The notes beneath the pieces are model-generated. The model searched no databases, was not told where the DNA came from, and saw nothing but the letters and a program-made list of their open reading frames with translations. Positions 1 through 64,000 of a stretch of DNA of 64,000 nucleotides are shown one piece after another. The stretch is from Eutreptiella sp. 'Long Island Sound 2002'. Lineage: Eukaryota > Protista > Euglenida. Each line of letters opens with the position of its first letter. Position 1 is the stretch's first letter. The stretch is taken from the NCBI GenBank assembly GCA_964036045.1, contig OZ038378.1, forward strand, positions 195,362,001-195,426,000, in the 5' to 3' direction. A program made the position numbers and the translations under genes.

Positions 1-3000
1 ACCTAAAGGTAGGCAAGGTCCTTTCCAAAAAAAAACATAGACACACAGAAATTACACACACATACACACACACATACACAATGTACAACATGGGACCAAA
101 GCGGGCGGCATACACAATCTTCATGGGCTGAACTGGGCAAGCAAGGTGGTTGCTAGACCTCTGTGCACGTAACGTCCTTTGTAATTGCAGGGGCCATTAG
201 TGAACACACAACCCACCACAGGATTAGCAGATGCCAATGTCATGGCACGCCCCCTATCGCATACCTGTGGATGTGTGCACTGGGTTCCAAAAAGCCTGCT
301 TCTGGCATTCATGGGAACAGAAATTTACATGTCTGAAGTGGGAGGGGGACTTTGGATTTCTGATGTCGCACATGACGTGCATCAGGGTTGTGGTGTCCTG
401 TGGAATGGGTGTGCCAAAGCCTCGTTGCGGTGGAGGGGCGGCAGCAATTGCAGACGTGGCAGAGGAGGCGGTGCTGGTCAGATCTATGAGGAACACCCTG
501 GGGGAGGGAGTCCAGGCCCAGGTAAGCTGGCAAAGCCGTCTGACCAGATGGTGCCCGAGAAACTCTTGGAATCAAGCAGCAGAGCTGTCTGATGCGACAA
601 TTGCCACAGAGCAATGAGGTAGCTGTAGTAGTGGACATAACACGCGGTGAGAATGAGCCGAATCTGATAACAGGAAATGCAGTAGGAGCTGCCATGCCCG
701 TAGGCATCCCGGTGTGATCATGGAACACAACGGTGTGCGATGCACAGAGAGCAGCACACCTGAGTAAAGGGTTAGCCACCACCACAGTGGATTCAGGGCT
801 GTCGGGAGCGCCACAAATTTGGACGTTGGCAACGCACTGGCTGGTCAGGAACTGCTGTCGGTTGCCGGCCGGCGTAGGTTGACCATCAGCTGCCGTCGGT
901 TGACCGCATTCATGCCGCCCAAAATCTGAGGCTGCCGGCAATTGAAACTCGCCAAAAAAAAAAGTGAAGGAAAAAATGTGATGCCGAAAGGACAGCCCTG
1001 TGCAGGGCTCTCCTTCTGTGGCTCTCGACACCGACACTCGCCGTGTGCCGTTGCCCAGTTTCAACGAGAACGCTCCATGGGCCATATCCCACCGCAATGT
1101 GAGCCACGCTGCACCAGCGCGGAAATCAGGGTGTTCGGCGGTGGGGTCCGAAAAGGGGCGGTCTGGGGGGTGGGGATACCTGAATTCGCGGTGAAAAATT
1201 CTGAGCATTTTGACTCTACAGGAATGGGGGTGAAAAAAAAAAACTGGTGACCACTACCAATAACAAGTGGGTACTGCTGACAGACACATATATATGACCC
1301 TCCTAAAGCACCCAACGATAATGCCCAGTTACCGAGGAGGGGGGCGGCATATAAAAGGAGCAAACAGTGTGCAGGCATTGGCTCAGCCCACACACAAGTA
1401 GAGACGATGCTTCAAAGCACAAACTCAAAGCAGCACATGGTGCCAATAGGTTACTCAACCGCTGGCTCAACCGTTGTCTATGGACTGCAGTGACAGGCCC
1501 TGTGAGCTTGTCCGCCACACTGTGCAGGTGACAAAATGCTGCTCCCCAGGGGCACAGGGTGGGGGTCTGGAGGGGGGGCTGCTCCTTTGACCCCAGGACT
1601 TTCGGGAGTTGTGGGATGCTCTTGTCCGGTCCAGAGGCAGCGGGGCACTCCAACCACGAGGCCCTGGCCTTTGCTTTGCAGGACTGCACCGGCTGTGCAC
1701 TGGAGTGCACATGGCCCTGGGACAAGACATGGTGCACTGTTCTGAAACCCAACACACACCACAAACGCCATCGCGCAACGCATCACGACATGAGTTGGGC
1801 GCGACGTGTGAAACACTCTGGTCATTCCAAGTGCCATGCGCAGCAAACCTGGAAATTTCAGTGACGGGGTGGTCCGGGCCACTTTGCCGCCAAATCTCTG
1901 CTCCAGCCATATGCTGGCCCTCACAGCGTATCTCGCCTGCAATTCATCTGGTGACTGTTTGAGAAATGTGCCGTGTACTTCTGAATTCCGAGTACCTCCA
2001 CCACTTTCAGGACTGTCCGTCATGCCCCCCCACCCCCACCCCTCACAACCTGCGGACTGCGGGCCTAGAGCTCGACAGCGCACCGGCTGGTCGGTTACCG
2101 GTGACCCGGCGGTTAACCATTGACTTCCGTTGGCTGACCACCAACCGCCCGTTGCTTAAGCGCGACTTGCCGTCGGGGCATTGATCCTGCCATCCGAAAC
2201 CTGAGGCTGTCCGTACTTGCAAAAATAAAGGCAAATGAAAGAATGATCGTATTCCTGCAGGACAGTCCCGATCAGTTTCGCCAAGTGAGCCAGGCTCTAA
2301 CTCTGCACCATCATATGCAACGCTGTCACTGCTGATAGCTTACACACACGCATACACACACACAAAGAGCAACAGACACACACGTGTATGGAAATGATAT
2401 GGGCCATGGTTTGCAAAACAGAAAGATATGTAGGACTGATGGAGCGCGTGTATCACAACAAAGTCCGCGTACTGTAGTAACAAGGACTCCAGGGACTGTG
2501 GTAACAAGGAGGGCAACACAGTGACCGAGTACTTGCATGCCACCACACAACCACCACACAACCCAGCAGGTGTCGGCAGGTGTGAACAAAATGTTTGGCA
2601 GGTGTCGGCAGGTGCCGCGAAAACTTTTGGCAGGTGTTAGCTTCAGGTGTCGGCCAGACTGGGGGCCAAGGAGGGGGTGAACAAAGGGCCATGCCTCTGA
2701 CATGACATGCCTTCACGCAAGGGGCAGCTACGATACTAAACCCCAAACGACCCCTCCTCACAAGCGACCCCGCGCATCTGCGGCCCGCAGCTCGGGAGAT
2801 TTCCGGGGCCAAGCCAAAGCCCCCCCCGAACTCTCCCAAAGCGTCCGGCAACGGTGCGGCCTCGCACCGAAGGTTTGACACCGGCGCTGCTGCCGACGTC
2901 TATGGCACTGCAGGTGCCAGGCACACAGTCCAAAGTACCCGTTGCACACCGTCTTTGACCCACCAACCGCCATCGGGTTTCCGCCGACCGGAAGGGCGGC

Positions 3001-3051
3001 CCGCACGACGTCCACGCAACAAGGCCCGGCCGCTCTGAAGGCCCCCCGGCC

Positions 3052-3245
3052 TCACGAGAGAAGCGCCCCCAAGGCCCCGAGGTAGCCATCGTGGGTGAGG
3101 AACAGCGCCTGCATGTCCGCCTTGCTCCAGAACTGGATGGCGTACGTCAGGCGGGTCCACACGTACGGATTGTCCTGTACGAAGCCCCCGCAGAAGAAGA
3201 TCCGGTTGCACTTGTGCAGCTTGGCGTTGAGGAACGCGACTTGTC
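3052..3245 (-). CDS. PANK: PanK gene last exon: (G)QVAFLNA...HDGYLGALGALLS*
   Basis: ggcag| acceptor; C-terminal H(D/E)GYxGAxGA motif followed by TGA at 3054-3052. Confidence 0.92.
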
Positions 3246-6200
3246 CTGCCGTGTGCAAAGAAGAGGGTGGGCGGCCTGGATGCCCTTGAGGGGAGCGGGG
3301 GGGGGGGGGGGGCCAGGCTGAAGGTGGATTTCCGAAGGGGTTGTCAAAGTGGGTACTGGGGGATGGGGAAAGCAGTTACCGGACGGTTGGTGGGGTGGTG
3401 GGGGCGGGCGGGCAGAAGGGGCTGCTCCATATTTGTACAACATTTGTACAAAATTAATACGAACATGTGATTCACTAGCTTACGTCATCCTCTGGGCCCG
3501 CTGTTGTTGTTGTGTGGTGAGGCAGGAGGCGTGTTTGTAGTGGTGGGCAGAGAGGCAGAAGACAAGCGGGGACCAGGAAGCGGGGGATCAAAGGGGAGAC
3601 ATAAAGGAAAGAGGCAAGAGAGAGGAGAGAGGAGGAGGCAGCGCCCAAGGCAAGGACACTGTTGGGCTGTCCCTTTCAGGGGACAGCCCTGCAGCCCACC
3701 ACAGCTTTGTGTTCTGTTTCATGATGACGCTGATGACATCCGCTCCTCTCAGGGCTCGTCGTGGCGTATTGGAGTTATTGGAAAAACAAAAAGAAGAATC
3801 GTCGTGCCAATGTCCATCCCTTGTTTCTTGAGTTCGTGTTCTAGCGATGCTGGATTGTCTGCTAGCTCACTGTGGGGGACGTTCCTGGACATCAGTCTGG
3901 CAGCCGCAGTTGTGCTCTAGTGATCGAAAGTGCAATGTTGAACACCACCGCTGCTCGACCCCGATATCGACAAGGGGCAGGATGTGAAGAGCCAATTCGA
4001 AATTAGTGTGCCTCTGGATCTCACGCACTCTCATGAGTCCTTATGAAACCCATTGCCAACAGCACCAGTACATTGTTTGCAGGGTCAAAAATGGGTGAAC
4101 ACCTTCCTCACCCCACAACCGGGCCCAAGATGGCTTATCTGGACACCCCCCTCATCGGGTGATTCCAACAACACCATTTGCGCCGTCTGAATGTCAGGCA
4201 GGATTTGGGGTTCAGCCCATTGTGCCTGTTTTGGGGGAGTCTGGGCAGGATCTCTGACCCCCTCCCGACCCCTCCCCACAGCCATTGGAAGGCCGCATTC
4301 CAGTCAACAACTGACGTTTGCCCACGTGCCCTGCATGCAGTGAAAAGGCGCATGGGGCACACATCACGTGCCGTGGCAGTGATCGTGGTTGTGGTATAAA
4401 TTGTTGCTTTGAATTTCAGCAAAATAGAGAATTGATTGAAAACTGAAATGCTCGGTATGTAACGTTGTATTGATATCGGCACTGTATTGCTTTGATGATT
4501 GGTGATATTTGAAGGCATTTTCAAGTTTTTTTGGTTTTTTGTTTTCGGTTCTATATTTGATTATTTTTTTGACCTCTCTTTTTGAACTTTGAGGTTCAAG
4601 CTACAAAATTGGAATAGAATTGGAGCTGCATTAAAGATGTGCATGAGCAACGCGTATCATTGGTTTATTAATCTGCTGTGTGTCGCTTACATTTGCTTTT
4701 TTTTTCTTTTTGAGATATCCTCTTTTGTGTCATGTTTTGTTATTGTCTTTTGTCATTCGTGGTTTTGTTGATATAGTGGTTGTGGTAGTGGCAGTGGTCA
4801 CGGTAACTCCCCAACCGTGGGGAACAGCAGTGGAAACGCACAGGGGTTGCACACGGGCGGAACGTGCGCAAGCACCCGCCCCGCCGGCTTCACCTTGCGC
4901 TGCCCCTCTCCACTACCGGAAAGGGGGATATTCCGTGTCTAGAAAATCTGAGTGGACAAATTCTGGCGCGACAAATCCCGCGCCATTTCTTAAAAATGAG
5001 CGAACAAATTACGCAGAGTTGGCAATAGTCGCTCATGAGAAACAGTGGACGTTGCCTGTCATTTCGTGGTGGACTTTGGATGGTTGCTGTTATCTGATCA
5101 GACAGAAAGCAGCCATGTGTGGACAGCACAAACATGCAGACGTCGGTATTTACTTCAGCACTTGCGCAACTTCCATGGAGACTAATCATCATAAACCGAA
5201 TCCTCTGGCATGGTACAACCGAGTAAAGGCACAGCCTAATGTACACCTGTGCAAAACCTTAAAAACACCGAGCAAATTGCGTACAACAATTTCGCACAGA
5301 ATTTGTTCAACAGAAACTGTAGGCCGTTTATTTTACCCCTTTCCGGTACCACAGCCGCCTCGCACAACTGCGGTCTACTGCCCCTGGACCCCGCACACAG
5401 TCACTCCGACGCACCGATGTTGTTGGAAATCATGTAGAACAAACTCTTCACAATGTCCTGGGATTTGAACTGATCGCTGCAGCGGATGGGGCGGGGCTTG
5501 GACTTGGTGTGCTTGCGGCGCCGGACCCCGGACTGGCCCCCCGACCGCGGGCTGCGGGGCTCCTCCTCCCCGCTGCTGGTGGTCAGCCCATCCTCCCGGG
5601 CATTGGCAGGGGGCCGGAAACTGCGGCGGTCGCGTAGAGAGAGGCCGTTGAGTTGCGACAGCTTTCTGTTTCCTGCGGGTGGCACAGGTCCGGCGTGACC
5701 CTGAGCCTGACGTACCGACTGGCAGTGCCGGACAGCACTGGACGAGGGGGGGAAGGGGATGGGAGGTGTGGGTGGAAGGAGAGGTTGGGAAGAGGGGGGG
5801 AGGGGGCAAGGGTTGCGCGGAGGGAGGGGGAGGGGGTTGGGAGCGGGTTTATGGGTTGGGACGTGGGTACACTGGGGGAGGGCGGGCCCGCTCCCGGTCT
5901 CCAGATCGGGTTCCGCATTCCGGGATGAGGGGGAGGGGGGGTGTTTCCGGGACTCACGTGCAAAGGCCAAACCTCCGCCCCCCCCCCCCGCGGCGGAAAC
6001 GGACAATATTTTCCTCTAGGGAAAATGAAAACTACCACAGGGGCCCACACCAGGCTGTTGCTGAAGCACCCCGGGCCGGGGGGGGGGGGCTGTTTGGGGC
6101 CCTGGCCAGCCCCAGCCGACCCACCCGCTCTCCCACATCAGAAAATTTTTCCTCGGGCAAAAAATGAAATACATTAAAGAGGACGGAAATTTGAGGCCGA

Positions 6201-7019
6201 TTTTAGGGACACAAACTTTTTTTTGGCCTCTGACCCCCCCGACCGGGTTTCGCCTGGCCCACACAGCCGTTGAAGGTAGACACACACTTTGTGCAAGGGG
6301 CCCCTATGCACGGGGCTCTGCCATGCGGGGGGGGGGGGGGGGCGTAAAGGGCATGAGCCCCATGACACGGAGGTGCTTCCCCCCCCCACTCCAGGGGACT
6401 CCTGCGGCAACCCCAACAGGGATGCCCCTGGCAGGCCCCTGATGAGGTATAAGTGCCACATGCACCCTTCACACGTGTTGGTGCCTCACCCACCCCCGAT
6501 TGGAGGGGCCGGAACACACGCCCGCACACACACACAACACGACACACACGGACGGTCGGGCACACTCTTTGTCTCCTTCGCTTGCTGCCTCTCCCTCTCA
6601 CTTCCCCCCTCACCATCTCACTCTTGGTTCCTGCATCACTTTCCCTTGCTCGCTGCATCATCGTCCCATGCTACAACCTCTACCAGGCCTTTGCTTAGTG
6701 GCTGGTTGATACTATACCGGGGGGTGGGGGTTAGGGCAGGGCGGAGGGGACCCCCCTCCCCTTTCCAGGGCGCCCAGCCTATTCCCAGCCACTGTACCCC
6801 TGACAGCAAGTGCAAGCTTCAATGGCATTTGTAACTGACAGTACCCGCCCCCAACCGCTTTGGCGGCCTCCTCCAACCGCCTGTCTAACTGCTGCTGGGG
6901 CGGACTCTGAGGTCCCTTCCCTTCTAATACATCCCTGGGGTGGGGGTGGGGGGGCTCTGAGGGTGGGTGGGTGGGCCAATTTCACCCCCCCCCCCCCCAG
7001 TATCGCTAAGCAAAGGCCT

Positions 7020-7064
<45 letters not shown>

Positions 7065-10000
7065 GGTCCGCTTGGTTCTCGTTTGCTCGCTCCATCACTT
7101 GCATGCCACATGCACACATAGCCATGTGCAAGGACACAATACCTGATTTCTTGTTGTCTGGAGTCTTCAGTGGCGAAGCAGGGCTTGTGGGGGTTGCAGC
7201 ACAATCCTGCATTTTATCTGCACAGGGGCGAGGTGTACACAGTGCCCCTCACTTCTACAAATCAGCTCGGCTGAAAATATGTTTGTGGCCCGTGTCTGCA
7301 ATGCCGATGTTCTAGCTGCCCCGTCATCCAGGGGTTAGGCTGCAGAGGCAAAGCTGATGTACACATGACCAAAACAGCCAGAAAGCCACATGACAGTCTG
7401 GGTGGAGCCTCTGGAAGGCTGACCCTGGGGGACGGAGCCATCCACCACAGACATCTGGACCCGGTGCACTCGGAGGCACATGACTGATATCAATTGCGCG
7501 TCCTGCTTTCGTTTTCTTCCGTGGTCCAAGCCCCCCCCCCAAAATCGGCGAAGAAATCCCAACAACCGGCGGAACAAATCGGTGGACCGATTTTTCGGCA
7601 AAACAGCTTCCCAGTGGCCTGGATCTCGGTCCCAGGCCCCAAACACACTTTCCTTTTGGTTGCCATGCAGTCAGAGTCATGTGGAACCTAAAATGTCTCT
7701 CAGTTTTCGAAAAAAATTGTCATCCCTCAGTTAATACATGGCCCTTGAGCAGTAATATGCCAGCTGCAGTCATTAGTCCAGTGGTAAATGCATTGCTCAG
7801 AATGCTGGTTCAATTTTACGGCAAAAATTTTTGTTACATACCCTGCAGCAGTCAATCTGATGAGAAAATTGGTTTTTCATGCAGACAAAGCCTGCCTGAA
7901 GTGCACAGGCTTGCCATTACATCACTGGTCTTGGAGTGGTCAATTTGATGGGAACAAGAAGACAAAGGCACCTGCAGCCCAGAATCCACTGAGTGGGGCG
8001 CTGATGATGTGCCTGAAGAACGGTGGCTAAAGAACGAACTGGGGCGTACAGAGCGAAGACACAAGTCGCAAACTGCACCCTGCCCAGCATCAGCGTACTT
8101 GTCCCGCAAAAGAGTTTGATCAGTGGGGGACAACGAATTCCAGGGGACCAGGGACGCGTCTCTTTACGCGCAGTAAAAACACTTCGTGGTGTCAATCTGA
8201 AGCAACAGATATAAAAGGACATGAATCGTCCAGTGTCGCAAAGTAAATGATGCACAGTGACGCCTCCTGCCAGTGAAGCACGAATCAGGTGTCCCAGGTG
8301 TGCCTTTGCCCTTGTAAAGCAACCCCCCCCCCCCATATCAGCGGCCGAATTCAGCCGACTTCGCCAATTTGTTCTGCCGATTTGTTGGGTTTCTGAATTT
8401 TGCCGATTTGTTGTGCCGGTTCGTTGAGTTTCTGGGATTTTGCCCATTCGTGCTACCGATTGGTAAGGTATCTGGAGGGGGTGGGGGGTGCAGAGGGCAT
8501 GCAGGAGGGCATGCAGAGTGCGAGGGGCAATGCAGGTCTGCAAGGCGCTGCGACATACCAAGGTAGTATAGATTAGTATATGAAATGGAGCTCTTGGACA
8601 GCGCCTCACAAGCTGCGAAATTGCGCTTCTCACGACGGCGCGTGTCATCATCGCTGCTGTCCCCACTGTCATATTCACTGGTGCTGTGTTCGCTGGCGCT
8701 GTCGCCCATCGTTGCAGCTTTGCCAAAGCTACTGGCAATCACGTTGCGGGAGAGGCCGATGTCCGGTATATCACGACCACCATAGATATCACCTTTGCAA
8801 ATGTGGGTGCAAAGTACAGCGGTGTTGCGCAGGACCGGGGCGCAACGCTTGTGGCATGCTTTGCAGGGGTTGAGGGTGGGCTTGCTAAAGAAATTGTGGT
8901 GGCCCAAAAGGGCGGAGGAGAAGGTGCAGGATTCCAATCTTTTACCCAAACATGTCTGAAAATGATCAGCGCAGCGTGGGGACAATTTCGAGGTATTATC
9001 TGTTTTAAACCTCGCAGTTGAACCGGTCTGGATGGCTCGCTTGGGGCTTGAAAAGATTGTCCACTCTCAGGCGGTATTGGAATTTTGGCGTCCTCTGGTG
9101 AGTTTGTTTGCGGATAAATTCTATTGCCTTCGGCAAGGCACCTCGAAGAGAGACTAGAGTCAGCCAGTTTGGCTGACAGTCAGCCAATCAGTCAATTAGT
9201 CAGGCAAGCACTCAATTAGGCAGCCAGGCAGTCGGTCGGGCAAGTAGTCAGGCAAGAAGGTAGGCACACAGGCAGGCAGAAACACACAGTTTGGCTTTTT
9301 TTGGTGGCAGCCTACAACTACCACCAGTGGGGAACACTCTGGCTGAAGGAACAATCAGTGTTCGGGTGGTAGAACACTCACTTGACGACCTGCGTGGCGT
9401 CAGTTTGAATCCCGGCCGGCGGTTGCCGGCCCGGGCTGATTGGCTCATCAGCTTTCTTACCTGATCTTAGTTCAAATCCATCAAAGCACAAACTTTTGAC
9501 CACCACCCCACCCCAAAATGTGGCGTTCAGTTTCCAACGAATAGAGGCGTCAAAATCAAAAAATCCATTGGGGGATCGTTTTGTCGGGCAAAATAATGAT
9601 TTTACAATGGGTTAGACATCCAACATCATGCCTTGGAGTATGCTACGCGATTGAACCCCCCCAAAAAGGGGGAATGTATGGCATCCGCGCCTACGCTTGA
9701 TCTAACAACCTCTCTTCGAGGTGACTTTCCCCTGCCCTTTGTGGGAGGGCTCATACTAACTTCCCCCACAGGTGTGTGAACTGTGCAACATGCTTGGGCA
9801 GCCCCCACCCCCCCAATTAAAACTCTAGTGTTCAGCACCCTCTTCTTGTGGGCTTTCTCGGTCATTATTGGGGAGCTATCTTTCAAAAAGGGGGGGTAAG
9901 GTCACAGCCATGGACTGCACCCGTTGGGCCCCCAAGCCCCGTATTAGCAATCCTGCAATGAAATACAATGTGCAGAGTATGTGAGTGTAATGTGCAGGGT

Positions 10001-13000
10001 GCACACTGTGCACTATTCAAAGAGCGCAGGGCAATGCGCACAAAGCACATTGTGCACTTGTAGGGTGCGATGTAACGAATGCAGAGCATAGAGTGTATGT
10101 GTAGTACTGAGTGCACCCTTTGCGGATATCCAAATCATGAGGGTGGTATTTAGTTCAGTTCTGGACCCCAACCCTTGCGGCATGGGCAAGGGGGTCCGGA
10201 GGGCATGGGGTGCGGAGTAAAATTTTCTTGAGATTTGGGGAGTATTATGAAAGCCCCTTTTTCTTTGTGAGCATTTACTGGGGTAAAATCTTCTTTCACC
10301 ATTCACCACAAATGAAAAATAGTAGGGCATTTTTTGGTAGACGCAATTGAACTAGCAAAGGAACCCGCTGATAGTGTAAGACACATAGCAGTTCAAAATC
10401 ATCTATTGGTACCATTCCACTGCGTACAAGCCATCATTCAACGGGCACTACACCATCCCATCCACCACATGTAGAAACAATCGGGTTGCACAAGCCGTAC
10501 AACCTTCCTTAACAAGGTTGGCTAATACAAGGGCCAATGGCATACTCACAGCTGCACTTGGGGTTGGGACAACCACAATCCTTACAATGTGTTGCGTTAT
10601 GCCTCACCATCTCCTCCATCCCAGCCACCCACCCTTCGCATATCCCGTGCTGTCTCGAGGAGAAAGGAAATGGGCGCCTAGCTTGTGCCATCTCGGGGAG
10701 AAATGAAATGACAATGTAACCCCTACCATCTCGGAGAAAAGTAGAATGGCTTCGTAAGCCATAACATCTCGGGCTAGCTGAAATGGCTGGCCACATAACC
10801 CCTGCACTCACATTACTCATTTTTCAATTGTCCACGCAAATCTGAGCATTTTGGGTGTAAACACAGTGGGGGAGAAAATTCTATGCCCAAGTCCACAAAA
10901 GCCAAAAAAAAAAATTCTGGGCAAGGGGGGGTTGGGAGTGCCATTGGGGCTTTGTGCTTTAACGAGGGCCATCCTTGGGTCATAGGCCATGAAGCCAACT
11001 AATGCCCATGACTCTAACATCCAAATGGCTGGCCCACAATGTCCTGCAGCCCAACGCTAGCCAGAATCATGGCCCAACTAGGGCCACCTCAACACACTGA
11101 AGCACATTGATGCTCGGCCCCAATCCCAAGAACCTTGCTAGAAGGAGAGCCAATTAGGTGCCCCTTCAAGTGTTAGAGCCCAAAATTGGTGCCCTGTGCT
11201 GTGCAAGAGCCCAACTAGGACCCAGGAGGGAGGAGCAAAGGAAAGGGGATGGAGGCGAGAGGAGAGGAGTCTACTTTGTAAACTCGGTGGGTGTGCCTTG
11301 CAGATGCCCCTGCACCACAGGCCACTTGTGGAGGCTACGTCCTGAAGGACACCTCTACTACAAGCGACTCAACCAAGGACAAGTAGGGCACTGAGGTAAA
11401 GGAGGGAGGGTTTATCCTAGGCACTCCCCTATGCACCAAGCTACCCCTACATCCTGCAAGTTGTGTCCCAAGAGGCACTTCAAGTACGCACGACTCTCCT
11501 AGGGGCGCGGTGGGGAGGGGGCTAGGGGCCTTGGGTGCCTACTTGTGCAAAAAGTCCCAACGTTCCCGAAAAATTACAGCAATTCTGAGCGTAACACAAA
11601 GAAATATGCGGCAGGGCAAGAGGGGTGCCATTGAGGCTGAGGGATTTTGATGAGGGCAGGTTGGTCGGGTTTGGACTGGACCGGTAACCCCATCCTCCAT
11701 CAGCAAAGCCACTTTCATTAGGGCCCAGGCAAGGTGCTACCAAGTTCTCAGACCCCTTTCTTGAGGGCCCAAATGAGGTACCGTAAAATTGTCAAAGCCT
11801 GACCTAAGGGCACAGACGAGGTATTGCAAAAGTATCAAAGCCACTTTCCTATGGGCCCAGACAAGGTACTGCACAAGTGTCAAATCCACTTTCCTTAGTC
11901 TCGAGATGAGGTACTGCAAAACAAGGGAGAAGGGAGCACCAGGTACCGTGGACAGCTATTACATCCGGGTGTGGCAGAGTGTGTAGAGAATAACTATGAA
12001 TGACCCTGGGCAATGGAGGAGCCCTAGTGTAGGCTGCATTTGCGGGTGCCACCTGCACATATTGCCGCTGTGCCCCATAACGGGATGACCAGCCCCACCC
12101 TCGTGCGTTTTTATTTGGGGGGCATAGACAACCCCCACTTCAACCAGTATCAAGTGTAGTTTTCCTTTGCTATTGTAGGTTTCACCGTTTCTGCGTTTCA
12201 GAGAGCTTCCGGTGCACCTTGCAACTTGCCTGCGGCGCACATCGTTAGTCCCCCATGTATTCAGAACGACCTGCTGGCTGATGGAGGTCAATTCAGGGTG
12301 AAAGAGTGTGTAGGAGGGGGATCAAATGTCTCTCCTGTGGTGTCCACTTCCCCGCTAGCAGTGAGAAGCTTTGCCGTAGTGCCCCCTAGACCATGAAATT
12401 TGGAAGGCACTCTCAACATCCAATGTGTAAAGCATACCACAGGGCAAGGGCATTCTAATCACTACTGTGGCATGGCGGTAGTGTGCTGCAGTTTCTAAAA
12501 TTTGCCCCTAGTGTTGCTCTTCCCAGTGGTTCTGTCTCGAGGTGAGGATCAGTGGCCGAGTGCAGAGCCATGGGTGGGGGTGCGTGGGGGTGGGGGCATG
12601 AAGGCTTCACAAGGGTGCCAATGAGTAGTAAGCAGTGCGTGTGCTGCGTAGTGGTGGGGGTGTTGCCATAAAGACTAAGTAAGCAGGCTACATAGGCATG
12701 CCGGGCGGTACTTCCAGGTGTGCGTTTTGAGAAATGAGTTGTTTTACATTACTTGTTATGAGCCACCAGGGGAAAATAGAATTGGTAGGTGAGAGTTGGA
12801 CATTTTCCCCTCTGCTCACAAATGCTGCGTCCACCCATCCCCCCTTGGCGCCCCTCCTAGTGGCGCCGGGGGGGGGGGCGTCCATCCCCCATCAAGGAGG
12901 GCAAGGCCCCCTGTTCGCATTTTGCGCTTGTTTGCTGCTACCGTTGACAAATGTCAATGATGAAAAATACAAACAAAAAGAAAAAAATCCCTTGCCCCTT

Positions 13001-16000
13001 CATCCCTGGAAACTCGTGGTGCCAAAAAGTTGGGCTTTTGGCTGGTTCATGGGCATGGACAATTTGTGATGTGCACAAGACGTCCATGCTGATCCAACGG
13101 TATGTCCAGGAACTACGGGCGCAGGACGGTTGCTGCTGCTGTTGCGGCTGTTGCGCAAGGGGCGGCTCCACTGCACACCAGGGGCTGCCCCACCGCACCC
13201 TTAATATGACTGCATAGGCTATTGCTTGCAGTCCTCCATTGTTGGCTGTCACTCGCCAACGAAAAACCAAAAACACACAGGACACGATGGGAAAACCAGG
13301 CAAAATCGCATGCAAAACAAGGCAAAACCAAAAACGGGAACGTAGAAAAAAAACAGAAAATGCATCAAAACGTTGTTATTATGATTTGACCAAAACGTTG
13401 GGCAAAATGGGGGGGGGGGGCGTAGGGATGCGGTGGCCCAAGGAGGAGAGCAGGGAAGAAGAAGGCAACAAGAGAAGGGTGGAGAGGGGCACGTTTCCTG
13501 GATAGGCACAGGGTGTACGGCCGCATGCACCTGAAAAGGGGCAGGTTTGCGCTTGAGGGTGCGGGGCAGGGGTAGCCCCGCAAAGAGACATTCCGCCCCA
13601 TCTGCGTACATCCGCCACCAACGTCCCACCAACCGTTTTGCAACTGCCAGACCTCGACCCTCTTCGCTTTGGCAACCACCAGCGGCCGCTTTGGCACCTG
13701 CTTTTGAAAACCCCCCCTCCAGCCTCCTGACCCCTCAGGTGCATAAATCACAAGGTGATGGCGCAGCATACCCACAAGCAAATCCACAAGTTTGTTGTCC
13801 CCAGGACCGTCATGCAGCGTGAGTGCGTTGATGTCATCCCAGGACCGCGTGTCAGTTAGAAGCTTCGCCAGACCCCAGAAAGTCCCACCCCCAACTGACG
13901 TCCCAGAAATACGCTGGAACTTGTTCTGCCCCGTCACCTGCAGCGATAGGGGCACCATGAGCATGGAATGCGCAAAAGCCTCCACACACTTGTGGATTTC
14001 CGCGTCTGGATGGGCAACAATAGGTGATACCACTGGGGGGAGTCCTTGAACCGGGAAAAAAAAAGCATTTGGCCACAGTGATGCAGCACTCAGCAGCAGT
14101 CAGTCAACGAACAGCGCCTGGCCCAACAGCAACAACAGGCGGCTGGTCACTGACAGCAGTTGCTGGCTATGCCACAGCGCTTTGCAACTGACCGTCCACC
14201 GTTGATGGCTAAACGATGACATTCTCGCCAGGCATGTGAAAAATACAGGAAAAAAAACCTAGGCATGCTTAAAATAAGGTATTTGGCCATTGTGAGTGGT
14301 CACAATATCGGAAAAAAAATGGTCAGTTTCAGAAATTTCCATTTTAAACCCCTTAAACCCCTCCCCCCTTCTGATACCAAATGGGATGAAAAACACATAA
14401 GAGGGCCTAAAAAATCCATTACACGAGACATATGGTCTATGTGAGTGGTCACAATATCAACAAAATTGGGCTTTGGAAATTTGCAGTTTTGAGGGTGCAA
14501 AACTGCGGTTTGTACACTGGTGCCTTGGGAACCCCCACCCCCAGCACCCAATCCCCCAATACAGCGGGGGTAGGTTTCGTGTCTAGTCAGTTTCGCAGCA
14601 GTAAATTTCGCAGTGGAAAATTTTGCGGACAGTCCCAGAAATGTTGTGGTGTCTAGGGCATTGCGGGCTCGGTGGAGCTTAGCCAGAGGTGTCATTCACA
14701 ATGCAGGAAAGACCCACCACCAATACTCCGCCAGTGATGAGGGTCAAGTTGGCCTCAGGCCTCAGGCCTGACATGTGTTCAAACTCCCAAACTCCAAGGG
14801 GACTCCAAAAGCACCTGCCTACCACTGCGTCACCGCCAGAAAAGGTGCGGCCAGCATGTGGGAAATTTCTCAGAAGCCCTTGGATTCTCCGTGGTAAATT
14901 TGGCGGCCAATTTGAAACGCCAAATTCTATGGCCTTCGGCAAGGCACCTCGAAGAGAGACTGCAGTCAGTTAGTTAAGCTGATAGTCAGTCAATCAGTCA
15001 GTCGGTCAGGCAAGCAGTCAGTCAGGCAGTCAATCGGGCAAGCAGGCAGGCAGACAGGCGGGTAGAAACACACAGTTTGGCTTTTTGGTGGGGGACCCAA
15101 AAATTTGTGCACCAAAATGGCCCAACCAGATTTTCCCAATTGTAAGTGTCGTTTTTCCCCACGATGGTCCCTTTGGTTTGGGGGGGGGGGTACCCCCCCT
15201 GCCCAAATGGTGCACGGCCATTCTAATACTTCCCTGCTCGGGACTCCTCAGATGGGGATAGCATAGTAGATGGGGGGCGGCGGGGCAGGCCCACCTTGAG
15301 GATACTGACCCCAGATCCGATATTGACCACGATGTAGGGGTACACTTTATCCAGCTTCACGGCGTGCCGCTCCTTCGTCTGCAGGTCCACTGTAAACACC
15401 TGCCAGGAACCAGCGATTGCGCGGAGGTGCAGACAAGAAGTCCATGGGGACAGACGGGGATTGGCGGAGCTAGAGGCCGTGCGATGCAATGGGAGACACA
15501 GGGAGCGCTAGGAGAGGAGGGTGTCCGGTCAGGGGCTGCCTCGGGCTCGAGGAAATACCTGGGGGCGCTTCAGAGCAAACAGAGGGGGGAGGGGGATTGT
15601 AAGGGGGTCTGGATAATGAGGGAAACAATCGCACTGCGTACCCCGCGTATCGCACCGCGTGCTAGGTCTTCATTGCTATTTTACGCACTTTTGGCAGATT
15701 TCCAGGGTGGCAGGGACGCGGTGGCCTAAGGGGTTAGCATACCTCAAACGAAGCCTCCACTCTACCTCCTCACCAATGTCATGGTGGTGGTCGCCGCCCA
15801 AACCCCGTGCTGCGGGGAGCCTTTGAGCATAGAGTACCAAAATAAGGATGCAAAGGTAGGCTTGTGGGACAGTGGTGTTTTCCTGCCCGCAGTGACTAAA
15901 TGAATAAATAATGCATTCATAACACAGAACCAGATACCGTGCCCACTGCGCATCGAGGGGGGAGTTGACCCTCCTCCTTGTGAACGCTTTAGGCAGCGCC

Positions 16001-19000
16001 AGGCCACTACAACACAGTGACACGGCTGTTCGTATGTCTGATGGAATGAGGAAACCTCAGAAACAGTCACAAATGGGATGAGTGGAAATAAAGAAGAAGA
16101 CACAAACTGGCCCCGAAAAAAGCTCCAAAAAACGTACTCCTATCCATAGTGAACAAACGTGGCAATAACTCTCAAAATAACATGGGGGTGCGACTGATTT
16201 GGCTGGGGGGAGGGGTTCAGGGCGTGTGCCAGGGTTGTGGTGGTACTGCTGGATCCTGCGCCATTCTGTGCGAGAGAGTAGAGGTGGGGGGCTGCGCATG
16301 GGTGCCAGGCACTTAAGACTCTGGGTTTTTGGTAATGGAATTATTTTGGCGCCAATTGTGGGGGGGGGGGGAGGGAGCAATGAAAGTCCACTTTATTGCG
16401 GACTCTTCCTAAATAGCAATTTGAATACGCTTGTGGTTGTTGGCTTTGTGTGCAGCCATATCATCACACAGATCAAGCAGCACGCCCTGCAATGATGTCC
16501 TATAGATACCATGTTGATATATCTTTAGGTTGCACATACCCCCCCACCCCCAAGGGCCATGATGCTTACTTCCGACAGGGGGGGGGTCCAGCGACTGGAG
16601 GGGGGGGGGGGTTGGGGGGGCATGATTCGTCTTTCCGGGTTGGGCGGCCGATGACACGCGCACAGGGGGGCGACGACTCGAAATATCATCAACTTTTAAC
16701 AAAAACTTTTGTGTGGGTACTTTCCAGCCTGTGCACCTGCTTGAAGCATCATATGGACGCATGCTTTGCACCTATTGCGTCTTTGTGATGGTTGTGGAGC
16801 TCACCTTGGCCACTGCTGTTTTGTGAGTTTCAAATTTTCGGTGATTCAACTGCGTGTGCTTCTCCAACTGCCTCCAGGGGGGGGGGGGGTGGCACAAGGA
16901 CTTGGTGGTTGGCTCCAGGGGGGGGGGAGGTGATTCTCCTTTCTGGATCGGCGGGGGGGGGGGATTGCCGGGGGGTCCATTGCAAGGGGGGGGGGGAGGG
17001 TTGTTTGGGGCCCTGGCCAGCCCCGGCCAACCCACCCACCCTCCCACATCAGAAAAATTTTCCTCGGGCAAAAAATGAAATGTATCAAAGGGCCGGAAAT
17101 TTGAGGCCGATTTAAGGTACAAAAACTTTTTTTTTGGCCTTTGACCCCCCCCCCCCCACACCCCCTCACCCCTGGGGGAGGGGGGGGGGTTGTCCATAAG
17201 CAATAGCCTGGTCCATTGCCGGGGGGGGGGACGGGGGGCGCAGAGACCGTGACTCTCATGGACGTGGGCGTGCCTTGGCCAAACTTCGACAATGCTCGTC
17301 ACCCTGCGGAATCCATCCCGTGAACACTCACGGCTTTGATCGGGCGTGGCTTTGGCAACAAATCAGCGATGGTCCCTACCCTCCAGAACCACCCTGACAA
17401 CTCACTCAGTGCATTGTTAAGCAATGTCAACAAAGCGGCGAATGTGTGTGGGCGGGTAACGGCGCCCGTTGCCCCCCGCCGCGGGATTCTGATGCCAAAG
17501 AGATGGGTTGTGTGATGGGTGAACTGCCCACGAACCCGAGGTAAGTACACTGTAGAGTGCCTGCCAAGCCAGAGGCATGGACAGAATTCTCTCGACACAT
17601 GGAAAGTAATACTACGGCGCAGGCCCGTTTCAGGCTATTGCTTAAGGAGCCCTAGTGGGGGATTGTTTGGGGTGGCCCTGGCCGACCCACCCAGCCCCCC
17701 CACATCAGAAAATTTTCCTCCGGCAAAAAATGAAATTCATCAAAGAGGACGGAAATTTGAGGCCGATTTTGGGGACACAAACTTTTTTTTGGCCTCTGAC
17801 CCCCCCCCACCCGGGGTTTTTCTGCATAAGCATTCGCCTGGCCCCGTTTGAATGGCACTCTCGGCAACCAGGTGGTTGCACTTCATCTGGACAGCCAATC
17901 CCTTTCCGGTCAGCGCCAGCAGAATTCAGGAGCTTTGGTCATTTCATGTTTTTGTTCAGAAGACCACAAAATTGTGCTCCCTCTGGCCTAAGCACTGCAC
18001 ATAGCCTTGGAAGTAAAGGGCAGGTACGTGGGTGTGTCTTCCACCGTCACATCTGGCGGGACTGAGCTGGGATCCACCCCTGCCACCCCGGCCGGCGCAC
18101 CTCATCTGGCTTTGTGTGCAGCAGGAAATTGAGCCCACGGATCAGGCACTCCATCTCAGGGTGAGGTTGCAAAGTGATGCCTGTGGAAGCACAGGCTGGA
18201 ATTCTGCATCCGAGCAAAGAGCCATGAGCAACTTTCCTTTACTCTGAAGCACCCCAGTTTCAACAGGCAGATTGTTCACCTCCTGTGGCAGCAACCCCCT
18301 TTCTGGGAGCCCCAGGACAAGGTCCCTCCCTCCCAAAATCAAATGAAAGATCAAATGGGCGCTGCATAAATGCATCTTATTGGAAGGGTGCCGTGTCCCT
18401 GACCGAGAGACTTTGCGATGCTCTGCATGGCCAACCGTTTGCCTTCGCAGTACTGTTCGCCTTCCCTTGAATTCTCTCCCTCTGCATGCATCCGGCATGG
18501 CTGGCATTGATTGTCGAATACTGGGGTCGGAAAATTTCGTCTGGGACAATTTGGCGGGGAACATTTTGGGAGGGAAAAATTTCGACACACCTCCAATTCT
18601 GGTGCAGGGCCATCATACACCGGAAACTTCGACACCCCCAACCCTTGGTTCCTTGTGGACAATCAGTTGTATGAAACTTTGGCAGGCACAAATTTTGAAC
18701 AACACCAAATCATCCGACCACTCAAACCAAGCTCACAAACATTTTCGATGAGGACCAACTTGTCACTCCCAAGCAAGGAAGATAAAATGGACGTGACAAA
18801 CGGGCTGACTGCCGACAACAGCGCAACAATACCTGGCTACCGCCGCCACTGAGGATGCACAAACAGCAGGAAGTGCCCCAAATTGTGGAAAAAAAAAACT
18901 CGTAGGGAAAATTTCCACACCAACCTGAAAAACGAAGTTTCCCAGTGAACTTGTCCCGTGACGAAGTTTTCCCACCCCTGTAACCATGTGAGCTTGCCAC

Positions 19001-19147
19001 TGCAGCTTCGTGCTAACAGCCATGCCATGAGGAGGTAGGGTTTCACAACCCCCAGCCCAGTACCCTTGTATTGCCAGCCAAACATCTACCTTGGTAAACT
19101 CTTCTCCCCACAAATCTGGTGCAAGCAACCACCAACAACATGAACAA

Positions 19148-19186
<39 letters not shown>

Positions 19187-19196
19187 CTACAACAAT

Positions 19197-19227
<31 letters not shown>

Positions 19228-19403
19228 GCAGCAGCAACAACAAGAACAAAGACAACAACAACAACAGCAGCAGCAGCAGCAGCAGCAACAACAACAACAA
19301 CCACAACAACAACAACAACAACCACAACAGCAGCAGCAGCAGCCGCCGCAGCAGCAACAACAATAACAGTAGCAGCAGCGACAACAACAACAAGAACAAA
19401 CAA

Positions 19404-19434
<31 letters not shown>

Positions 19435-22096
19435 CACACCACCGAGTCACTTGGACCATCACGTCCCACTTCAGGCTTTATTCGACTCTACCCATGTTTG
19501 CCATGTGGCCTTCTTTACCCCAGTGTTGCCTCAGAAATGCCCCAAGAATAATATTATCCAAAAGATGATCAGTTTCGACCACTTTTGATGCTCAAACAAA
19601 CGCTTTAACTCGTTTTCAGCCCATTTTTGGCCTGACTTTGAGCCCTTCAGAGTCCAGAAATACCTTGGAAAGTGGCCATCTGGGGACCAACAACAGGTCA
19701 ACAAAACGGATCAAACATATCGTCTTCCCAAAGCGATCTCAGACCACTTGGCATACCCACTGCAGTATTTTTCGTCACTTCAATTGCATTGTGGCCCAAT
19801 TGAAGCCCACACAAAACGCGGTGAAAACAGGCCATTTTGTGACCAAAAAAGAGCCGCAAGCCCGTCGTATCGTTGCCGTGTGAAACTCCCACAGCACAAT
19901 TTCACACAGCACAATGGGAAAGCACTCTCAGCAACAGCACGGCTCGCCATTGGCACAACGTGGTCATGCAGAAGCAAACGTTTTGTAAGTCCCCGTACAC
20001 CTCTTTTCGCTTGTTTGTGTCTGTGATTAAGCTGTGGAACATCCCATCCCCTGTGCCCATCTGAATGATCCATTGGGGTGGCTCCTGTGACGTATAGCCT
20101 CAAAATGGCATCTCTGAGGGCCAAGGGTGCGTATGCATGTTGGGGCACTGTAGACAGACCCAGCATGGATTTGATGGTGGCGGCATATTTGAAAGCGCCC
20201 CCACCCGTCGCATTCATCTCCCGCATGTGCTCATGGTTGAACTTCCGGTGCAGATTGTGCTTGTTCACAAAATCTGCAAATTTGATCTGAGGAACGGGAG
20301 TCATGCATGGAGCAAACGATTGAAGGCTGGAGATACAGCCTCCAGCTCCCTCGTACTTGAAGAAAATTGGCGGAATAAAGGGATGGGTGAGACCGAATTG
20401 AGGCGAGCCAAGCGAAAGTGTAGGTGGAATCTTTGGTAGAATCATTTTGTGTTACAGAGCCACCTCCCAAGAGCTACTGGATTGCAACCACTCTGAGGCC
20501 CACCACTGCAAAAAAGAGCTGGCTTGTGAAAAACGCAGCGCCGAACCGCACCGTCAGAGCAAGAACCCAATCAATATCTGCTTTGCAGCTGGTGTCAAAG
20601 CAAAAAAAAAACGGTTGGAGAAAACTCCTTAGGAGCTGCAGAGCAGGCGCAGACGTCATTTGGTCTGTTGATAGAGATGGCAATGTGCAGCCCTGGACTA
20701 TGGGTTTGGTGTGATACAGTTTGCACCCTCACCTACTTCCCACGGCCGATCTGCACTGATCAATGGACCAGGAAATCATCCACCGACGAGTTCGTGTTCA
20801 GGACTGACCAATGCCACCAGTGTAAGGTGCAACCACCGAACCACAAACACACAAAACGGTGTGGCCCTGGCACGCAGCAGACACGCACGCGCGCGTGTGC
20901 ACACACACACACACACACAATGAGAACCGCAAAAACAAGAACAGAGCAAGAAAAGCGGTGAAAGAAAACTCCTCAGGAGCTGCAGGGCAGCCCTAGAAGT
21001 CTTTTGGTCTGGTGACAAATGCAGTAATGTGCAGCGCTGGGTTCGGTTAAAGTTCTTCCCTTGATCCCTGCCCTGCTCCTGAAACTGTGCTGCACTACCA
21101 ACAGACCATAATTCACCTACAGAGGAGGTCGTGTCTTAACGTCCAAACTATGCAACCTGTGCTAGGTGCTTCCACCTAGCCGCACACACACAAGAGGGGC
21201 GTGGCTGGGAGAATGCTCACGGGCCTGTCCCACGAACACGCAGCAAGTGTATGTCTGTGCTCCAAGTCGGCTCGTACCCCTCGGGCCGTCGTTCTGTGTG
21301 TATCACAATGTCTGTGTAGTGTTTGTTGTTCCATTTGGCATGTCGCCCAAACCAGTGCATCATTTTTGTGACCACATCGGACTGTGCACATGGCTGGTGG
21401 TGTGCTATTGTATAGTGTATTGTATAGTGTTTTCCGCGTTCCATGGAACGCGGAGTACACACAGCGCACTGATTTGTGCATCGCGCGCATCACCGTCATC
21501 CGTGCGTAGTCGCCTACCAGTGCAACTTGTGCCCATGCCAGAGCTACAGAATCTGGGATGCCCAGCTGTGCAGCCATGGCAATGCAGCCGTCGGGCTGCT
21601 GGTAAAGATGCAGGCAAGGTATTCTGGGGCTGCACAGCTGGGCGATATTAGTGGTTTCCCATATCTCAGTGACCAGTCCTCCTTCAACGCAGAGGGGTGG
21701 GTGGTGCTCAGTCCTACTCCCTCCCCGACTGTCATGCTGATTCCCAAGGCTTGTGCTGTTTGTGACACACACATACACACACACATACACACATGTTGAG
21801 AACCGCAAAACAAGACCAAAGCAAGAAACGCGGTTGAAGAAAACTCCGTAGGAGGTGCAGAGCAGCCCTAGACGTTGTTCGGTCTGTCAAAGAGTGCGCT
21901 AAGTATGGCAATCACAATGGTGGCACAGACCGTCACCAGACCTAAATAAATCCACGGAGGAGGTTGTGATTGTTCACACCAAAAAGCCATCTACTTACAA
22001 TGCAAACTGTGTTGGGTGCTCCCAGCCAACCACACACACACAAGAAACATTCAGGGGTCAGAACCATGGACCAGCCGGCCAAGGAGGGCTGCATCG

Positions 22097-22168
<72 letters not shown>

Positions 22169-25112
22169 CACATCATCCAAGGTCAACGATGCAAGGTACC
22201 CACCCGCACAGCCGCGGCATGACGCTCTGAACGAACCCTAATATGATCCGCGTAAATGGAGGCCCTGAAGTATTTGATGGTGAGGCTACAATGCTTTTGC
22301 GCCATAATGTATGCTCTGGTTCCAAACCTCGGCACACCCTCGACCAAACAGCAAAGCGTACCACTTTGCGCGTCGGCATCTTCAAGAAGGTCAGTGTGCC
22401 AGCTCTATCAGCCTCGGAATCGTCAGTATCAAGGCCCTGTTGCAAAGGGAGAGGTGAGCCCCTCTGAAAGGGCTGGGCTGTGCATTTGAGGGTGGGTTCT
22501 ACTCGTATCATCGCCAGTCTGCTGGGGAGGCCCTGGCCTGCATGAGTCCTGAGGCCGTCTTGTTTGGAAATGGCGGTGCTTTGGTCAATGGGTACACATG
22601 GGGGCGTGTACAGCAGAAAAAGCTATTGCCACCGGTGTGGTTGTTCAGGGGAGGGTCACAGGTGACACGTCGTGCACTGACATTCTTGGCTTGTGGGAGC
22701 AAAACCTTTGCTTGGTAACAACTGAGTCACAATAGCTGTCTCTTACAACCCCCCCCCCCCTTGTTCTTTGTGCTTGTGTGTGCACGCGCTGCACTATTGA
22801 TGTGGGCAGGCGTCTTTTATAGTCCGGGACACTCTTGGGAGACCCATGCATATTTAGCTCCGATGACAGAAAACCGCCCCCCGGGGCGTTGCTTGAGCGG
22901 AGGGGGGAGGGGGGGAGGGGGTCCAGGGGAGGGGGGGAGGTGGTCCAGGGGGGGGAGCCCCCCCCCCCCCCCCCCCTGCCGGAATGAACCATATCGGCCA
23001 AGAATTGCAAAAATGCACCACATTGACCCATTCAGTATATACATTTGTCATAATGTCTGAACACAGGTAATCAAATCATCTTTTTGGGTCCATACATTGT
23101 GCCCTCACCTAAACACCACCAGGCAACACAAACAGGAAACATAGTGGAATGCTCATTGTTATCAAATTGTTTGCTGAAGATCAATCAGAGTTGGACTTGC
23201 ATGAGCAAAACTCATGCGGCAGGCAGCGCACCTCGCGGTCTTGGCGTGCCATTACGGCTGCTTGTGTTATAAACTCATGCAGAGTTGCCATTGGAGTGTT
23301 CAGAAACAGTGTGGAACATGCTTTCCGTGCCACATTATGCGCCTCTTGCCTTTCCTTCCCAGTCCATCTATCTTGGAAACGAAAATAGAGGATCGCGTTT
23401 ACAACGTCGTCGCGTTTTACGCGGGGACATGGTTGGACCGGGGTGCCGAAGAACGCACTTATGGGACGCTGGGACATGGTGTTTGCAAAAGAGGGAAGAA
23501 AGGATACAGTGGAGTGACCAAAGAACCCTGCTATAAGTGTGCCGAAGGCGCGGAGGAAAAAATTGGCCCATACGAAAAAACATTCCCAAAACCCTGATTC
23601 TCAGGTGAATGAGAGTGGAGGGGGGAGGGGGGAGGGGTTCCAGGGGAGGGAGGGAGGTGGTCCAAGGGGGAGGACCCCCCCCCCCTGCCGGAATGAAAAT
23701 TAAAGCAACGCCCTGACCGCCCCCCCTCTCCTGGGTCAGAACCTCGGGATGAGGTTTGGAGCTACATCTCTCCGTTTCCGCTCTCCCGTGCCTGGATATG
23801 TTTTGTGGGTAGGTCTTCGCTCTCTTGATCTGTCAGTCCAAGTCGGACTGGTGCCAGCAGAAACCTTGGTAGTTTGTTGGGGAGCAGGAGTGACTGGTTG
23901 CACGGATGCCCATATTCATGTCAGCTTGCTGAGTGGCTGGGGTGTGCACATGGTGCCCCTTGGGCAGCAGTGTCTACTTCCCGCTGTTTGTGCAGCACGG
24001 GCAACTCAGTAGCTCGTGTTCCTGGCAGAATGAATTGTTGTCTTTGCAGCAGAAAATCATCCACACGGTGGCCCACAGAGCAGTGGCTTCCAGTGGCTTC
24101 GATCCGTTACATGTGACTGAGCACACATGTGTACATGTGGGCCTACATGCCTACATGCCTGTGTGCATGTGTGCACGAGCATGTGTGTGTGTGTGTCTGT
24201 GTGCGCGTGCTCGCCCGCGTGTGCGTGAATGTGCCGAAGGCGCTATTACCATCAGGCAATGGCCGGGATGTCATACCAGTGGAAACTGGTAGACGGGTGG
24301 GCCCCCGACGAACAGATTTGTCCATGCATGTGTTTATAATCACTGTCACTGTTATCTGAGGAGCAACTAACATTGCTACTGCCACTGCTGCTGGAAATAG
24401 GTCTGCAGCACGACAGCAGCAAACAAAAACATTGAAACATTATAGTTCGCAAAAAATTCCCACTGTCACTGTCACCGTCAGTGCCAGCTCCATCTGTCAC
24501 TATCAATTACAAACACGTGCTGCAGTGCGGCACTTGGCCGTCATCCCCATCTGTCACCCACCATGTGTCGCTGAGTGACAGATAGCCAGACTCCCTCCCA
24601 GCCCCCCACCCCCAGCAAGAATTTTGACCTGTTCTTATGGCTATCCCTGATATGTATGGCTTGCTGAAGCACAGGTGCCTTGGCATTAACTCTTGTCGTC
24701 CTCCCACACCCTCCTTCTGTTGGCTTCTGCACTTAATAGTGGTGTGTGTGGGATATTTGTATGCCAATTGCCCATTGCCCCGCCGCAGGGGATGATTTCA
24801 TGTCATTCAGTGCATGCCTTTGGCAGTCTGGAATGCCATTGTCCAACATTGATGCTGATATCATCTGGCTTGGATATTGGGTTTCGCCTTCAGGTCCCTG
24901 TCCCCAATCTGGCTCTGGATTCCGCAATTCGAATGGCCCTTGCTGCTTCCTCTTGCTCCTGCACACTGCAACCCATGCTGTTCCATCTCTGTCACTGTCC
25001 AACGCTTGTATGCACATGTATGTGTGTGTGCCAATTGCCCCACCACGGGGGTGTTTTCATCGCCTTTAGTTCTCGCCAGTGGCAGTTCTTTGAAGTCCAT
25101 TGATGTTCTAGA

Positions 25113-25161
<49 letters not shown>

Positions 25162-28100
25162 TGTCTGTCAGAACAACATGGGCCATCCTGACACACCTTC
25201 ATTGTTGGGGAAAAGAAATGCATGTGTTTGGGAATTGGTACGAAATCGGCAGCATCCTTGCGGGCAAACCGCGGCACTTTCAGAGCTGCTGGGATATTCG
25301 GCGGATGGAAATACACCATCTTGGCATTTGACCCTCCTGTACAAAGTCAATGCATGTGCGGGTTTCTAGTTGGTGAAAAATGTAACTCGTGTACAAAAAA
25401 AAAATCGTCGAGTCGCGACGTGACGATTGTTTTTGTCACATGCATTTACCGCAAAAAGAAAATTACACGAATTACAACACACACTTCTCATTGGGGTGTG
25501 AATTGAAATGAAGATGTTGCATGTGAAGATGCACCCCTCCTTACGAGGTTAACGAGATCGATATTGCGCTGCATGCAGGCAATAGAGGAACATTCGCCGA
25601 AAATTCATTGGCACCAAACACACCAAAAATCCAAAAATAGCACTTTGTCATGCAGTGCAAGCGGTAGTGCGTCATGGCTGCAAGAAAGCACCTCAGACTA
25701 CAAGATTGAGATCAGATTGAGATGGATCGAGGTGACAGCCCACAAGGCTGGGCATGCAAAACCAGGCAAACTGTGCACCACGACAACACCTGGCTCACCA
25801 GACACGGTCTTCCATGGACATACCGGCTCGGCAGACAAGCGGCTGGCCGCTGAGCCGCTCGTCCAGTTCATTCTGGCAATCCCCCCTTTGTGCAAATGTA
25901 ACGGTAATCTCAAGTGTCCTTTTACCGCCAAGCGCCCTTTTACCGCCAACTGTCCTTTTACCGCCAAGCGTCCTTTTACCGCCAAGTGTCCTTTTACCGC
26001 CAAGCGCCCTTTTACCCCGAAGCGTCCTTTTACCGCCAAGCGCCCTTTTACCGTCAAGTGTCCTTCTACCACCAAGTGGACTTTTCCAACCAAAACATAA
26101 CCCCATTTCTTTTAGCACGTTTACTTGTTGACCGTGGGAGGAGGGCGTAGGCAGTTTCTGTGGTCAGGACAGCGTAGCATGACATGCATGACCCCACTAT
26201 TGCGGGAAGGGGTTGGTCGCGCCACGGGTTGGGCTTGAAGGGGAGGGTAGCCCCGCGCCCCCTCTCTTCCTCAGCCTTTTGCGTACAAAGAGGGGAACAT
26301 TGCCTCCCGTTTGGGATGACTGTCAAGCACATTGCTGACATGAGACCCTTCAGAGGCATAACCCAGCCAGCCATTGCTCAAGCACCGCACAGGGTGCACC
26401 AAGGCTGAAGGAGTATGCAGGTTGGTACTTCCGGGTGTAAAGGGTTAGCCTTTTGACGAGGGAATCCTCCTCAAAAGGGGCGGGGGAGTCTTCATGACGG
26501 AGCGTTTCCCTGGTGCACACCCAGCGTGTTACTTTGTACCAGGCTTCGTGACTTAAACCCCAGCTTTACCCTTCCCGAGAGTAACCCACCAAGCAGACCA
26601 GAATCAACCCCAACCCTTCTCTACAGAGCACACAACATAAGACCAAATCTGTGATTTCCAGTTGCTCAACACACGTGACATAAATTGTGGCCAGAACACA
26701 ATTTTGTCCCCACAAATGTGCGCCTACGGAAGCAACAATGCTCCAAATCTGACCCTGGCACACCAATGTCAATTGCGACAGGCCCCTTGATCACGTATGC
26801 CGGGGGAATCTTGCCGATGGGATTGATGTTGATTTGAATGAGGAAATATACGAACCCTGCGAACAAACAGGACATGAGGCGGTGTGCTCACGTGACACAA
26901 GTGACAATGGCTTACCACACGCACATGCACAGTGCACAAATTCTGTCGGCAACGGAAGCGATGGCTGTCTGATCTTGGCTGTATGCAAATGTGGTCTTGG
27001 CTGTGCTCCAACAGTTGTGGGGCATACATGCTGGAGGGGTATGTTGTAAAGGGCATGGGGCCTCCCCCCCTCCCCCCCTGCAAGAGCAACACCAAATTTC
27101 TAAAATCACCTCAAAGAGGGTTGTTAGATCAAGTGCAGGTGCAGATGCCTTTTCACCCCCTATTTGGGGGTCATTCGTGTTGGATACCCCAAGGTATGGT
27201 ACCAGATGATTGATCCCGTGTAAAATCATCATTTTGGAAGAGAAAATGATCCCCCACTGGTGCTCAAGTACCCATATTGTCACCAAATGATCACCCAAAC
27301 CCATCCCAGGGGCGACACACAGGTTTTGGAAAAAGTCAAAATTTGAAATTTCTCAAATGCCACTAAACAGCCTAACCAGGTGAAAACGGCTAAGTACTCA
27401 CTGGCAAGTGGGGGCATACTGGGGGGGGGGGGGGGGGCAACTCGGGGTGCCCGGAGTTGGGACCCAGAACCCCTGCCATGGGTTAGGGGGTCCACAGACA
27501 AGAAAAAAGTTGTTCGGGACCTAGGTCTAAATCCACAGACAGTGGCCGCAATGTGCAAAGAAGTTTTGACACCTCCTCACACCACACCCACCGCACCCAA
27601 AAAGCGGTACCCGGGTACCGGGGTGTAGGAGGGTCAAAATCGAAAAATTCACCCACGCAGTGGCAGCTGCGCCCATGTAGCCCGAGCCATGGGCCCCAGA
27701 AGCCCTAAAATTGCTGTAGCTCCCTGACCTCTGTACATAGGCCAGTGGACGTTAATCGACAAATGCCCAAAATTGCTGTTGTGTAGGCTGTTTAGTGACA
27801 CCTGCAAATTTTTCAAAATTCGCCTTTTTTTTCCAGAAACCCTTCCGTCGCCCTTGGGATGGGTTTGGGTGATAATTTGGTGACAATACGGATACTTGAG
27901 CACCCACAGGGACCCATGTAGTGGCCGTTAGGCCCATGTAGCCTGAGCCATGGCCCCCCCAAAAGCCTCAAATTTGTTGTTTGCAGGTGGTTCAGTGGCA
28001 TTTAGAGGGGTGTTTGCGCGTCGCCCAGGGTTTTGCTTAGCCACCCTAGGGGGGGGGGGGGGGGTTAATTCAGGGACCCACCCACCCAGAATTTTGGCAT

Positions 28101-31100
28101 ACCCACAGACCGACAAATGTCCCACCCCCCCCCCCCCCCAGGGGGGGGGGGGGGCTGACACCCACCCACCCACCCACCCATCCTAGCCCCTTTATGGGCG
28201 TGGGGCAGACACAGGAACTGTGGGGTTCTAGCGTTACCCCCTCCGCATCCGGCACAAAGCACAAACAATCCTAGCCCCTTTATGGGCGTGGGGCAGAGAC
28301 AAGAACTGTGGGGTTCTAGCGTTACCCCCTCCGCATCCGGCACAAAGCACAAACAATCCTAGCCCATGTTACACGGAACCTGCAACAGAAGAAAGAAAGA
28401 AGTGGCACTGGCTCAATAGACCCAAGGCCCCCACAAAGTCCCACCCTACCCCGGGGGGGGGGGGGGGGGGTTGGACACCCACCCACCCTGAAATTCTGCC
28501 AGACCCACCCACCCACCCCCCCCCCAGGGTAGGGTAGGACGGACATTAAGCAAAACCCTAGCGTCGCCCGCCCAGCATGCTACTTTTGTATTAAGTATCC
28601 CGGCTTTAACCCCGGATTTACCCTCCCCCCCAAGTTGACCAATTGGACTGCACACCTTCCCTACAAGCACGCTGCACAAGTTGAAATATTTGAATTCAAC
28701 AACAATCCGTATCCATCATGTATTGGCTAATAAACAACTTGTTCCCCACAAGTGTGGGCATAAATACATTCGTCACAATAATGCTCATGGCACTCACCAC
28801 AAACTGTGATGGTGGAGCGCTTGTGACAACACAACGCACACACATCTGCCCCATCCTCTCCCTCATCTTGCGTGACAATTGAGTTGCTTTTATCGGTCCA
28901 AACATGAGGCGGGACATGGTCCCATGGCCCATAAGGAGGGTGACGGACCTGCCTCCGAATGCAAAATTGTGTGAAATGCAACAAAACACGCACGGACCTG
29001 GCGCAACTCATTGGGGCCGCCACGCCTCATGTTCCTAACCAAACCCCAATGCCACACTTGTCCAAAGAAATGCTCAATGCGTGCCCTATACCACCCATGC
29101 ACATCATTGTACGACTGTTGCCGGGCTGTCAAAGTTCCATTCGTTCTTCCAATCAATGGCACAATGACATCAATCCGGCCTTTATAAGCGCCTTCTCGTT
29201 CTCCCCATGGTGGGGATAGATCAACATGGCTACATTGCCCCTGCCCTGCGGGTTCCCGATGGTGTTGAGAAAACAAGGATGGGAAATGGATAAAAATGGG
29301 TGACGATGCAAATGCCACATCCAAAATGCATCGCAAGCAAAAAATAACCCTGGTATGGAACAAAATACTTGTGGAAAGGGGCATTCCCCATATCCCCAAC
29401 TGGAAAGGGGCCATGCAAAAAGCGTGGATCACGGCTCCGTATCAAAAGTGGCCCAAAAAGATGCCCGCCGTGCTGCCGCCGCCCCTTTGGTGTGCGCACA
29501 AATTGCATAAGCAGTTTTCCACCCTTTGCAGCTCAAAAATGAATTTTTTCAATTTTTTTTTTGATATTCTGACCATTCACAATAGTAAAATATTCTATGT
29601 AAAGCATGTTTCAGACCCTCGTTGTGTGTTTTTCACCCTATTTGGGTGTGGGGGGGGGGGGGTCACAAGGGGGCTGGGGCACAACCTTCTTATGCATTTT
29701 TCCACTCACAGCTCAAAAACAGAAATTTTCAAGTGCCCCCTCTCTCTTCGAGGTGTCTTGCCAATAGGCAATAGAATTTGACAGAAACAAACCCCAAATC
29801 TTAGGTACCCCTCCCTAAACTTTAGGTAACCCCCCTGAACTTTAGGCACTCCCCCCAAAACATTAGGTAACCCCTCCCCCAAAACTTTATGGACCCCCCC
29901 CCAAAACTTTAGGTGCCCCTCCCCCAAGCTTCAGGTACCCCACCCCAGACTTTAGCTACCTCCCCCCAAACTTTAGGTACCCCCTCCTCAACGTTAGGCA
30001 ACCCCCCCCCCATCTTTAGGTCCCCCCCCAAACTTTTGTTACTCCCCCCAAACTTTCAGAAGACACAAGCGGTGACCGTTGCGTCGCAAATGCACTAGTC
30101 TTCAGGTGATTACCCAGTCTCCACCTCCGAAGGACAAGAAGGGATAAAAGTGGAGAAAAAACTTGGTATTCAAGGGCCACAGTTCCAAAAGTTGCGGAAA
30201 CAACACCTATCATTTCTCCGACAAGGGCATTGCTCTGGCGGGGGGGGGGGGGGCCTGTAGAGAAGCCCCACTGCAGACTAGAAACTTGCCACCCTATCAA
30301 CCAAATCAACCCCAAAATCGTCCCTGTACAGCACACAACAAAACACCAAATCTGCCATTTCACATTGCACAAATCATGTGACACTCACTGTGCCTCGTTG
30401 GCTCCACACATCTATGGGTCAATGCAGTCAGCGCAGTAGCTTTTCTTACATTCACTACAACGTGCGGTGGTTTGCTTTGACAGCACAAACGTCAACCTCA
30501 TCCCCATCATGCTACTTCGTGGCATCAGTGTTGGTCGCACAAGAGGACACAGGAAGGGTTGATTGGTCCCATGGTCCAACAAAATGTAGCCAGACGTGAG
30601 CACCACGTCTGCCTTTTGAACTTCACCCATTTTCCCCATGCCCATGAAGGTCTTGAGAGCGGAGGGGAGTAGCATGGCTATATAGCCCCTACCATATTGA
30701 GGTCTCTAAAGTGGGGAGGTGTAATGTGGCTACAAAGGTTTTCTCATTGGTGAGACATGTCCGGGGCCTGTTCGGCGCCTGATCCAAGAGTTGTGGTGTC
30801 TCAAGGGTTTTTCCTCGGACTCCTCAAGTTCAGACTCAGGGAACCAGGCGATTTCTTCATCCTCTAAACCATCACCAGTGCACTCGTCGTCTTCTGTACT
30901 CAACTCTGCCAAGGGCTCTTCCCCAAAAGCACATGCCACAACACATTTCGAACCTCATAGGCTCTAGTATTGTGAACTGCTGTCGAAAACGGATTAAAAA
31001 ATGGGTGGGGGACTGGCTGCAGTCTGTGACCCCGGACCTGTATCCTGCCCTTATGCCTCTTCTTGCAGCTGCGGTTTGCTCTGCTGATGTCGCCTGCGGT

Positions 31101-33114
31101 TCTCTTGAACGCCTGTCTGTCTGCGGGCCCTCGCAGCCGTGCACTGGCGATGGCAGCAGCGGATTCCCTGCGCTGTGCGAACCCTGGGCAGCTGCTCCGG
31201 CGGCAGGTGCTTCTGGTGCCATCTCCCGCCACTGCCCAAGAAGCTTTAAACGCCACCCAGTGCACGCCTGGTGCAGCAACGTGCCCCCAGGGGGCATGGA
31301 GCTTGGAGCTTGGGGCATGGCAGAGGGCATGGGGCATTCCAGGGAGCATGGAGCATGAGTAATGGGGTTGGGTGGGGGGAGGGCTTTCCAGGGGGCATGG
31401 GGCTTTGGGCATGACAGGGGGCAGGGGGTGTTCTAGGGGGGGGTGGCAGGGGGCACAGGGCAGATGGTGCTTGGGGCATGGCAGAGGGCATACATGCTGC
31501 AAGGCCAATGATGATGATGATTCTCAGAATCACTCCCCACGATAGTGATGAAGCTGCAGTAAACTGACAGGGAGAAAACAGTGGGAAAAGGTCAGAGTTA
31601 ACGTTCATCCCGTGCTGTTGGTCTGTGTGCAGCCTGAGCCCGGTATGAGGAAGGCTAAAGCCATAAATGATGGCGTGCCAGACATCGCATGTGGTCTGGT
31701 GCACACTAGCAATGCCTCAGCTCATCGGGTTGCTATTCTGTCATACCTGCAACCCGCTTTTCACACGCTACCCAAAGATGATGTGATGCGCGACATAGGC
31801 CACATTTTGTTGCAGAGTAGCCCCCCATGCACCAGCACGCCCGAAATCATGAGAAACAACTTCTTCGCAGCCATGACGGACTACAACCGGGGGCGCAAGG
31901 AAAGCGGATGTATAGCTAACTCATGGGCTCTGTAACAGGCCCCCATGCAACCAATTAAAAGAGCTGTGGGTGGATGAGGTCCCCACTGCAATGTTAGAGC
32001 AAGAGGCTCATGGTAATAAGGCTGAGGTTTGCTTTGAGGTGGCTTGGCCATGCCTGCTTGTGTGTGGCATCCTGCTTCACATACTGCTCTGTGCACATGC
32101 TGCACACCATCGTGTACTGTGACAGTGTCATGCTGGGCACTCCATTCTTTAGCCCCCCTTGAAAGTGCCTAATGTGCTGCCACCATGCCCCAGAACCCCT
32201 TTTTGTCGCGAATCCTGCCCCTCTTTCTGGCCAGTGTAAACATAAATCAGCGCAAGCACACAACCTACGCACCATTGGCACTACTACCCCCATACCTCAT
32301 CTACGGTGTCAATGAGAGATGTGGTGTTTACGGCGTAGTAAAAGGACTCGTAGAAAGACATACTCAGGCGGTCTTTCAAAAGCATCTGTGCCATGGGAGT
32401 GGGGCAGGCACGGACCATCACCGACTGCAGCTGCCTTTTTCCATCTGATGTCAATTTTGCTATTCTCTTGAAAGTGAGATGGGGTTGTCAGTGGCTACAG
32501 TCGTGGGCATATACCAAGGCTTCCATTCGAATCATGCTCAAACTGCGAGGTTCAACAATCCTACATCCTACATCGCTGCAATAACCTTGAGTTCGTAGTT
32601 CATGTGTGGGCCTTGCAGTAGCCCCTAGCACACTGATTCACTTCTATCTAGCCACCCATGTGCCGCAGACGTCACACTCACCATGTCACTCCAATCACCA
32701 ACAGCACCATTCACATCCATTCCCTTCAATTGGGGGACATTGCGTATTTCTAGATCCAACATCCCCCAAGTGTCATGAGCCTCTTGTGGGTTCATGATGG
32801 TGTCCACCTTAAACGGTTATGTGGACATGTGGCACGGCGCACTACCTTCTTTGGTGCAGGCACACCCTGTGCCTAGGTACACTAGGTTGAAGCACATCCC
32901 ATGCAAAGTGCAAGGCAATGGTCTTCTCAAAAGTTCCACCATCTGAACCTCTCTGCCGGACTGGCAGGCTTTTCATGCCGTGCCTCCACTATCACAATGA
33001 GGAGGCCAAACCATAAATGGGAAGAAGCTTGCCACCAAAACAGCTAGATTGAGCGAAAACCGCCAGATTGGTTCTAAGGCTGCAACTTCATCTCCACTCT
33101 GGGGCGTCCTTGCA
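3052..33114 (-). CDS. PANK: Type II (fumble-family) pantothenate kinase with N-terminal membrane module; at least 14 exons, about 610 aa, start exon unresolved
   Basis: Exons in transcript order: 33114-33012, 32385-32296, 30206-30125, 26856-26764, 25336-25197, 22436-22362, 20286-20160, 18180-18101, 15399-15295, 13937-13772, 8792-8559, 7217-7143, 5672-5415, 3245-3052 (TGA). All are bounded by AG/GT with compatible phases. Joined protein shows PanK-II motifs in order: AIDIG|GSNAKMVY, TGGGAFKY, EMECLIRGLNFL, VNIGSGVS, GTSVGGGTFWG, DLLVG|DIYGG, IASSFGK, MISNNIG|QVA, HDGYLGALGA. Three motifs are split across junctions, which supports the joins. Confidence 0.9.
5415..5672 (-). CDS. PANK: PanK gene exon: end of insertion plus FKSQDIVKSLFYMISNNI(G)
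   Basis: ccgcag| acceptor and G|gtgcgt donor; DIxxSLxxMISNNIG motif. Confidence 0.88.
6080..6241 (+). repeat. Dispersed ~165-bp repeat; other copies at about 16985-17160 and 17657-17813
   Basis: Shared core cccacatcagaaaattttcctc..gcaaaaaatgaaat..ggaaatttgaggccgattt..tttggcctctgacccccc. Confidence 0.85.
7143..7217 (-). CDS. PANK: PanK gene exon within the insertion: (D)KMQDCAATPTSPASPLKTPDNKKS(G)
   Basis: gtgcag| acceptor and G|gtattg donor; 75 nt, phase 1 to 1. There is no conserved motif and the exon could be skipped in frame, so support is weaker. Confidence 0.55.
8559..8792 (-). CDS. PANK: PanK gene exon: (G)DIYGGRD...IASSFGKA plus start of Ser/Asp-rich insertion
   Basis: caaag| acceptor and G|gtatgt donor; DIYGG and ASSFGK motifs. 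Confidence 0.88.
9118..9330 (+). repeat. Dispersed repeat with CAGT-rich tail; second copy at about 14926-15090
   Basis: Shared gccttcggcaaggcacctcgaagagagact..cagtcag..gaaacacacagtttggcttttt. Confidence 0.8.
13772..13937 (-). CDS. PANK: PanK gene exon: VTGQNKFQRISGTSVGGGTFWGL...VDLLV(G)
   Basis: ctgcag| acceptor and G|gtatgc donor; GTSxGGGTFxGL motif. Confidence 0.93.
15295..15399 (-). CDS. PANK: PanK gene exon: VFTVDLQ...YPYIVVNIGSGVSILK
   Basis: ggcag| acceptor and AAG|gtgggc donor; 105 nt; YPYxxVNIGSGVS motif. Confidence 0.93.
18101..18180 (-). CDS. PANK: PanK gene exon: (G)ITLQPHPEMECLIRGLNFLLHTKPDE
   Basis: ccacag| acceptor and GAG|gtgcgc donor; EMxCLIxG motif with the catalytic Glu. 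Absent from the ORF track. Confidence 0.9.
19130..19440 (+). repeat. Compound (CAA)n/(CAG)n microsatellite in a PanK intron
   Basis: About 300 bp of alternating CAA and CAG runs. Confidence 0.97.
20160..20286 (-). CDS. PANK: PanK gene exon: IKFADFV...NATGGGAFKYAATIKSML(G)
   Basis: cctcag| acceptor and G|gtctgt donor; TGGGA motif. Confidence 0.9.
22099..22165 (+). repeat. (CA)n microsatellite; others at 25113-25156 and (CT)n at 7023-7058
   Basis: Direct read. Confidence 0.97.
22362..22436 (-). CDS. PANK: PanK gene exon: GLDTDDSEADRAGTLTFLKMPTRKV
   Basis: caacag| acceptor and GTG|gtacgc donor; 75 nt; corresponds to the G-x-LHF-x-x-F strand of PanK-II. Confidence 0.8.
22881..23715. mobile_element. 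hAT-like MITE/deletion derivative in a PanK intron
   Basis: TIR core gggcgttgctt / aagcaacgccctg; 8-bp TSD accgcccc (22873-22880, 23716-23723). Internal ~85-bp G-rich direct repeats ending ctgccggaatgaa. Confidence 0.7.
25197..25336 (-). CDS. PANK: PanK gene exon: (G)GSNAKMVYFHPP...FSPTMK
   Basis: tacag| acceptor and AAG|gtgtgt donor; completes DIGGSxxKxVY. Confidence 0.9.
25915..26080 (+). repeat. 18-bp tandem repeat (ttttaccgccaagygycc), about 9 copies, intronic
   Basis: Visible periodicity. Confidence 0.92.
26764..26856 (-). CDS. PANK: PanK gene exon: (G)FVYFLIQININPIGKIPPAYVIKGPVAIDI(G)
   Basis: ttcgcag| acceptor and G|gtgtgc donor; supplies the DIG of the DIGGS phosphate-binding motif. 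Confidence 0.85.
27260..27903. mobile_element. Foldback/MITE with ~120-bp imperfect inverted arms in a PanK intron
   Basis: 27260-27378 (gtgctcaagtacccatattgtcaccaaa..ccactaaacagccta) is matched in reverse complement by 27781-27903. Confidence 0.75.
28180..28365 (+). repeat. 88-bp tandem duplication
   Basis: atcctagcccctttatgggcgtggggcaga..ggcacaaagcacaaaca occurs twice. Confidence 0.9.
28690..29440 (-). mobile_element. Decayed ISL2EU/Harbinger-like (IS5-related DDE) transposase with C-terminal Cys cluster
   Basis: GEREGAYKGRIDVIVP...QQSYNDVHGWYRARIEHFFG resembles DDE_Tnp_4 (GDxAY..P..YNxxHxxxRxxIEHxFG). The tail reads CALC..CGECHEHYCDEC. Confidence 0.65.
29795..30055 (+). repeat. Degenerate ~21-bp tandem repeat (tttaggtacccccccaaaac)
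   Basis: Visible periodicity. Confidence 0.8.
30125..30206 (-). CDS. PANK: PanK gene exon: VLFPQLLELWPLNTKFFLHFYPFLSFG(G)
   Basis: tag| acceptor and G|gtggag donor; phase 0 to 1, exactly as needed to link the 32296 and 26856 exons. Splice signals are weaker than average. Confidence 0.55.
32296..32385 (-). CDS. PANK: PanK gene exon: MLLKDRLSMSFYESFYYAVNTTSLIDTVDE (pore-helix-like)
   Basis: cag| acceptor and GAG|gtatgg donor; exactly 90 nt, phase 0 to 0. Confidence 0.65.
33012..33114 (-). CDS. PANK: PanK gene exon: predicted TM1 (..EVAALEPIWRFSLNLAVLVASFFPFM)
   Basis: Open hydrophobic frame ending in a phase-0 donor ATG|gtttgg. The acceptor is ambiguous (33114, 33132 or 33143). Confidence 0.5.
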
Positions 33115-34689
33115 CTGCACGCGCAGTGCCCGCTACTTGTAGACTACAGGCCTGCCGAAGAAGGAAGGTCCCAGGCACGCCCCTTCCAAATGCCCACAAA
33201 TTTAGGCGACCCCAACTGTCCTCCCTCAACATAGTTGCTCGCAAACTTCCCTTCCCATAAGACATCATGCAAAATGCAACATTTGTCCACCGTCCACCGT
33301 CCACCGTCAACGTACAAGGGAGAACATGCAGTGAAAGTGAGCAAAATATGGGTGAAAATGGGTGAGGCTGAGTGAACATCCACATATGCCATATCCTCAG
33401 TGTGAAAGAAACATAAAAAACTTGTTATCAAACAACAATGATGCCACTAGTATCATGAAGTATAGGGTTCTACTGCGGCCAGACATGCAAATAGTTGCAC
33501 TGCGCGCTCACTGTGCTAAAGACGCCCCCTCTGCATTATGCACATCATGCAGAGGTACTCCCCAGTCCAAACAACAGTAAAGGGGCAAAAAATTGCAGAA
33601 AACACACCCCATGATGTTCAAACATGCTGGTGTTTGCTGTTTGCTTGCAGTACAACAGCTAGTGGCTGGCTTTGGGGCTCGCTCCATCCTCATCTTCCTT
33701 GTCCTCCCCCTTGTCCTCCTCATTGACCACCCTTTTACACCTTCATTGTATATTGGTGGATAGCCTCAGTTTTTGGAACGATTATCGTGAAAGCAGCCCA
33801 AAGCAATGCTCGTTTTCACCTCTAAACGGACCACCACAGCACCAATGTGTGGAACAAGGCTCATTGAACACCCATTTGCAATCATTTTAGTGTCCAAAGG
33901 TTGTGCAAAAGCAACGCACATTGGACCTGCTTTGCATGTCAGCATTTATCCTGAACGTTCAGGATGCTCGTCCTGAAAACAGGCTGAAATGGCCGTTTTG
34001 GGAGCGAAGTTGCGAACAGTTGCTGTTTGATAAGCCTATCAATATGCCAAACCACTGGTTCAATTTTGAAACGGTCTGTTGAATACAAAAAAAATTCCGA
34101 GCAAACAGAAAAACTGATTTTTTCTCAGTTGAAAATTATTAGTTTGTCAAGCGGATTAACTAGGTAGATTGGGGCCTCTCACTGCACGGACCTGCACACA
34201 GGTCGCCCCAGGATCACGTGCGTCATTTCGTCATTCCCCAGGTCTGCTTGAGGCCACCATCCCTTCGCCAATTGTTGGCAGGATGGGTGGCGCAAAGCCG
34301 ACTGTCGACCCCGTTGGTAGGCACAAAATGGAAACAACTTGTTTCAGAAGGCGAAAAGGACAGCGACAGTGACAGCGATTGTTTGACGGGTTACCGGAGG
34401 GATGCCGCTGCACCGAGGCGTGTGGATTCGCCCCTCTCCACTCCCTTGGCAGGCAGGGCTGGCTGTGGGGGGACAAAGATGGAGGGCGGACTGCATAAAG
34501 CATCAACCAAATCCCTTGTCAAATGCAATTCACCACCAATATCACATGCAATTCATGCAAAATGACATCAATTGCTTTGATATCCACCGCAGCACAAAAA
34601 GGGTGCTGAAATCACTGCGCGCGCCGCGCACGTCAGAGGATGTAACACTTTAGTGCAATGAATACCCTTCTTCGTTGTCGCTACAGGAC

Positions 34690-35080
34690 TCATCCTTAGA
34701 GGAAGTGGCTGACCACTCCGAACAATCACTCTCCGGCACAACAGCGCGCTTGTTGAACATTGCCCAGGAAAATGTTTCCAAGGCCCAAATGGTTGGTAGC
34801 CGAGGTTCCACTTATTCACAAACTGCTGAATATGCACAACCGCATGCACCATCATGTGGAGGTGCTGAATGCAGTCTTCCAGGTGAAGAACACTTTGCCT
34901 CATCCCAACTCTACAATTGTGTGAAGGGGTGTTCAGCCCTGCCCCTAATAAAGGTGTGGCCGTCATTATATTGGGCACACCAATTGGGGGGGTTTCTTTT
35001 TTGGGTTTGGGGTAGGGGATCACACCATGGGCACGTCCTGGAAACCCCCCTTTAAGGAGAACAACGTCTCCAAATAAGCC
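34690..35080 (-). mobile_element. More diverged ISL2EU-like transposase remnant between the RluA-like and PanK genes
   Basis: HAVVHIQQFVNKWNLGYQPFGPWKHFP aligns with RVLLHFTQFCIRRQVRHPPYGPWDHVP at 28.9 kb. Confidence 0.45.
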
Positions 35081-35426
35081 CCCCCCCCCCAAGCGTGTTC
35101 TACCGATACACACAAATAGCACCAACGAATTGTTGCATTTAGTGCCCACTGTCCACTTTTCAGCAACATCTAGTGTTAACATAATGTGTATGCAGACCGG
35201 GCTGACATTGCACCGCATGCCGCAACGTTCATGGGTGCAAAAAGTCACGGAAACAACACGACCCTGTTACCCATGTGGCACACCAAAGCCCATGAAGTGT
35301 GGTGTCAAGGAGGGTAATACATGCCCGCGCACCACAAGGTCCGGCAGGTGTCGGCAGGATAGCCTCAGGTATGGTACTGTGTGGTCATCTGAGATCGCCA
35401 CCATCCGAGCGTCAACCACTACTTAG

Positions 35427-37109
35427 TCACTCAGAGGACACTGTGACATCCACTGACAGCTCCAAATAGTAGCGCCCAGGGCGGTAATCCGCGTAACCAT
35501 CAGGGCGGTTGTTGTTGACGGAACAAGGCCCTGGAGGAGGGTTTGGCTGGTCCGTGACTGGCCGCCGCTGATCGTACAGCACCGAGTGTCCGTCCGGCGA
35601 GTACCATTTGTCATAATACCGGTTGGGATGCTGCTTGCTCGTGTTGAGCGTCCAGTTCTGCAGCCACACGTGCTCCGCGCCGAACTCGACATACGGCCCA
35701 TGGTCGCCGTAGAGCACGCGGCTGTAACCCACAGCCAACACGGAGCCGTCACTGGACCTGAAACTGGGGGGTCGCGTGCACCCGAACTCGGGCAACTTCC
35801 ACCGCGTCTCGAACGATTCCTTGTTCCGGCGGCGATTTGCGGTGTCGGCGGTCGACACCTGGCCGGGCGCTGGAGGCAAGGCATGCAGCAAAAAATCCTC
35901 TGGTTCAGCACACGCCGCCCCAGGCGGCCTAGCACCCGATCCTACCGGGCACGCCAACGCCAACGCCTGCCGCTTCCTGAGGTAGGCCGTGGCCTCGCGT
36001 TGCCGGAGTCCCACAAACTTGTTCGGCTCGGCAACCTGAACGTCGCTCAACGTGCCGGTATGGGGGTGTGGGTATCGCAACCGTATCAATGCCACAAACA
36101 AGCCTCGACAGCTCTTGTAACTCTTCGCTCCGGCGTCCGCGTTCGCGTTGCCGGCCCCGACGATGCTAAGGCCGTGCTGGTGCAACCGTGACCGCAGAAG
36201 GGCTTGGGTAACATCCGGGCATTCCAGGTCCAACGTTGTCAGATATCGCGCGGCATTACTCCTTGTCACCTCCACAACCACCCCTTCTACCTTGGCAGTC
36301 CGCCGTGCATCCTCCCCGCCAGATGCCCGCACTGGTGAGCCGTCGCGGACCGGTGTCCCGTCCCCCTCCGATCTGGCACTCACATGTTCGTGGGTGTCAT
36401 CCAGCGCAGGGAAGCGCACGCGCGTGCCTGGCGAACAACAACCTGATGGCAACCCTTGGATCACCACGCGGTACGTTGCGCACATGTGCCCTTGCAGGGC
36501 ATTGCGCTGCAAGGCCTCTAATGAGCTGTGGGTCTTCGCCACAAGCACAAGCCCCGATACGGAGCGACACAACCGATTCACAATCCTCGGTGAAGGCAAT
36601 GCGTCCGTCGCATTGGAGGCCGCCAAGCAATACGGGAGCGCTAAGGCCAAGGTGCAATGGCCTCGCATGTCAGCGACAACCCCCGAGTCCTTCCAAACGA
36701 CGGCCAGGTGGTTGTCCTCGCACAGCACACGTACCTCAAGCTTGTCCGTTCGCTCTGCAATGGCCCCCGAGTCGATGCGAAGCTGCACCACATCGCCTGC
36801 ACTCACAATCGTCGCGGAGTCCACCTTCACCACACCATTCACCTCCACATCGCCACGACGGATGGCCTCCTCACATCCTTTGGTTGAGGACAGATGGCCT
36901 CTAAAATGCTGTTTGCACACCTTTCGGAGTCGCAGATTGCCCTCCACAACTACATTGACATTAGCAAAGTCCAAGGGTCCTTCTGAGGGGTTTACCATGC
37001 CCTGTTGCTCGAGGGCAGGTGCAGGGTTTGTGTCACATGTGGGCCTGGAAGACAATGCATGTGTATCCTCTGACCCCCATCCGCAGGGCCATGAACAATA
37101 CTGAATCAC
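35427..37109 (-). CDS. Intronless S4 + RluA/RluD-family pseudouridine-synthase-like protein (probably catalytically altered) with unknown C-terminal domain; first in-frame ATG at 36998 gives 523 aa
   Basis: Single open frame. S4-like segment (EEAIRRGDVEVNG). RluA-order motifs: VLCEDNHLAVVWKDSG (cf. EDxxLxVVNKPxG), IVNRLCRSVSGLVLVAK (cf. VHRLDxxTSGLLLxAK), ATY, GLSIVG, LRYPHPHTG. Confidence 0.85.
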   Translation of the reverse strand: MIQYCSWPCGWGSEDTHALSSRPTCDTNPAPALEQQGMVNPSEGPLDFANVNVVVEGNLRLRKVCKQHFRGHLSSTKGCEEAIRRGDVEVNGVVKVDSATIVSAGDVVQLRIDSGAIAERTDKLEVRVLCEDNHLAVVWKDSGVVADMRGHCTLALALPYCLAASNATDALPSPRIVNRLCRSVSGLVLVAKTHSSLEALQRNALQGHMCATYRVVIQGLPSGCCSPGTRVRFPALDDTHEHVSARSEGDGTPVRDGSPVRASGGEDARRTAKVEGVVVEVTRSNAARYLTTLDLECPDVTQALLRSRLHQHGLSIVGAGNANADAGAKSYKSCRGLFVALIRLRYPHPHTGTLSDVQVAEPNKFVGLRQREATAYLRKRQALALACPVGSGARPPGAACAEPEDFLLHALPPAPGQVSTADTANRRRNKESFETRWKLPEFGCTRPPSFRSSDGSVLAVGYSRVLYGDHGPYVEFGAEHVWLQNWTLNTSKQHPNRYYDKWYSPDGHSVLYDQRRPVTDQPNPPPGPCSVNNNRPDGYADYRPGRYYLELSVDVTVSSE

Positions 37110-39249
37110 CCTCCCCCAAAAGGGGGGGGGATGTTTAGAAATTTCCTACGCACAAACAGCAAGGCCGGGGTTTTCGGGGGGCCCATGGTCTTGGGTACAT
37201 GGACCTGGCAGCTGCTATGTGGGACCCCATGGGCACTAGAGGACCCATATTGGCACCCAACAATGGTATTGCCCACCGCGGCGCAAACAGCCCAAAATGG
37301 CGCTGTTCTGCCCGAATGGGCACCACTAAGAGGCCTCGTTGGTGCTACATGGCTCCCCATGGGTTCATGTGCACCCCCATTTATCCGTGCCGCGCACTAC
37401 TTCTACGGTGGGTTTACCCAGAATCCATTGGCTTTTACCCCCTCCCAAAACGCAATCTCGGGAGAGCCAACCCTTGGGTACAAGACCTATGTAAACATCC
37501 CTCCTTCCCACAACATTGCACAAGCCAAAGGGAACTCGGTGAATTAATTAATTTGCTGCATATCAGCAATCTGTCCCCACGTGTGTGGGTGCCAAAAGAA
37601 AAAGCACAAGAATATAGCTAGCAACCTACTCTATCTGTGCCAGCAATACATCCCCACATGTGTGGATGCTGAAATAATTGCTACAATAATGGAGATGACA
37701 AGTATTGCACTCAAACACATGCCTCCAAACAGTGTCCCCAACACAGGGATGAATGCAAAATGGCTACATAACCACGAGATGAGGGGTCCCCGAAGCAGTA
37801 ATTGCGGGTGCTTGTGGGCCAAACCACCTATTCTCCGCGCCGCATGCGCACCACATCAGGTGCTCCCCGGGTCCCCGGCGGTTGTCAGTCACCCAAAAAT
37901 TGCAACCTTTCAGCCAACCCATTGTGGCCTGAAAAAGTCCTCACCGGTGTGGCCCCATAGGGGGGGGGGGGGGCAATCTCGGATACCCGGGGTTAGAACC
38001 CATGATCTCTGCAATTGGTTAGGGGTCCCACATAGAAGAAAAAAGTTCTCTTGGACTTGGGTCTGGATCCACACATCCTAGCCACAAAGGCCAACAAAGT
38101 TTTGCCCCCCCCCCCCACTACCACCATCAAAAGCGGTACCCAGGCACTAGGGGGAAGGGGTGGGACACGTCAAAATCGGAAATCATTAAGGGGACCATTT
38201 TGTCTCCCAAAATGACAACTTTACAGGGGGATGTTGGACATCCGATTTCGTACACTGGGTATGCCACATGAATAACCCCGCAAAAGGGGGAGGGGGGGGG
38301 GGGGCATGGCACCCACGCTTGCACTTTGGATGACAATGTCTCTTCGAGGTGATCCAATGGGTGGGCAAATGCAATGATGTTGCCATGATGAAATATCCAC
38401 CATGATCCTGACCTCATGCGAGACTTATTTCGTTCGATTCAAATTTGTTGCTTGTCCGCAATTGCACTACAAGCCAAACCAACACCGAATGGTGCCTTAA
38501 GGTTGCCGCACAGGTGTGGCTATCGAATGTTTCATGGGATCTTCCCCCTCCCAAAGCACTGCTCCCGTCCCCACCATACCAAGGTTAGCTCTCGCTACGT
38601 ATACGGGGTTCTCGGTACGTATACTGGGTTGGGACCTGTCACTCATGTGCCAAGGCCACAATCTTTTTTATAAATTGTCCGGTTCCATTAACAGTTGTGC
38701 AAGATTGTTCCGGCTCTTCAAACTCATTGTTTGTGCCAAGGCCACAATATCGGGCATGATCATGCTCGGGGGCACTCCCCGACTCTGCACCAGAACCCCC
38801 CAACCCCGATGACCCCCCATCACTATCTGTACTTTCCAAACCTCCCAAACCCAGACCATAGTGGGTCAATGACGTAATAAATGTAAGTTGTGTACAAAAA
38901 AATCGTCTAGTCGTGTAATTTTTTTTTGCGGTACATGCGTGTAATTTTTTTTTGCGGTAAGTCGTGTGAATTATAAAAAAAAATTGAATTTTTTTATTTT
39001 TGCGGTAAGGGCGTGTAATTTCTTTTTTGCGGTAAGTTGTGTAAATTATTAAAAAAAATTGAAAAATTGAAAGAAATGCAACCTTTGCAATACATGCGCA
39101 ATATGTACAGCCGCCGGTTCCATACGACACCCCATAGCGACCTTAACGATGGGACGCCGAGTCCACAAAGCACATAGTACTCTGCGTGGCCACCAATTAG
39201 TTGGGACTCGGCCAATATAACATAGTTTCACATGCTGTCATTGGCACTA

Positions 39250-39660
39250 GACTCAAAATCACGCCCAAGAAAAGAGTCCTAACAGGGCCATGGCCAACGC
39301 TAGTGCCACCATTATAGGCCACCAAGGCACTGGTGTGGGGCCAATATAACATAGTTTCACAGGGTGTCATGGGCACGAGACACAAAATTAGGCTCAAGAA
39401 AAGAGTCTTGACAGGGCCATGGCCAACATCCAGTGTGCCTGCACTGGGAACAAAATCAGGCTCAAGAAAAAGAGTCCTGACAGGGCCATGGCCTACGCTA
39501 GTGCCACCATTATAGGCCACCAAGGCACTGGTATGGGGCCAATATAATAGCAATCTTATACGCTCCGCCGTTGGTGCACCAAACAAGCGGAGGAAAATAG
39601 AGCCCACAAAACATGCACCTGCCACAAGTAGTTGCAAAATGCACGCTTGTAGATCAAGTC
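39250..39660 (+). repeat. Modular repeat (caggctcaagaaaagagtcctgacagggccatggccaac); related copy at about 42140-42320
   Basis: Three local copies plus a dispersed copy. Confidence 0.8.
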
Positions 39661-40127
39661 CATTTTTGTGTCGCTGGACCTGGGCTTTGCACGAGGATTG
39701 GGGTTAAACTAACAAGCGGCGTGCAACTCTGCTACTAGTTGTTTGGATAGGTCATTGATGAAAAGCTGGTCACGCTCTAGACAGCCAGATGCATCTGCCA
39801 TCTGGCACCTTGCGCCACTCTCCACGGATGAGGACCTTGGGACGGGTGTCCTCCTCTGTGGGAGTGGCCATGGAAGGTTGCGGCCTTGCCTCCAGGCTTT
39901 CCACGCTCTGCTCGGCGGAGGCCTCCTTGCCTTCGAGTGGGTGGGGGTGGCCTGAACACTCTCCTCCATAGCCGAAAGTGCACCTTCAACTTGGGTGCTA
40001 GGGGGGGGACTCAGGAGGGCCAGGAAGCTCGGTCATGCCCTCCACATCATCACCGGGCGCTTGAACAACCCGCACAACACGATCAGCATTAACAATGCTG
40101 AGCACATAGTCCACAAAACCGGCACCC

Positions 40128-40615
40128 ATTGTGAGTCCCTAGCCCCAACTCGAGGGGCCACGCAACTGAGCGTGGATTGTGAGTCCCTAGCCCCAACTCG
40201 AGGGGCCACACAACAAAGTGTGTCCCTAACCGCAACTCGAGGGGCCACGCAACAAAGCCTAGATTGTGAGTCCCTAACCCCAACTCGAGGGGCCACGCGA
40301 CAAAGCCTGGATTGTGAGTCCCTAACCCCAACTCGAGGGGCCACACAACAGAGCCTGGATTGTGAGTCCCTAACCCCAACTCGAGGGGCCACGCAACAAA
40401 GCGTGGATTGTGAGTCCGTGGCCCCAACTCGAGGGGCCACGCAACAAAGTGTGGATTGTGAGTCCCTAACCCCAACTCAAGGGGCCACACAACAAAGCGT
40501 GGATTGTGAGTCCCTAACCCCAACTCGAGGGGCCACGCAACAAAGCGTGGATTGTGAGTCCCTAACCCCAACTCGAGGGGCCACGCAACATAGCGTGGAT
40601 TGTGAGTCCCTAACC
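40128..40615 (+). repeat. 48-bp tandem minisatellite (about 10 copies) containing CCCTAACCCCAA
   Basis: Unit gattgtgagtccctaaccccaactcgaggggccacgcaacaaagcgtg. It ends in taacctaaccttaac-A10 and a copy of the hAT TIR (40644-40658). Confidence 0.95.
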
Positions 40616-40829
40616 TAACCTTAACAAAAAAAAAACTGGGTCCTTAAGGACCGCCCTGCAAAGGGGGGAAAAACCACAAGTGGCTAACCCTCCCTTCTCG
40701 GGGGCCCAGAAGAGAGCAGAAGTGCTACGTCACCCCTGCATTCTCGGGGGTCCCCAACGCCAAGCGCGGGGGAAAAATCAGAAGTGGCCCACAGGTGGGC
40801 ACATTGCCTACAGGCATGCATTTGCAGTA

Positions 40830-41110
40830 AAATTGGTAATTGTTTCTTTGCGGTAAGGTCGTGTAATTCTTTTATTTTTGCGGGAAACGCGTGTCGGAAA
40901 AAATCGTCACATAGTGTAATTTTTTTTGCGGCAAGTCGTGTAATTTTTTTTTGCGGTAAATGCGTGTAACAAAAAAATCGTCATGTCGTGTAATTTTTTT
41001 TGCGGTAAATGCGTGTGACGGGCTTACACGACTTACCGCAAAAAAAAATTACACGGCTAGACGATTTTTTTGTTACACGCATTTACCGTAAAAAAAATTA
41101 CACGAATTAC
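40830..41110. repeat. AT-rich subterminal-type repeats (gtgtaatttttttttgcggtaa), also at about 25370-25500 and 38870-39065
   Basis: Repeated motif in both orientations. Confidence 0.75.
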
Positions 41111-41329
41111 AACATACATGTCAATGACATTTTTTTGTCATTGTGTCACTATTGTGTCACTACCCTCACCTGACAACACTACCTCTGGTGTCCCCAACTC
41201 TGGCATGAGCACCGCACCCGCCAATCGGATGACCGTACCACTCTCCACCTTCCACAACAAGCTTTGGCACATGCCAGCCACCGGTAGACTAGTGGCAATT
41301 TTGATACGTTCAAGCCCCATGTGTGCTGG

Positions 41330-41832
41330 TGCCCTCAGCCACCACACCCAGTCCTACATGCCGGCCAGCAAATCCAACCCTCAACCCACAGGGACACATT
41401 GGACAAGGGTCCCCTTGAACCAACCCAACGATAGGACCGCCATTTCGGTGCCTTACCAGTGGCACCCAAAAGTACATACTCTGAATCCGTTGGTACACAT
41501 ACTTTGCAAGCCATGGACTCAAGAAGGCGTAGAGCCTTAATCAACACTACCACCTCTGCTGCATTGTTCGTCTTTGGTTCATCCACATGTAATGGTTCTA
41601 AAACCCACACCTCCACACTTAAATCCATTGGCGGTGCATGCACCCCCACTCCCTCGTGACTTAGTTCGTTTGGATGGCCAATCTGCATACACCACCAAGA
41701 ACCCCTCCGACGGTGCTAAAGAAATCTGCTGCATTACCGGCTCTACCAACACTGGCACTACCTTACGCCGTTTGGCCAAAACAAGGACCTCATCTTCCTC
41801 CTGCTCGCAAGTAGCCCCGCCCCCCTTGGCCA
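41330..41832 (-). pseudogene. Decayed RNase HI-like domain of a retroelement; upstream part continues at about 48371-48720
   Basis: Frameshifted fragments FLVVYAD.., PKTNNAAEVVVLIKAL, VPTDSEYVLLGATG, SNVSLW match RNase HI motifs (YTDGS, TNNRAE, TDSxYV, NxxLW). Confidence 0.75.
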
Positions 41833-42589
41833 GGGCATTTGGTAAAACCTAGTACGTGTTGTCGTAAAACCTAGTAAAAATTTTGGTACAAACAATGTTT
41901 TTAAAAAGCTTTTTTTACTAGGTGAAAAAACCAAAAAATTGAAAAAAAATTTACCAACTTACTAGGTAGACACAAATTTGGACTTGAAATTGAACAAAAC
42001 ACACAAAGTTTATGGTGGGGGGGGGGGTCAACGATAGGTGGTATTTTTGTTTCAGGGCATGGTGCCCCCTAGTCGATTCCAGGCCACTTGTGTAGGGGCG
42101 CCCCACCCAGGCCAGACCGTGTATTGCAAGGTCAGCAAAAACAAAATCAGGCTCAAGAAAAGAGTCCTGATAGGGCCATGGCCAACACGAGCGCGATGGC
42201 ATTGGGAACAAAACCCATGCTTTTATATCATATATATATACATATATAAAGGGGTGCGCACACGTGTGTTTTGTGAGAAATCGCAAAACACACGCTTGTA
42301 GATGAGGTCCGCCTTTTTATCCTTGTAGGTGGGTTGTGCTGGGGGCGGGTTGTACTTGCACATGTTGCCTAGCACGTCCGTGATCTTCATATCCAACTCT
42401 TCAATAATTTTTCGTCGTATTGCAATCTACCAGAAGCATTTTTGGGGTAATGCCAGGGCTGTCCTTAACGCAAAAAAAAAATCAAAAAATCCCGTCCGGT
42501 ACGGGGTAATTTCAAAAGAGCCCGCGGACAGTACGTGTCTTCACCCCGGTGTTCCCAATTGTTCAACCATGAGTCCCTAGCCCCAAATT

Positions 42590-43254
42590 GGTCTCAGCAC
42601 ATAACCATATGATCCTTGCCCCACATGTGTTGCATGACCCTACCTCACACCCTGCACAATTCAACATGAAGAAGAGCAATACTTTTTTTGAATCAAATAT
42701 AGTGATGCAGCGTTCGACCACCCGAATGTTCTATCGCCGGTGGCACAGCTGGAAACAAACTCCCTACTGCTGGTACAACCTGTGGAAGTGCACCCTGACA
42801 CGCTCCATAAGCTCACCCTTCCCCCCTCTCACTTGAATCGTGCTTGTACATCCTCAATCAAACTACGAAGAAACTTCATCCGGCTACCCTTGATGACGCT
42901 ACTCCCTACGTCAACACCCAACGATTCCTCCCACCCCCCTGGAATGACATGACGCATGGTGTGCAACAGCTGTGTGCACATCACGTTCATCAAACCCTGG
43001 ACGGCGGCGACCCGTGCCCCCCTGGTCGCTTGAACTTTCTTGCTTGTGGCACAAACCACAGCAAAAACATCGCAAAAAAAGGCTGCCGTCCACTTGAAGA
43101 GGAGGTGTGAAAGTGCATCGAACAAGCCCTGGGCCTTCTCCCTCCGCCCCAGGTCAGCCTCATGACTAATGTACTCGGGCAAGTGTTCCACAACAGCAGG
43201 CATATTCTCTAGCACAATATCAAGCTCGTGGAACATTGCTTCCACCCAACGCAC
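42590..43254 (-). pseudogene. hAT-type transposase fragment
   Basis: RWVEAMFHELDIVLENMPAVVEHL..KAQGLFDAL..FFCDVFAVVCATSKKVQ resembles the helical insertion region of hAT/ZNF862-like transposases. It lies inside the hAT-like TIRs, and its 5' part is replaced by the satellite. Confidence 0.6.
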
Positions 43255-43260
43255 ACCAGC

Positions 43261-45707
43261 GGCTACCTCACCCCTGCCGTATCGGGGAGCCCCACCGCCT
43301 CAGAGCGGGGGGCAAAATCAGAAGTAACCCACAAGTGGGCAAATTGGCTACCTCACCCCTGCCGTATCGGGGAGCCCCACCGCCTCAGAGCGGGGAGCAA
43401 AATCAGAAGTGGCCCACAAGTGGGCAAATTGGCTACCTCACCCCTGCCGTATCGGGGAGCCCCACCGCTTCAGAGCGGGGGGCAAAATCAGAAGTGGCCC
43501 ACAAGTGGGCAAATTGGCTACCTCACCCCTGCCGTATCGGGGAGCCCCACCGCCTCAGAGCGGGGAGCAAAATCAGAAGTGGCCCACAAGTGGGCAAATT
43601 GGCTACCTCACCCCTGCCGTATCGGGGAGCCCCACCGCCTCAGAGCGGGGAGCAAAATCAGAAGTGGCCCACAAGTGGGCAAATTGGCTACCTCACCCCG
43701 GCCGTATCGGGGAGCCCCACCGCCTCAGAGCGGGGGGCAAAATCAGAAGTGGCCCACAAGTGGGCAAATTGGCTACCTCACCCCTGCCGTATCGGGGAGC
43801 CCCACCGCCTCAGAGCGGGGAGCAAAATCAGAAGTGGCCCACAAGTGGGCAAATTGGCTACCTCACCCCTGCCGTATCGGGGAGCCCCACCGCCTCAGAG
43901 CGGGGAGCAAAATCAGAAGTGGCCCACAAGTGGGCAAATTGGCTACCTCACCCCTGCCGTATCGGGGAGCCCCACCGCCTCAGAGCGGGGAGCAAAATCA
44001 GAAGTGGCCCACAAGTGGGCAAATTGGCTACCTCACCCTTGCCGTATCGGGGAGCCCCACCGCCTCAGAGCGGGGAGCAAGATCAGAAGTGGCCCACAAG
44101 TGGGCAAATTGGCTACCTCACCCCTGCCGTATCGGGGAGCCCCACCGCCTCAGAGCGGGGAGCAAAATCAGAAGTGGCCCACAAGTGGGCAAATTGGCTA
44201 CCTCACCCCTGCCGTATCGGGGAGCCCCACCGCCTCAGAGCGGGGGGCAAAATCAGAAGTGGCCCACAAGTGGGCAAATTGGCTACCTCACCCCTGCCGT
44301 ATCGGGGAGCCCCACCGCCTCAGAGCGGGGGGCAAAATCAGAAGTGGCCCACAAGTGGGCAAATTGGCTACCTCACCCCTGCCGTATCGGGGAGCCCCAC
44401 CGCCTCAGAGCGGGGGGCAAAATCAGAAGTGGCCCACAAGTGGGCAAATTGGCTACCTCACCCCTGCCGTATCGGGGAGCCCCACCGCCTCAGAGCGGGG
44501 GGCAAAATCAGAAGTGGCCCACAAGTGGGCAAATTGGCTACCTCACCCCTGCCGTATCGGGGATCCCCACCGCCTCAGAGCGGGGAGCAAAATCAGAAGT
44601 GGCCCACAAGTGGGCAAATTGGCTACCTCACCCCTGCCGTATCGGGGAGCCCCACCGCTTCAGAGCGGGGGGCAAAATCAGAAGTGGCCCACAAGTGGGC
44701 AAATTGGCTACCTCACCCCTGCCGTATCGGGGAGCCCCACCGCCTCAGAGCGGGGGGCAAAATCAGAAGTGGCCCACAAGTGGGCAAATTGGCTACCTCA
44801 CCCCTGCCGTATCGGGGAGCCCCACCGCCTCAGAGCGGGGGGCAAAATCAGAAGTGGCCCACAAGTGGGCAAATTGGCTACCTCACCCCTGCCGTATCGG
44901 GGATCCCCACCGCCTCAGAGCGGGGGGCAAAATCAGAAGTGGCCCACAAGTGGGCAAATTGGCTACCTCACCCTTGCCGTATCGGGGAGCCCCACCGCCT
45001 CAGAGCGGGGAGCAAGATCAGAAGTGGCCCACAAGTGGGCAAATTGGCTACCTCACCCCTGCCGTATCGGGGAGCCCCACCGCCTCAGAGCGGGGAGCAA
45101 AATCAGAAGTGGCCCACAAGTGGGCAAATTGGCTACCTCACCCCTGCCGTATCGGGGAGCCCCACCGCCTCAGAGCGGGGGGCAAAATCAGAAGTGGCCC
45201 ACAAGTGGGCAAATTGGCTACCTCACCCCTGCCGTATCAGGGAGCCCCACCGCCTCAGAGCGGGGGGCAAAATCAGAAGTGGCCCACAAGTGGGCAAATT
45301 GGCTACCTCACCCCTGCCGTATCGGGGAGCCCCACCGCCTCAGAGCGGGGGGCAAAATCAGAAGTGGCCCACAAGTGGGCAAATTGGCTACCTCACCCCT
45401 GCCGTATCGGGGAGCCCCACCGCCTCAGAGCGGGGGGCAAAATCAGAAGTGGCCCACAAGTGGGCAAATTGGCTACCTCACCCCTGCCGTATCGGGGATC
45501 CCCACCGCCTCAGAGCGGGGAGCAAAATCAGAAGTGGCCCACAAGTGGGCAAATTGGCTACCTCACCCCTGCCGTATCGGGGAGCCCCACCGCTTCAGAG
45601 CGGGGGGCAAAATCAGAAGTGGCCCACAAGTGGGCAAATTGGCTACCTCACCCCTGCCGTATCGGGGAGCCCCACCGCCTCAGAGCGGGGGGCAAAATCA
45701 GAAGTGG
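43261..45707 (+). repeat. Homogeneous 85-bp tandem satellite, about 29 copies
   Basis: Unit ggctacctcacccctgccgtatcggggagccccaccgcctcagagcggggrgcaaaatcagaagtggcccacaagtgggcaaatt, with only occasional single-base variants. Confidence 0.98.
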
Positions 45708-47159
45708 TGCCCAAAAGAGGGCGGCGGGGGGGGTAGACATGGCCCGCGTTCGGCCGGGGGAAAAAGGCCTCTAGGGGCTGTCCTTAAGGGCTGTCCTTAA
45801 CAAAAAAAAAAAATCTCGTCCCTTAAGGACAGCCCTGGGTAATGCTCTAGAACAAAAAATTCCTGACCACGGATAACCACCTTTGGACAGACCTCATCTT
45901 CTAAAAGCGGGTTGTCAACCGCGCACCGCTCACCCAACGCGAATGCCAATACAATGCATGCCGGTGTGGCAGTAAATTGCACTCTCCATTTGCGCAATGC
46001 CACACATATCTCCGATGGACACAAAACGGAAGGGCATGTAGGGCACGCTGATAAACTCCACATTCAGGGCGGGCTATGTGGACGGTGTCATCGCAAAAAA
46101 AAGCACGACGAACGGCTGGGTGGGTAATAGGGTGTAGCATACATCCGTGCCATTGCCCCACTCGGTGTGGTCTCCATAGGGGGGGCGTGCGTAGAATTGC
46201 GATAGTGCAAAGTTGCCTGTGCAATCCCACGCAACAACCACAATCTATCTTGGGGAAGTTGCACGTTGCCGTTGACAACACGCTTGGACAAAAGGCAATG
46301 CAGCATCAGAAGGCAGGCGAAATGGCAGCCCACACCGTCCTTTTGACATAGGAAGGTGGAGTAGAGGGGGCGATAGCAAAAGCTACATTGCCAAACTCAC
46401 CCAAAAACCTATCCCACTTCTTCTGCGGCCTTGGCTCAATGCCTTCTTGTTCGGCAATGAGGTTGACTATGGCCAACTCCTCAATGTTTGCACCCGCTAT
46501 GTACAAATCTGTTAGACGGCTGATCGAACACGGAGCATAAGAAAGTGTGCATTGGGGAAACCAACAACAAGCGCAGCAAAACATAACACACAACATACAA
46601 TGGCTGGAAGAGAGCCGAGCCGCGGGCCTGAAGTAACCCACAAAAAGTCCAATGAGTGCAGCACCCCACAATAGATGGCATACATTTTGAATGTCGGTCC
46701 CCCACATGCATTGCACCTGGGCCTGTGTCTGTCACTCTTTACCCATGAATGATGAGTAAGCTCCTTCATCAGATCAAGGGCCGTATGTCACAAACAACCA
46801 AGCAATAAAAGTACACTACATGCGTATTCTAAGGGTGTCATCTGTGCCCACAAGACTCATTGTGGCCGCGGCGGGTGGGAACCCGCAAGCGCATAGTGCA
46901 AGGTTGCACAGGGGCGCGATGTGGGAAGGCACAAGGGCACAGTGTAACGGGCACAACGTAGGGTTGTGGTGCTAGGCCACACAGGGATGCAGCTTGCGAT
47001 GGCGCTCCAGCGCACAGCAGGGTCGCGCAGGGGCACAATATTAAATCGTGTTGGGCCGTACTGTGGGACTGATTTATTCATGCATACCTCGGTGCCTTCC
47101 GCAGAGTCTTACTTGGTGCACACTAATGCAAACACCGAGAGCAGAAGGAAAAGGGGGGG

Positions 47160-48095
47160 CACAGAAGAGGGCGCAAATGCTACGTCACCCCTGCTTTCTC
47201 GGGGATGCCCAACAACAAGCGCGGGGAGCAAAACCAGAAGTGGTCACCAATAAAGGTAAACATAATCAGAAGTGGCTGCCTTACCCCCGCCTTCTCGGGT
47301 GCCCAAAAGAGGGCGGAAATGCTACGTCACCCCTGCATTCTCGGGGATCCCCAACGCCAAGCACGGGGAGCAAAATCTGAAGTCGCTGCCTCACCCCTAC
47401 CTTCTCGGGGGTTCAAATGAGGGCGAAATTGCTACGTAACGCGTGCATTCTCGGGGATCCCAAACGCCAAGCACGGGGAGCAAAATCCGAAGTCACTGCC
47501 TCAACCCTGCCTTCTCGGGGGTTCAAATGAGGGCGAAAATGCTACGTAACGCCTGCATTCTCGGGGATCCCCAAAGCCAAGGGCAGGGAGCAAAATCAGA
47601 AGTGGTTCCCAACAAAGGGGAACAAAATCAGGTGGCTGCCTCACCCCTGCCTTCTCAGGGGCCCAAAAGAGAGCGGAAATGCTACGCCACCCCTGCATTC
47701 GTGGGGATCCCCAACGCCAAGCGCGGGGAGCAAAATCAGAAGTGGTCCCCAACAAAGGGGAACAAAATCTGAAGTGGTTGCCCCACCCGTCCGTTCTCGG
47801 AGGCCCAAAAGAGGGCGGAAATGCTTCGTCACCCCGGCATTCTCGGGGATTCCCAATGCCAAGCGCGGAGAGCAAAATCAGAGGTGGTCCCCAATAAAGG
47901 GGAACGAAATGTGAAGTGGCTGCCTCACCCCTGCCTTCTCGGGGGCCCAAAAGAGGGCGGAAATGCTACGTCACCCTTGCATTCTCGGTGGTCCCCGAAC
48001 AGGGGTTCAAAAAGGGCCCTCACGAAGCTAGTGGAAAAAGACCCCTTCGAGCGGGGGTCAAGATGAGAAGTGGCCAACAAGTGGCCCGAAAGTTC
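47160..48095 (+). repeat. Diverged modular array related to the 85-bp satellite
   Basis: Recurrent modules gcaaaatcagaagtgg, cctcacccctgccttctcggggg, cccaaaagagggcggaaatgctacgtcacccctgcattctcgggga. Confidence 0.9.
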
Positions 48096-50419
48096 TAAAG
48101 CCTGGTCCTTTTTTTTGGAGGTTCTGAAACCTGGTAAAAAATTTTTACTAGGTTCTGAAACTTAGTAAAAAAAATTTTTACCAGGATCTGAAACCTAGTA
48201 AAAACAAAAACCTTTTTTTACTAGGTTATGAAACCTAGTAAAACAAAAAAAAATTTACTACGCTCCCGTTACCTAGTAAACACTAGTGAACCTAGTAAAT
48301 TGTTACCTTGTAAAAAAAATTTTGTTTAGAAAAAAAATTTACTAGGTTTTCCTACAGAGCCCCTTGGCCACCGGGACAACAGCCCACTGCACTGTGGGGG
48401 GTGGCACTCCTGTGTCCAATAGCTGCCTGAAGAGCAGCAAAAATCTGTTGCTCTTCCGTCCACTATCCCCCACTGCCCCACCCCGAAACCCATCTAGACA
48501 ACACCTCCACCCAAACCGACGAGCGAAACAGTCGCCCCTTCCTTCACCACCCAATGAAATCTCCAGAAAGCCTCCCTAGCCAACCATATCATTAGCCCCA
48601 CCTTCGACATCAGGGACAACTCGGTATGGGGCGTCTGAAACAGATCCGCCACTGACACACCTTTCTCTCCCGCCAGCCAGTAAACACCCAACAGGTGCCT
48701 GACTACATTATGAAAGCGCATGCTGATGACTCTGGCAACATGATGGATCTCATTTCCATGTCAAGAGTGATTTATCGTAGGCTAACAGGGGCTGGGGGGG
48801 GGGGGGGGGGCAGGGGCTGATAGAGAGGAGGCATTGGGCGAAATGCGTGAAGCAGAAACGGCACAAAAGTGGCCGTGTATTTTGGCATATGTCTGGAGCA
48901 GTCGGGAGGGTGTCATCATTGCTCATTCTTACCGAAAAAACAATGCCAACGTGCATTCCCTGCATGACAGAGGAAGCACGCCCTTTGTGGAGTGTGCTGT
49001 ATCAGCGGGCATGTGTGGCGGACCAGTGACAGTCCAATGGCACACATTTAACTCACCGGAAGGTGTCACTGACAAAATGATGTTGCGGTTCTTTGGAACA
49101 GCAGATCAAAGGAATCGGTAGCACTGGGCAGGGGCCCTGTCAGTTTGGGAATGACCCCTGTCTGTGGACTGCAGTTGGTGCTTTGGAGGGAGAGTTTGTA
49201 CACGTAGTTGGTGAGGCACCTCACCTGGCATGTTGGTGTGGACGTGTGATCGTCATCTTAGCAACTACACCCCTCAGCTTTACCCTGTTCCATAGCAATG
49301 ATCCAGATGAACATAGACCGGGACGGGATGCGTATCTGTCTGACAGTACTGTAGCTGCACTTGTACCGACCTCCAGTTTCAGAGCAAGAATCTGGTGCTT
49401 CCTCGCACTCCTGATCTTTAGGGCTGCAGGTCAACGGCCAATGCAATCCAAAAGTACTGCCTTTAACAGCCACTGATTTGACGCCTCCCTTACAAGCACT
49501 GAAAACAACAGAAGCAAACACCCCGCAACCGAACAAATGCACACTCACGGACGCGAACGCGCGCTCGCCAGCAGACTTTCTCCATGTGCCTGCTAAGACC
49601 CAAACAGATGTCTCAAACATTTTCCCCAAGTCCCAGCAAGAACCTCCCAGCAAAAGCCCATCCAAGTGGTCAAAGTTTGGACCTCCCGGCTGCTGCAGCA
49701 CAAGACTGGGAAGAGCGAGGCTTGACAGCGCGCCTCCATAAATGCCGCACGTCTCAGGCGCAGAAGGTTCGATGCAATGGACACACACACCCTAGAACAC
49801 ACGAGTAGGCAAGCTGTTGTGATGACGCTGCAGCCTCCCCTTGACCACATTTGCCAAGCAGGTGCGATGGCACCTAAAACTTTCTGATTCATAACGTTGC
49901 TTTTATGGCCGAACCTCAGGAGTATGGGCTGGTAGGAGTCCAGTACACAGAGGGAAATAAAACAGCAACCCACTTCCATCAGCAGGGTCAGATAACTAGG
50001 TGGCACCCGATGGACATGGGCAAGAAGATAGCGCAACAGGAAGCAGCATGTCAGTGGCCGTGATACTCTTACTTGCACTTGCACTTTACAGCGTTAGATT
50101 GTCGAGTTGTCCCCGAGCCGCTGCTCGCCCAAAAAATCACGTTTTAAAGAATTGGACCTATTGTCGTGGCTCTTTGGACAATAGAACACAACACTAACCC
50201 CCGTGCACTGGGCCAGCAATATGGCTAGCAAACAATAAGTTACCAATTCCCTGGCTGCACATGCCTGCAGAAAAGATTCCCGCATGAATCCCCTCATATT
50301 ACATGTTGGCACGTACCTCTTGAACCCGTGCACCATGGTTCACAGAGCCTGCCCTGATCCTCAGACCATCAAAATTGTGGCTCTTTGATCTCCTGAGGAA
50401 TGTTTGCCCGGCACACGCC

Positions 50420-50830
50420 CGGCGCGCTACCTTTGTATTAAGTATCCTGGCTCTAGCCCCGAGTTTATCTTCACCCAGGGGAGTCCCGGAAGTAGACCGC
50501 ACTGGACCACGAACCCCTCCTGCAAAGCAAGTTGCATCAGCCAAAATATGAGAATTCAACAACACAAAATGTCACTCAGAATGTGCTTCACAAATAATAC
50601 CACTCCCACAAATGTGGGTGTCAAGACATTCAGAACGTTAGAGCTCCTGACACTCACCACAAACTGTGACGTTGGAGCGGAAGTAACAACACAACGCACA
50701 CACTTCTACCTCATCCTCTCCCTCATCATGCCTGGTGGCCGAGTTGCTCTTGTCCGTCCAAACATTCCCCAAAGGTACTTCCTGAACACTTGTCCCAGAA
50801 GTGCACAGCATACGTACTTCGGCTTCCTTT
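50420..50830 (-). mobile_element. Second copy (3' end) of the ISL2EU-like element
   Basis: VWTDKSNSATRHDEGEDEVEVCALCC..VCGEC is near-identical to 28727-28900. Both share the end sequence gctacy(t)ttgtattaagtatcc (about 28578 and 50426). Confidence 0.6.
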
Positions 50831-51116
50831 GTCACTGAAGAGTGGCTGCTTAACCCCTGCCGTCTCGGGGGCCCACATGTGGGCGGAATGGCTACATCAC
50901 CCCTGCCTTCTCGGGGGCCCATCGGTGGGCGCATTGGCTACATCACCCCTGCCTTCTCAGGGGTCCCCAATAGAAGGCGACCAAATCAGAAGTGGCCACA
51001 TCACCCCTGCCTTCTTGGGGGCAGATTGTTTGGTGAGGGGGGGCAAAAACAAGCACAGGTGGGGAGTGATAAAAAAAAAATGCCCGGCGCATGCCCGGCG
51101 CACTAACACTCCCCCC

Positions 51117-52320
51117 CCCGGGGGGGGCGACCCCTCGGTTCTGGACGCCAACTACCCCCCCAACTAACTGTCGGCCGGAGGCCCCTTGGGGGGGGGGGGA
51201 GGGGGGGCCTAGGAGGGGGGGGGTTTGGGAGGGGGTGGGGTTCTGGGAGGGGGTGGTTCTAGTAGGGGCGCCGGGGAGGGCGGTTCCCGGGGGGGGGGGG
51301 GTGTCGGGCACCTCCGAACAGTTGGGTATGCGGCCCAGGTGTGATCCGACAGTTCGCACCGCCCCTTCCCACAATAGAGGGTAGGGTATCATCGGCTTGG
51401 GTATTCCCAGCCACACTGGGAACCTCAGGGGGGTGGGCTCCTGAGGCGGCCATGGGATTAGAGTTACACCATGCCACAAGACATACATACATGATGAGAC
51501 CGGGCGGTTGGGGGCCAAAAGAGGGCGGAAATGCTACATCACCCCTGCATTCTCGGGGTTCCCCAACAAAAGGAACAAAATCAGAAGTCAAAACCTACGT
51601 CGGGGGTCACCCTGATGCACCACGCAACAAAGCGTGGATTCAAAGATTGTCCCGGTTTCCTCAATAGCACCGGACGGTTGGGGCCCAAAAGAGGGCGGAA
51701 ATGCTACATCACCCCTGCATTCTCGGGGTTCCCCAACAAAGGGAACAAAATCAGAAGTCAAAACCTACGCCGGGGGTCACCCTGATGCACCACGCAACAA
51801 AGCGTGGATTCAAAGATTGTCCCGGTTTCCTCAATAGCACCGGACGGTTGGGGCCCAAAAGAGGGCGGAAATGCTACATCACCCCTGCATTCTCGGGGGT
51901 CCCCAACAAAGGGAACAAAATCAGAAGTCAAAACCTACGCCGGGGGTCACCCTGATGCCCCTAGGGGCCCCTAGTATCTCAAAGTATGGGTCTCTAGTAC
52001 GGCCAGACGCCCAAATAGCCACCGCTATAGAGCGGGGGGGCAGAATCAGAATTGGCCCACTTGTGGGCAAGGTGGCTACATAACCCCTGCCGCCTAGGGG
52101 ATCCCCACCGCCTCAGAGCGGGGGGCAGAATCAGAAAAGGGCCCACAAGTGGGCAAGGTGGCTACATAACCCCATTGGGCGCCTTCGGCGCCGGGGCGCC
52201 TTCGGCGCCCGTTGGCTCCTTGGGCTCATACCTTTGACAACTAACTGTCGGCCGGAGGCCCCTTGGGGGGGGGGGGGGGGTAGTTGGCGTCCTAGGACCC
52301 GCGGAGTCGCCCCCCCCGGG
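51117..52320. mobile_element. 1.2-kb non-autonomous TIR element with 8-bp TSD carrying a 170-bp tandem repeat
   Basis: About 45-bp imperfect TIRs cccggggggggcgac..ggacgccaactacccc / ggggtagttggcgtcc..gtcgccccccccggg. TSD ctcccccc at 51109-51116 and 52321-52328 (low complexity). Internal 170-bp period (cggacggttg at 51671 and 51841). Confidence 0.72.
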
Positions 52321-55300
52321 CTCCCCCCTGAATCATTTCACACCTGAAAAACTGTTTGATCATGTAAATGTGACAGTTGCATGCACAGCCAAAATGCACA
52401 CACGCGTGCACCACGGTGACTGCAACCGGTCCTGATGCGACCAATCCCCCCGCTATCTGTTAAAACTTGGGGGGGTGAGGGGCAGTTGGGTAGGAGGGGG
52501 GAGTTGGCATGTCGCCTGGGGGGAAGGGGGGATTGGTGGTACGGCGGCGGGGGGGGGGGGGCTTCTTGAACACCATGCAATTCCCTCGCTCAGCAACTTC
52601 TCAAGGTCAAGTGTTGCCATGGTGTGTCACTGGGCTGTACAAAGGGAGCAGAACAAGGACCAAAGGCATAGTACCCCATTCAAAGAGAGCAGAACAAGGA
52701 CCAAACACATGTACTCCCTCCAACTAAGCATGGACAAAAAAAATTCGGCACTGTGGGCACCATGGCCCCCGCACCAATATCTCTCAAACTCGAGAGGGGG
52801 GGGGGGGGGGGGGGCTGGGGGAGGTCGCATACAAGGACCAGCCCGGCCGCCCCCCGAGGTGTGCACGCGCACACACATAAACACAATGCGGTGCCCACAA
52901 ACACAGACAGCAAGACCAGCTCCAAACACACACACAAACACACAGATTATGGACGGACAGCCAGACACATTGACATGCATACAGACTCACAGATAGACTC
53001 CCAGTTACACAAGCATAACCCAGCCGCACCCTACGACAAAGGATGGGATCAGAACCAGAGTCTTGTGAATGCCATGACAACAACAAGGGGCAGCTTTTTC
53101 CATCGCCTGAAAGGCATCAAACTGGACCCCAAGGGGCACCTTCCAAGTGCCCGCTGGTGGTCAGTTGCCCATTGCCGCGCTCGCTTGGATATGCAGGCAT
53201 ATCGAACAAGACCCAGAAGATGTATCCGACCATTGATGTCCCCATTGGACCTGGTCAGTGCACTGAGAGCTGAAAAATACTGCACCCTTGATGACTGGAT
53301 TATGCACCCCGTAAGGACTGAATCAACTGCTCGTCGCCTGATTGGCACCGCTGCCACATGGCCGTCAACAGCCTTCTGAAGAATAACGCCACAGATGTCA
53401 CTCACAGACCGGCTTGCAATGTGTCAATGGCACGGGTGCCAACTGACAAGGCTAATGGTTGAGAGGGTGCAGACTACCGGGACTTGGTCATGGCTTCCAT
53501 TTGTTCTCGCAGCGATGGAACGAACTGCAATTTCATGTCCAAGTTTCATGTCGAGAAAAGCAACAATTCGACCCATTGCCTGTTTGTTGGCACGGCGGTG
53601 AGGCCAGGGGGGGCAGGACGACGACTTTGCCCATTTACAGCCGTTGGCTCATAAAGCACACGCCAAACTGAATGGGCTTTGCCAACTCCAAACCTGTCGC
53701 AGAAAAAAATTTTGTCAGATTGCAATGTGCCAAGGTCTTCCTTTTAATGACATGGAGGAGTGCAATACAACTGGCACAGTGCTAGACCCCCACCAGAAGA
53801 AAGGACTCAATTGACGCCCCCCCCAAAGTGCTACCGAGAATGACTCCCGTGCCCTGGAGGTGACCCGGACCCCAAATCCAGCAACAAAAATGAAAATGAG
53901 ATTTTGGAATCAGCGCGTCGAGGGGGTTCAGAAAAGTCATCATTTGCCATGTGTTTGGTGAAAAAAAATTGCCCATTTTCAATGCTAAATAAAATTTTCG
54001 GCGCCTTTGGCACCAGATTTCATTTTCTCTAACTAATGGATCTGTCGATTGACCCCTTTTCCTGAGCCATCCCCCCCCCCCCCAGTTTTGGGGGGCTCTA
54101 TCCCCACCCCCCGCCGGAGTTGAAAACCCGAACTTATACCGCACTTTGGCAACACAGAGTGCAGTCCCCCTTGTGCAGTTTACGGCCCCGTTTGGGCGGA
54201 GGTTCCATTCGGTGGGTACGAGACGGTGTCTCAGTCTTATTGCAAGCTGCACCAGGCACGAGTGGGTGGCAGAAATTGGGCCACGTGAATCGTCCGCTTT
54301 GTCACTGCTCCACTAGCAACTATGCGACAGGGGCTGTGGCACCTTTCGTGCAACAGTCATCACCACTGACCTCCAACAACCATTAAGAAGTAGGAGCAGC
54401 AGCAGCCATTACACGGCCCTAAAAGATGTCTTATCCGTTTGGATGGGGCCTCTGGGAGGCTAGGCCCTATTGAACACAGCCATCCACCAGAGATGTCTGG
54501 CACCGGTCCACTTGGGGGCACATCTGTTGCCTTTTTCTTTCTGTGGTGGACCTTCATTTGCCCGAGAAGGGATGAGTAGGAGGGCGGGTGGGTCGCGCCG
54601 ATGTTTGTTCGTGGAGGAGGTCCTATGTGTTGTTGCTCAGATAGCTCGATGCCATGGACAGACACACCCTCAAACACACTAGTACCCAAGCTCCTCTCTC
54701 CAAATCCACACAAACCGGACAAAACACCAAGAGGAATTGTGCCAATGTTAAGTAGGAGATACGCCCAGTAATCATAAAAGGGTTGGGATGCGCTGTTGTC
54801 TAATGAGGACCGACAATTGATTGTAGGTCCCCACCCCCCACCCCGCATGTTAGCGCCCCCGACCGCAGGTTGTAGGTAACAGATGGCAGACGAGAAACTG
54901 CAGACCACAGACCAATGACCAAAGAACCAGTTCACGGACAGCAAGTTGCCAACCCCCCCCCCCACCCCACCCCTGAAGGGTCAGCCCCCCCCCATCCCCA
55001 CCAGCCACCCTCCATGCGTTGTGCATCATTTGTGCATTGTGCCCCACCAGCTACCCTCCATGCGTTGTGCATCATTTGTGCATTGTGCGTGAAGTGATTT
55101 TGGAGGGTTTCCTTGTTCTGGCGACGTTCCGGTAAGTTGTTCCGGCGACTTCATGCATTTTTAGGTGTTTCAGATTGGAACACTGCGGGAACAACTTACG
55201 AGAACGTCGCCGGAATAACATTTCTTTAAATTTGGCAAGACAACTTTAGCCCCTCGGGCCGCATTTGGCAGTGTTTTGTGGTTCCTGGCGTGTGTGGCCT

Positions 55301-55478
55301 GTGGTTTGTGGTCTGTGGCTTATGGTCTGTGGTCATTTGTCTGTGGTCATTGGTCTGTGGTCATTAGTGTGTTGTGTGCAGTCTGTGGTCTATGGAAACT
55401 TATACGTGGTCTGGTGTCGTGTGCAGTGTGTGGTCCATGGAAAGTTGTCAGAGTGTTCTGGCCCCGAGCCGCTTATTC

Positions 55479-55642
55479 ACATTGCAGCCACGCATACTGA
55501 CCCTTTCCCGTTTGACAGGCCCACTTTCTTGGGTTGGCCCTTACGCCTATGAATGCTAGCACATTGCAGCCACGCATACTGACCCTTTCCCGTTTGACAG
55601 GCCCACTTTCTTGGGTTGGCCCTTACGCCTATGAATGCTAGC
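55479..55642 (+). repeat. ~82-bp tandem duplication
   Basis: cacattgcagccacgcatactgaccctttcc..cctatgaatgctagc occurs twice. Confidence 0.9.
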
Positions 55643-57499
55643 CTACTTATGCCTATCTATACCTGTTGAGTCCTGAACTACTATAAAAGGGGAGGCGGTG
55701 GCCTAAAGTGTGCTATGGGCCTGCAAAATGCTCGGTTTGCTATAGGCCAGAAAAACTATCCTACCCACGTCCCTTGCCCACACGGGAAAGCATGCGGGAC
55801 GAAAGACACACACACTAAAGCGTCCTACACTCACTATGAAGCACCCCATATGATGCAAGTGACATGGCGGTGACCTCCGGTGCCACACACCATGCCACCT
55901 TAGCAAAATATGCAGCAAATCCAAAGGGTTCGCATCTCTGGAGGAGTGAGACCCATGTTAGAGGAAGAGGGTGAGACCCTCAGGCATTTTTTACTATTCT
56001 GTTATCTCATATGTTAGCTATCTCTTCAAAACTGCATTTGTTTTCACTCTATCTTGTCACGGCCCTTCATGTTTGGAACCTATTTTGATTTTGAGTTCTT
56101 TGCCTACTAAGGAGGAGGTGTTCGGAAACAAGCAAGCTAGCGCAGTGGCAAGCAAAGGAAAGAATCAACGAAATAAAGTATTCTTTTCTGGGTAGGTGGA
56201 GGGACCTCTACGGAAATCAGGCTAAGCATCCGCAATGCACAGGCAATGGAAGGGTGCACCAGGCGGTTGTGTCCAGTGATTGGTGTATTGTGGCATGGGC
56301 CCTAGTCAGATTGGCAACACTAGCCACCAGCCGCACCACCACTTAAAACTATGGTGTTCCATAGTTTTCATTGTTGAAGGAGGAAGTATGCTAGGGGAAG
56401 CCTCAATACCCCATGGGCCTATCACCTAGGATCCGCAGAATTCATGCGTATTTTGTGCTAGGCTGCACAACTCCGAACAGTGGGGCCCACACAAACCAAG
56501 GCGTGCGGCAGCAAAGGATTGCCTACTTACACCGGGTCCCCATCGGGTGGCACTGCCGAAAATAAACTTTGTCCTACTCACACCGGCCACCGTATAGGTG
56601 AGCAAACACACACACGCATAAACAAATATCACACACCCGAAAACGCACGGGACACCAACCAACCCACTGACCCACCAACACACCCTCCACACTGACACGC
56701 AAAACGAGGGCAAAAGGCAACATGCCTATAGAAACATCCATGCAACCCTCATACTCATCCTTGTACCGGATGAGACATGTGCAAGAAGAGAGGCAAGGAT
56801 AGTTGGCAGGGAGAAGCAAGGAAGGGAGGTGGGGGGTAGGCAAGACAAAGAGGGGAGGGAACAAGCCAGGGGAGCTCACCAACCGAAAAACAAAACTCAA
56901 TATCGCACCCATCGACCAAACCTACCAACCAACCAACCAATTGACTATCCAGGCAAACCGCCAACCTACGTACAAACTAACAACACCAACATACATCAGG
57001 AGGAGGGGGGTGTGTGCCTACGGAAGAAACTAGTGTAACCGTGTTATATTAGGAGTGCAAGCGCCGGGTTGCAGTGGTAGTGGTAGGGGGTAAGGGGTGC
57101 CGTGGTGAAAGTTCCAGTGCGCTAGATGGGAGCCCCCGAACCTAAGGCTTTGACTTGACCCAGGCCCAAAGGGAGAACCAAATGACCCCTTGCCTACACC
57201 CTCACCTAAATGCTAGGTAGCATGGATTACCCACACATACTTCACTGAAATTATGTTGTGCTTGTTCCAATAGTGTTCCGGTAACTTGTTCCGGCGGTGT
57301 TCCGGTGGTGTTCCGGCAAAACGTGTTTTTGAAACCAACTTTTTAATGTCTAACAATGCGGAAAACGACAAATATGAAAGTACCAACGGGCTGCCCCTAG
57401 GCAAGCAAACAACATATTTTCCTATCATGTATGGGTGGGCTTGGTTGGGGGTCAAACAAACAGGGAACTTTTTTTGTTTCGATAATATTCATTTGAACA

Positions 57500-59000
57500 C
57501 CGGAAAAACTTGGCCGGAACAACCTTTAGGTGCGTGCCAAGGGACGAAACGATCGCCCACAGAGCCTTGACCTGTGAGTTGTACTTCACAGCGAACGGAT
57601 GAGGGACATCCGTCATAGGCCCCTCCCCTTCGTTTGATGCCGGTGCCGACGGTACCCAAGGCGTTGTACTTCCCGGAGCCCCATCCAGAATTGGGAAAGA
57701 TCCCTACTTGGTTGGAGTCCATTGCCTCATACATGTCACATCTGTTGGGGCAGGCGGCACTCCCATAAACGCACTGTGCAACACATCTAGAGCCCTCACG
57801 ACACACTACAGCTCGGATTGGAAAGCGGCCACTTTCTCAAACTCGGCCCATCAGAATTGTGGCACGGGGTTTTCCTTGGTGCTATCCTTCATACGTACGC
57901 CACCCAACTTCTTAGCAAGCAACGACTCTAGGTTCTAGTGCAGAACCGTGAGCCTTCACTGGCTCCAGCAGCTCCATCATCGTGTGATCTATGTGGGCAA
58001 GGGCACTAACCTTGGCTGGGCCCCAATGCACTGCTTTCCCGCAACATCCAGTCCAAGATTCTCTCGGGCGCAGCAGCACACCGTTGCCTCTAGCAAGTCC
58101 TCTGGTGCCCCCATGAAGTTGAACGACAAGGCAAATTCCACCAACCATGGTTGCTTGTTGTCGCCCAAGCTGTCCACATCCCTCCACATGGTCGCCTAAG
58201 GGAGATCACATCGCGTGCCGGGGCCGGAGCGGCCCATTTTGGCATGCGTGTCTCCTTGGTGACAGTCTAAAAAACTGAGTCAGGGGGCAGACATGAGACC
58301 TGTCGTTGTATGTTCAGAAAAACAATAGATTGGAAACACAAAGATGCAAACTGTGCAAAGCGAGAGCTTGAGTGTTTCAAACTTCACATTAGCTTCTCAA
58401 GGGGAGTGCGCCAATACTCATTTTCTCCCATAGCTCCCCCATTAGGTCGCTCGTAAGCCTCCTTGGTCAATGCTTTCCCCAATTTGCTGAACCGCACCCA
58501 TAGGTCCTACCCATGGAAGGCCTGTAAAATTTGCAAGCACTATATGCCCCTAGGCTGCATACACGTCCAGAGTATGCTGCTTGTAATTGGCGAAAAGCTC
58601 CACGGTTGGGTCTTCCAAGGTGTAGCCCGGTGTTTTCAAAGCGTCGACCAAGACCCCCTTCACAAGCTAGTAATCTTCAGTCTTCACTGCCTGCAATAGC
58701 CGGATTGAAATCGCCTCCAAAGTCCGCAAATGGCAGGAGTCCTGGTCGCTGTGCTCGAGCCGGTTGCATTGCGTTACACTCTTTGTTGAATGGAATTGTC
58801 CTCTGGCAACCTAGCCCAAAGTATTGACAACCTATGCTCTAGTGTCGCCAAGATCCACTTGGCACCTCGTTGGACGTTGTCCAACCGATGGCGCAATGAG
58901 CGCTTGCACATGCTAGAGAAAGCCGCTACGGCAATTCTACGGGAACCATCACCATGGTCGACATGTAGGATGTAGAGTGGTTGCACCATGAGGGTTTTCA
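57500..59000 (-). pseudogene. Highly decayed non-LTR (LINE) reverse-transcriptase remnant
   Basis: Broken frames such as ILMGRV*ESGRFPIRAVVCREGS resemble the LINE RT segment VxxNGxxSxxFxxxxGVRQG; many stops and frameshifts. Confidence 0.4.
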
Positions 59001-59839
59001 CCTCATACGACCCCTACCTGTTAGTGCAATTTTCCACCCGCCCATGTCTGTGTGGGTACACGAAACCAGTTGTGGGGATGTTTTGTCTTTGGGAGCGCTT
59101 ACTGCGCGCGGCAGGCGCGCCACGGGCGCCGCAGGGTAAGGGTAATTAGCTTTAGTGTACACTGTCTAGAAATATACACGAGAACAAAAATGTTTTGTGC
59201 ACGTTGATCTGTTGACACCATCACTCTCTACAAAGTGAGAGACTACGGCCCCGGCTCAACGTGCAAAGCGTGGTAGGGAATCCCACCCTTCTACTGTGGT
59301 TAAGGAGGAGGGACGTCAACCCCTCAGTCAAAAGTAGCACAGCCCCAATGCTACTCCTTCCCCCATACCCGATGAATCAGGCAACCGGTATGATTGTACA
59401 GGAGCCCTCTGCTGTGCTATGATTGTGTGTAAGTGTGTAAGTGTGTATGGGTGTGTCTCGCGGCATTACGTGGTTGTTTTGCGCGCACATCAACAACAAA
59501 CACTACTTATTTTTGCAATGTCATTTATTGAGAGGTTCACAAACTAGCACAACATGCTTTATCGCAAAATTTTTTCAAAAGAAGCATTGAGTGCACTCCG
59601 GGATGTGCAATGTGCCGCATAAACTTACGTCCAATGCCCCCACCATAGTACAACATTGGGCCCACCATCACACTTTGTTGCCTGACCTCTTACATCATAG
59701 GGTGCCCAATCCCATGATGCAGGCGTTTCGAGTTGTTTCGCGTTTCGAAGGTTGGTCACAAGGAGCCCATCCCCTATGACATTCGTTTCGGGTCGTTTCG
59801 CGTTTCGCTTATAACAAAGACTACTCTTCATCGGGTAAG

Positions 59840-60475
59840 TAGGCATTTCCGCCCTCTTTTGGGCCCCTTGAGTTGGGGTTAGGGACTCGCAATCCACGCT
59901 TTGTTGTGTGGCCCCTTGAGTTGGGGTTAGGGACTCTCAATCCACGCTTTGTTGTGTGGCCCCTTGAGTTGGGGTTAGGTACTCAAAGGGTCCGGAGAGC
60001 ATGAGGTCAAGCTCGACCCCGAGTCGGAATCGGTGTTGGGGTTAGAGTTGGAGCTGGAGCTAGAGTGAGAATCTGAGTTGGAGTTGGAGTTGGAGTCAGA
60101 TGTGGACGAGTCACTGTCAGCGGAACAAGGTTTTGTCCCGAACATCCGCTTGGGCAAAGCGTGGATTGCGAGTCCCTAACCCCAACTCAAGGGGCCACAC
60201 AACAAAGCGTGGATTGAGTCTACGTCACCCCTGCATTCTTGGGGATCCCCAACAAAGGGGAACAAAATCAGAAGTAGCTGCCTCACCCCTGCCTTCTCGG
60301 GGGCCCAAAAGAGGGCGGAAATGCTACGTCACCCTTGCATTCTCGGGGATCCCCAACAAAGGGGAACAAAATCTGAAGTGGCTACCTCACCCCTGCCTTC
60401 TCGGGGGCCCAAAAGAGGGCGGAAATGCTACGTCACCCTTGCATTCTCGGGAATCCCCAACGCCAAGCGCGGGGA
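59840..60475. repeat. Mixed array: inverted 48-bp units, GAGTTG microsatellite, forward 48-bp unit and 85-bp-family modules
   Basis: ccccttgagttggggttagg three times (reverse) at 59863-59985; forward unit at 60155-60215; 85-family modules to about 60475. Confidence 0.85.
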
Positions 60476-62314
60476 TTGAAATCCTCAAAGCTCATACACG
60501 GCCAATTCCATATTGGGGACGGTCCACAAAGGCACCATTTGTGGGGGGAAGAGGCCCACAAAGGCAAGAATAGTAACAAAAATAGGGGGGAAAGGGTGTG
60601 TAGAGGTATACGTTACATAATTACATAAAAATTGCATTTGTGTATGTACCACTATATTGCTTGTATTCCAGGATAATTACCCAAACTGTGCGCTGCAGGG
60701 CGCGCCGATGGATAAGCACTCCCCTTGGCTAACCGGTGCGTACTTGCAGGACCACTTAAAGCCGCCTATCCACTCCCCCGATGCCCCTCTCCCTCGCAAA
60801 CATCTTAGCTCATAGCATCCTTAGAATTGAAAGAAATGTTTGGTATCTTGACAGGGTGCACACTCGAAGGCGCAAGGCAAATTTCTGCATGTACAAGTAC
60901 GCACACACACCTCCTCAAGCTTGTTTGTCAACATCGTACTCAGGGAAGAAGGTTGCTTTGTCCAGAGTTGCTACCAACACTCCATTTGGCTCACCTGCAA
61001 AGACCACAGATGCCTGTGTGAAGCCTGGGGGGGGGGGGTTCCAGAGCGTTGCGCATCCAGCGAATTTGGCACGTTTGTGGGTACTGCAAACACGGTCGGA
61101 TGATTTGTACGGAGGGGAGGGGTGAAGACAGGGGAGGAAGGAGGGAGCTGGTAGGGATCAGCTCCATACCACCTGGGCTGCATAACTGTTCGGAGGCGCC
61201 TTACAGCCCCAGCCCTCCTACCCTTCATGCCCCCCTGGGAGCCCACCCCCTCTCGAGCCCACCCCCTCTCTGGACCCCCAAAGTTCTTCGACACGGTCGG
61301 GTGTCCATATTCTCCCTGAACCAGGTCCTGAAACTCTTGGTAGACCCCTTCATTGAGAGGTTGCCAATGGCACACATCTCACATGACTTGAGAATGGTGT
61401 GTATTGTTGTGCTCAGTGTAATCGACGGTTTCTTATGCACTTGCGGACCCCCCCCCCCCAATAGAAGCGTCCTATGTATGGCTGGTTCACTAGGTTTCCG
61501 CTACAGCATGATCAGCATCTCACCGTTTCTCTTTGTCATCTTTGACTTTGAGTCCATGGTTGTCAAGTAGAATTTTTGCCTGGATGGTGGCAGGTCTGGC
61601 ACCCTACACAGCCCTGGAGGGCTCATGGGGGCGGGCCTTTTTGCACGGGGGCGGGCAAAGCACAGGGATGCAGGTACCCCTCCCCTGGGCCTCCTTCGTC
61701 TCATTCGCCCCCCTACTAATGCGTTTTTCTGAGTGTGGGGTGTTTTTCTGAGTGTGGGGTGTTCACTCCCCCTCAGAGTGAGTGCACTCACTCAAGGGTG
61801 CCGGATGCACCCACACAGTTGTGTGCATTCCTATGGAAACAGTTCAAGGAGGGCAACCTGGTTCAGAATCAGCAGCCCCCATCCCCCCCCCCTCCCCCGC
61901 CCTCCAGACCCAAGGAAATTCTAAAACCTGCTTTCGACGAATTGAGACTTTCAGGGAAACTGGCGGTTCTCCAAGTGCCAGTATTTTTTCCCCACGCATA
62001 CTGCATGGGGAACAATTTTTTTTTCAAAATGCTCAGAATACATACGGGATTTCAGGAGTAATACAAAATTTGCGAAAATGCATATGCCTGCATAGCCCCT
62101 GCCTTCGTGAGGTCCCCATAAAAGGGAGGAACAAATATGGCTGCATAATGCCTGCCTTCGTGGGGTCCAACCGGGAGGAATGAATATGGCTGCATAACCC
62201 CAGCATTGGTGATGTCACCATAACAGGGAGTAATGAATATGGCTACATGACCCGTGCCCTCGTGGGGTCCCCATAACAGGGAGGAATATACATGGCTGCA
62301 TAACCCCTGCCTTC

Positions 62315-64000
62315 TCAGGGGACCCATCGTGTCCACCAAAGTGGCCGGATTTTTTTCCAACAATATAAACTGTGAGGGGAGTAACCCCCTGGTAGGGGGT
62401 GCAAAAAGGAACCCAAGCCACAAATCTTTTTCCCATCCACCCCCTGTGGATCACAACGTAAATTAGTATGGTGGGCGGGTTGACAGATGTGAGTGAGTTG
62501 TGCACACATGATATCGTGCAGACCATGCGAAGGAGGTTGTGAGGGCAGGGGGGGGGTCATGGACAAAGGCTGTGCCCAGCACACGTCGCCGGCTGTGTGT
62601 TCAAGGAAATTGCATGGTGTGGATATCTTTTGTCAGGTATGCACCTGAGCTGGGATCACAGCACCACACATACGCACTCAGCAAAACGCAACGTATACCT
62701 TCAACGCGGACCGGGTCCTCAGCAATGACTTCATACCCCACCTTCTTCAGCAGAGCCCCACATTCATTTCGCGTCTGGTGAATGGCAATCACCCAATTCT
62801 TGACGACCCCAAAAAGCTCCGTGGCGGCAGACAGCATCTTCAACTCGAAGCCCTGGACAAGACCATACGGCTGCTGAGTACTGGGACGCTTGGTCTTTCC
62901 GAAGGACTCCCCGAGACAATGCACATTGCAGGCGGTGAGGGTTGGGGGGGGGGGGGGCAGGCCACAAATGAAATCCAGCATTCGCACTAGACATAGCGAT
63001 ATCATGCAGTCTGGGTCCCAGACAATCAGTGAAACTACGCTGTGGAGAGGACCAAGGGTTTGGTGATGAGCAAAAAGCGGATCCCATTGTAAACCTTGAA
63101 CCCCAAAGGTACCCCCCCCCGTGTCCAGGAAACGGCAATGTTCGACCGCGGAACCAGGGGTTGGTTCTTGCGCATGACCGTGGGCAGCCCCGCACCGCGG
63201 AAAAAAAATTTCCGGCACGTTGCGCCGCGGCATGCGCACCCTCTCCTTTCCCACACTTAGCCACACTGACAAATGAACACCAAAGAACTGAATCTCAGCT
63301 GACTGGGCTGTAGTGTGCCTTCCAACGTGCATGGAATGATCTAATGTTCAACTGTGTTTAACTGACTTTTATTTGTTTCCTTGTCAGGGGCTGGTTGCTT
63401 CGGGGAAGGGGTCGAGAGCAGGGGGGGAGGGGTTTAAGGGGTATGTGCGACTGTGACTGACTGATAGGGTCCCCCCTGATGGGGGGACCCGTAGCAACAC
63501 ACACGAAATGTTGTCCTGCACACCTGAATAGCTGTCCCACATCCACCAGAACCATGAAAAACCCATTACCCTGGCAAAAAAAGGTGATGTGGAAAATTCG
63601 ACCGCGGAACCAGGGGGCGGTTCTTGCGCAAGGTGGTTCTTGGACGGGGGGGGGGGGATGAAATTTCATGCCCTTCTCGTTCTCTAGACCCTGACGCTGT
63701 GGGCATCTTTGCACACACCTCCACGTCAGCCTTTACAAGTAGAAGCCTCTTCCAGCCCTTCAACGTGGGCAGGAATTCGTTCAGTGTTATGGTATTGATG
63801 GTGCCATTCTTGTTGGGCTGGATCCGTCCCCCAAATCCTGCCGAGGTGATCTTGATCCCCTGCATCGTGGAAGCACCATTGAATGTTGAGTATGCATCCA
63901 CAAGTCATCTCACTGGGTCAAGCCTGCGCCGTGCCAGAGGGAAGATGGGGAGGGGGGGCGGTCGTTTTGGCCACACCCCACCTCACCGGCAGCCAGCAGA
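62315..64000 (-). CDS. Partial (5'-truncated) spliced FkbM-family-like SAM methyltransferase
   Basis: Exons 63859-63719 (cag|...GAG|gtgtgt) and 62852-62699 (ccag|...G|gtatac) join to give TITLNEFL...LLVKADVE|GFELKMLSAATELFGVVKNWVIAIH...LLKKVGYEV, matching the FkbM pattern TLDxx..KxDVEGxExxxL..xH..GY. Further exons at >64000-63982 and from 62592 (AGDVCWA) are possible; the 3' end is uncertain. Confidence 0.6.

Follow-up and report, generated by a model that had tools for sequence, protein, structure and literature searches.

A spliced-leader trans-spliced pantothenate kinase gene of Eutreptiella encodes a conserved N-terminal helix that probably tethers the enzyme to a membrane

Main finding

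The window, a stretch of 64,000 nucleotides from Eutreptiella sp. 'Long Island Sound 2002', probably carries a 12-exon, spliced-leader (SL) trans-spliced gene for a single-pass membrane-tethered type II pantothenate kinase (PanK) with its kinase on the cytosolic face. The transcript structure, the one hydrophobic segment, the conservation of the anchor and the intact kinase were observed, and membrane insertion, orientation and choice of membrane are predicted from the sequence. The first-pass annotation had described the N-terminus as a two-transmembrane (2TM) ion-channel-like module fused to the kinase. The choice of two incorrect exons produced this module, which does not exist, and the transcript structure refutes the channel fusion. 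The membrane-anchored PanK is conserved in euglenophytes and appears to be undescribed. A literature search on membrane-bound or transmembrane PanK found nothing relevant, and no paper on the euglenid anchor was found.

Gene structure

The PanK gene is located on the minus strand from 32385 to 3052 and spans about 29 kb (Table 1). It had been placed on 26764-33114; the minus-strand PanK gene was correct, and its extent was redrawn from RNA contigs and homology. The gene model has 12 GT-AG exons and a 543-aa open frame of the Fumble family, in which residues 35-543 are 69% identical to E. gracilis EG_transcript_3070. Exons 5-12 were assigned by homology only, through alignment to Euglena orthologues and splice sites. 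The PanK of Planoprotostelium, found by a protein search with the exon 9 ORF, was the query of the first tblastn gene model. In a search of the exon 3 ORF against a set of 5.8 billion proteins, the window's own ORF was the sole match and no transcript-derived N-terminal fragments were found. An intron ORF at 28890-29432 looked transposase-like by eye and had no Pfam match.

Table 1. Features of the PanK gene and of two rejected exons, in window positions. TM, transmembrane.
Feature	Position	Strand	Basis
AG acceptor for SL trans-splicing, end of outron	32386..32387	-	mRNA body from 32385; X6 overhang, X1/X2 match ends
Exon 1: residues 1-30, tail with NTT sequon; ATG directly after spliced leader	32296..32385	-	X1, X2, X6 contigs, 0 mismatches; cag/ATG acceptor, GAG/gtatg donor
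Exon 2: end of tail and first half of TM helix	31494..31563	-	RNA contigs; sites cag/ and /gtatg
Exon 3: second half of TM helix, proline-rich linker, kinase start (AIDIG)	26764..26856	-	X1, X2, X6 contigs; splice sites
TM helix, first coding segment, starting near residue 37	31494..31545	-	Hydropathy scan
TM helix, second coding segment, ending near residue 63	26828..26856	-	Hydropathy scan; 20/20 residues identical in E. gracilis
Exon 4: GSNAKMVYF... to ...FFSPTMK	25197..25336	-	5' 70 nt joined to exon 3 in X6 contig; 3' end by homology and GT donor
Exon 5: GLDTDD...TLTFLKMPTRKV	22362..22436	-	Homology only: tblastn with E. gracilis PanK, GT-AG sites
Exon 6: NATGGGAFKY motif	20160..20286	-	Homology only: tblastn, splice sites
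Exon 7: PEMECLIRGLNFLL	18101..18180	-	Homology only
Exon 8: VVNIGSGVSILK	15295..15399	-	Homology only
Exon 9: GTSVGGGTFWGL	13772..13937	-	Homology; 93% identity to E. gracilis
Exon 10: DIYGG...IASSFGK and start of acidic, serine-rich insert	8559..8792	-	Homology; donor tentative, chosen by phase and gtatg consensus
Exon 11: basic part of insert and DIVKSLFYMISNNI	5415..5672	-	Homology; acceptor tentative
Exon 12: C-terminal Fumble segment and stop codon	3052..3245	-	Pfam Fumble 84 bits, E 1.2e-23; 92% identity to E. gracilis
First-pass 'exon 1' (supposed TM1): outside mRNA, in outron or intergenic DNA	33012..33114	-	RNA contigs, spliced-leader overhang
First-pass 'exon 3' (supposed P-loop and TM2): intronic	30125..30206	-	Skipped in X1, X2, X6 contigs

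Transcripts and spliced leader

RNA contigs from three runs of different studies (X1, X2 and X6) joined 32385-32296 to 31563-31494 and then to 26856-26764 with 0 mismatches. These contigs were short (265-345 nt) and of low depth (2-7). The X6 contig contained the piece 31493-31563 between the two flanking exons, and X1 and X2 showed an equal 71-nt spacing with depth in that bin. Four mini-exons had been proposed for this region. Two of them, 32385-32296 and 26856-26764, were recovered in the RNA contigs, spliced in frame, whereas 33114-33012 and 30206-30125 were not in the mRNA. The junctions 32296/30206 and 30125/26856 were not used, since all three contigs carry the 70-nt exon 31563-31494 in place of 30206-30125. 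RNA depth near 30200 coincided with a poly-C repeat whose DNA word depth was about 100 times that of unique sequence. The proposed junction 26764/25336 was found spliced in frame in X6, where the overhang had a unique match at 25306-25335.

The X6 cDNA upstream of 32385 carried 20 nt without any match in the window, where a junction 33012/32385 had been expected. This overhang is identical to the 3' part of the modified Eutreptiella spliced-leader (Eut-SL) primer of Kuo et al. 2013 (PMC3621762), joined at cacAG/ATG. X6, in which an AG acceptor links the leader to the mRNA body, is an SL-primed library; X1 and X2 support the leader indirectly, as their genome match ends exactly at the AG acceptor before 32385. 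This indicates that the message begins there with the ATG immediately after the leader, and that an upstream exon cannot supply a first transmembrane helix. None of 6 sampled words of 33012-33114 was found in the listed RNA runs. As 33114-33012 and 30206-30125 are outside the mRNA, the peptides IWRFSLNLAVLVASFFPFM and VLFPQLLELWPLNTKFFLHFYPFLSFGG are not in the protein.

Kinase domain

By its sequence, the window protein is a type II pantothenate kinase (Fumble, PF03630) with intact catalytic positions. In an alignment of 38 PanK sequences, the 543-aa model kept every one of the 33 invariant and 37 near-invariant columns, in agreement with the first-pass reading of the catalytic motifs. The motifs DIGGS, ATGGGA, NIGSGVS, R...GGGTF, DIYGG and SSFGK and the catalytic Glu in EMxCL were all present. 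In the Pfam, AlphaFold and large searches, the spliced 543-aa protein was represented by its exon peptides and by the E. longa orthologue (73% identity to the window model over residues 76-300). The exon 12 peptide alone scored 84.3 bits against the Fumble HMM (PF03630; cutoff 28.5), the window ORF P0002 carries PF03630, and the orthologues score about 370 bits. The model of the E. longa orthologue has the ASKHA-type PanK fold, and its best PDB matches were human PANK1/2/3 and yeast Cab1 (E 1e-29 to 1e-25). An insert of roughly 100 residues lies between the SSFGK motif and the next helix and is disordered in the model of the E. longa orthologue.

N-terminal tail, helix and linker

The PanK N-terminus is composed of an acidic, hydroxyl-rich tail of 38 residues, one strongly hydrophobic helix at about residues 39-63, and a 17-residue proline-rich linker (NINPIGKIPPAYVIKGP) leading to the kinase DIGGS. 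The first beta-strand and the DIGGS phosphate loop come directly after this proline-rich hinge. The N-terminal hydrophobic membrane segment noted earlier was confirmed by a hydropathy scan with Kyte-Doolittle and Hessa-type scale values. The scan gave a single TM-like 19-residue window in the 543-aa protein (Kyte-Doolittle mean 2.59, summed Hessa-type energy -2.3), and the next best window had an energy of +7.2. An Arg is located at position 44, within the hydrophobic stretch. The helix is flanked by charges of -3 (D, D, E) on its N-terminal side and +2 (K, K) on its C-terminal side. Eutreptiella and E. longa both have an NTT sequon 17-18 residues ahead of it. Before residue 120, Met codons occur at positions 1, 9 and 91 only. 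Because only M1 and M9 are in frame upstream of DIGGS, a catalytically complete product must include the helix.

Orthologues and spread of the anchor

The same insert is carried by the E. gracilis and E. longa orthologues. The helix and linker are identical at 32 of 33 positions in E. gracilis, compared with 69% for the whole protein. In E. longa the helix is present, with one further difference each in helix and linker. The helix is contiguous with the kinase in independent cDNA assemblies of both species, and the AlphaFold model of the E. longa orthologue showed a single confidently predicted helix (residues 41-65, pLDDT about 85) joined by a short linker to the kinase domain. The tail ahead of the helix has 38-41 residues in Eutreptiella and E. 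longa. Its similarity in E. longa is about 30%, and the E. gracilis ORF, which opens just 7 residues upstream of the helix, lacks it; the tail may not be needed, or it may have been mis-called in E. gracilis. An exact look-up of contigs coding for the two Euglena proteins, made for their 5' ends, returned no record. EG_transcript_3070 was absent from the supplementary lists of the published E. gracilis proteome (PMC6366073).

Diplonemid PanKs lack the anchor helix and linker, as do about 95% of a further 108 PanKs that were examined. The PanK of Entosiphon (P0010), the closest representative, begins at the Met after DIGGS and gives no information on the anchor.

Alternative explanations of the N-terminus

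It is extremely improbable that a degenerate 2TM Ion_trans_2 module is fused to the PanK, either oligomerising the kinase or conducting or sensing. Exon 1 does encode S-F-x-E-S-F-Y-Y-A-x-x-T-T, which superficially resembles a K-channel pore helix and is followed by a TM helix. However, the exons supposed to encode TM1 and the P-loop with TM2 are absent from transcripts, the mRNA starts at the spliced leader, and the protein has one hydrophobic segment only and no GYG filter. The stretch NTTSLIDT, taken earlier for an altered filter, is not one: the T-x-G-[YF]-G-D signature is absent, and the window reads NTTSLIDTVDE where E. longa has QTANTTLATST. Of the fusion sought in orthologues, the helix-kinase arrangement was found in E. 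gracilis and E. longa, but the aromatic pore-helix motif was not kept in E. longa, where the stretch SFYESFYYAVNTTSLIDT reads SICEKSRDWMVQTANTT. Pfam searches of the exon peptides and Euglena N-termini at E<=10 gave no Ion_trans_2 or K-channel match, and phmmer against the PDB at E<=10 gave no channel match. The ESM Atlas showed no K-channel relation, its best matches being unnamed clusters at 0.75, and the AlphaFold model of the E. longa orthologue had no re-entrant loop and no potassium-channel match. The proposed Ion_trans_2/KcsA similarity is reduced to a generic TM anchor, though an unusually conserved one. Membership in the 2TM potassium-channel pores was rejected, as there were no two TM helices, no filter and no HMM or sequence similarity. 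It is also very unlikely that the N-terminal exons come from another transcript or from chimeric contigs and that the true PanK is soluble and starts near exon 3. The short length and low depth of the contigs would allow this, but the same joins were found without mismatches in three runs of different studies, the cDNA assemblies of E. gracilis and E. longa place the helix next to the kinase, and no in-frame ATG lies between the helix and DIGGS.

We consider it rather unlikely that the helix is a cleavable or transient targeting signal (an ER signal peptide, the first part of a euglenid plastid presequence or a mitochondrial signal) and that the mature PanK is soluble in an organelle. Euglenid plastid proteins enter through the ER with N-terminal hydrophobic signals, human PANK2 is organellar, and the E. 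gracilis ORF has the helix only 7 residues from its N-terminus, all of which would fit such a signal. On the other hand, the hydrophobic core, at about 25 residues, is longer than is usual in cleaved signal peptides and is not followed by a small-residue cleavage motif, 38-41 residues precede it in Eutreptiella and E. longa, and the helix is far more conserved than usual targeting peptides. A class I or class II euglenid plastid presequence consists of a signal peptide and then a roughly 60-residue hydroxylated transit region, to which class I adds a stop-transfer helix. Such a presequence was rejected: residues 1-30 do not resemble a signal peptide (summed energy +8.5 or more), and the 17 residues from the helix to the first kinase strand are too few to hold an S/T-rich transit region of roughly 60 residues. 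In addition, a separate, second E. gracilis PanK, EG_transcript_15000, is among the TargetP-predicted mitochondrial proteins (PMC6366073 supplement).

Proposed anchoring and topology

The explanation preferred here is a single-pass membrane-tethered PanK. The spliced leader is added to the pre-mRNA at the AG before 32385, and translation starts from the adjoining ATG. The helix most likely acts as an uncleaved signal-anchor, and it would hold the dimeric kinase at an endomembrane, for which the ER is the most plausible candidate. The tail would then face the lumen or the outside, and the kinase would face the cytosol, where it would phosphorylate pantothenate in the first step of CoA synthesis. 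Membrane proteins tend to be oriented by the positive-inside rule, and the flanking charges of -3 and +2 fit an N-out, kinase-in orientation.

The strong conservation of helix and hinge between Eutreptiella and Euglena, relative to that of the whole protein, led us to speculate that the helix might be in contact with a specific partner within the membrane, such as a pantothenate transporter or a protein that senses acyl-CoA or lipids, although we give this a low probability. If the contact were with a transporter, pantothenate uptake could be coupled to phosphorylation. If it were with an acyl-CoA- or lipid-sensing partner, CoA synthesis could be regulated at a particular euglenophyte membrane.

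PanK controls the rate of CoA synthesis, and the usual descriptions of the enzyme have it soluble or targeted to an organelle. A PanK paralogue that occurs across euglenophytes and is locked to a membrane by an extremely conserved helix suggests that these algae organise the first step of CoA synthesis in space. The gene also calls for caution in intron-rich protist genomes, where phase-compatible GT-AG mini-exons picked by eye can create a false domain. Two of four such exons were wrong here, and the spliced-leader site sets the real 5' end.

Comparison with known systems

The likeness to KcsA and Ion_trans_2 is limited to a short aromatic-rich motif and T-T followed by a TM helix; the window PanK lacks TM1, the selectivity filter and any HMM, sequence or structural match. 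Known eukaryotic type II PanKs are soluble or are targeted by cleavable or regulatory N-termini. The window PanK shares its catalytic domain and the invariant columns with human PANK1-3 and yeast Cab1 (Fumble, PF03630). It differs from them by a TM helix that looks uncleaved and lies 17 residues ahead of the kinase, and by the insert of roughly 100 residues. Its orthologues, EG_transcript_3070 (EukProt EP00667) and E. longa GGOE01007007 (EP00668), are unannotated transcriptome ORFs.

Similar logic is found in Pythium insidiosum GLD94405.1 and a JGI metagenome PanK, in which an N-terminal hydrophobic stretch is followed by a polybasic cluster. A TM segment before PanK is also predicted in Perkinsela KNH01755.1 and in the kinetoplastid-type Exo_endo_phos / AMP-binding / PanK giants (for example in Papus ankaliazontas), but in these giants it lies hundreds of residues upstream, beside other domains. 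The anchors of all these proteins are unrelated in sequence to the window anchor. The N-terminal signal-anchor of microsomal cytochrome P450 holds a cytosolic catalytic domain on the ER surface. The window PanK has no sequence relationship to it and has a 38-residue tail before the helix, and its topology is predicted. By analogy, the two would share a hydrophobic helix, basic residues, a proline-rich hinge and a cytosolic catalytic domain.

Transcript Structure of the PanK Gene

The type II pantothenate kinase (PanK) gene of the window encodes an intact kinase preceded by a single, conserved hydrophobic helix, and the structure of the 5′ part of its mRNA was established from cDNA. The word index showed RNA matches in two estuary metatranscriptomes (X1 and X2) and in X6, a small RNA run made from the source organism in 2013. 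Each of the three contained a few percent of the interval 26700-32450, most of which was present in several 2024 runs, presumably DNA. Alignment of the runs to 26700-32699 gave one contig per RNA run with 0 mismatches. The X6 contig (345 nt) joined 32386-32296 to 31563-31493 and 26855-26763, and its last 70 nt were placed uniquely at 25306-25335 and onward. The X1 and X2 contigs had the same outer pieces, an identical 71-nt spacing and depth in the 31500 bin. Resolving one-base ambiguities to GT-AG yielded the first four exons of the table. The first-pass annotation had proposed four exons before the kinase, of which the RNA contigs confirmed the second, the fourth and the last junction; the third was skipped. 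Near the skipped segment, the RNA depth falls on a poly-C repeat that, in DNA words, is approximately 100 times as deep as unique sequence.

Features of the PanK locus (window positions; PanK on the minus strand)
Feature	Position	Remark
Exon 1	32385-32296	in X6 contig; first AUG at 32385
Exon 2	31563-31494	in X6 contig
Exon 3	26856-26764	in X6 contig
Exon 4	25336 onward	in X6 contig
Stop codon	3052	after ...GALGALLS
PanK insert	8720-8559 and 5672-5470	approximately 100 residues, SSFGK to DIVKSLF helix
Proposed first exon	33114-33012	supposed TM1
Proposed third exon	30206-30125	skipped
High-copy repeats	27100-29700 (large exon 2-3 intron) and 32500-32700	DNA word depth 10^3 to 3.6 × 10^4 vs. 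approximately 8-12 in unique flanks
Tandem array	25800-26100 (exon 3-4 intron)	KRPFTA/KCPFTA units in one frame, period approximately 18 nt
Trinucleotide run	18950-19450 (exon 6-7 intron)	long, low-complexity, GCA/GCT-type; frames poly-L, poly-C, poly-A/V
Open frame	35427-37109, minus strand	560 codons, upstream of PanK

The high-copy repeats crowd the large intron and were found in the metatranscriptomes too. Contigs are interrupted by G/C homopolymer runs.

Trans-Splicing at the 5′ End

Past 32386, the X6 contig carried an extra CTGAGTGTCTATTTCTTTTC, which was not found anywhere in the window with 2 mismatches allowed. The Eutreptiella spliced leader (SL) is 28 nt long (ACACUUUCUGAGUGUCUAUUUUUUUUCG), and the primer of the 454 libraries of Kuo et al. 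has one T of the T-run changed to C, ...CTGAGTGTCTATTTCTTTTCG (Kuo et al. 2013, PMC3621762). The X6 overhang was identical to this modified primer, indicating that X6 is SL-primed Eutreptiella cDNA, that the source organism is a euglenid and that the PanK mRNA is trans-spliced at cacAG/ATG. Mispriming is unlikely, because the genome is unlike the primer just upstream of the acceptor. The genome match of the non-SL-primed X1 and X2 likewise stops exactly at the same AG. Since the leader has no AUG, the first AUG is that of exon 1. The 5′ UTR beyond the leader has zero length; 5′ UTRs shorter than 5 nt make up 18% in this organism (Kuo et al. 2013, PMC3621762).

The first-pass annotation had joined the supposed TM1 exon to 32385, where the X6 cDNA carries the spliced leader. 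Its words occurred in none of the listed RNA runs and were present in DNA runs, a weak test with only 6 words sampled. X9 (2024 run, organism code B) had all sampled words of this exon, and organism A runs had 0.67; the assembly source sample may have a species label unlike that of the 2013 RNA runs. The upstream open frame matched S4 and PseudoU_synth_2 weakly, at 23.6 bits against a cutoff of 26.8, and the PanK outron begins downstream of it. This placement is consistent with co-directional transcription, possibly polycistronic.

Gene Model and Kinase Motifs

The window is GC-balanced eukaryotic DNA with many introns. In stop-to-stop frames of the minus strand, classical type II PanK motifs (AIDIG/GSNAK, NATGGGAFKY, EMECLIRGLNFLL, VVNIGSGVS, GTSVGGGTFWGL, DIYGG...IASSFGK, MISNNIG and HDGYLGALGA) were dispersed from approximately 26.8 kb down to approximately 3 kb, so the gene is very long, and the stretch first annotated is just its 5′ fifth. 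The model, guided by a Planoprotostelium PanK and afterwards by the E. gracilis orthologue, has 12 exons, with cag or aag at every acceptor and gt at every donor, and an open frame of 543 codons. Exons 5-12 were placed solely by homology, with a tentative junction between exons 10 and 11. Over residues 35-543, the model shared 69% identity with E. gracilis EG_transcript_3070. The catalytic motifs are intact, as first annotated: in an alignment of 38 PanK sequences, the model kept all 33 invariant and all 37 near-invariant columns, and the exon 12 peptide by itself scored 84 bits against Pfam Fumble. The insert consists of an acidic, serine-rich half followed by a basic half, with AlphaFold pLDDT < 50. 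Its first half is approximately 70% identical in E. gracilis, and the Entosiphon PanK also has an insert, of different sequence.

N-Terminal Helix and the Channel Reading

The tail, residues 1-38, has many D/E and S/T residues and includes an NTT sequon. In a hydropathy scan, the sole TM-like segment of the whole protein was WGVILRIIIIIGLAAWFVYFLIQI, at approximately residues 39-63. The best 19-residue window had a Kyte-Doolittle mean of 2.59 and a summed Hessa-type energy of -2.3, against +7.2 for the next best window. The helix is followed by NINPIGKIPPAYVIKGPVA and then at once by IDIGGSNAK. Before residue 120, the only in-frame Met codons are those of residues 1, 9 and 91, so no kinase with the phosphate loop can be made without the helix.

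This region had been read as a 2TM, Ion_trans_2-like module derived from a channel. At E ≤ 10, Pfam had no family matching the exon peptides; the two Euglena orthologues, searched with their first 90 and 55 residues, returned only noise from Pfam; and the exon 1 peptide had no match in a PDB sequence search at E ≤ 10. Atlas neighbours of this peptide were all unnamed, at 0.75. The aromatic "pore-helix-like" string reads SICEKSRDWMV in E. longa. The AlphaFold model of the E. longa orthologue (38-sequence alignment, mean pLDDT 72) had a single confidently predicted helix, residues 41-65, followed by a linker. A helix at 3-25 and a long insert at 315-451, presumably disordered, were of low confidence. 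The kinase domain of the model matched human PANK1/2/3 and yeast Cab1, with E values from 1e-29 to 1e-25. One TM segment, no filter and no TM1 exon refute the 2TM channel reading, and the module was rejected as an artefact of exon picking.

Conservation and Distribution

A full HMMER scan with exon 9 as query found 561 PanKs among 1.84 billion representatives. The orthologues of E. gracilis and E. longa were then recovered by a word search in which the Entosiphon PanK was the query. From IGLAAW to KGPVA, E. gracilis and Eutreptiella were identical at 32 of 33 residues, with one K/R difference, compared with 69% for the whole protein. The pre-helix tail of E. longa has 41 residues, is approximately 30% similar and carries an NTT sequon whose distance to the helix is nearly equal. 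In E. gracilis, the ORF starts 7 residues upstream of the helix.

Among 108 PanK homologues extending to the DIGG region, a TM-like segment in the preceding 70 residues was confined to the three euglenophyte proteins and Pythium insidiosum GLD94405.1, with one JGI metagenome protein as a marginal case. None was seen in the diplonemid PanKs (Diplonema, Lacrimia). The kinetoplastid-type PanKs (P0022 of Papus ankaliazontas, P0018 of Perkinsela, P0048, P0020 and P0064) are giant Exo_endo_phos/AMP-binding/PanK fusions with distant TM segments. They are 900-1600 aa long, and Exo_endo_phos and AMP-binding (acyl-CoA-synthetase-like) domains and TM-like segments precede the Fumble domain. E. gracilis has a second type II PanK, EG_transcript_15000, which is among the TargetP-predicted mitochondrial proteins (PMC6366073, supplementary file 7). 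This distribution and the second enzyme indicate that the anchored form is a euglenophyte paralogue. Two proteins from large ENA contigs (P0013 and P0223) have a DCGG-type P-loop in common with diplonemid PanKs and may be EG_transcript_15000-type paralogues.

Possible Topology and Comparison with Known Enzymes

The helix is probably an uncleaved signal-anchor, since it has approximately 25 residues without an obvious cleavage motif, lies just 17 residues from the kinase, and is flanked by charges of -3 before and +2 after, with a luminal-type sequon in the tail. The flank charges and the sequon, read with the positive-inside rule, would put the tail outside and the kinase inside. In that case the kinase dimer would lie at the cytosolic surface of an endomembrane. 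Literature searches yielded no description of a TM-anchored PanK, and the Euglena orthologues are known only as transcriptome ORFs without annotation. Microsomal P450s have a hydrophobic anchor plus a proline hinge, and by analogy the window PanK has a similar layout. The anchored PanK is a new variation within a well-known enzyme family rather than a system of a new kind.

Follow-up and report, generated by a model that had tools for sequence, protein, structure and literature searches.

A gene in the window, the 64,000-nucleotide stretch of Eutreptiella DNA that we analysed, encodes a protein with an S4 domain and an RluA/RluD-type pseudouridine synthase fold in which the catalytic Asp is replaced. 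Our best explanation, to which we assign a probability of roughly 0.6, is that the protein is a catalytically dead member of the RluA/RluD family that acts as an RNA-binding module and carries a conserved, beta-tent-like C-terminal domain to RNA. The structure of the protein and its conservation are described below; we infer that activity is lost, that the protein binds RNA and acts as an adaptor, and that it is linked to translation, and for RNA binding, the RNA target and the translation link we draw on the fold and on the fusions found in distant relatives.

The gene is a single, uninterrupted reading frame on the minus strand:

35427..37109, minus strand: mechanical open frame, 560 codons counted from an artificial GTG
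35427..36998, minus strand: probable complete coding sequence, a single exon of 523 codons plus the TGA stop at 35427-35429
37045..37055, minus strand: pyrimidine tract followed by AG (ttgtcttccAG), 46 nt upstream of the ATG, as read from the sequence

The frame is the only long one at the locus and is unlikely to be due to chance: the 64 kb contain just eight frames of at least 250 amino acids, and several of these overlap with each other. Its first ATG, at 36998, is the likely start, and homologues and the mRNA of a paralogue (described below) begin at the equivalent point. The pyrimidine tract may serve as a spliced-leader or 3' splice acceptor; the paralogue mRNA is trans-spliced. An earlier reading made from the sequence only had described an intact frame with one end at 36998, the position of this ATG, which we confirmed. 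That reading ended the gene at 35810, which was wrong: the frame stays open as far as the stop, taking in another conserved domain. The sequence-only reading had overlooked this fused domain, as well as the paralogue and the loss of Asp across the clade. Contigs from two DNA sequencing runs spanned 35091-37361 with no differences, and a third run spanned the same interval with two contigs, of which the one at 35163-36009 differed by a single letter. There were no differences among these contigs in the motif II region, and a second assembly encoded an identical protein. The three runs probably derive from the genome project itself. The agreement of the runs and the second assembly at the Cys codon bears out the view that a read error is unlikely.

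The protein has the layout of RluC and RluD, with an N-terminal S4 domain and the catalytic fold, as judged from an AF2 model and Foldseek. The relevant features are:

36771..36968, minus strand: S4-like RNA-binding domain (Pfam S4 16.7 bits against a cut-off of 22.8; confident region of the AF2 model)
35940..36743, minus strand: RluA/RluD-type pseudouridine synthase fold (TIGR00005 and PF00849 below cut-off; Foldseek matches)
36681..36701, minus strand: motif I, VVWKDSG, with Asp in place of the family Pro (consensus KPxG)
36552..36584, minus strand: motif II, IVNRLCRSVSG, with the Cys codon TGT (36567-36569) in the place of the catalytic Asp and the Arg of HRLD kept
36471..36473, minus strand: motif IIa Tyr (ATYRVV), kept by alignment
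36318..36386, minus strand: low-confidence insertion in the synthase fold, probably disordered (AF2 pLDDT below 50, model residues 205-227)
36192..36194, minus strand: motif III Arg (ALLRSRLHQHG), kept, with the His and Gln of HQIR gone

The AF2 model (pLDDT 83.6) matched RluD (2ist, E 1.5e-17), RluA (2i82, 5e-14), RluC (1v9k, 1e-12) and RPUSD4 (1e-10), and also the mt-LAF3 chains of T. brucei and Leishmania (7aoi_XP, 6yxx_EC and 7am2_BZ, E 1e-11 to 1e-13, with 8e-14 for T. brucei mt-LAF3). The alignment to full-length RluD (2ist) spanned the whole model, S4 domain included, which supports the earlier statement that the S4 domain is kept. Profile scores did not reach the family thresholds (TIGR00005, 66.3 bits against a cut-off of 192.7; PF00849, 23.6 bits against 26.8), but homology to the RluA family was clear despite these scores (E 2.7e-18). 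The synthase fold ends in the helical tail of its subfamily, EPNKFVGLRQRE, and at the site of the insertion the paralogue has a longer, unrelated one.

The catalytic Asp of HRLD is absent. In phmmer alignments, the Cys of NRLC stood opposite the Asp of IVHRLDKETSG (11wx) and of VHRLDRDTSG (RluC 1xpi and 1v9k), in agreement with the Asp-to-Cys replacement first noticed from the sequence (TGT, 36569-36567). The TGT codon is two substitutions away from GAT or GAC. The reported drift of motif I from KP to KD was also correct. For motif III, the earlier claim that HQIRxH is missing held for the His and Gln and failed for the Arg, which is retained (36194-36192). By alignment, all three pocket residues, the motif II Arg, the motif IIa Tyr and the motif III Arg, are present. 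Isomerisation of uridine by this protein should nonetheless be impossible because the essential Asp is Cys.

The remainder of the protein is a conserved domain that is widespread in eukaryotes:

35430..35900, minus strand: conserved C-terminal domain, beta-tent-like, with no Pfam family (homologue matches, alignment A2, AF2 and VIA)

The domain has 157 residues (AF2 pLDDT 96.8), the motifs STADTxNR, YGDHGPYxEF, DQPNPPPG and NNRPDGYADY, and D, H, E, Q, N, R and Y residues that do not vary, among them D66, H67, E72, Q111, Y136 and Y139 as numbered in the first row of alignment A2. Most of the 340 library matches to the protein at E<=1e-10 were to this domain. A Pfam search found no family, Foldseek against the PDB gave no match at E<=0.001 (E about 0.1), and a shape search and a feature search of the ESM Atlas returned nothing usable. 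VIA matched the domain to Mis18/Yippee, the cereblon CULT domain, DUF427, MsrB and the RIG-I CTD, with Z from 7.9 to 5.0, and nearly all of the top 27 rows were beta-tent proteins, with Z at most 7.9. The model aligned with these proteins over about 90 residues, at an identity of 6-15%, and Z below 8 may reflect merely a common arrangement. Beta-tent domains consist of two four-stranded sheets arranged as a tent and usually carry a CxxC zinc site, whereas the domain here lacks zinc-binding Cys pairs and no Cys pairs are conserved in alignment A2. Its YGDHGPY, NPPPG, NNR and GYADY motifs are unlike those of any of the five groups. The closest outside relative of the domain (P0007) was considered as an orthologue of the fusion and rejected; it is encoded on a 902-nt contig that has no synthase domain.

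The window gene shows the marks of purifying selection and has an expressed paralogue in the same genome. The paralogue (C8) has 14 exons (13 introns) and is trans-spliced, and we studied it through a natural mRNA contig (L017) and through its individual exons. Its mRNA encodes NALSR at motif II, with Ser in place of Asp and the motif II Arg also lost. The two proteins have diverged by about 55%, and they are equally close to outgroups (29.4% for the window protein versus 29.3% for the paralogue). Each keeps 34 of the 37 positions that are conserved in the family. In the beta-tent domain, the window protein keeps 17 of 18 consensus positions versus 15 of 18 in the paralogue, and its branch in the tree of that domain is the shorter of the two. 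Comparison of the two genes (window gene versus paralogue), a calculation that the sequence-only reading had proposed, gave pN of 0.39 and 0.29 versus pS of 0.86 and 0.75; synonymous sites at these values are saturated, so the result is limited to pN being much smaller than pS. The two copies arose before the lineage of Euglena longa split off, since the paralogue and an E. longa protein (P0002) grouped together with support of 100/93. Conserved positions, pN well below pS, an old duplication and an intact frame all speak for purifying selection on the gene, and branch lengths suggest that selection may have acted on the window lineage by itself.

The degenerate active site is a property of a eukaryotic clade. 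A split with support of 100/100 separated HRLD-bearing relatives from a group comprising the window protein, its paralogue, nine early-fungal proteins and three environmental ones. The HRLD-bearing side included a protein of the same subfamily from the same genome (L003, with VHRLD and HQLRRH). Within the group, the position of the motif II Asp was D, Q, E, P, S or C, and the sequence SGLVLVAKT stayed conserved. The loss is not uniform across the clade, since three members retain the Asp. Ser was found in the paralogue and in an environmental protein (P0070), and Cys in one sequence only. Word-index searches with the whole protein, the S4 and synthase part, and a 121-residue piece spanning motif II found this motif in no protein but the one encoded here. 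The same was true of an exhaustive search of representative proteins and of a back-translated scan and an exact 34-mer scan of metagenome contigs. The E. longa protein was set aside as an orthologue of the window gene; only the part beyond motif II is present in this fragment, and its orthology is with the paralogue. The alignment of orthologues that had been proposed therefore yielded none with motif II in the collections searched, and in the related clade the Cys position is variable.

Members of the clade are fused to different effectors. The fungal proteins and P0070 carry a PrmC/HemK release-factor glutamine methyltransferase (TIGR03534, 177 bits; hemK_fam, 131 bits, above cut-off). Another environmental protein (P0117) carries DUF4326 and a 2OG-Fe(II) (AlkB-like) oxygenase. 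The beta-tent domain is fused in the window protein, its paralogue and E. longa P0002. The early-fungal fusions (for example, Neocallimastix ORY61813.1 and Phascolomyces KAI9244186.1) are the nearest relatives of the S4 and synthase module of the window protein and share its tail motif, its degenerate motif II and its place in the tree; they differ in the effector, which is a release-factor-type glutamine methyltransferase in the fungi and the beta-tent domain here. The fungal proteins are annotated as methyltransferases only. Our literature searches found no paper on a synthase-HemK fusion and none on euglenid synthase pseudoenzymes. Because members of the clade are fused to different effectors, the module is most likely a dead RNA- or ribosome-binding adaptor.

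Transcription of the window copy is barely documented. One contig of 270 nt from an estuary metatranscriptome matched exactly inside the coding sequence. None of the RNA runs of the organism contained the window gene stretch; the three runs that matched it over its full length were DNA and covered intergenic DNA and repeats continuously. A look-up of the exact product starting at the ATG found nothing. The mRNA of the paralogue, by comparison, is on record, full-length and capped with the spliced leader.

We considered whether the window gene might be a silent retrocopy, that is, an old processed copy of an intron-rich gene that recently lost its expression or function and has not yet acquired a stop codon. 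Because the window gene has no introns and the paralogue has 13, the window gene probably arose as a retrocopy, and this makes a silent copy more likely a priori. The contrast of one exon with 14, the recorded mRNA of the paralogue set against the lack of a recorded transcript-derived protein from the window copy, and the unusual Pro-to-Asp change in motif I all fit such a history. However, the frame of 523 codons has stayed intact while the protein diverged from the paralogue by about 55%, and the window copy is as well conserved as the expressed paralogue over the synthase fold and better conserved over the C-terminal domain. In addition, GC3 was higher in frame (0.70) than out of frame (0.64 and 0.49), the 3' end showed neither a poly(A) tract nor a target duplication, and an RNA library contained an exact contig within the coding sequence. 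We therefore regard a silent copy as quite unlikely. We regard as very unlikely the idea that the protein is an active enzyme that uses Cys, either to make pseudouridine or for another reaction on a flipped-out pyrimidine, with the Cys as a nucleophile like that of enzymes that attack C6. For a dead member of the family, the protein has kept an unusually large part of the pocket (motif II Arg, motif IIa Tyr and motif III Arg), and the motif II Arg is kept here and lost in the paralogue. Nevertheless, the Cys occurs in a single sequence, with Ser in the paralogue and P0070 and Q, E or P in others, and neither a second conserved Cys nor a cofactor motif was seen in the protein. Asp-to-Cys mutants of E. 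coli pseudouridine synthases were reportedly inactive, a result attributed to Ramamurthy et al. in 1999. The Cys appears to be one among many tolerated residues with no special chemistry, and the different Cys-based chemistry suggested earlier is without support.

A role in assembly of an organellar (mitochondrial or plastid) ribosome, as a euglenid counterpart of mt-LAF3/mt-LAF4 or RPUSD3, is unlikely in our view. PrmC-type enzymes of eukaryotes are typically mitochondrial, and a PrmC/HemK domain is present on the fungal relatives. The AF2 model matched the mt-LAF3 chains of T. brucei and Leishmania, and synthases whose activity is dead or dispensable are part of euglenozoan mitoribosome assembly (PMC7957421, PMC7703582). 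Against this, the bacterial RluD and RluA matches were equal or better, and mt-LAF3 retains the Asp (HNLD). Also, the spliced-leader-capped mRNA of the paralogue begins with MTMSHEVKEIAV, about 10 residues ahead of the S4 domain, and the window protein begins with the acidic sequence MVNPSEGPLDF. Judged by eye, neither N-terminus resembles a mitochondrial presequence or the long bipartite plastid signal of euglenids, and the organellar role proposed in the sequence-only reading found no support here. Because the Asp is lost and the frame is nevertheless intact and conserved, with 34 of 37 positions kept, pN much smaller than pS and an old duplication, the repurposed RNA-binding pseudoenzyme proposed in that reading is the best of these explanations.

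Comparison with known systems shows that repurposing of a dead synthase is already known, as in RPUSD3, and that the combination of domains found here is new. Human RPUSD3 has no catalytic Asp and is classed among the pseudoenzymes (PMC12710931); it acts in RNA and ribosome biology without catalysis (PMC12710931; bioRxiv 10.1101/2023.02.23.529727). It shares with the window protein an RluA-type fold that lost the Asp and is kept under selection. RPUSD3 has RASG, with Gly at the Asp position, whereas the window protein has Cys and keeps the HRLD Arg; RPUSD3 is mitochondrial (RNA granules) and has no beta-tent fusion, whereas the window protein has no presequence. The subfamily of the window protein, marked by an EPxKFxxLRxRE tail, also differs from that of RPUSD3, and RPUSD3-like pseudoenzymes are a functional class rather than a clade. 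In kinetoplastids, mt-LAF3 (RluD-like) and mt-LAF4 (TruD-like, inactive) are synthase folds that serve as mitoribosome RNA scaffolds (PMC7957421, PMC7703582), and T. brucei mt-LAF3 with D211A still complements, indicating that the catalytic Asp is dispensable (bioRxiv 10.1101/2023.02.23.529727). These are a euglenozoan precedent for the window protein, whose model matches mt-LAF3 in structure. In contrast, mt-LAF3 keeps the Asp and loses the Arg (HNLD), the opposite of NRLC, and mt-LAF3 and mt-LAF4 are mitochondrial, lack the beta-tent domain and have been seen on pre-LSU particles. E. coli RluD and RluC have the same two-domain layout, fold and motif order, with the Tyr and the motif III Arg in common. 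They differ in having HRLD where the window protein has NRLC, in the His and Gln of HQIR that the window protein has lost, and in lacking its disordered insertion and extra C-terminal domain.

In the adaptor that we favour, the S4 domain and synthase fold would persist as an RNA-binding module whose target would most likely be a structured RNA of the translation apparatus. With its Arg, Tyr and Arg still in the pocket, the module may still hold a flipped-out base. The fused beta-tent-like domain, once brought to RNA, would be the likelier active or ligand-binding part. More speculatively, and with considerable doubt, the S4 domain and dead synthase might be an "address label" of ancient eukaryotic origin that directs proteins to one place on the translation apparatus and was repeatedly fused to other domains, and the euglenid beta-tent domain might then act on rRNA or tRNA as an enzyme, or as a nucleoside-binding module, of an undescribed kind.

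The use of dead RNA-modifying enzymes as chaperones or scaffolds for RNA is emerging as a theme, with RPUSD3, mt-LAF3, mt-LAF4 and inactive methyltransferases of mitoribosome assembly as examples. The window gene would be a further case and not an isolated one, in a clade that has both euglenid and early-fungal members and that retained the module after its active site decayed. The euglenid fusion would provide the first functional context, RNA, for the orphan YGDHGPY/NPPPG beta-tent-like domain, and both the RNA site recognised by the module and the role of this widespread domain can now be tested.

The loss of the catalytic aspartate was not due to a read error. Motif II of the window protein reads IVNRLCRSVSG, with the Cys codon TGT at 36569-36567, and phmmer alignments to solved RluD and RluC structures place this Cys opposite the catalytic HRLD Asp, bearing out the Asp to Cys replacement proposed in the sequence-only reading. 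Contigs from DNA runs X4 and X5 covered 35091-37361 with zero differences, run X6 spanned the same stretch in two contigs, of which the 35163-36009 piece differed at one letter, and a second assembly encodes an identical protein; these runs and that assembly probably derive from the genome project itself. Because they agree, we ruled out a read error at the Cys codon. The gene has the following features.

35427..37109, minus strand: long open frame, the single such frame on this strand at the locus
37055-37045, minus strand: pyrimidine tract and AG, 46 nt upstream of the ATG
36998, minus strand: first ATG of the open frame in the sequence
36998-35427, minus strand: coding sequence as taken, 523 codons, intronless
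35430-35900, minus strand: C-terminal domain (AlphaFold pLDDT 96.8, very confident)

We took 36998-35427 as coding because of the ATG, the upstream tract with its AG, and the equivalent starts of homologues and of the mRNA of a paralogue. The gene does not end at 35810, the lower boundary given in the sequence-only reading; the frame goes on for 128 codons more. High-copy repeats with many internal joints flank the gene (37149-37542 and 38725-39700), with summed contig depths of thousands to hundreds of thousands versus about 30 over the gene. At 43228-45800, a GC-rich stretch (61%) has all three plus-strand frames open for about 850 codons; its single match (Gag_p12) is weak and low-complexity, so the stretch probably consists of proline-rich or simple sequence and not of three genes.

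The window protein has the fold of an RluA/RluD-type synthase with degenerate motifs. Its homology to the families is clear at the sequence level, although scores fell below curated thresholds for TIGR00005 (66 bits versus 192.7), PF00849 (23.6 versus 26.8) and S4 (16.7 versus 22.8). From a 22-sequence alignment, AlphaFold modelled residues 1-353 with a pLDDT of 83.6 and one disordered insertion. Its Foldseek matches were full-length E. coli RluD (1.5e-17), RluA (5e-14), RluC, human RPUSD4 and RPUSD1, and mt-LAF3 chains in trypanosomatid mitoribosome assembly intermediates (8e-14 to 2e-11). The alignment upheld the reported drift of motif I from the family KP to KD. The reported absence of HQIRxH from motif III held in part: His and Gln are lost and Arg is retained, as are the motif II Arg and the motif IIa Tyr.

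The cysteine is one outcome at a position freed from constraint. No direct orthologue was found in any protein or metagenome-contig collection searched. The nearest relatives of the S4 and synthase part, all sharing a C-terminal helix EPxKFxxLRxRE, were nine sequences from early-diverging fungi (Neocallimastix, Blyttiomyces, Borealophlyctis, Phascolomyces, Geosiphon, Dispira and others), three environmental eukaryote-like proteins, and a set of short HRLD/HQxR proteins. In a maximum-likelihood tree, the HRLD-bearing set, including locus L003 of the same genome, split from the rest at 100/100; the window protein and its paralogue (98/90) fell within the degenerate group, beside environmental proteins P0070 and P0117. 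The catalytic position in this group is D in three, Q in three, E in three, P in two, S in two (including the paralogue) and C in the window protein, and the SGLVLVAKT strand that follows stays conserved. This variability, with Ser in the paralogue, argues against the suggested Cys-based chemistry, and the Cys does not in itself count as a sign of thiol chemistry. A single base can separate a Cys codon from a Ser codon, and the two steps between this codon and one for Asp are simply a matter of age.

The paralogue turned up on contig C8 when the entire 2.28-Gb assembly was searched; it is listed here with other related loci of the genome.

G000:C8:24847134-24863351: paralogue (loci L006-L008; mRNA L017), 14 exons
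G000:C20:5696675-5697430: RluA-subfamily paralogue L003, with VHRLD, HQLRRH and a PPKF tail, within a 786-codon open frame
G000:C19:38038817-38039239: YGDHGPY/NPPPG domain without synthase part (L010)
G000:C24:14783910-14788175: further copies of this domain without synthase part (L012, L013)

The C8 paralogue is clearly expressed. Its 14 exons span 16 kb, and the 2207-nt JGI transcript contig L017 maps to them with essentially 100% identity: 13 of the 14 pieces match at 98-100% and the one across a run of Ns at 93%. A 10-N gap in the contig shifts the called frame. The first ten bases of L017, ATTTTTTTTC, are not in the genome and are the tail of the euglenid spliced leader, which supports a euglenid identity for the genome. 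The open frame begins MTMSHEVKEIAV, about ten residues ahead of the S4 domain, and the architecture is that of the window protein: S4, synthase fold, linker and C-terminal domain. Motif II is RVVNALSRGMSGLVLAAKT (NALSR): Ser takes the place of the Asp, and the Arg is gone too. The canonical-looking L003 is likely the active counterpart in this genome.

The window copy was maintained over a long period. It shares 45% identity with the paralogue over 340 aligned residues, and the two stand equally far from outgroups (29.4% and 29.3% identity). Each retains 34 of the 37 positions that the other family members conserve. Between them pN (0.39 and 0.29) was far below pS (0.86 and 0.75), which is saturated. 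In the C-terminal domain, 17 of 18 consensus positions survive in the window copy (15 each in the paralogue and the Euglena longa fragment P0002), and the window copy lies on a shorter branch in the tree of that domain. The paralogue groups with P0002 there (100/93), and the duplication therefore predates that speciation. Long-term neutrality is excluded, since 523 codons have stayed open across such divergence; recent silencing would be compatible with this. The sole RNA-library evidence for the window copy was a 270-nt contig from an estuary metatranscriptome, at 35451-35720 with zero mismatches. The window copy has zero introns versus 13 in the paralogue, which suggests that it arose long ago by retroposition; no poly(A) remnant was found. 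The same metatranscriptome contained another exact short contig at 33800-33944, and the two contigs point to estuarine water as a habitat of the organism or of a very close strain.

The C-terminal domain is an orphan with a predicted beta-tent-like fold. It accounted for most of 340 library matches (E<=1e-10) in an exhaustive search, occurring alone and within proteins of up to 4336 residues. The Eutreptiella genome has it at four loci. In an environmental homologue that stands alone (L016), the N-terminus resembles a mitochondrial presequence. Invariant residues in the domain alignment were G65, D66, G68, Y70, E72, Q111, V115, P121, G135, Y136, Y139 and Y145. We found no Pfam family for it, and Foldseek with its model gave nothing significant. 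In a structural search against representatives, beta-tent proteins filled almost all of the top 27 rows: Mis18/Yippee (Z 7.9 and 7.5), cereblon CULT (6.8), DUF427 (6.7), MsrB1 (6.6), YPEL5 (6.1), the C-terminal domains of RIG-I/MDA5/LGP2 (5.4-4.8), Mss4 and TCTP. Because Z scores below 8 are middling, we call the modeled fold beta-tent-like; unlike most beta-tent proteins, it lacks zinc cysteines. Some beta-tent members bind uridine or RNA ends, which would fit an RNA context by analogy without proving it.

Members of the degenerate group carry fused effector domains that are unrelated to one another. A PrmC/HemK-type protein glutamine methyltransferase is fused in the fungal members (P0056, P0093, P0097, P0133, P0137, P0141, P0147, P0148 and P0152) and in P0070, scoring up to 177 bits with TIGR03534 and 131 bits, above cut-off, with hemK_fam. 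Databases annotate these proteins as methyltransferases only, and our literature search found no paper describing the fusion. P0117, a JGI metagenome protein of 795 aa, combines DUF4326, an AlkB-like 2OG-Fe(II) oxygenase, S4 and a dead synthase fold, and the euglenid members carry the beta-tent-like domain. The lost Asp, the degenerate clade, the conserved frame and the effector fusions support the proposed pseudoenzyme. On domain architecture, the simplest reading is that S4 and the synthase fold together would target the protein to an RNA or dock it there. The PrmC/HemK partners and the resemblance of the fold to RluD suggest that this RNA would probably be one of the translation apparatus. 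The organellar ribosome, offered earlier as an example, was not supported, since by inspection both paralogues have acidic N-termini without an N-terminal extension.

Dead synthases of this kind have precedents. Human RPUSD3, which has lost this Asp, is considered a pseudoenzyme required for mitochondrial 16S rRNA (PMC12710931), T. brucei mt-LAF3 functions with its Asp mutated (bioRxiv 10.1101/2023.02.23.529727), and mt-LAF4 is an inactive TruD-like placeholder (PMC7957421, PMC7703582). The window protein would be a further dead RluA-type synthase, and the added interest lies in the clade-wide effector fusions and the orphan beta-tent-like domain.
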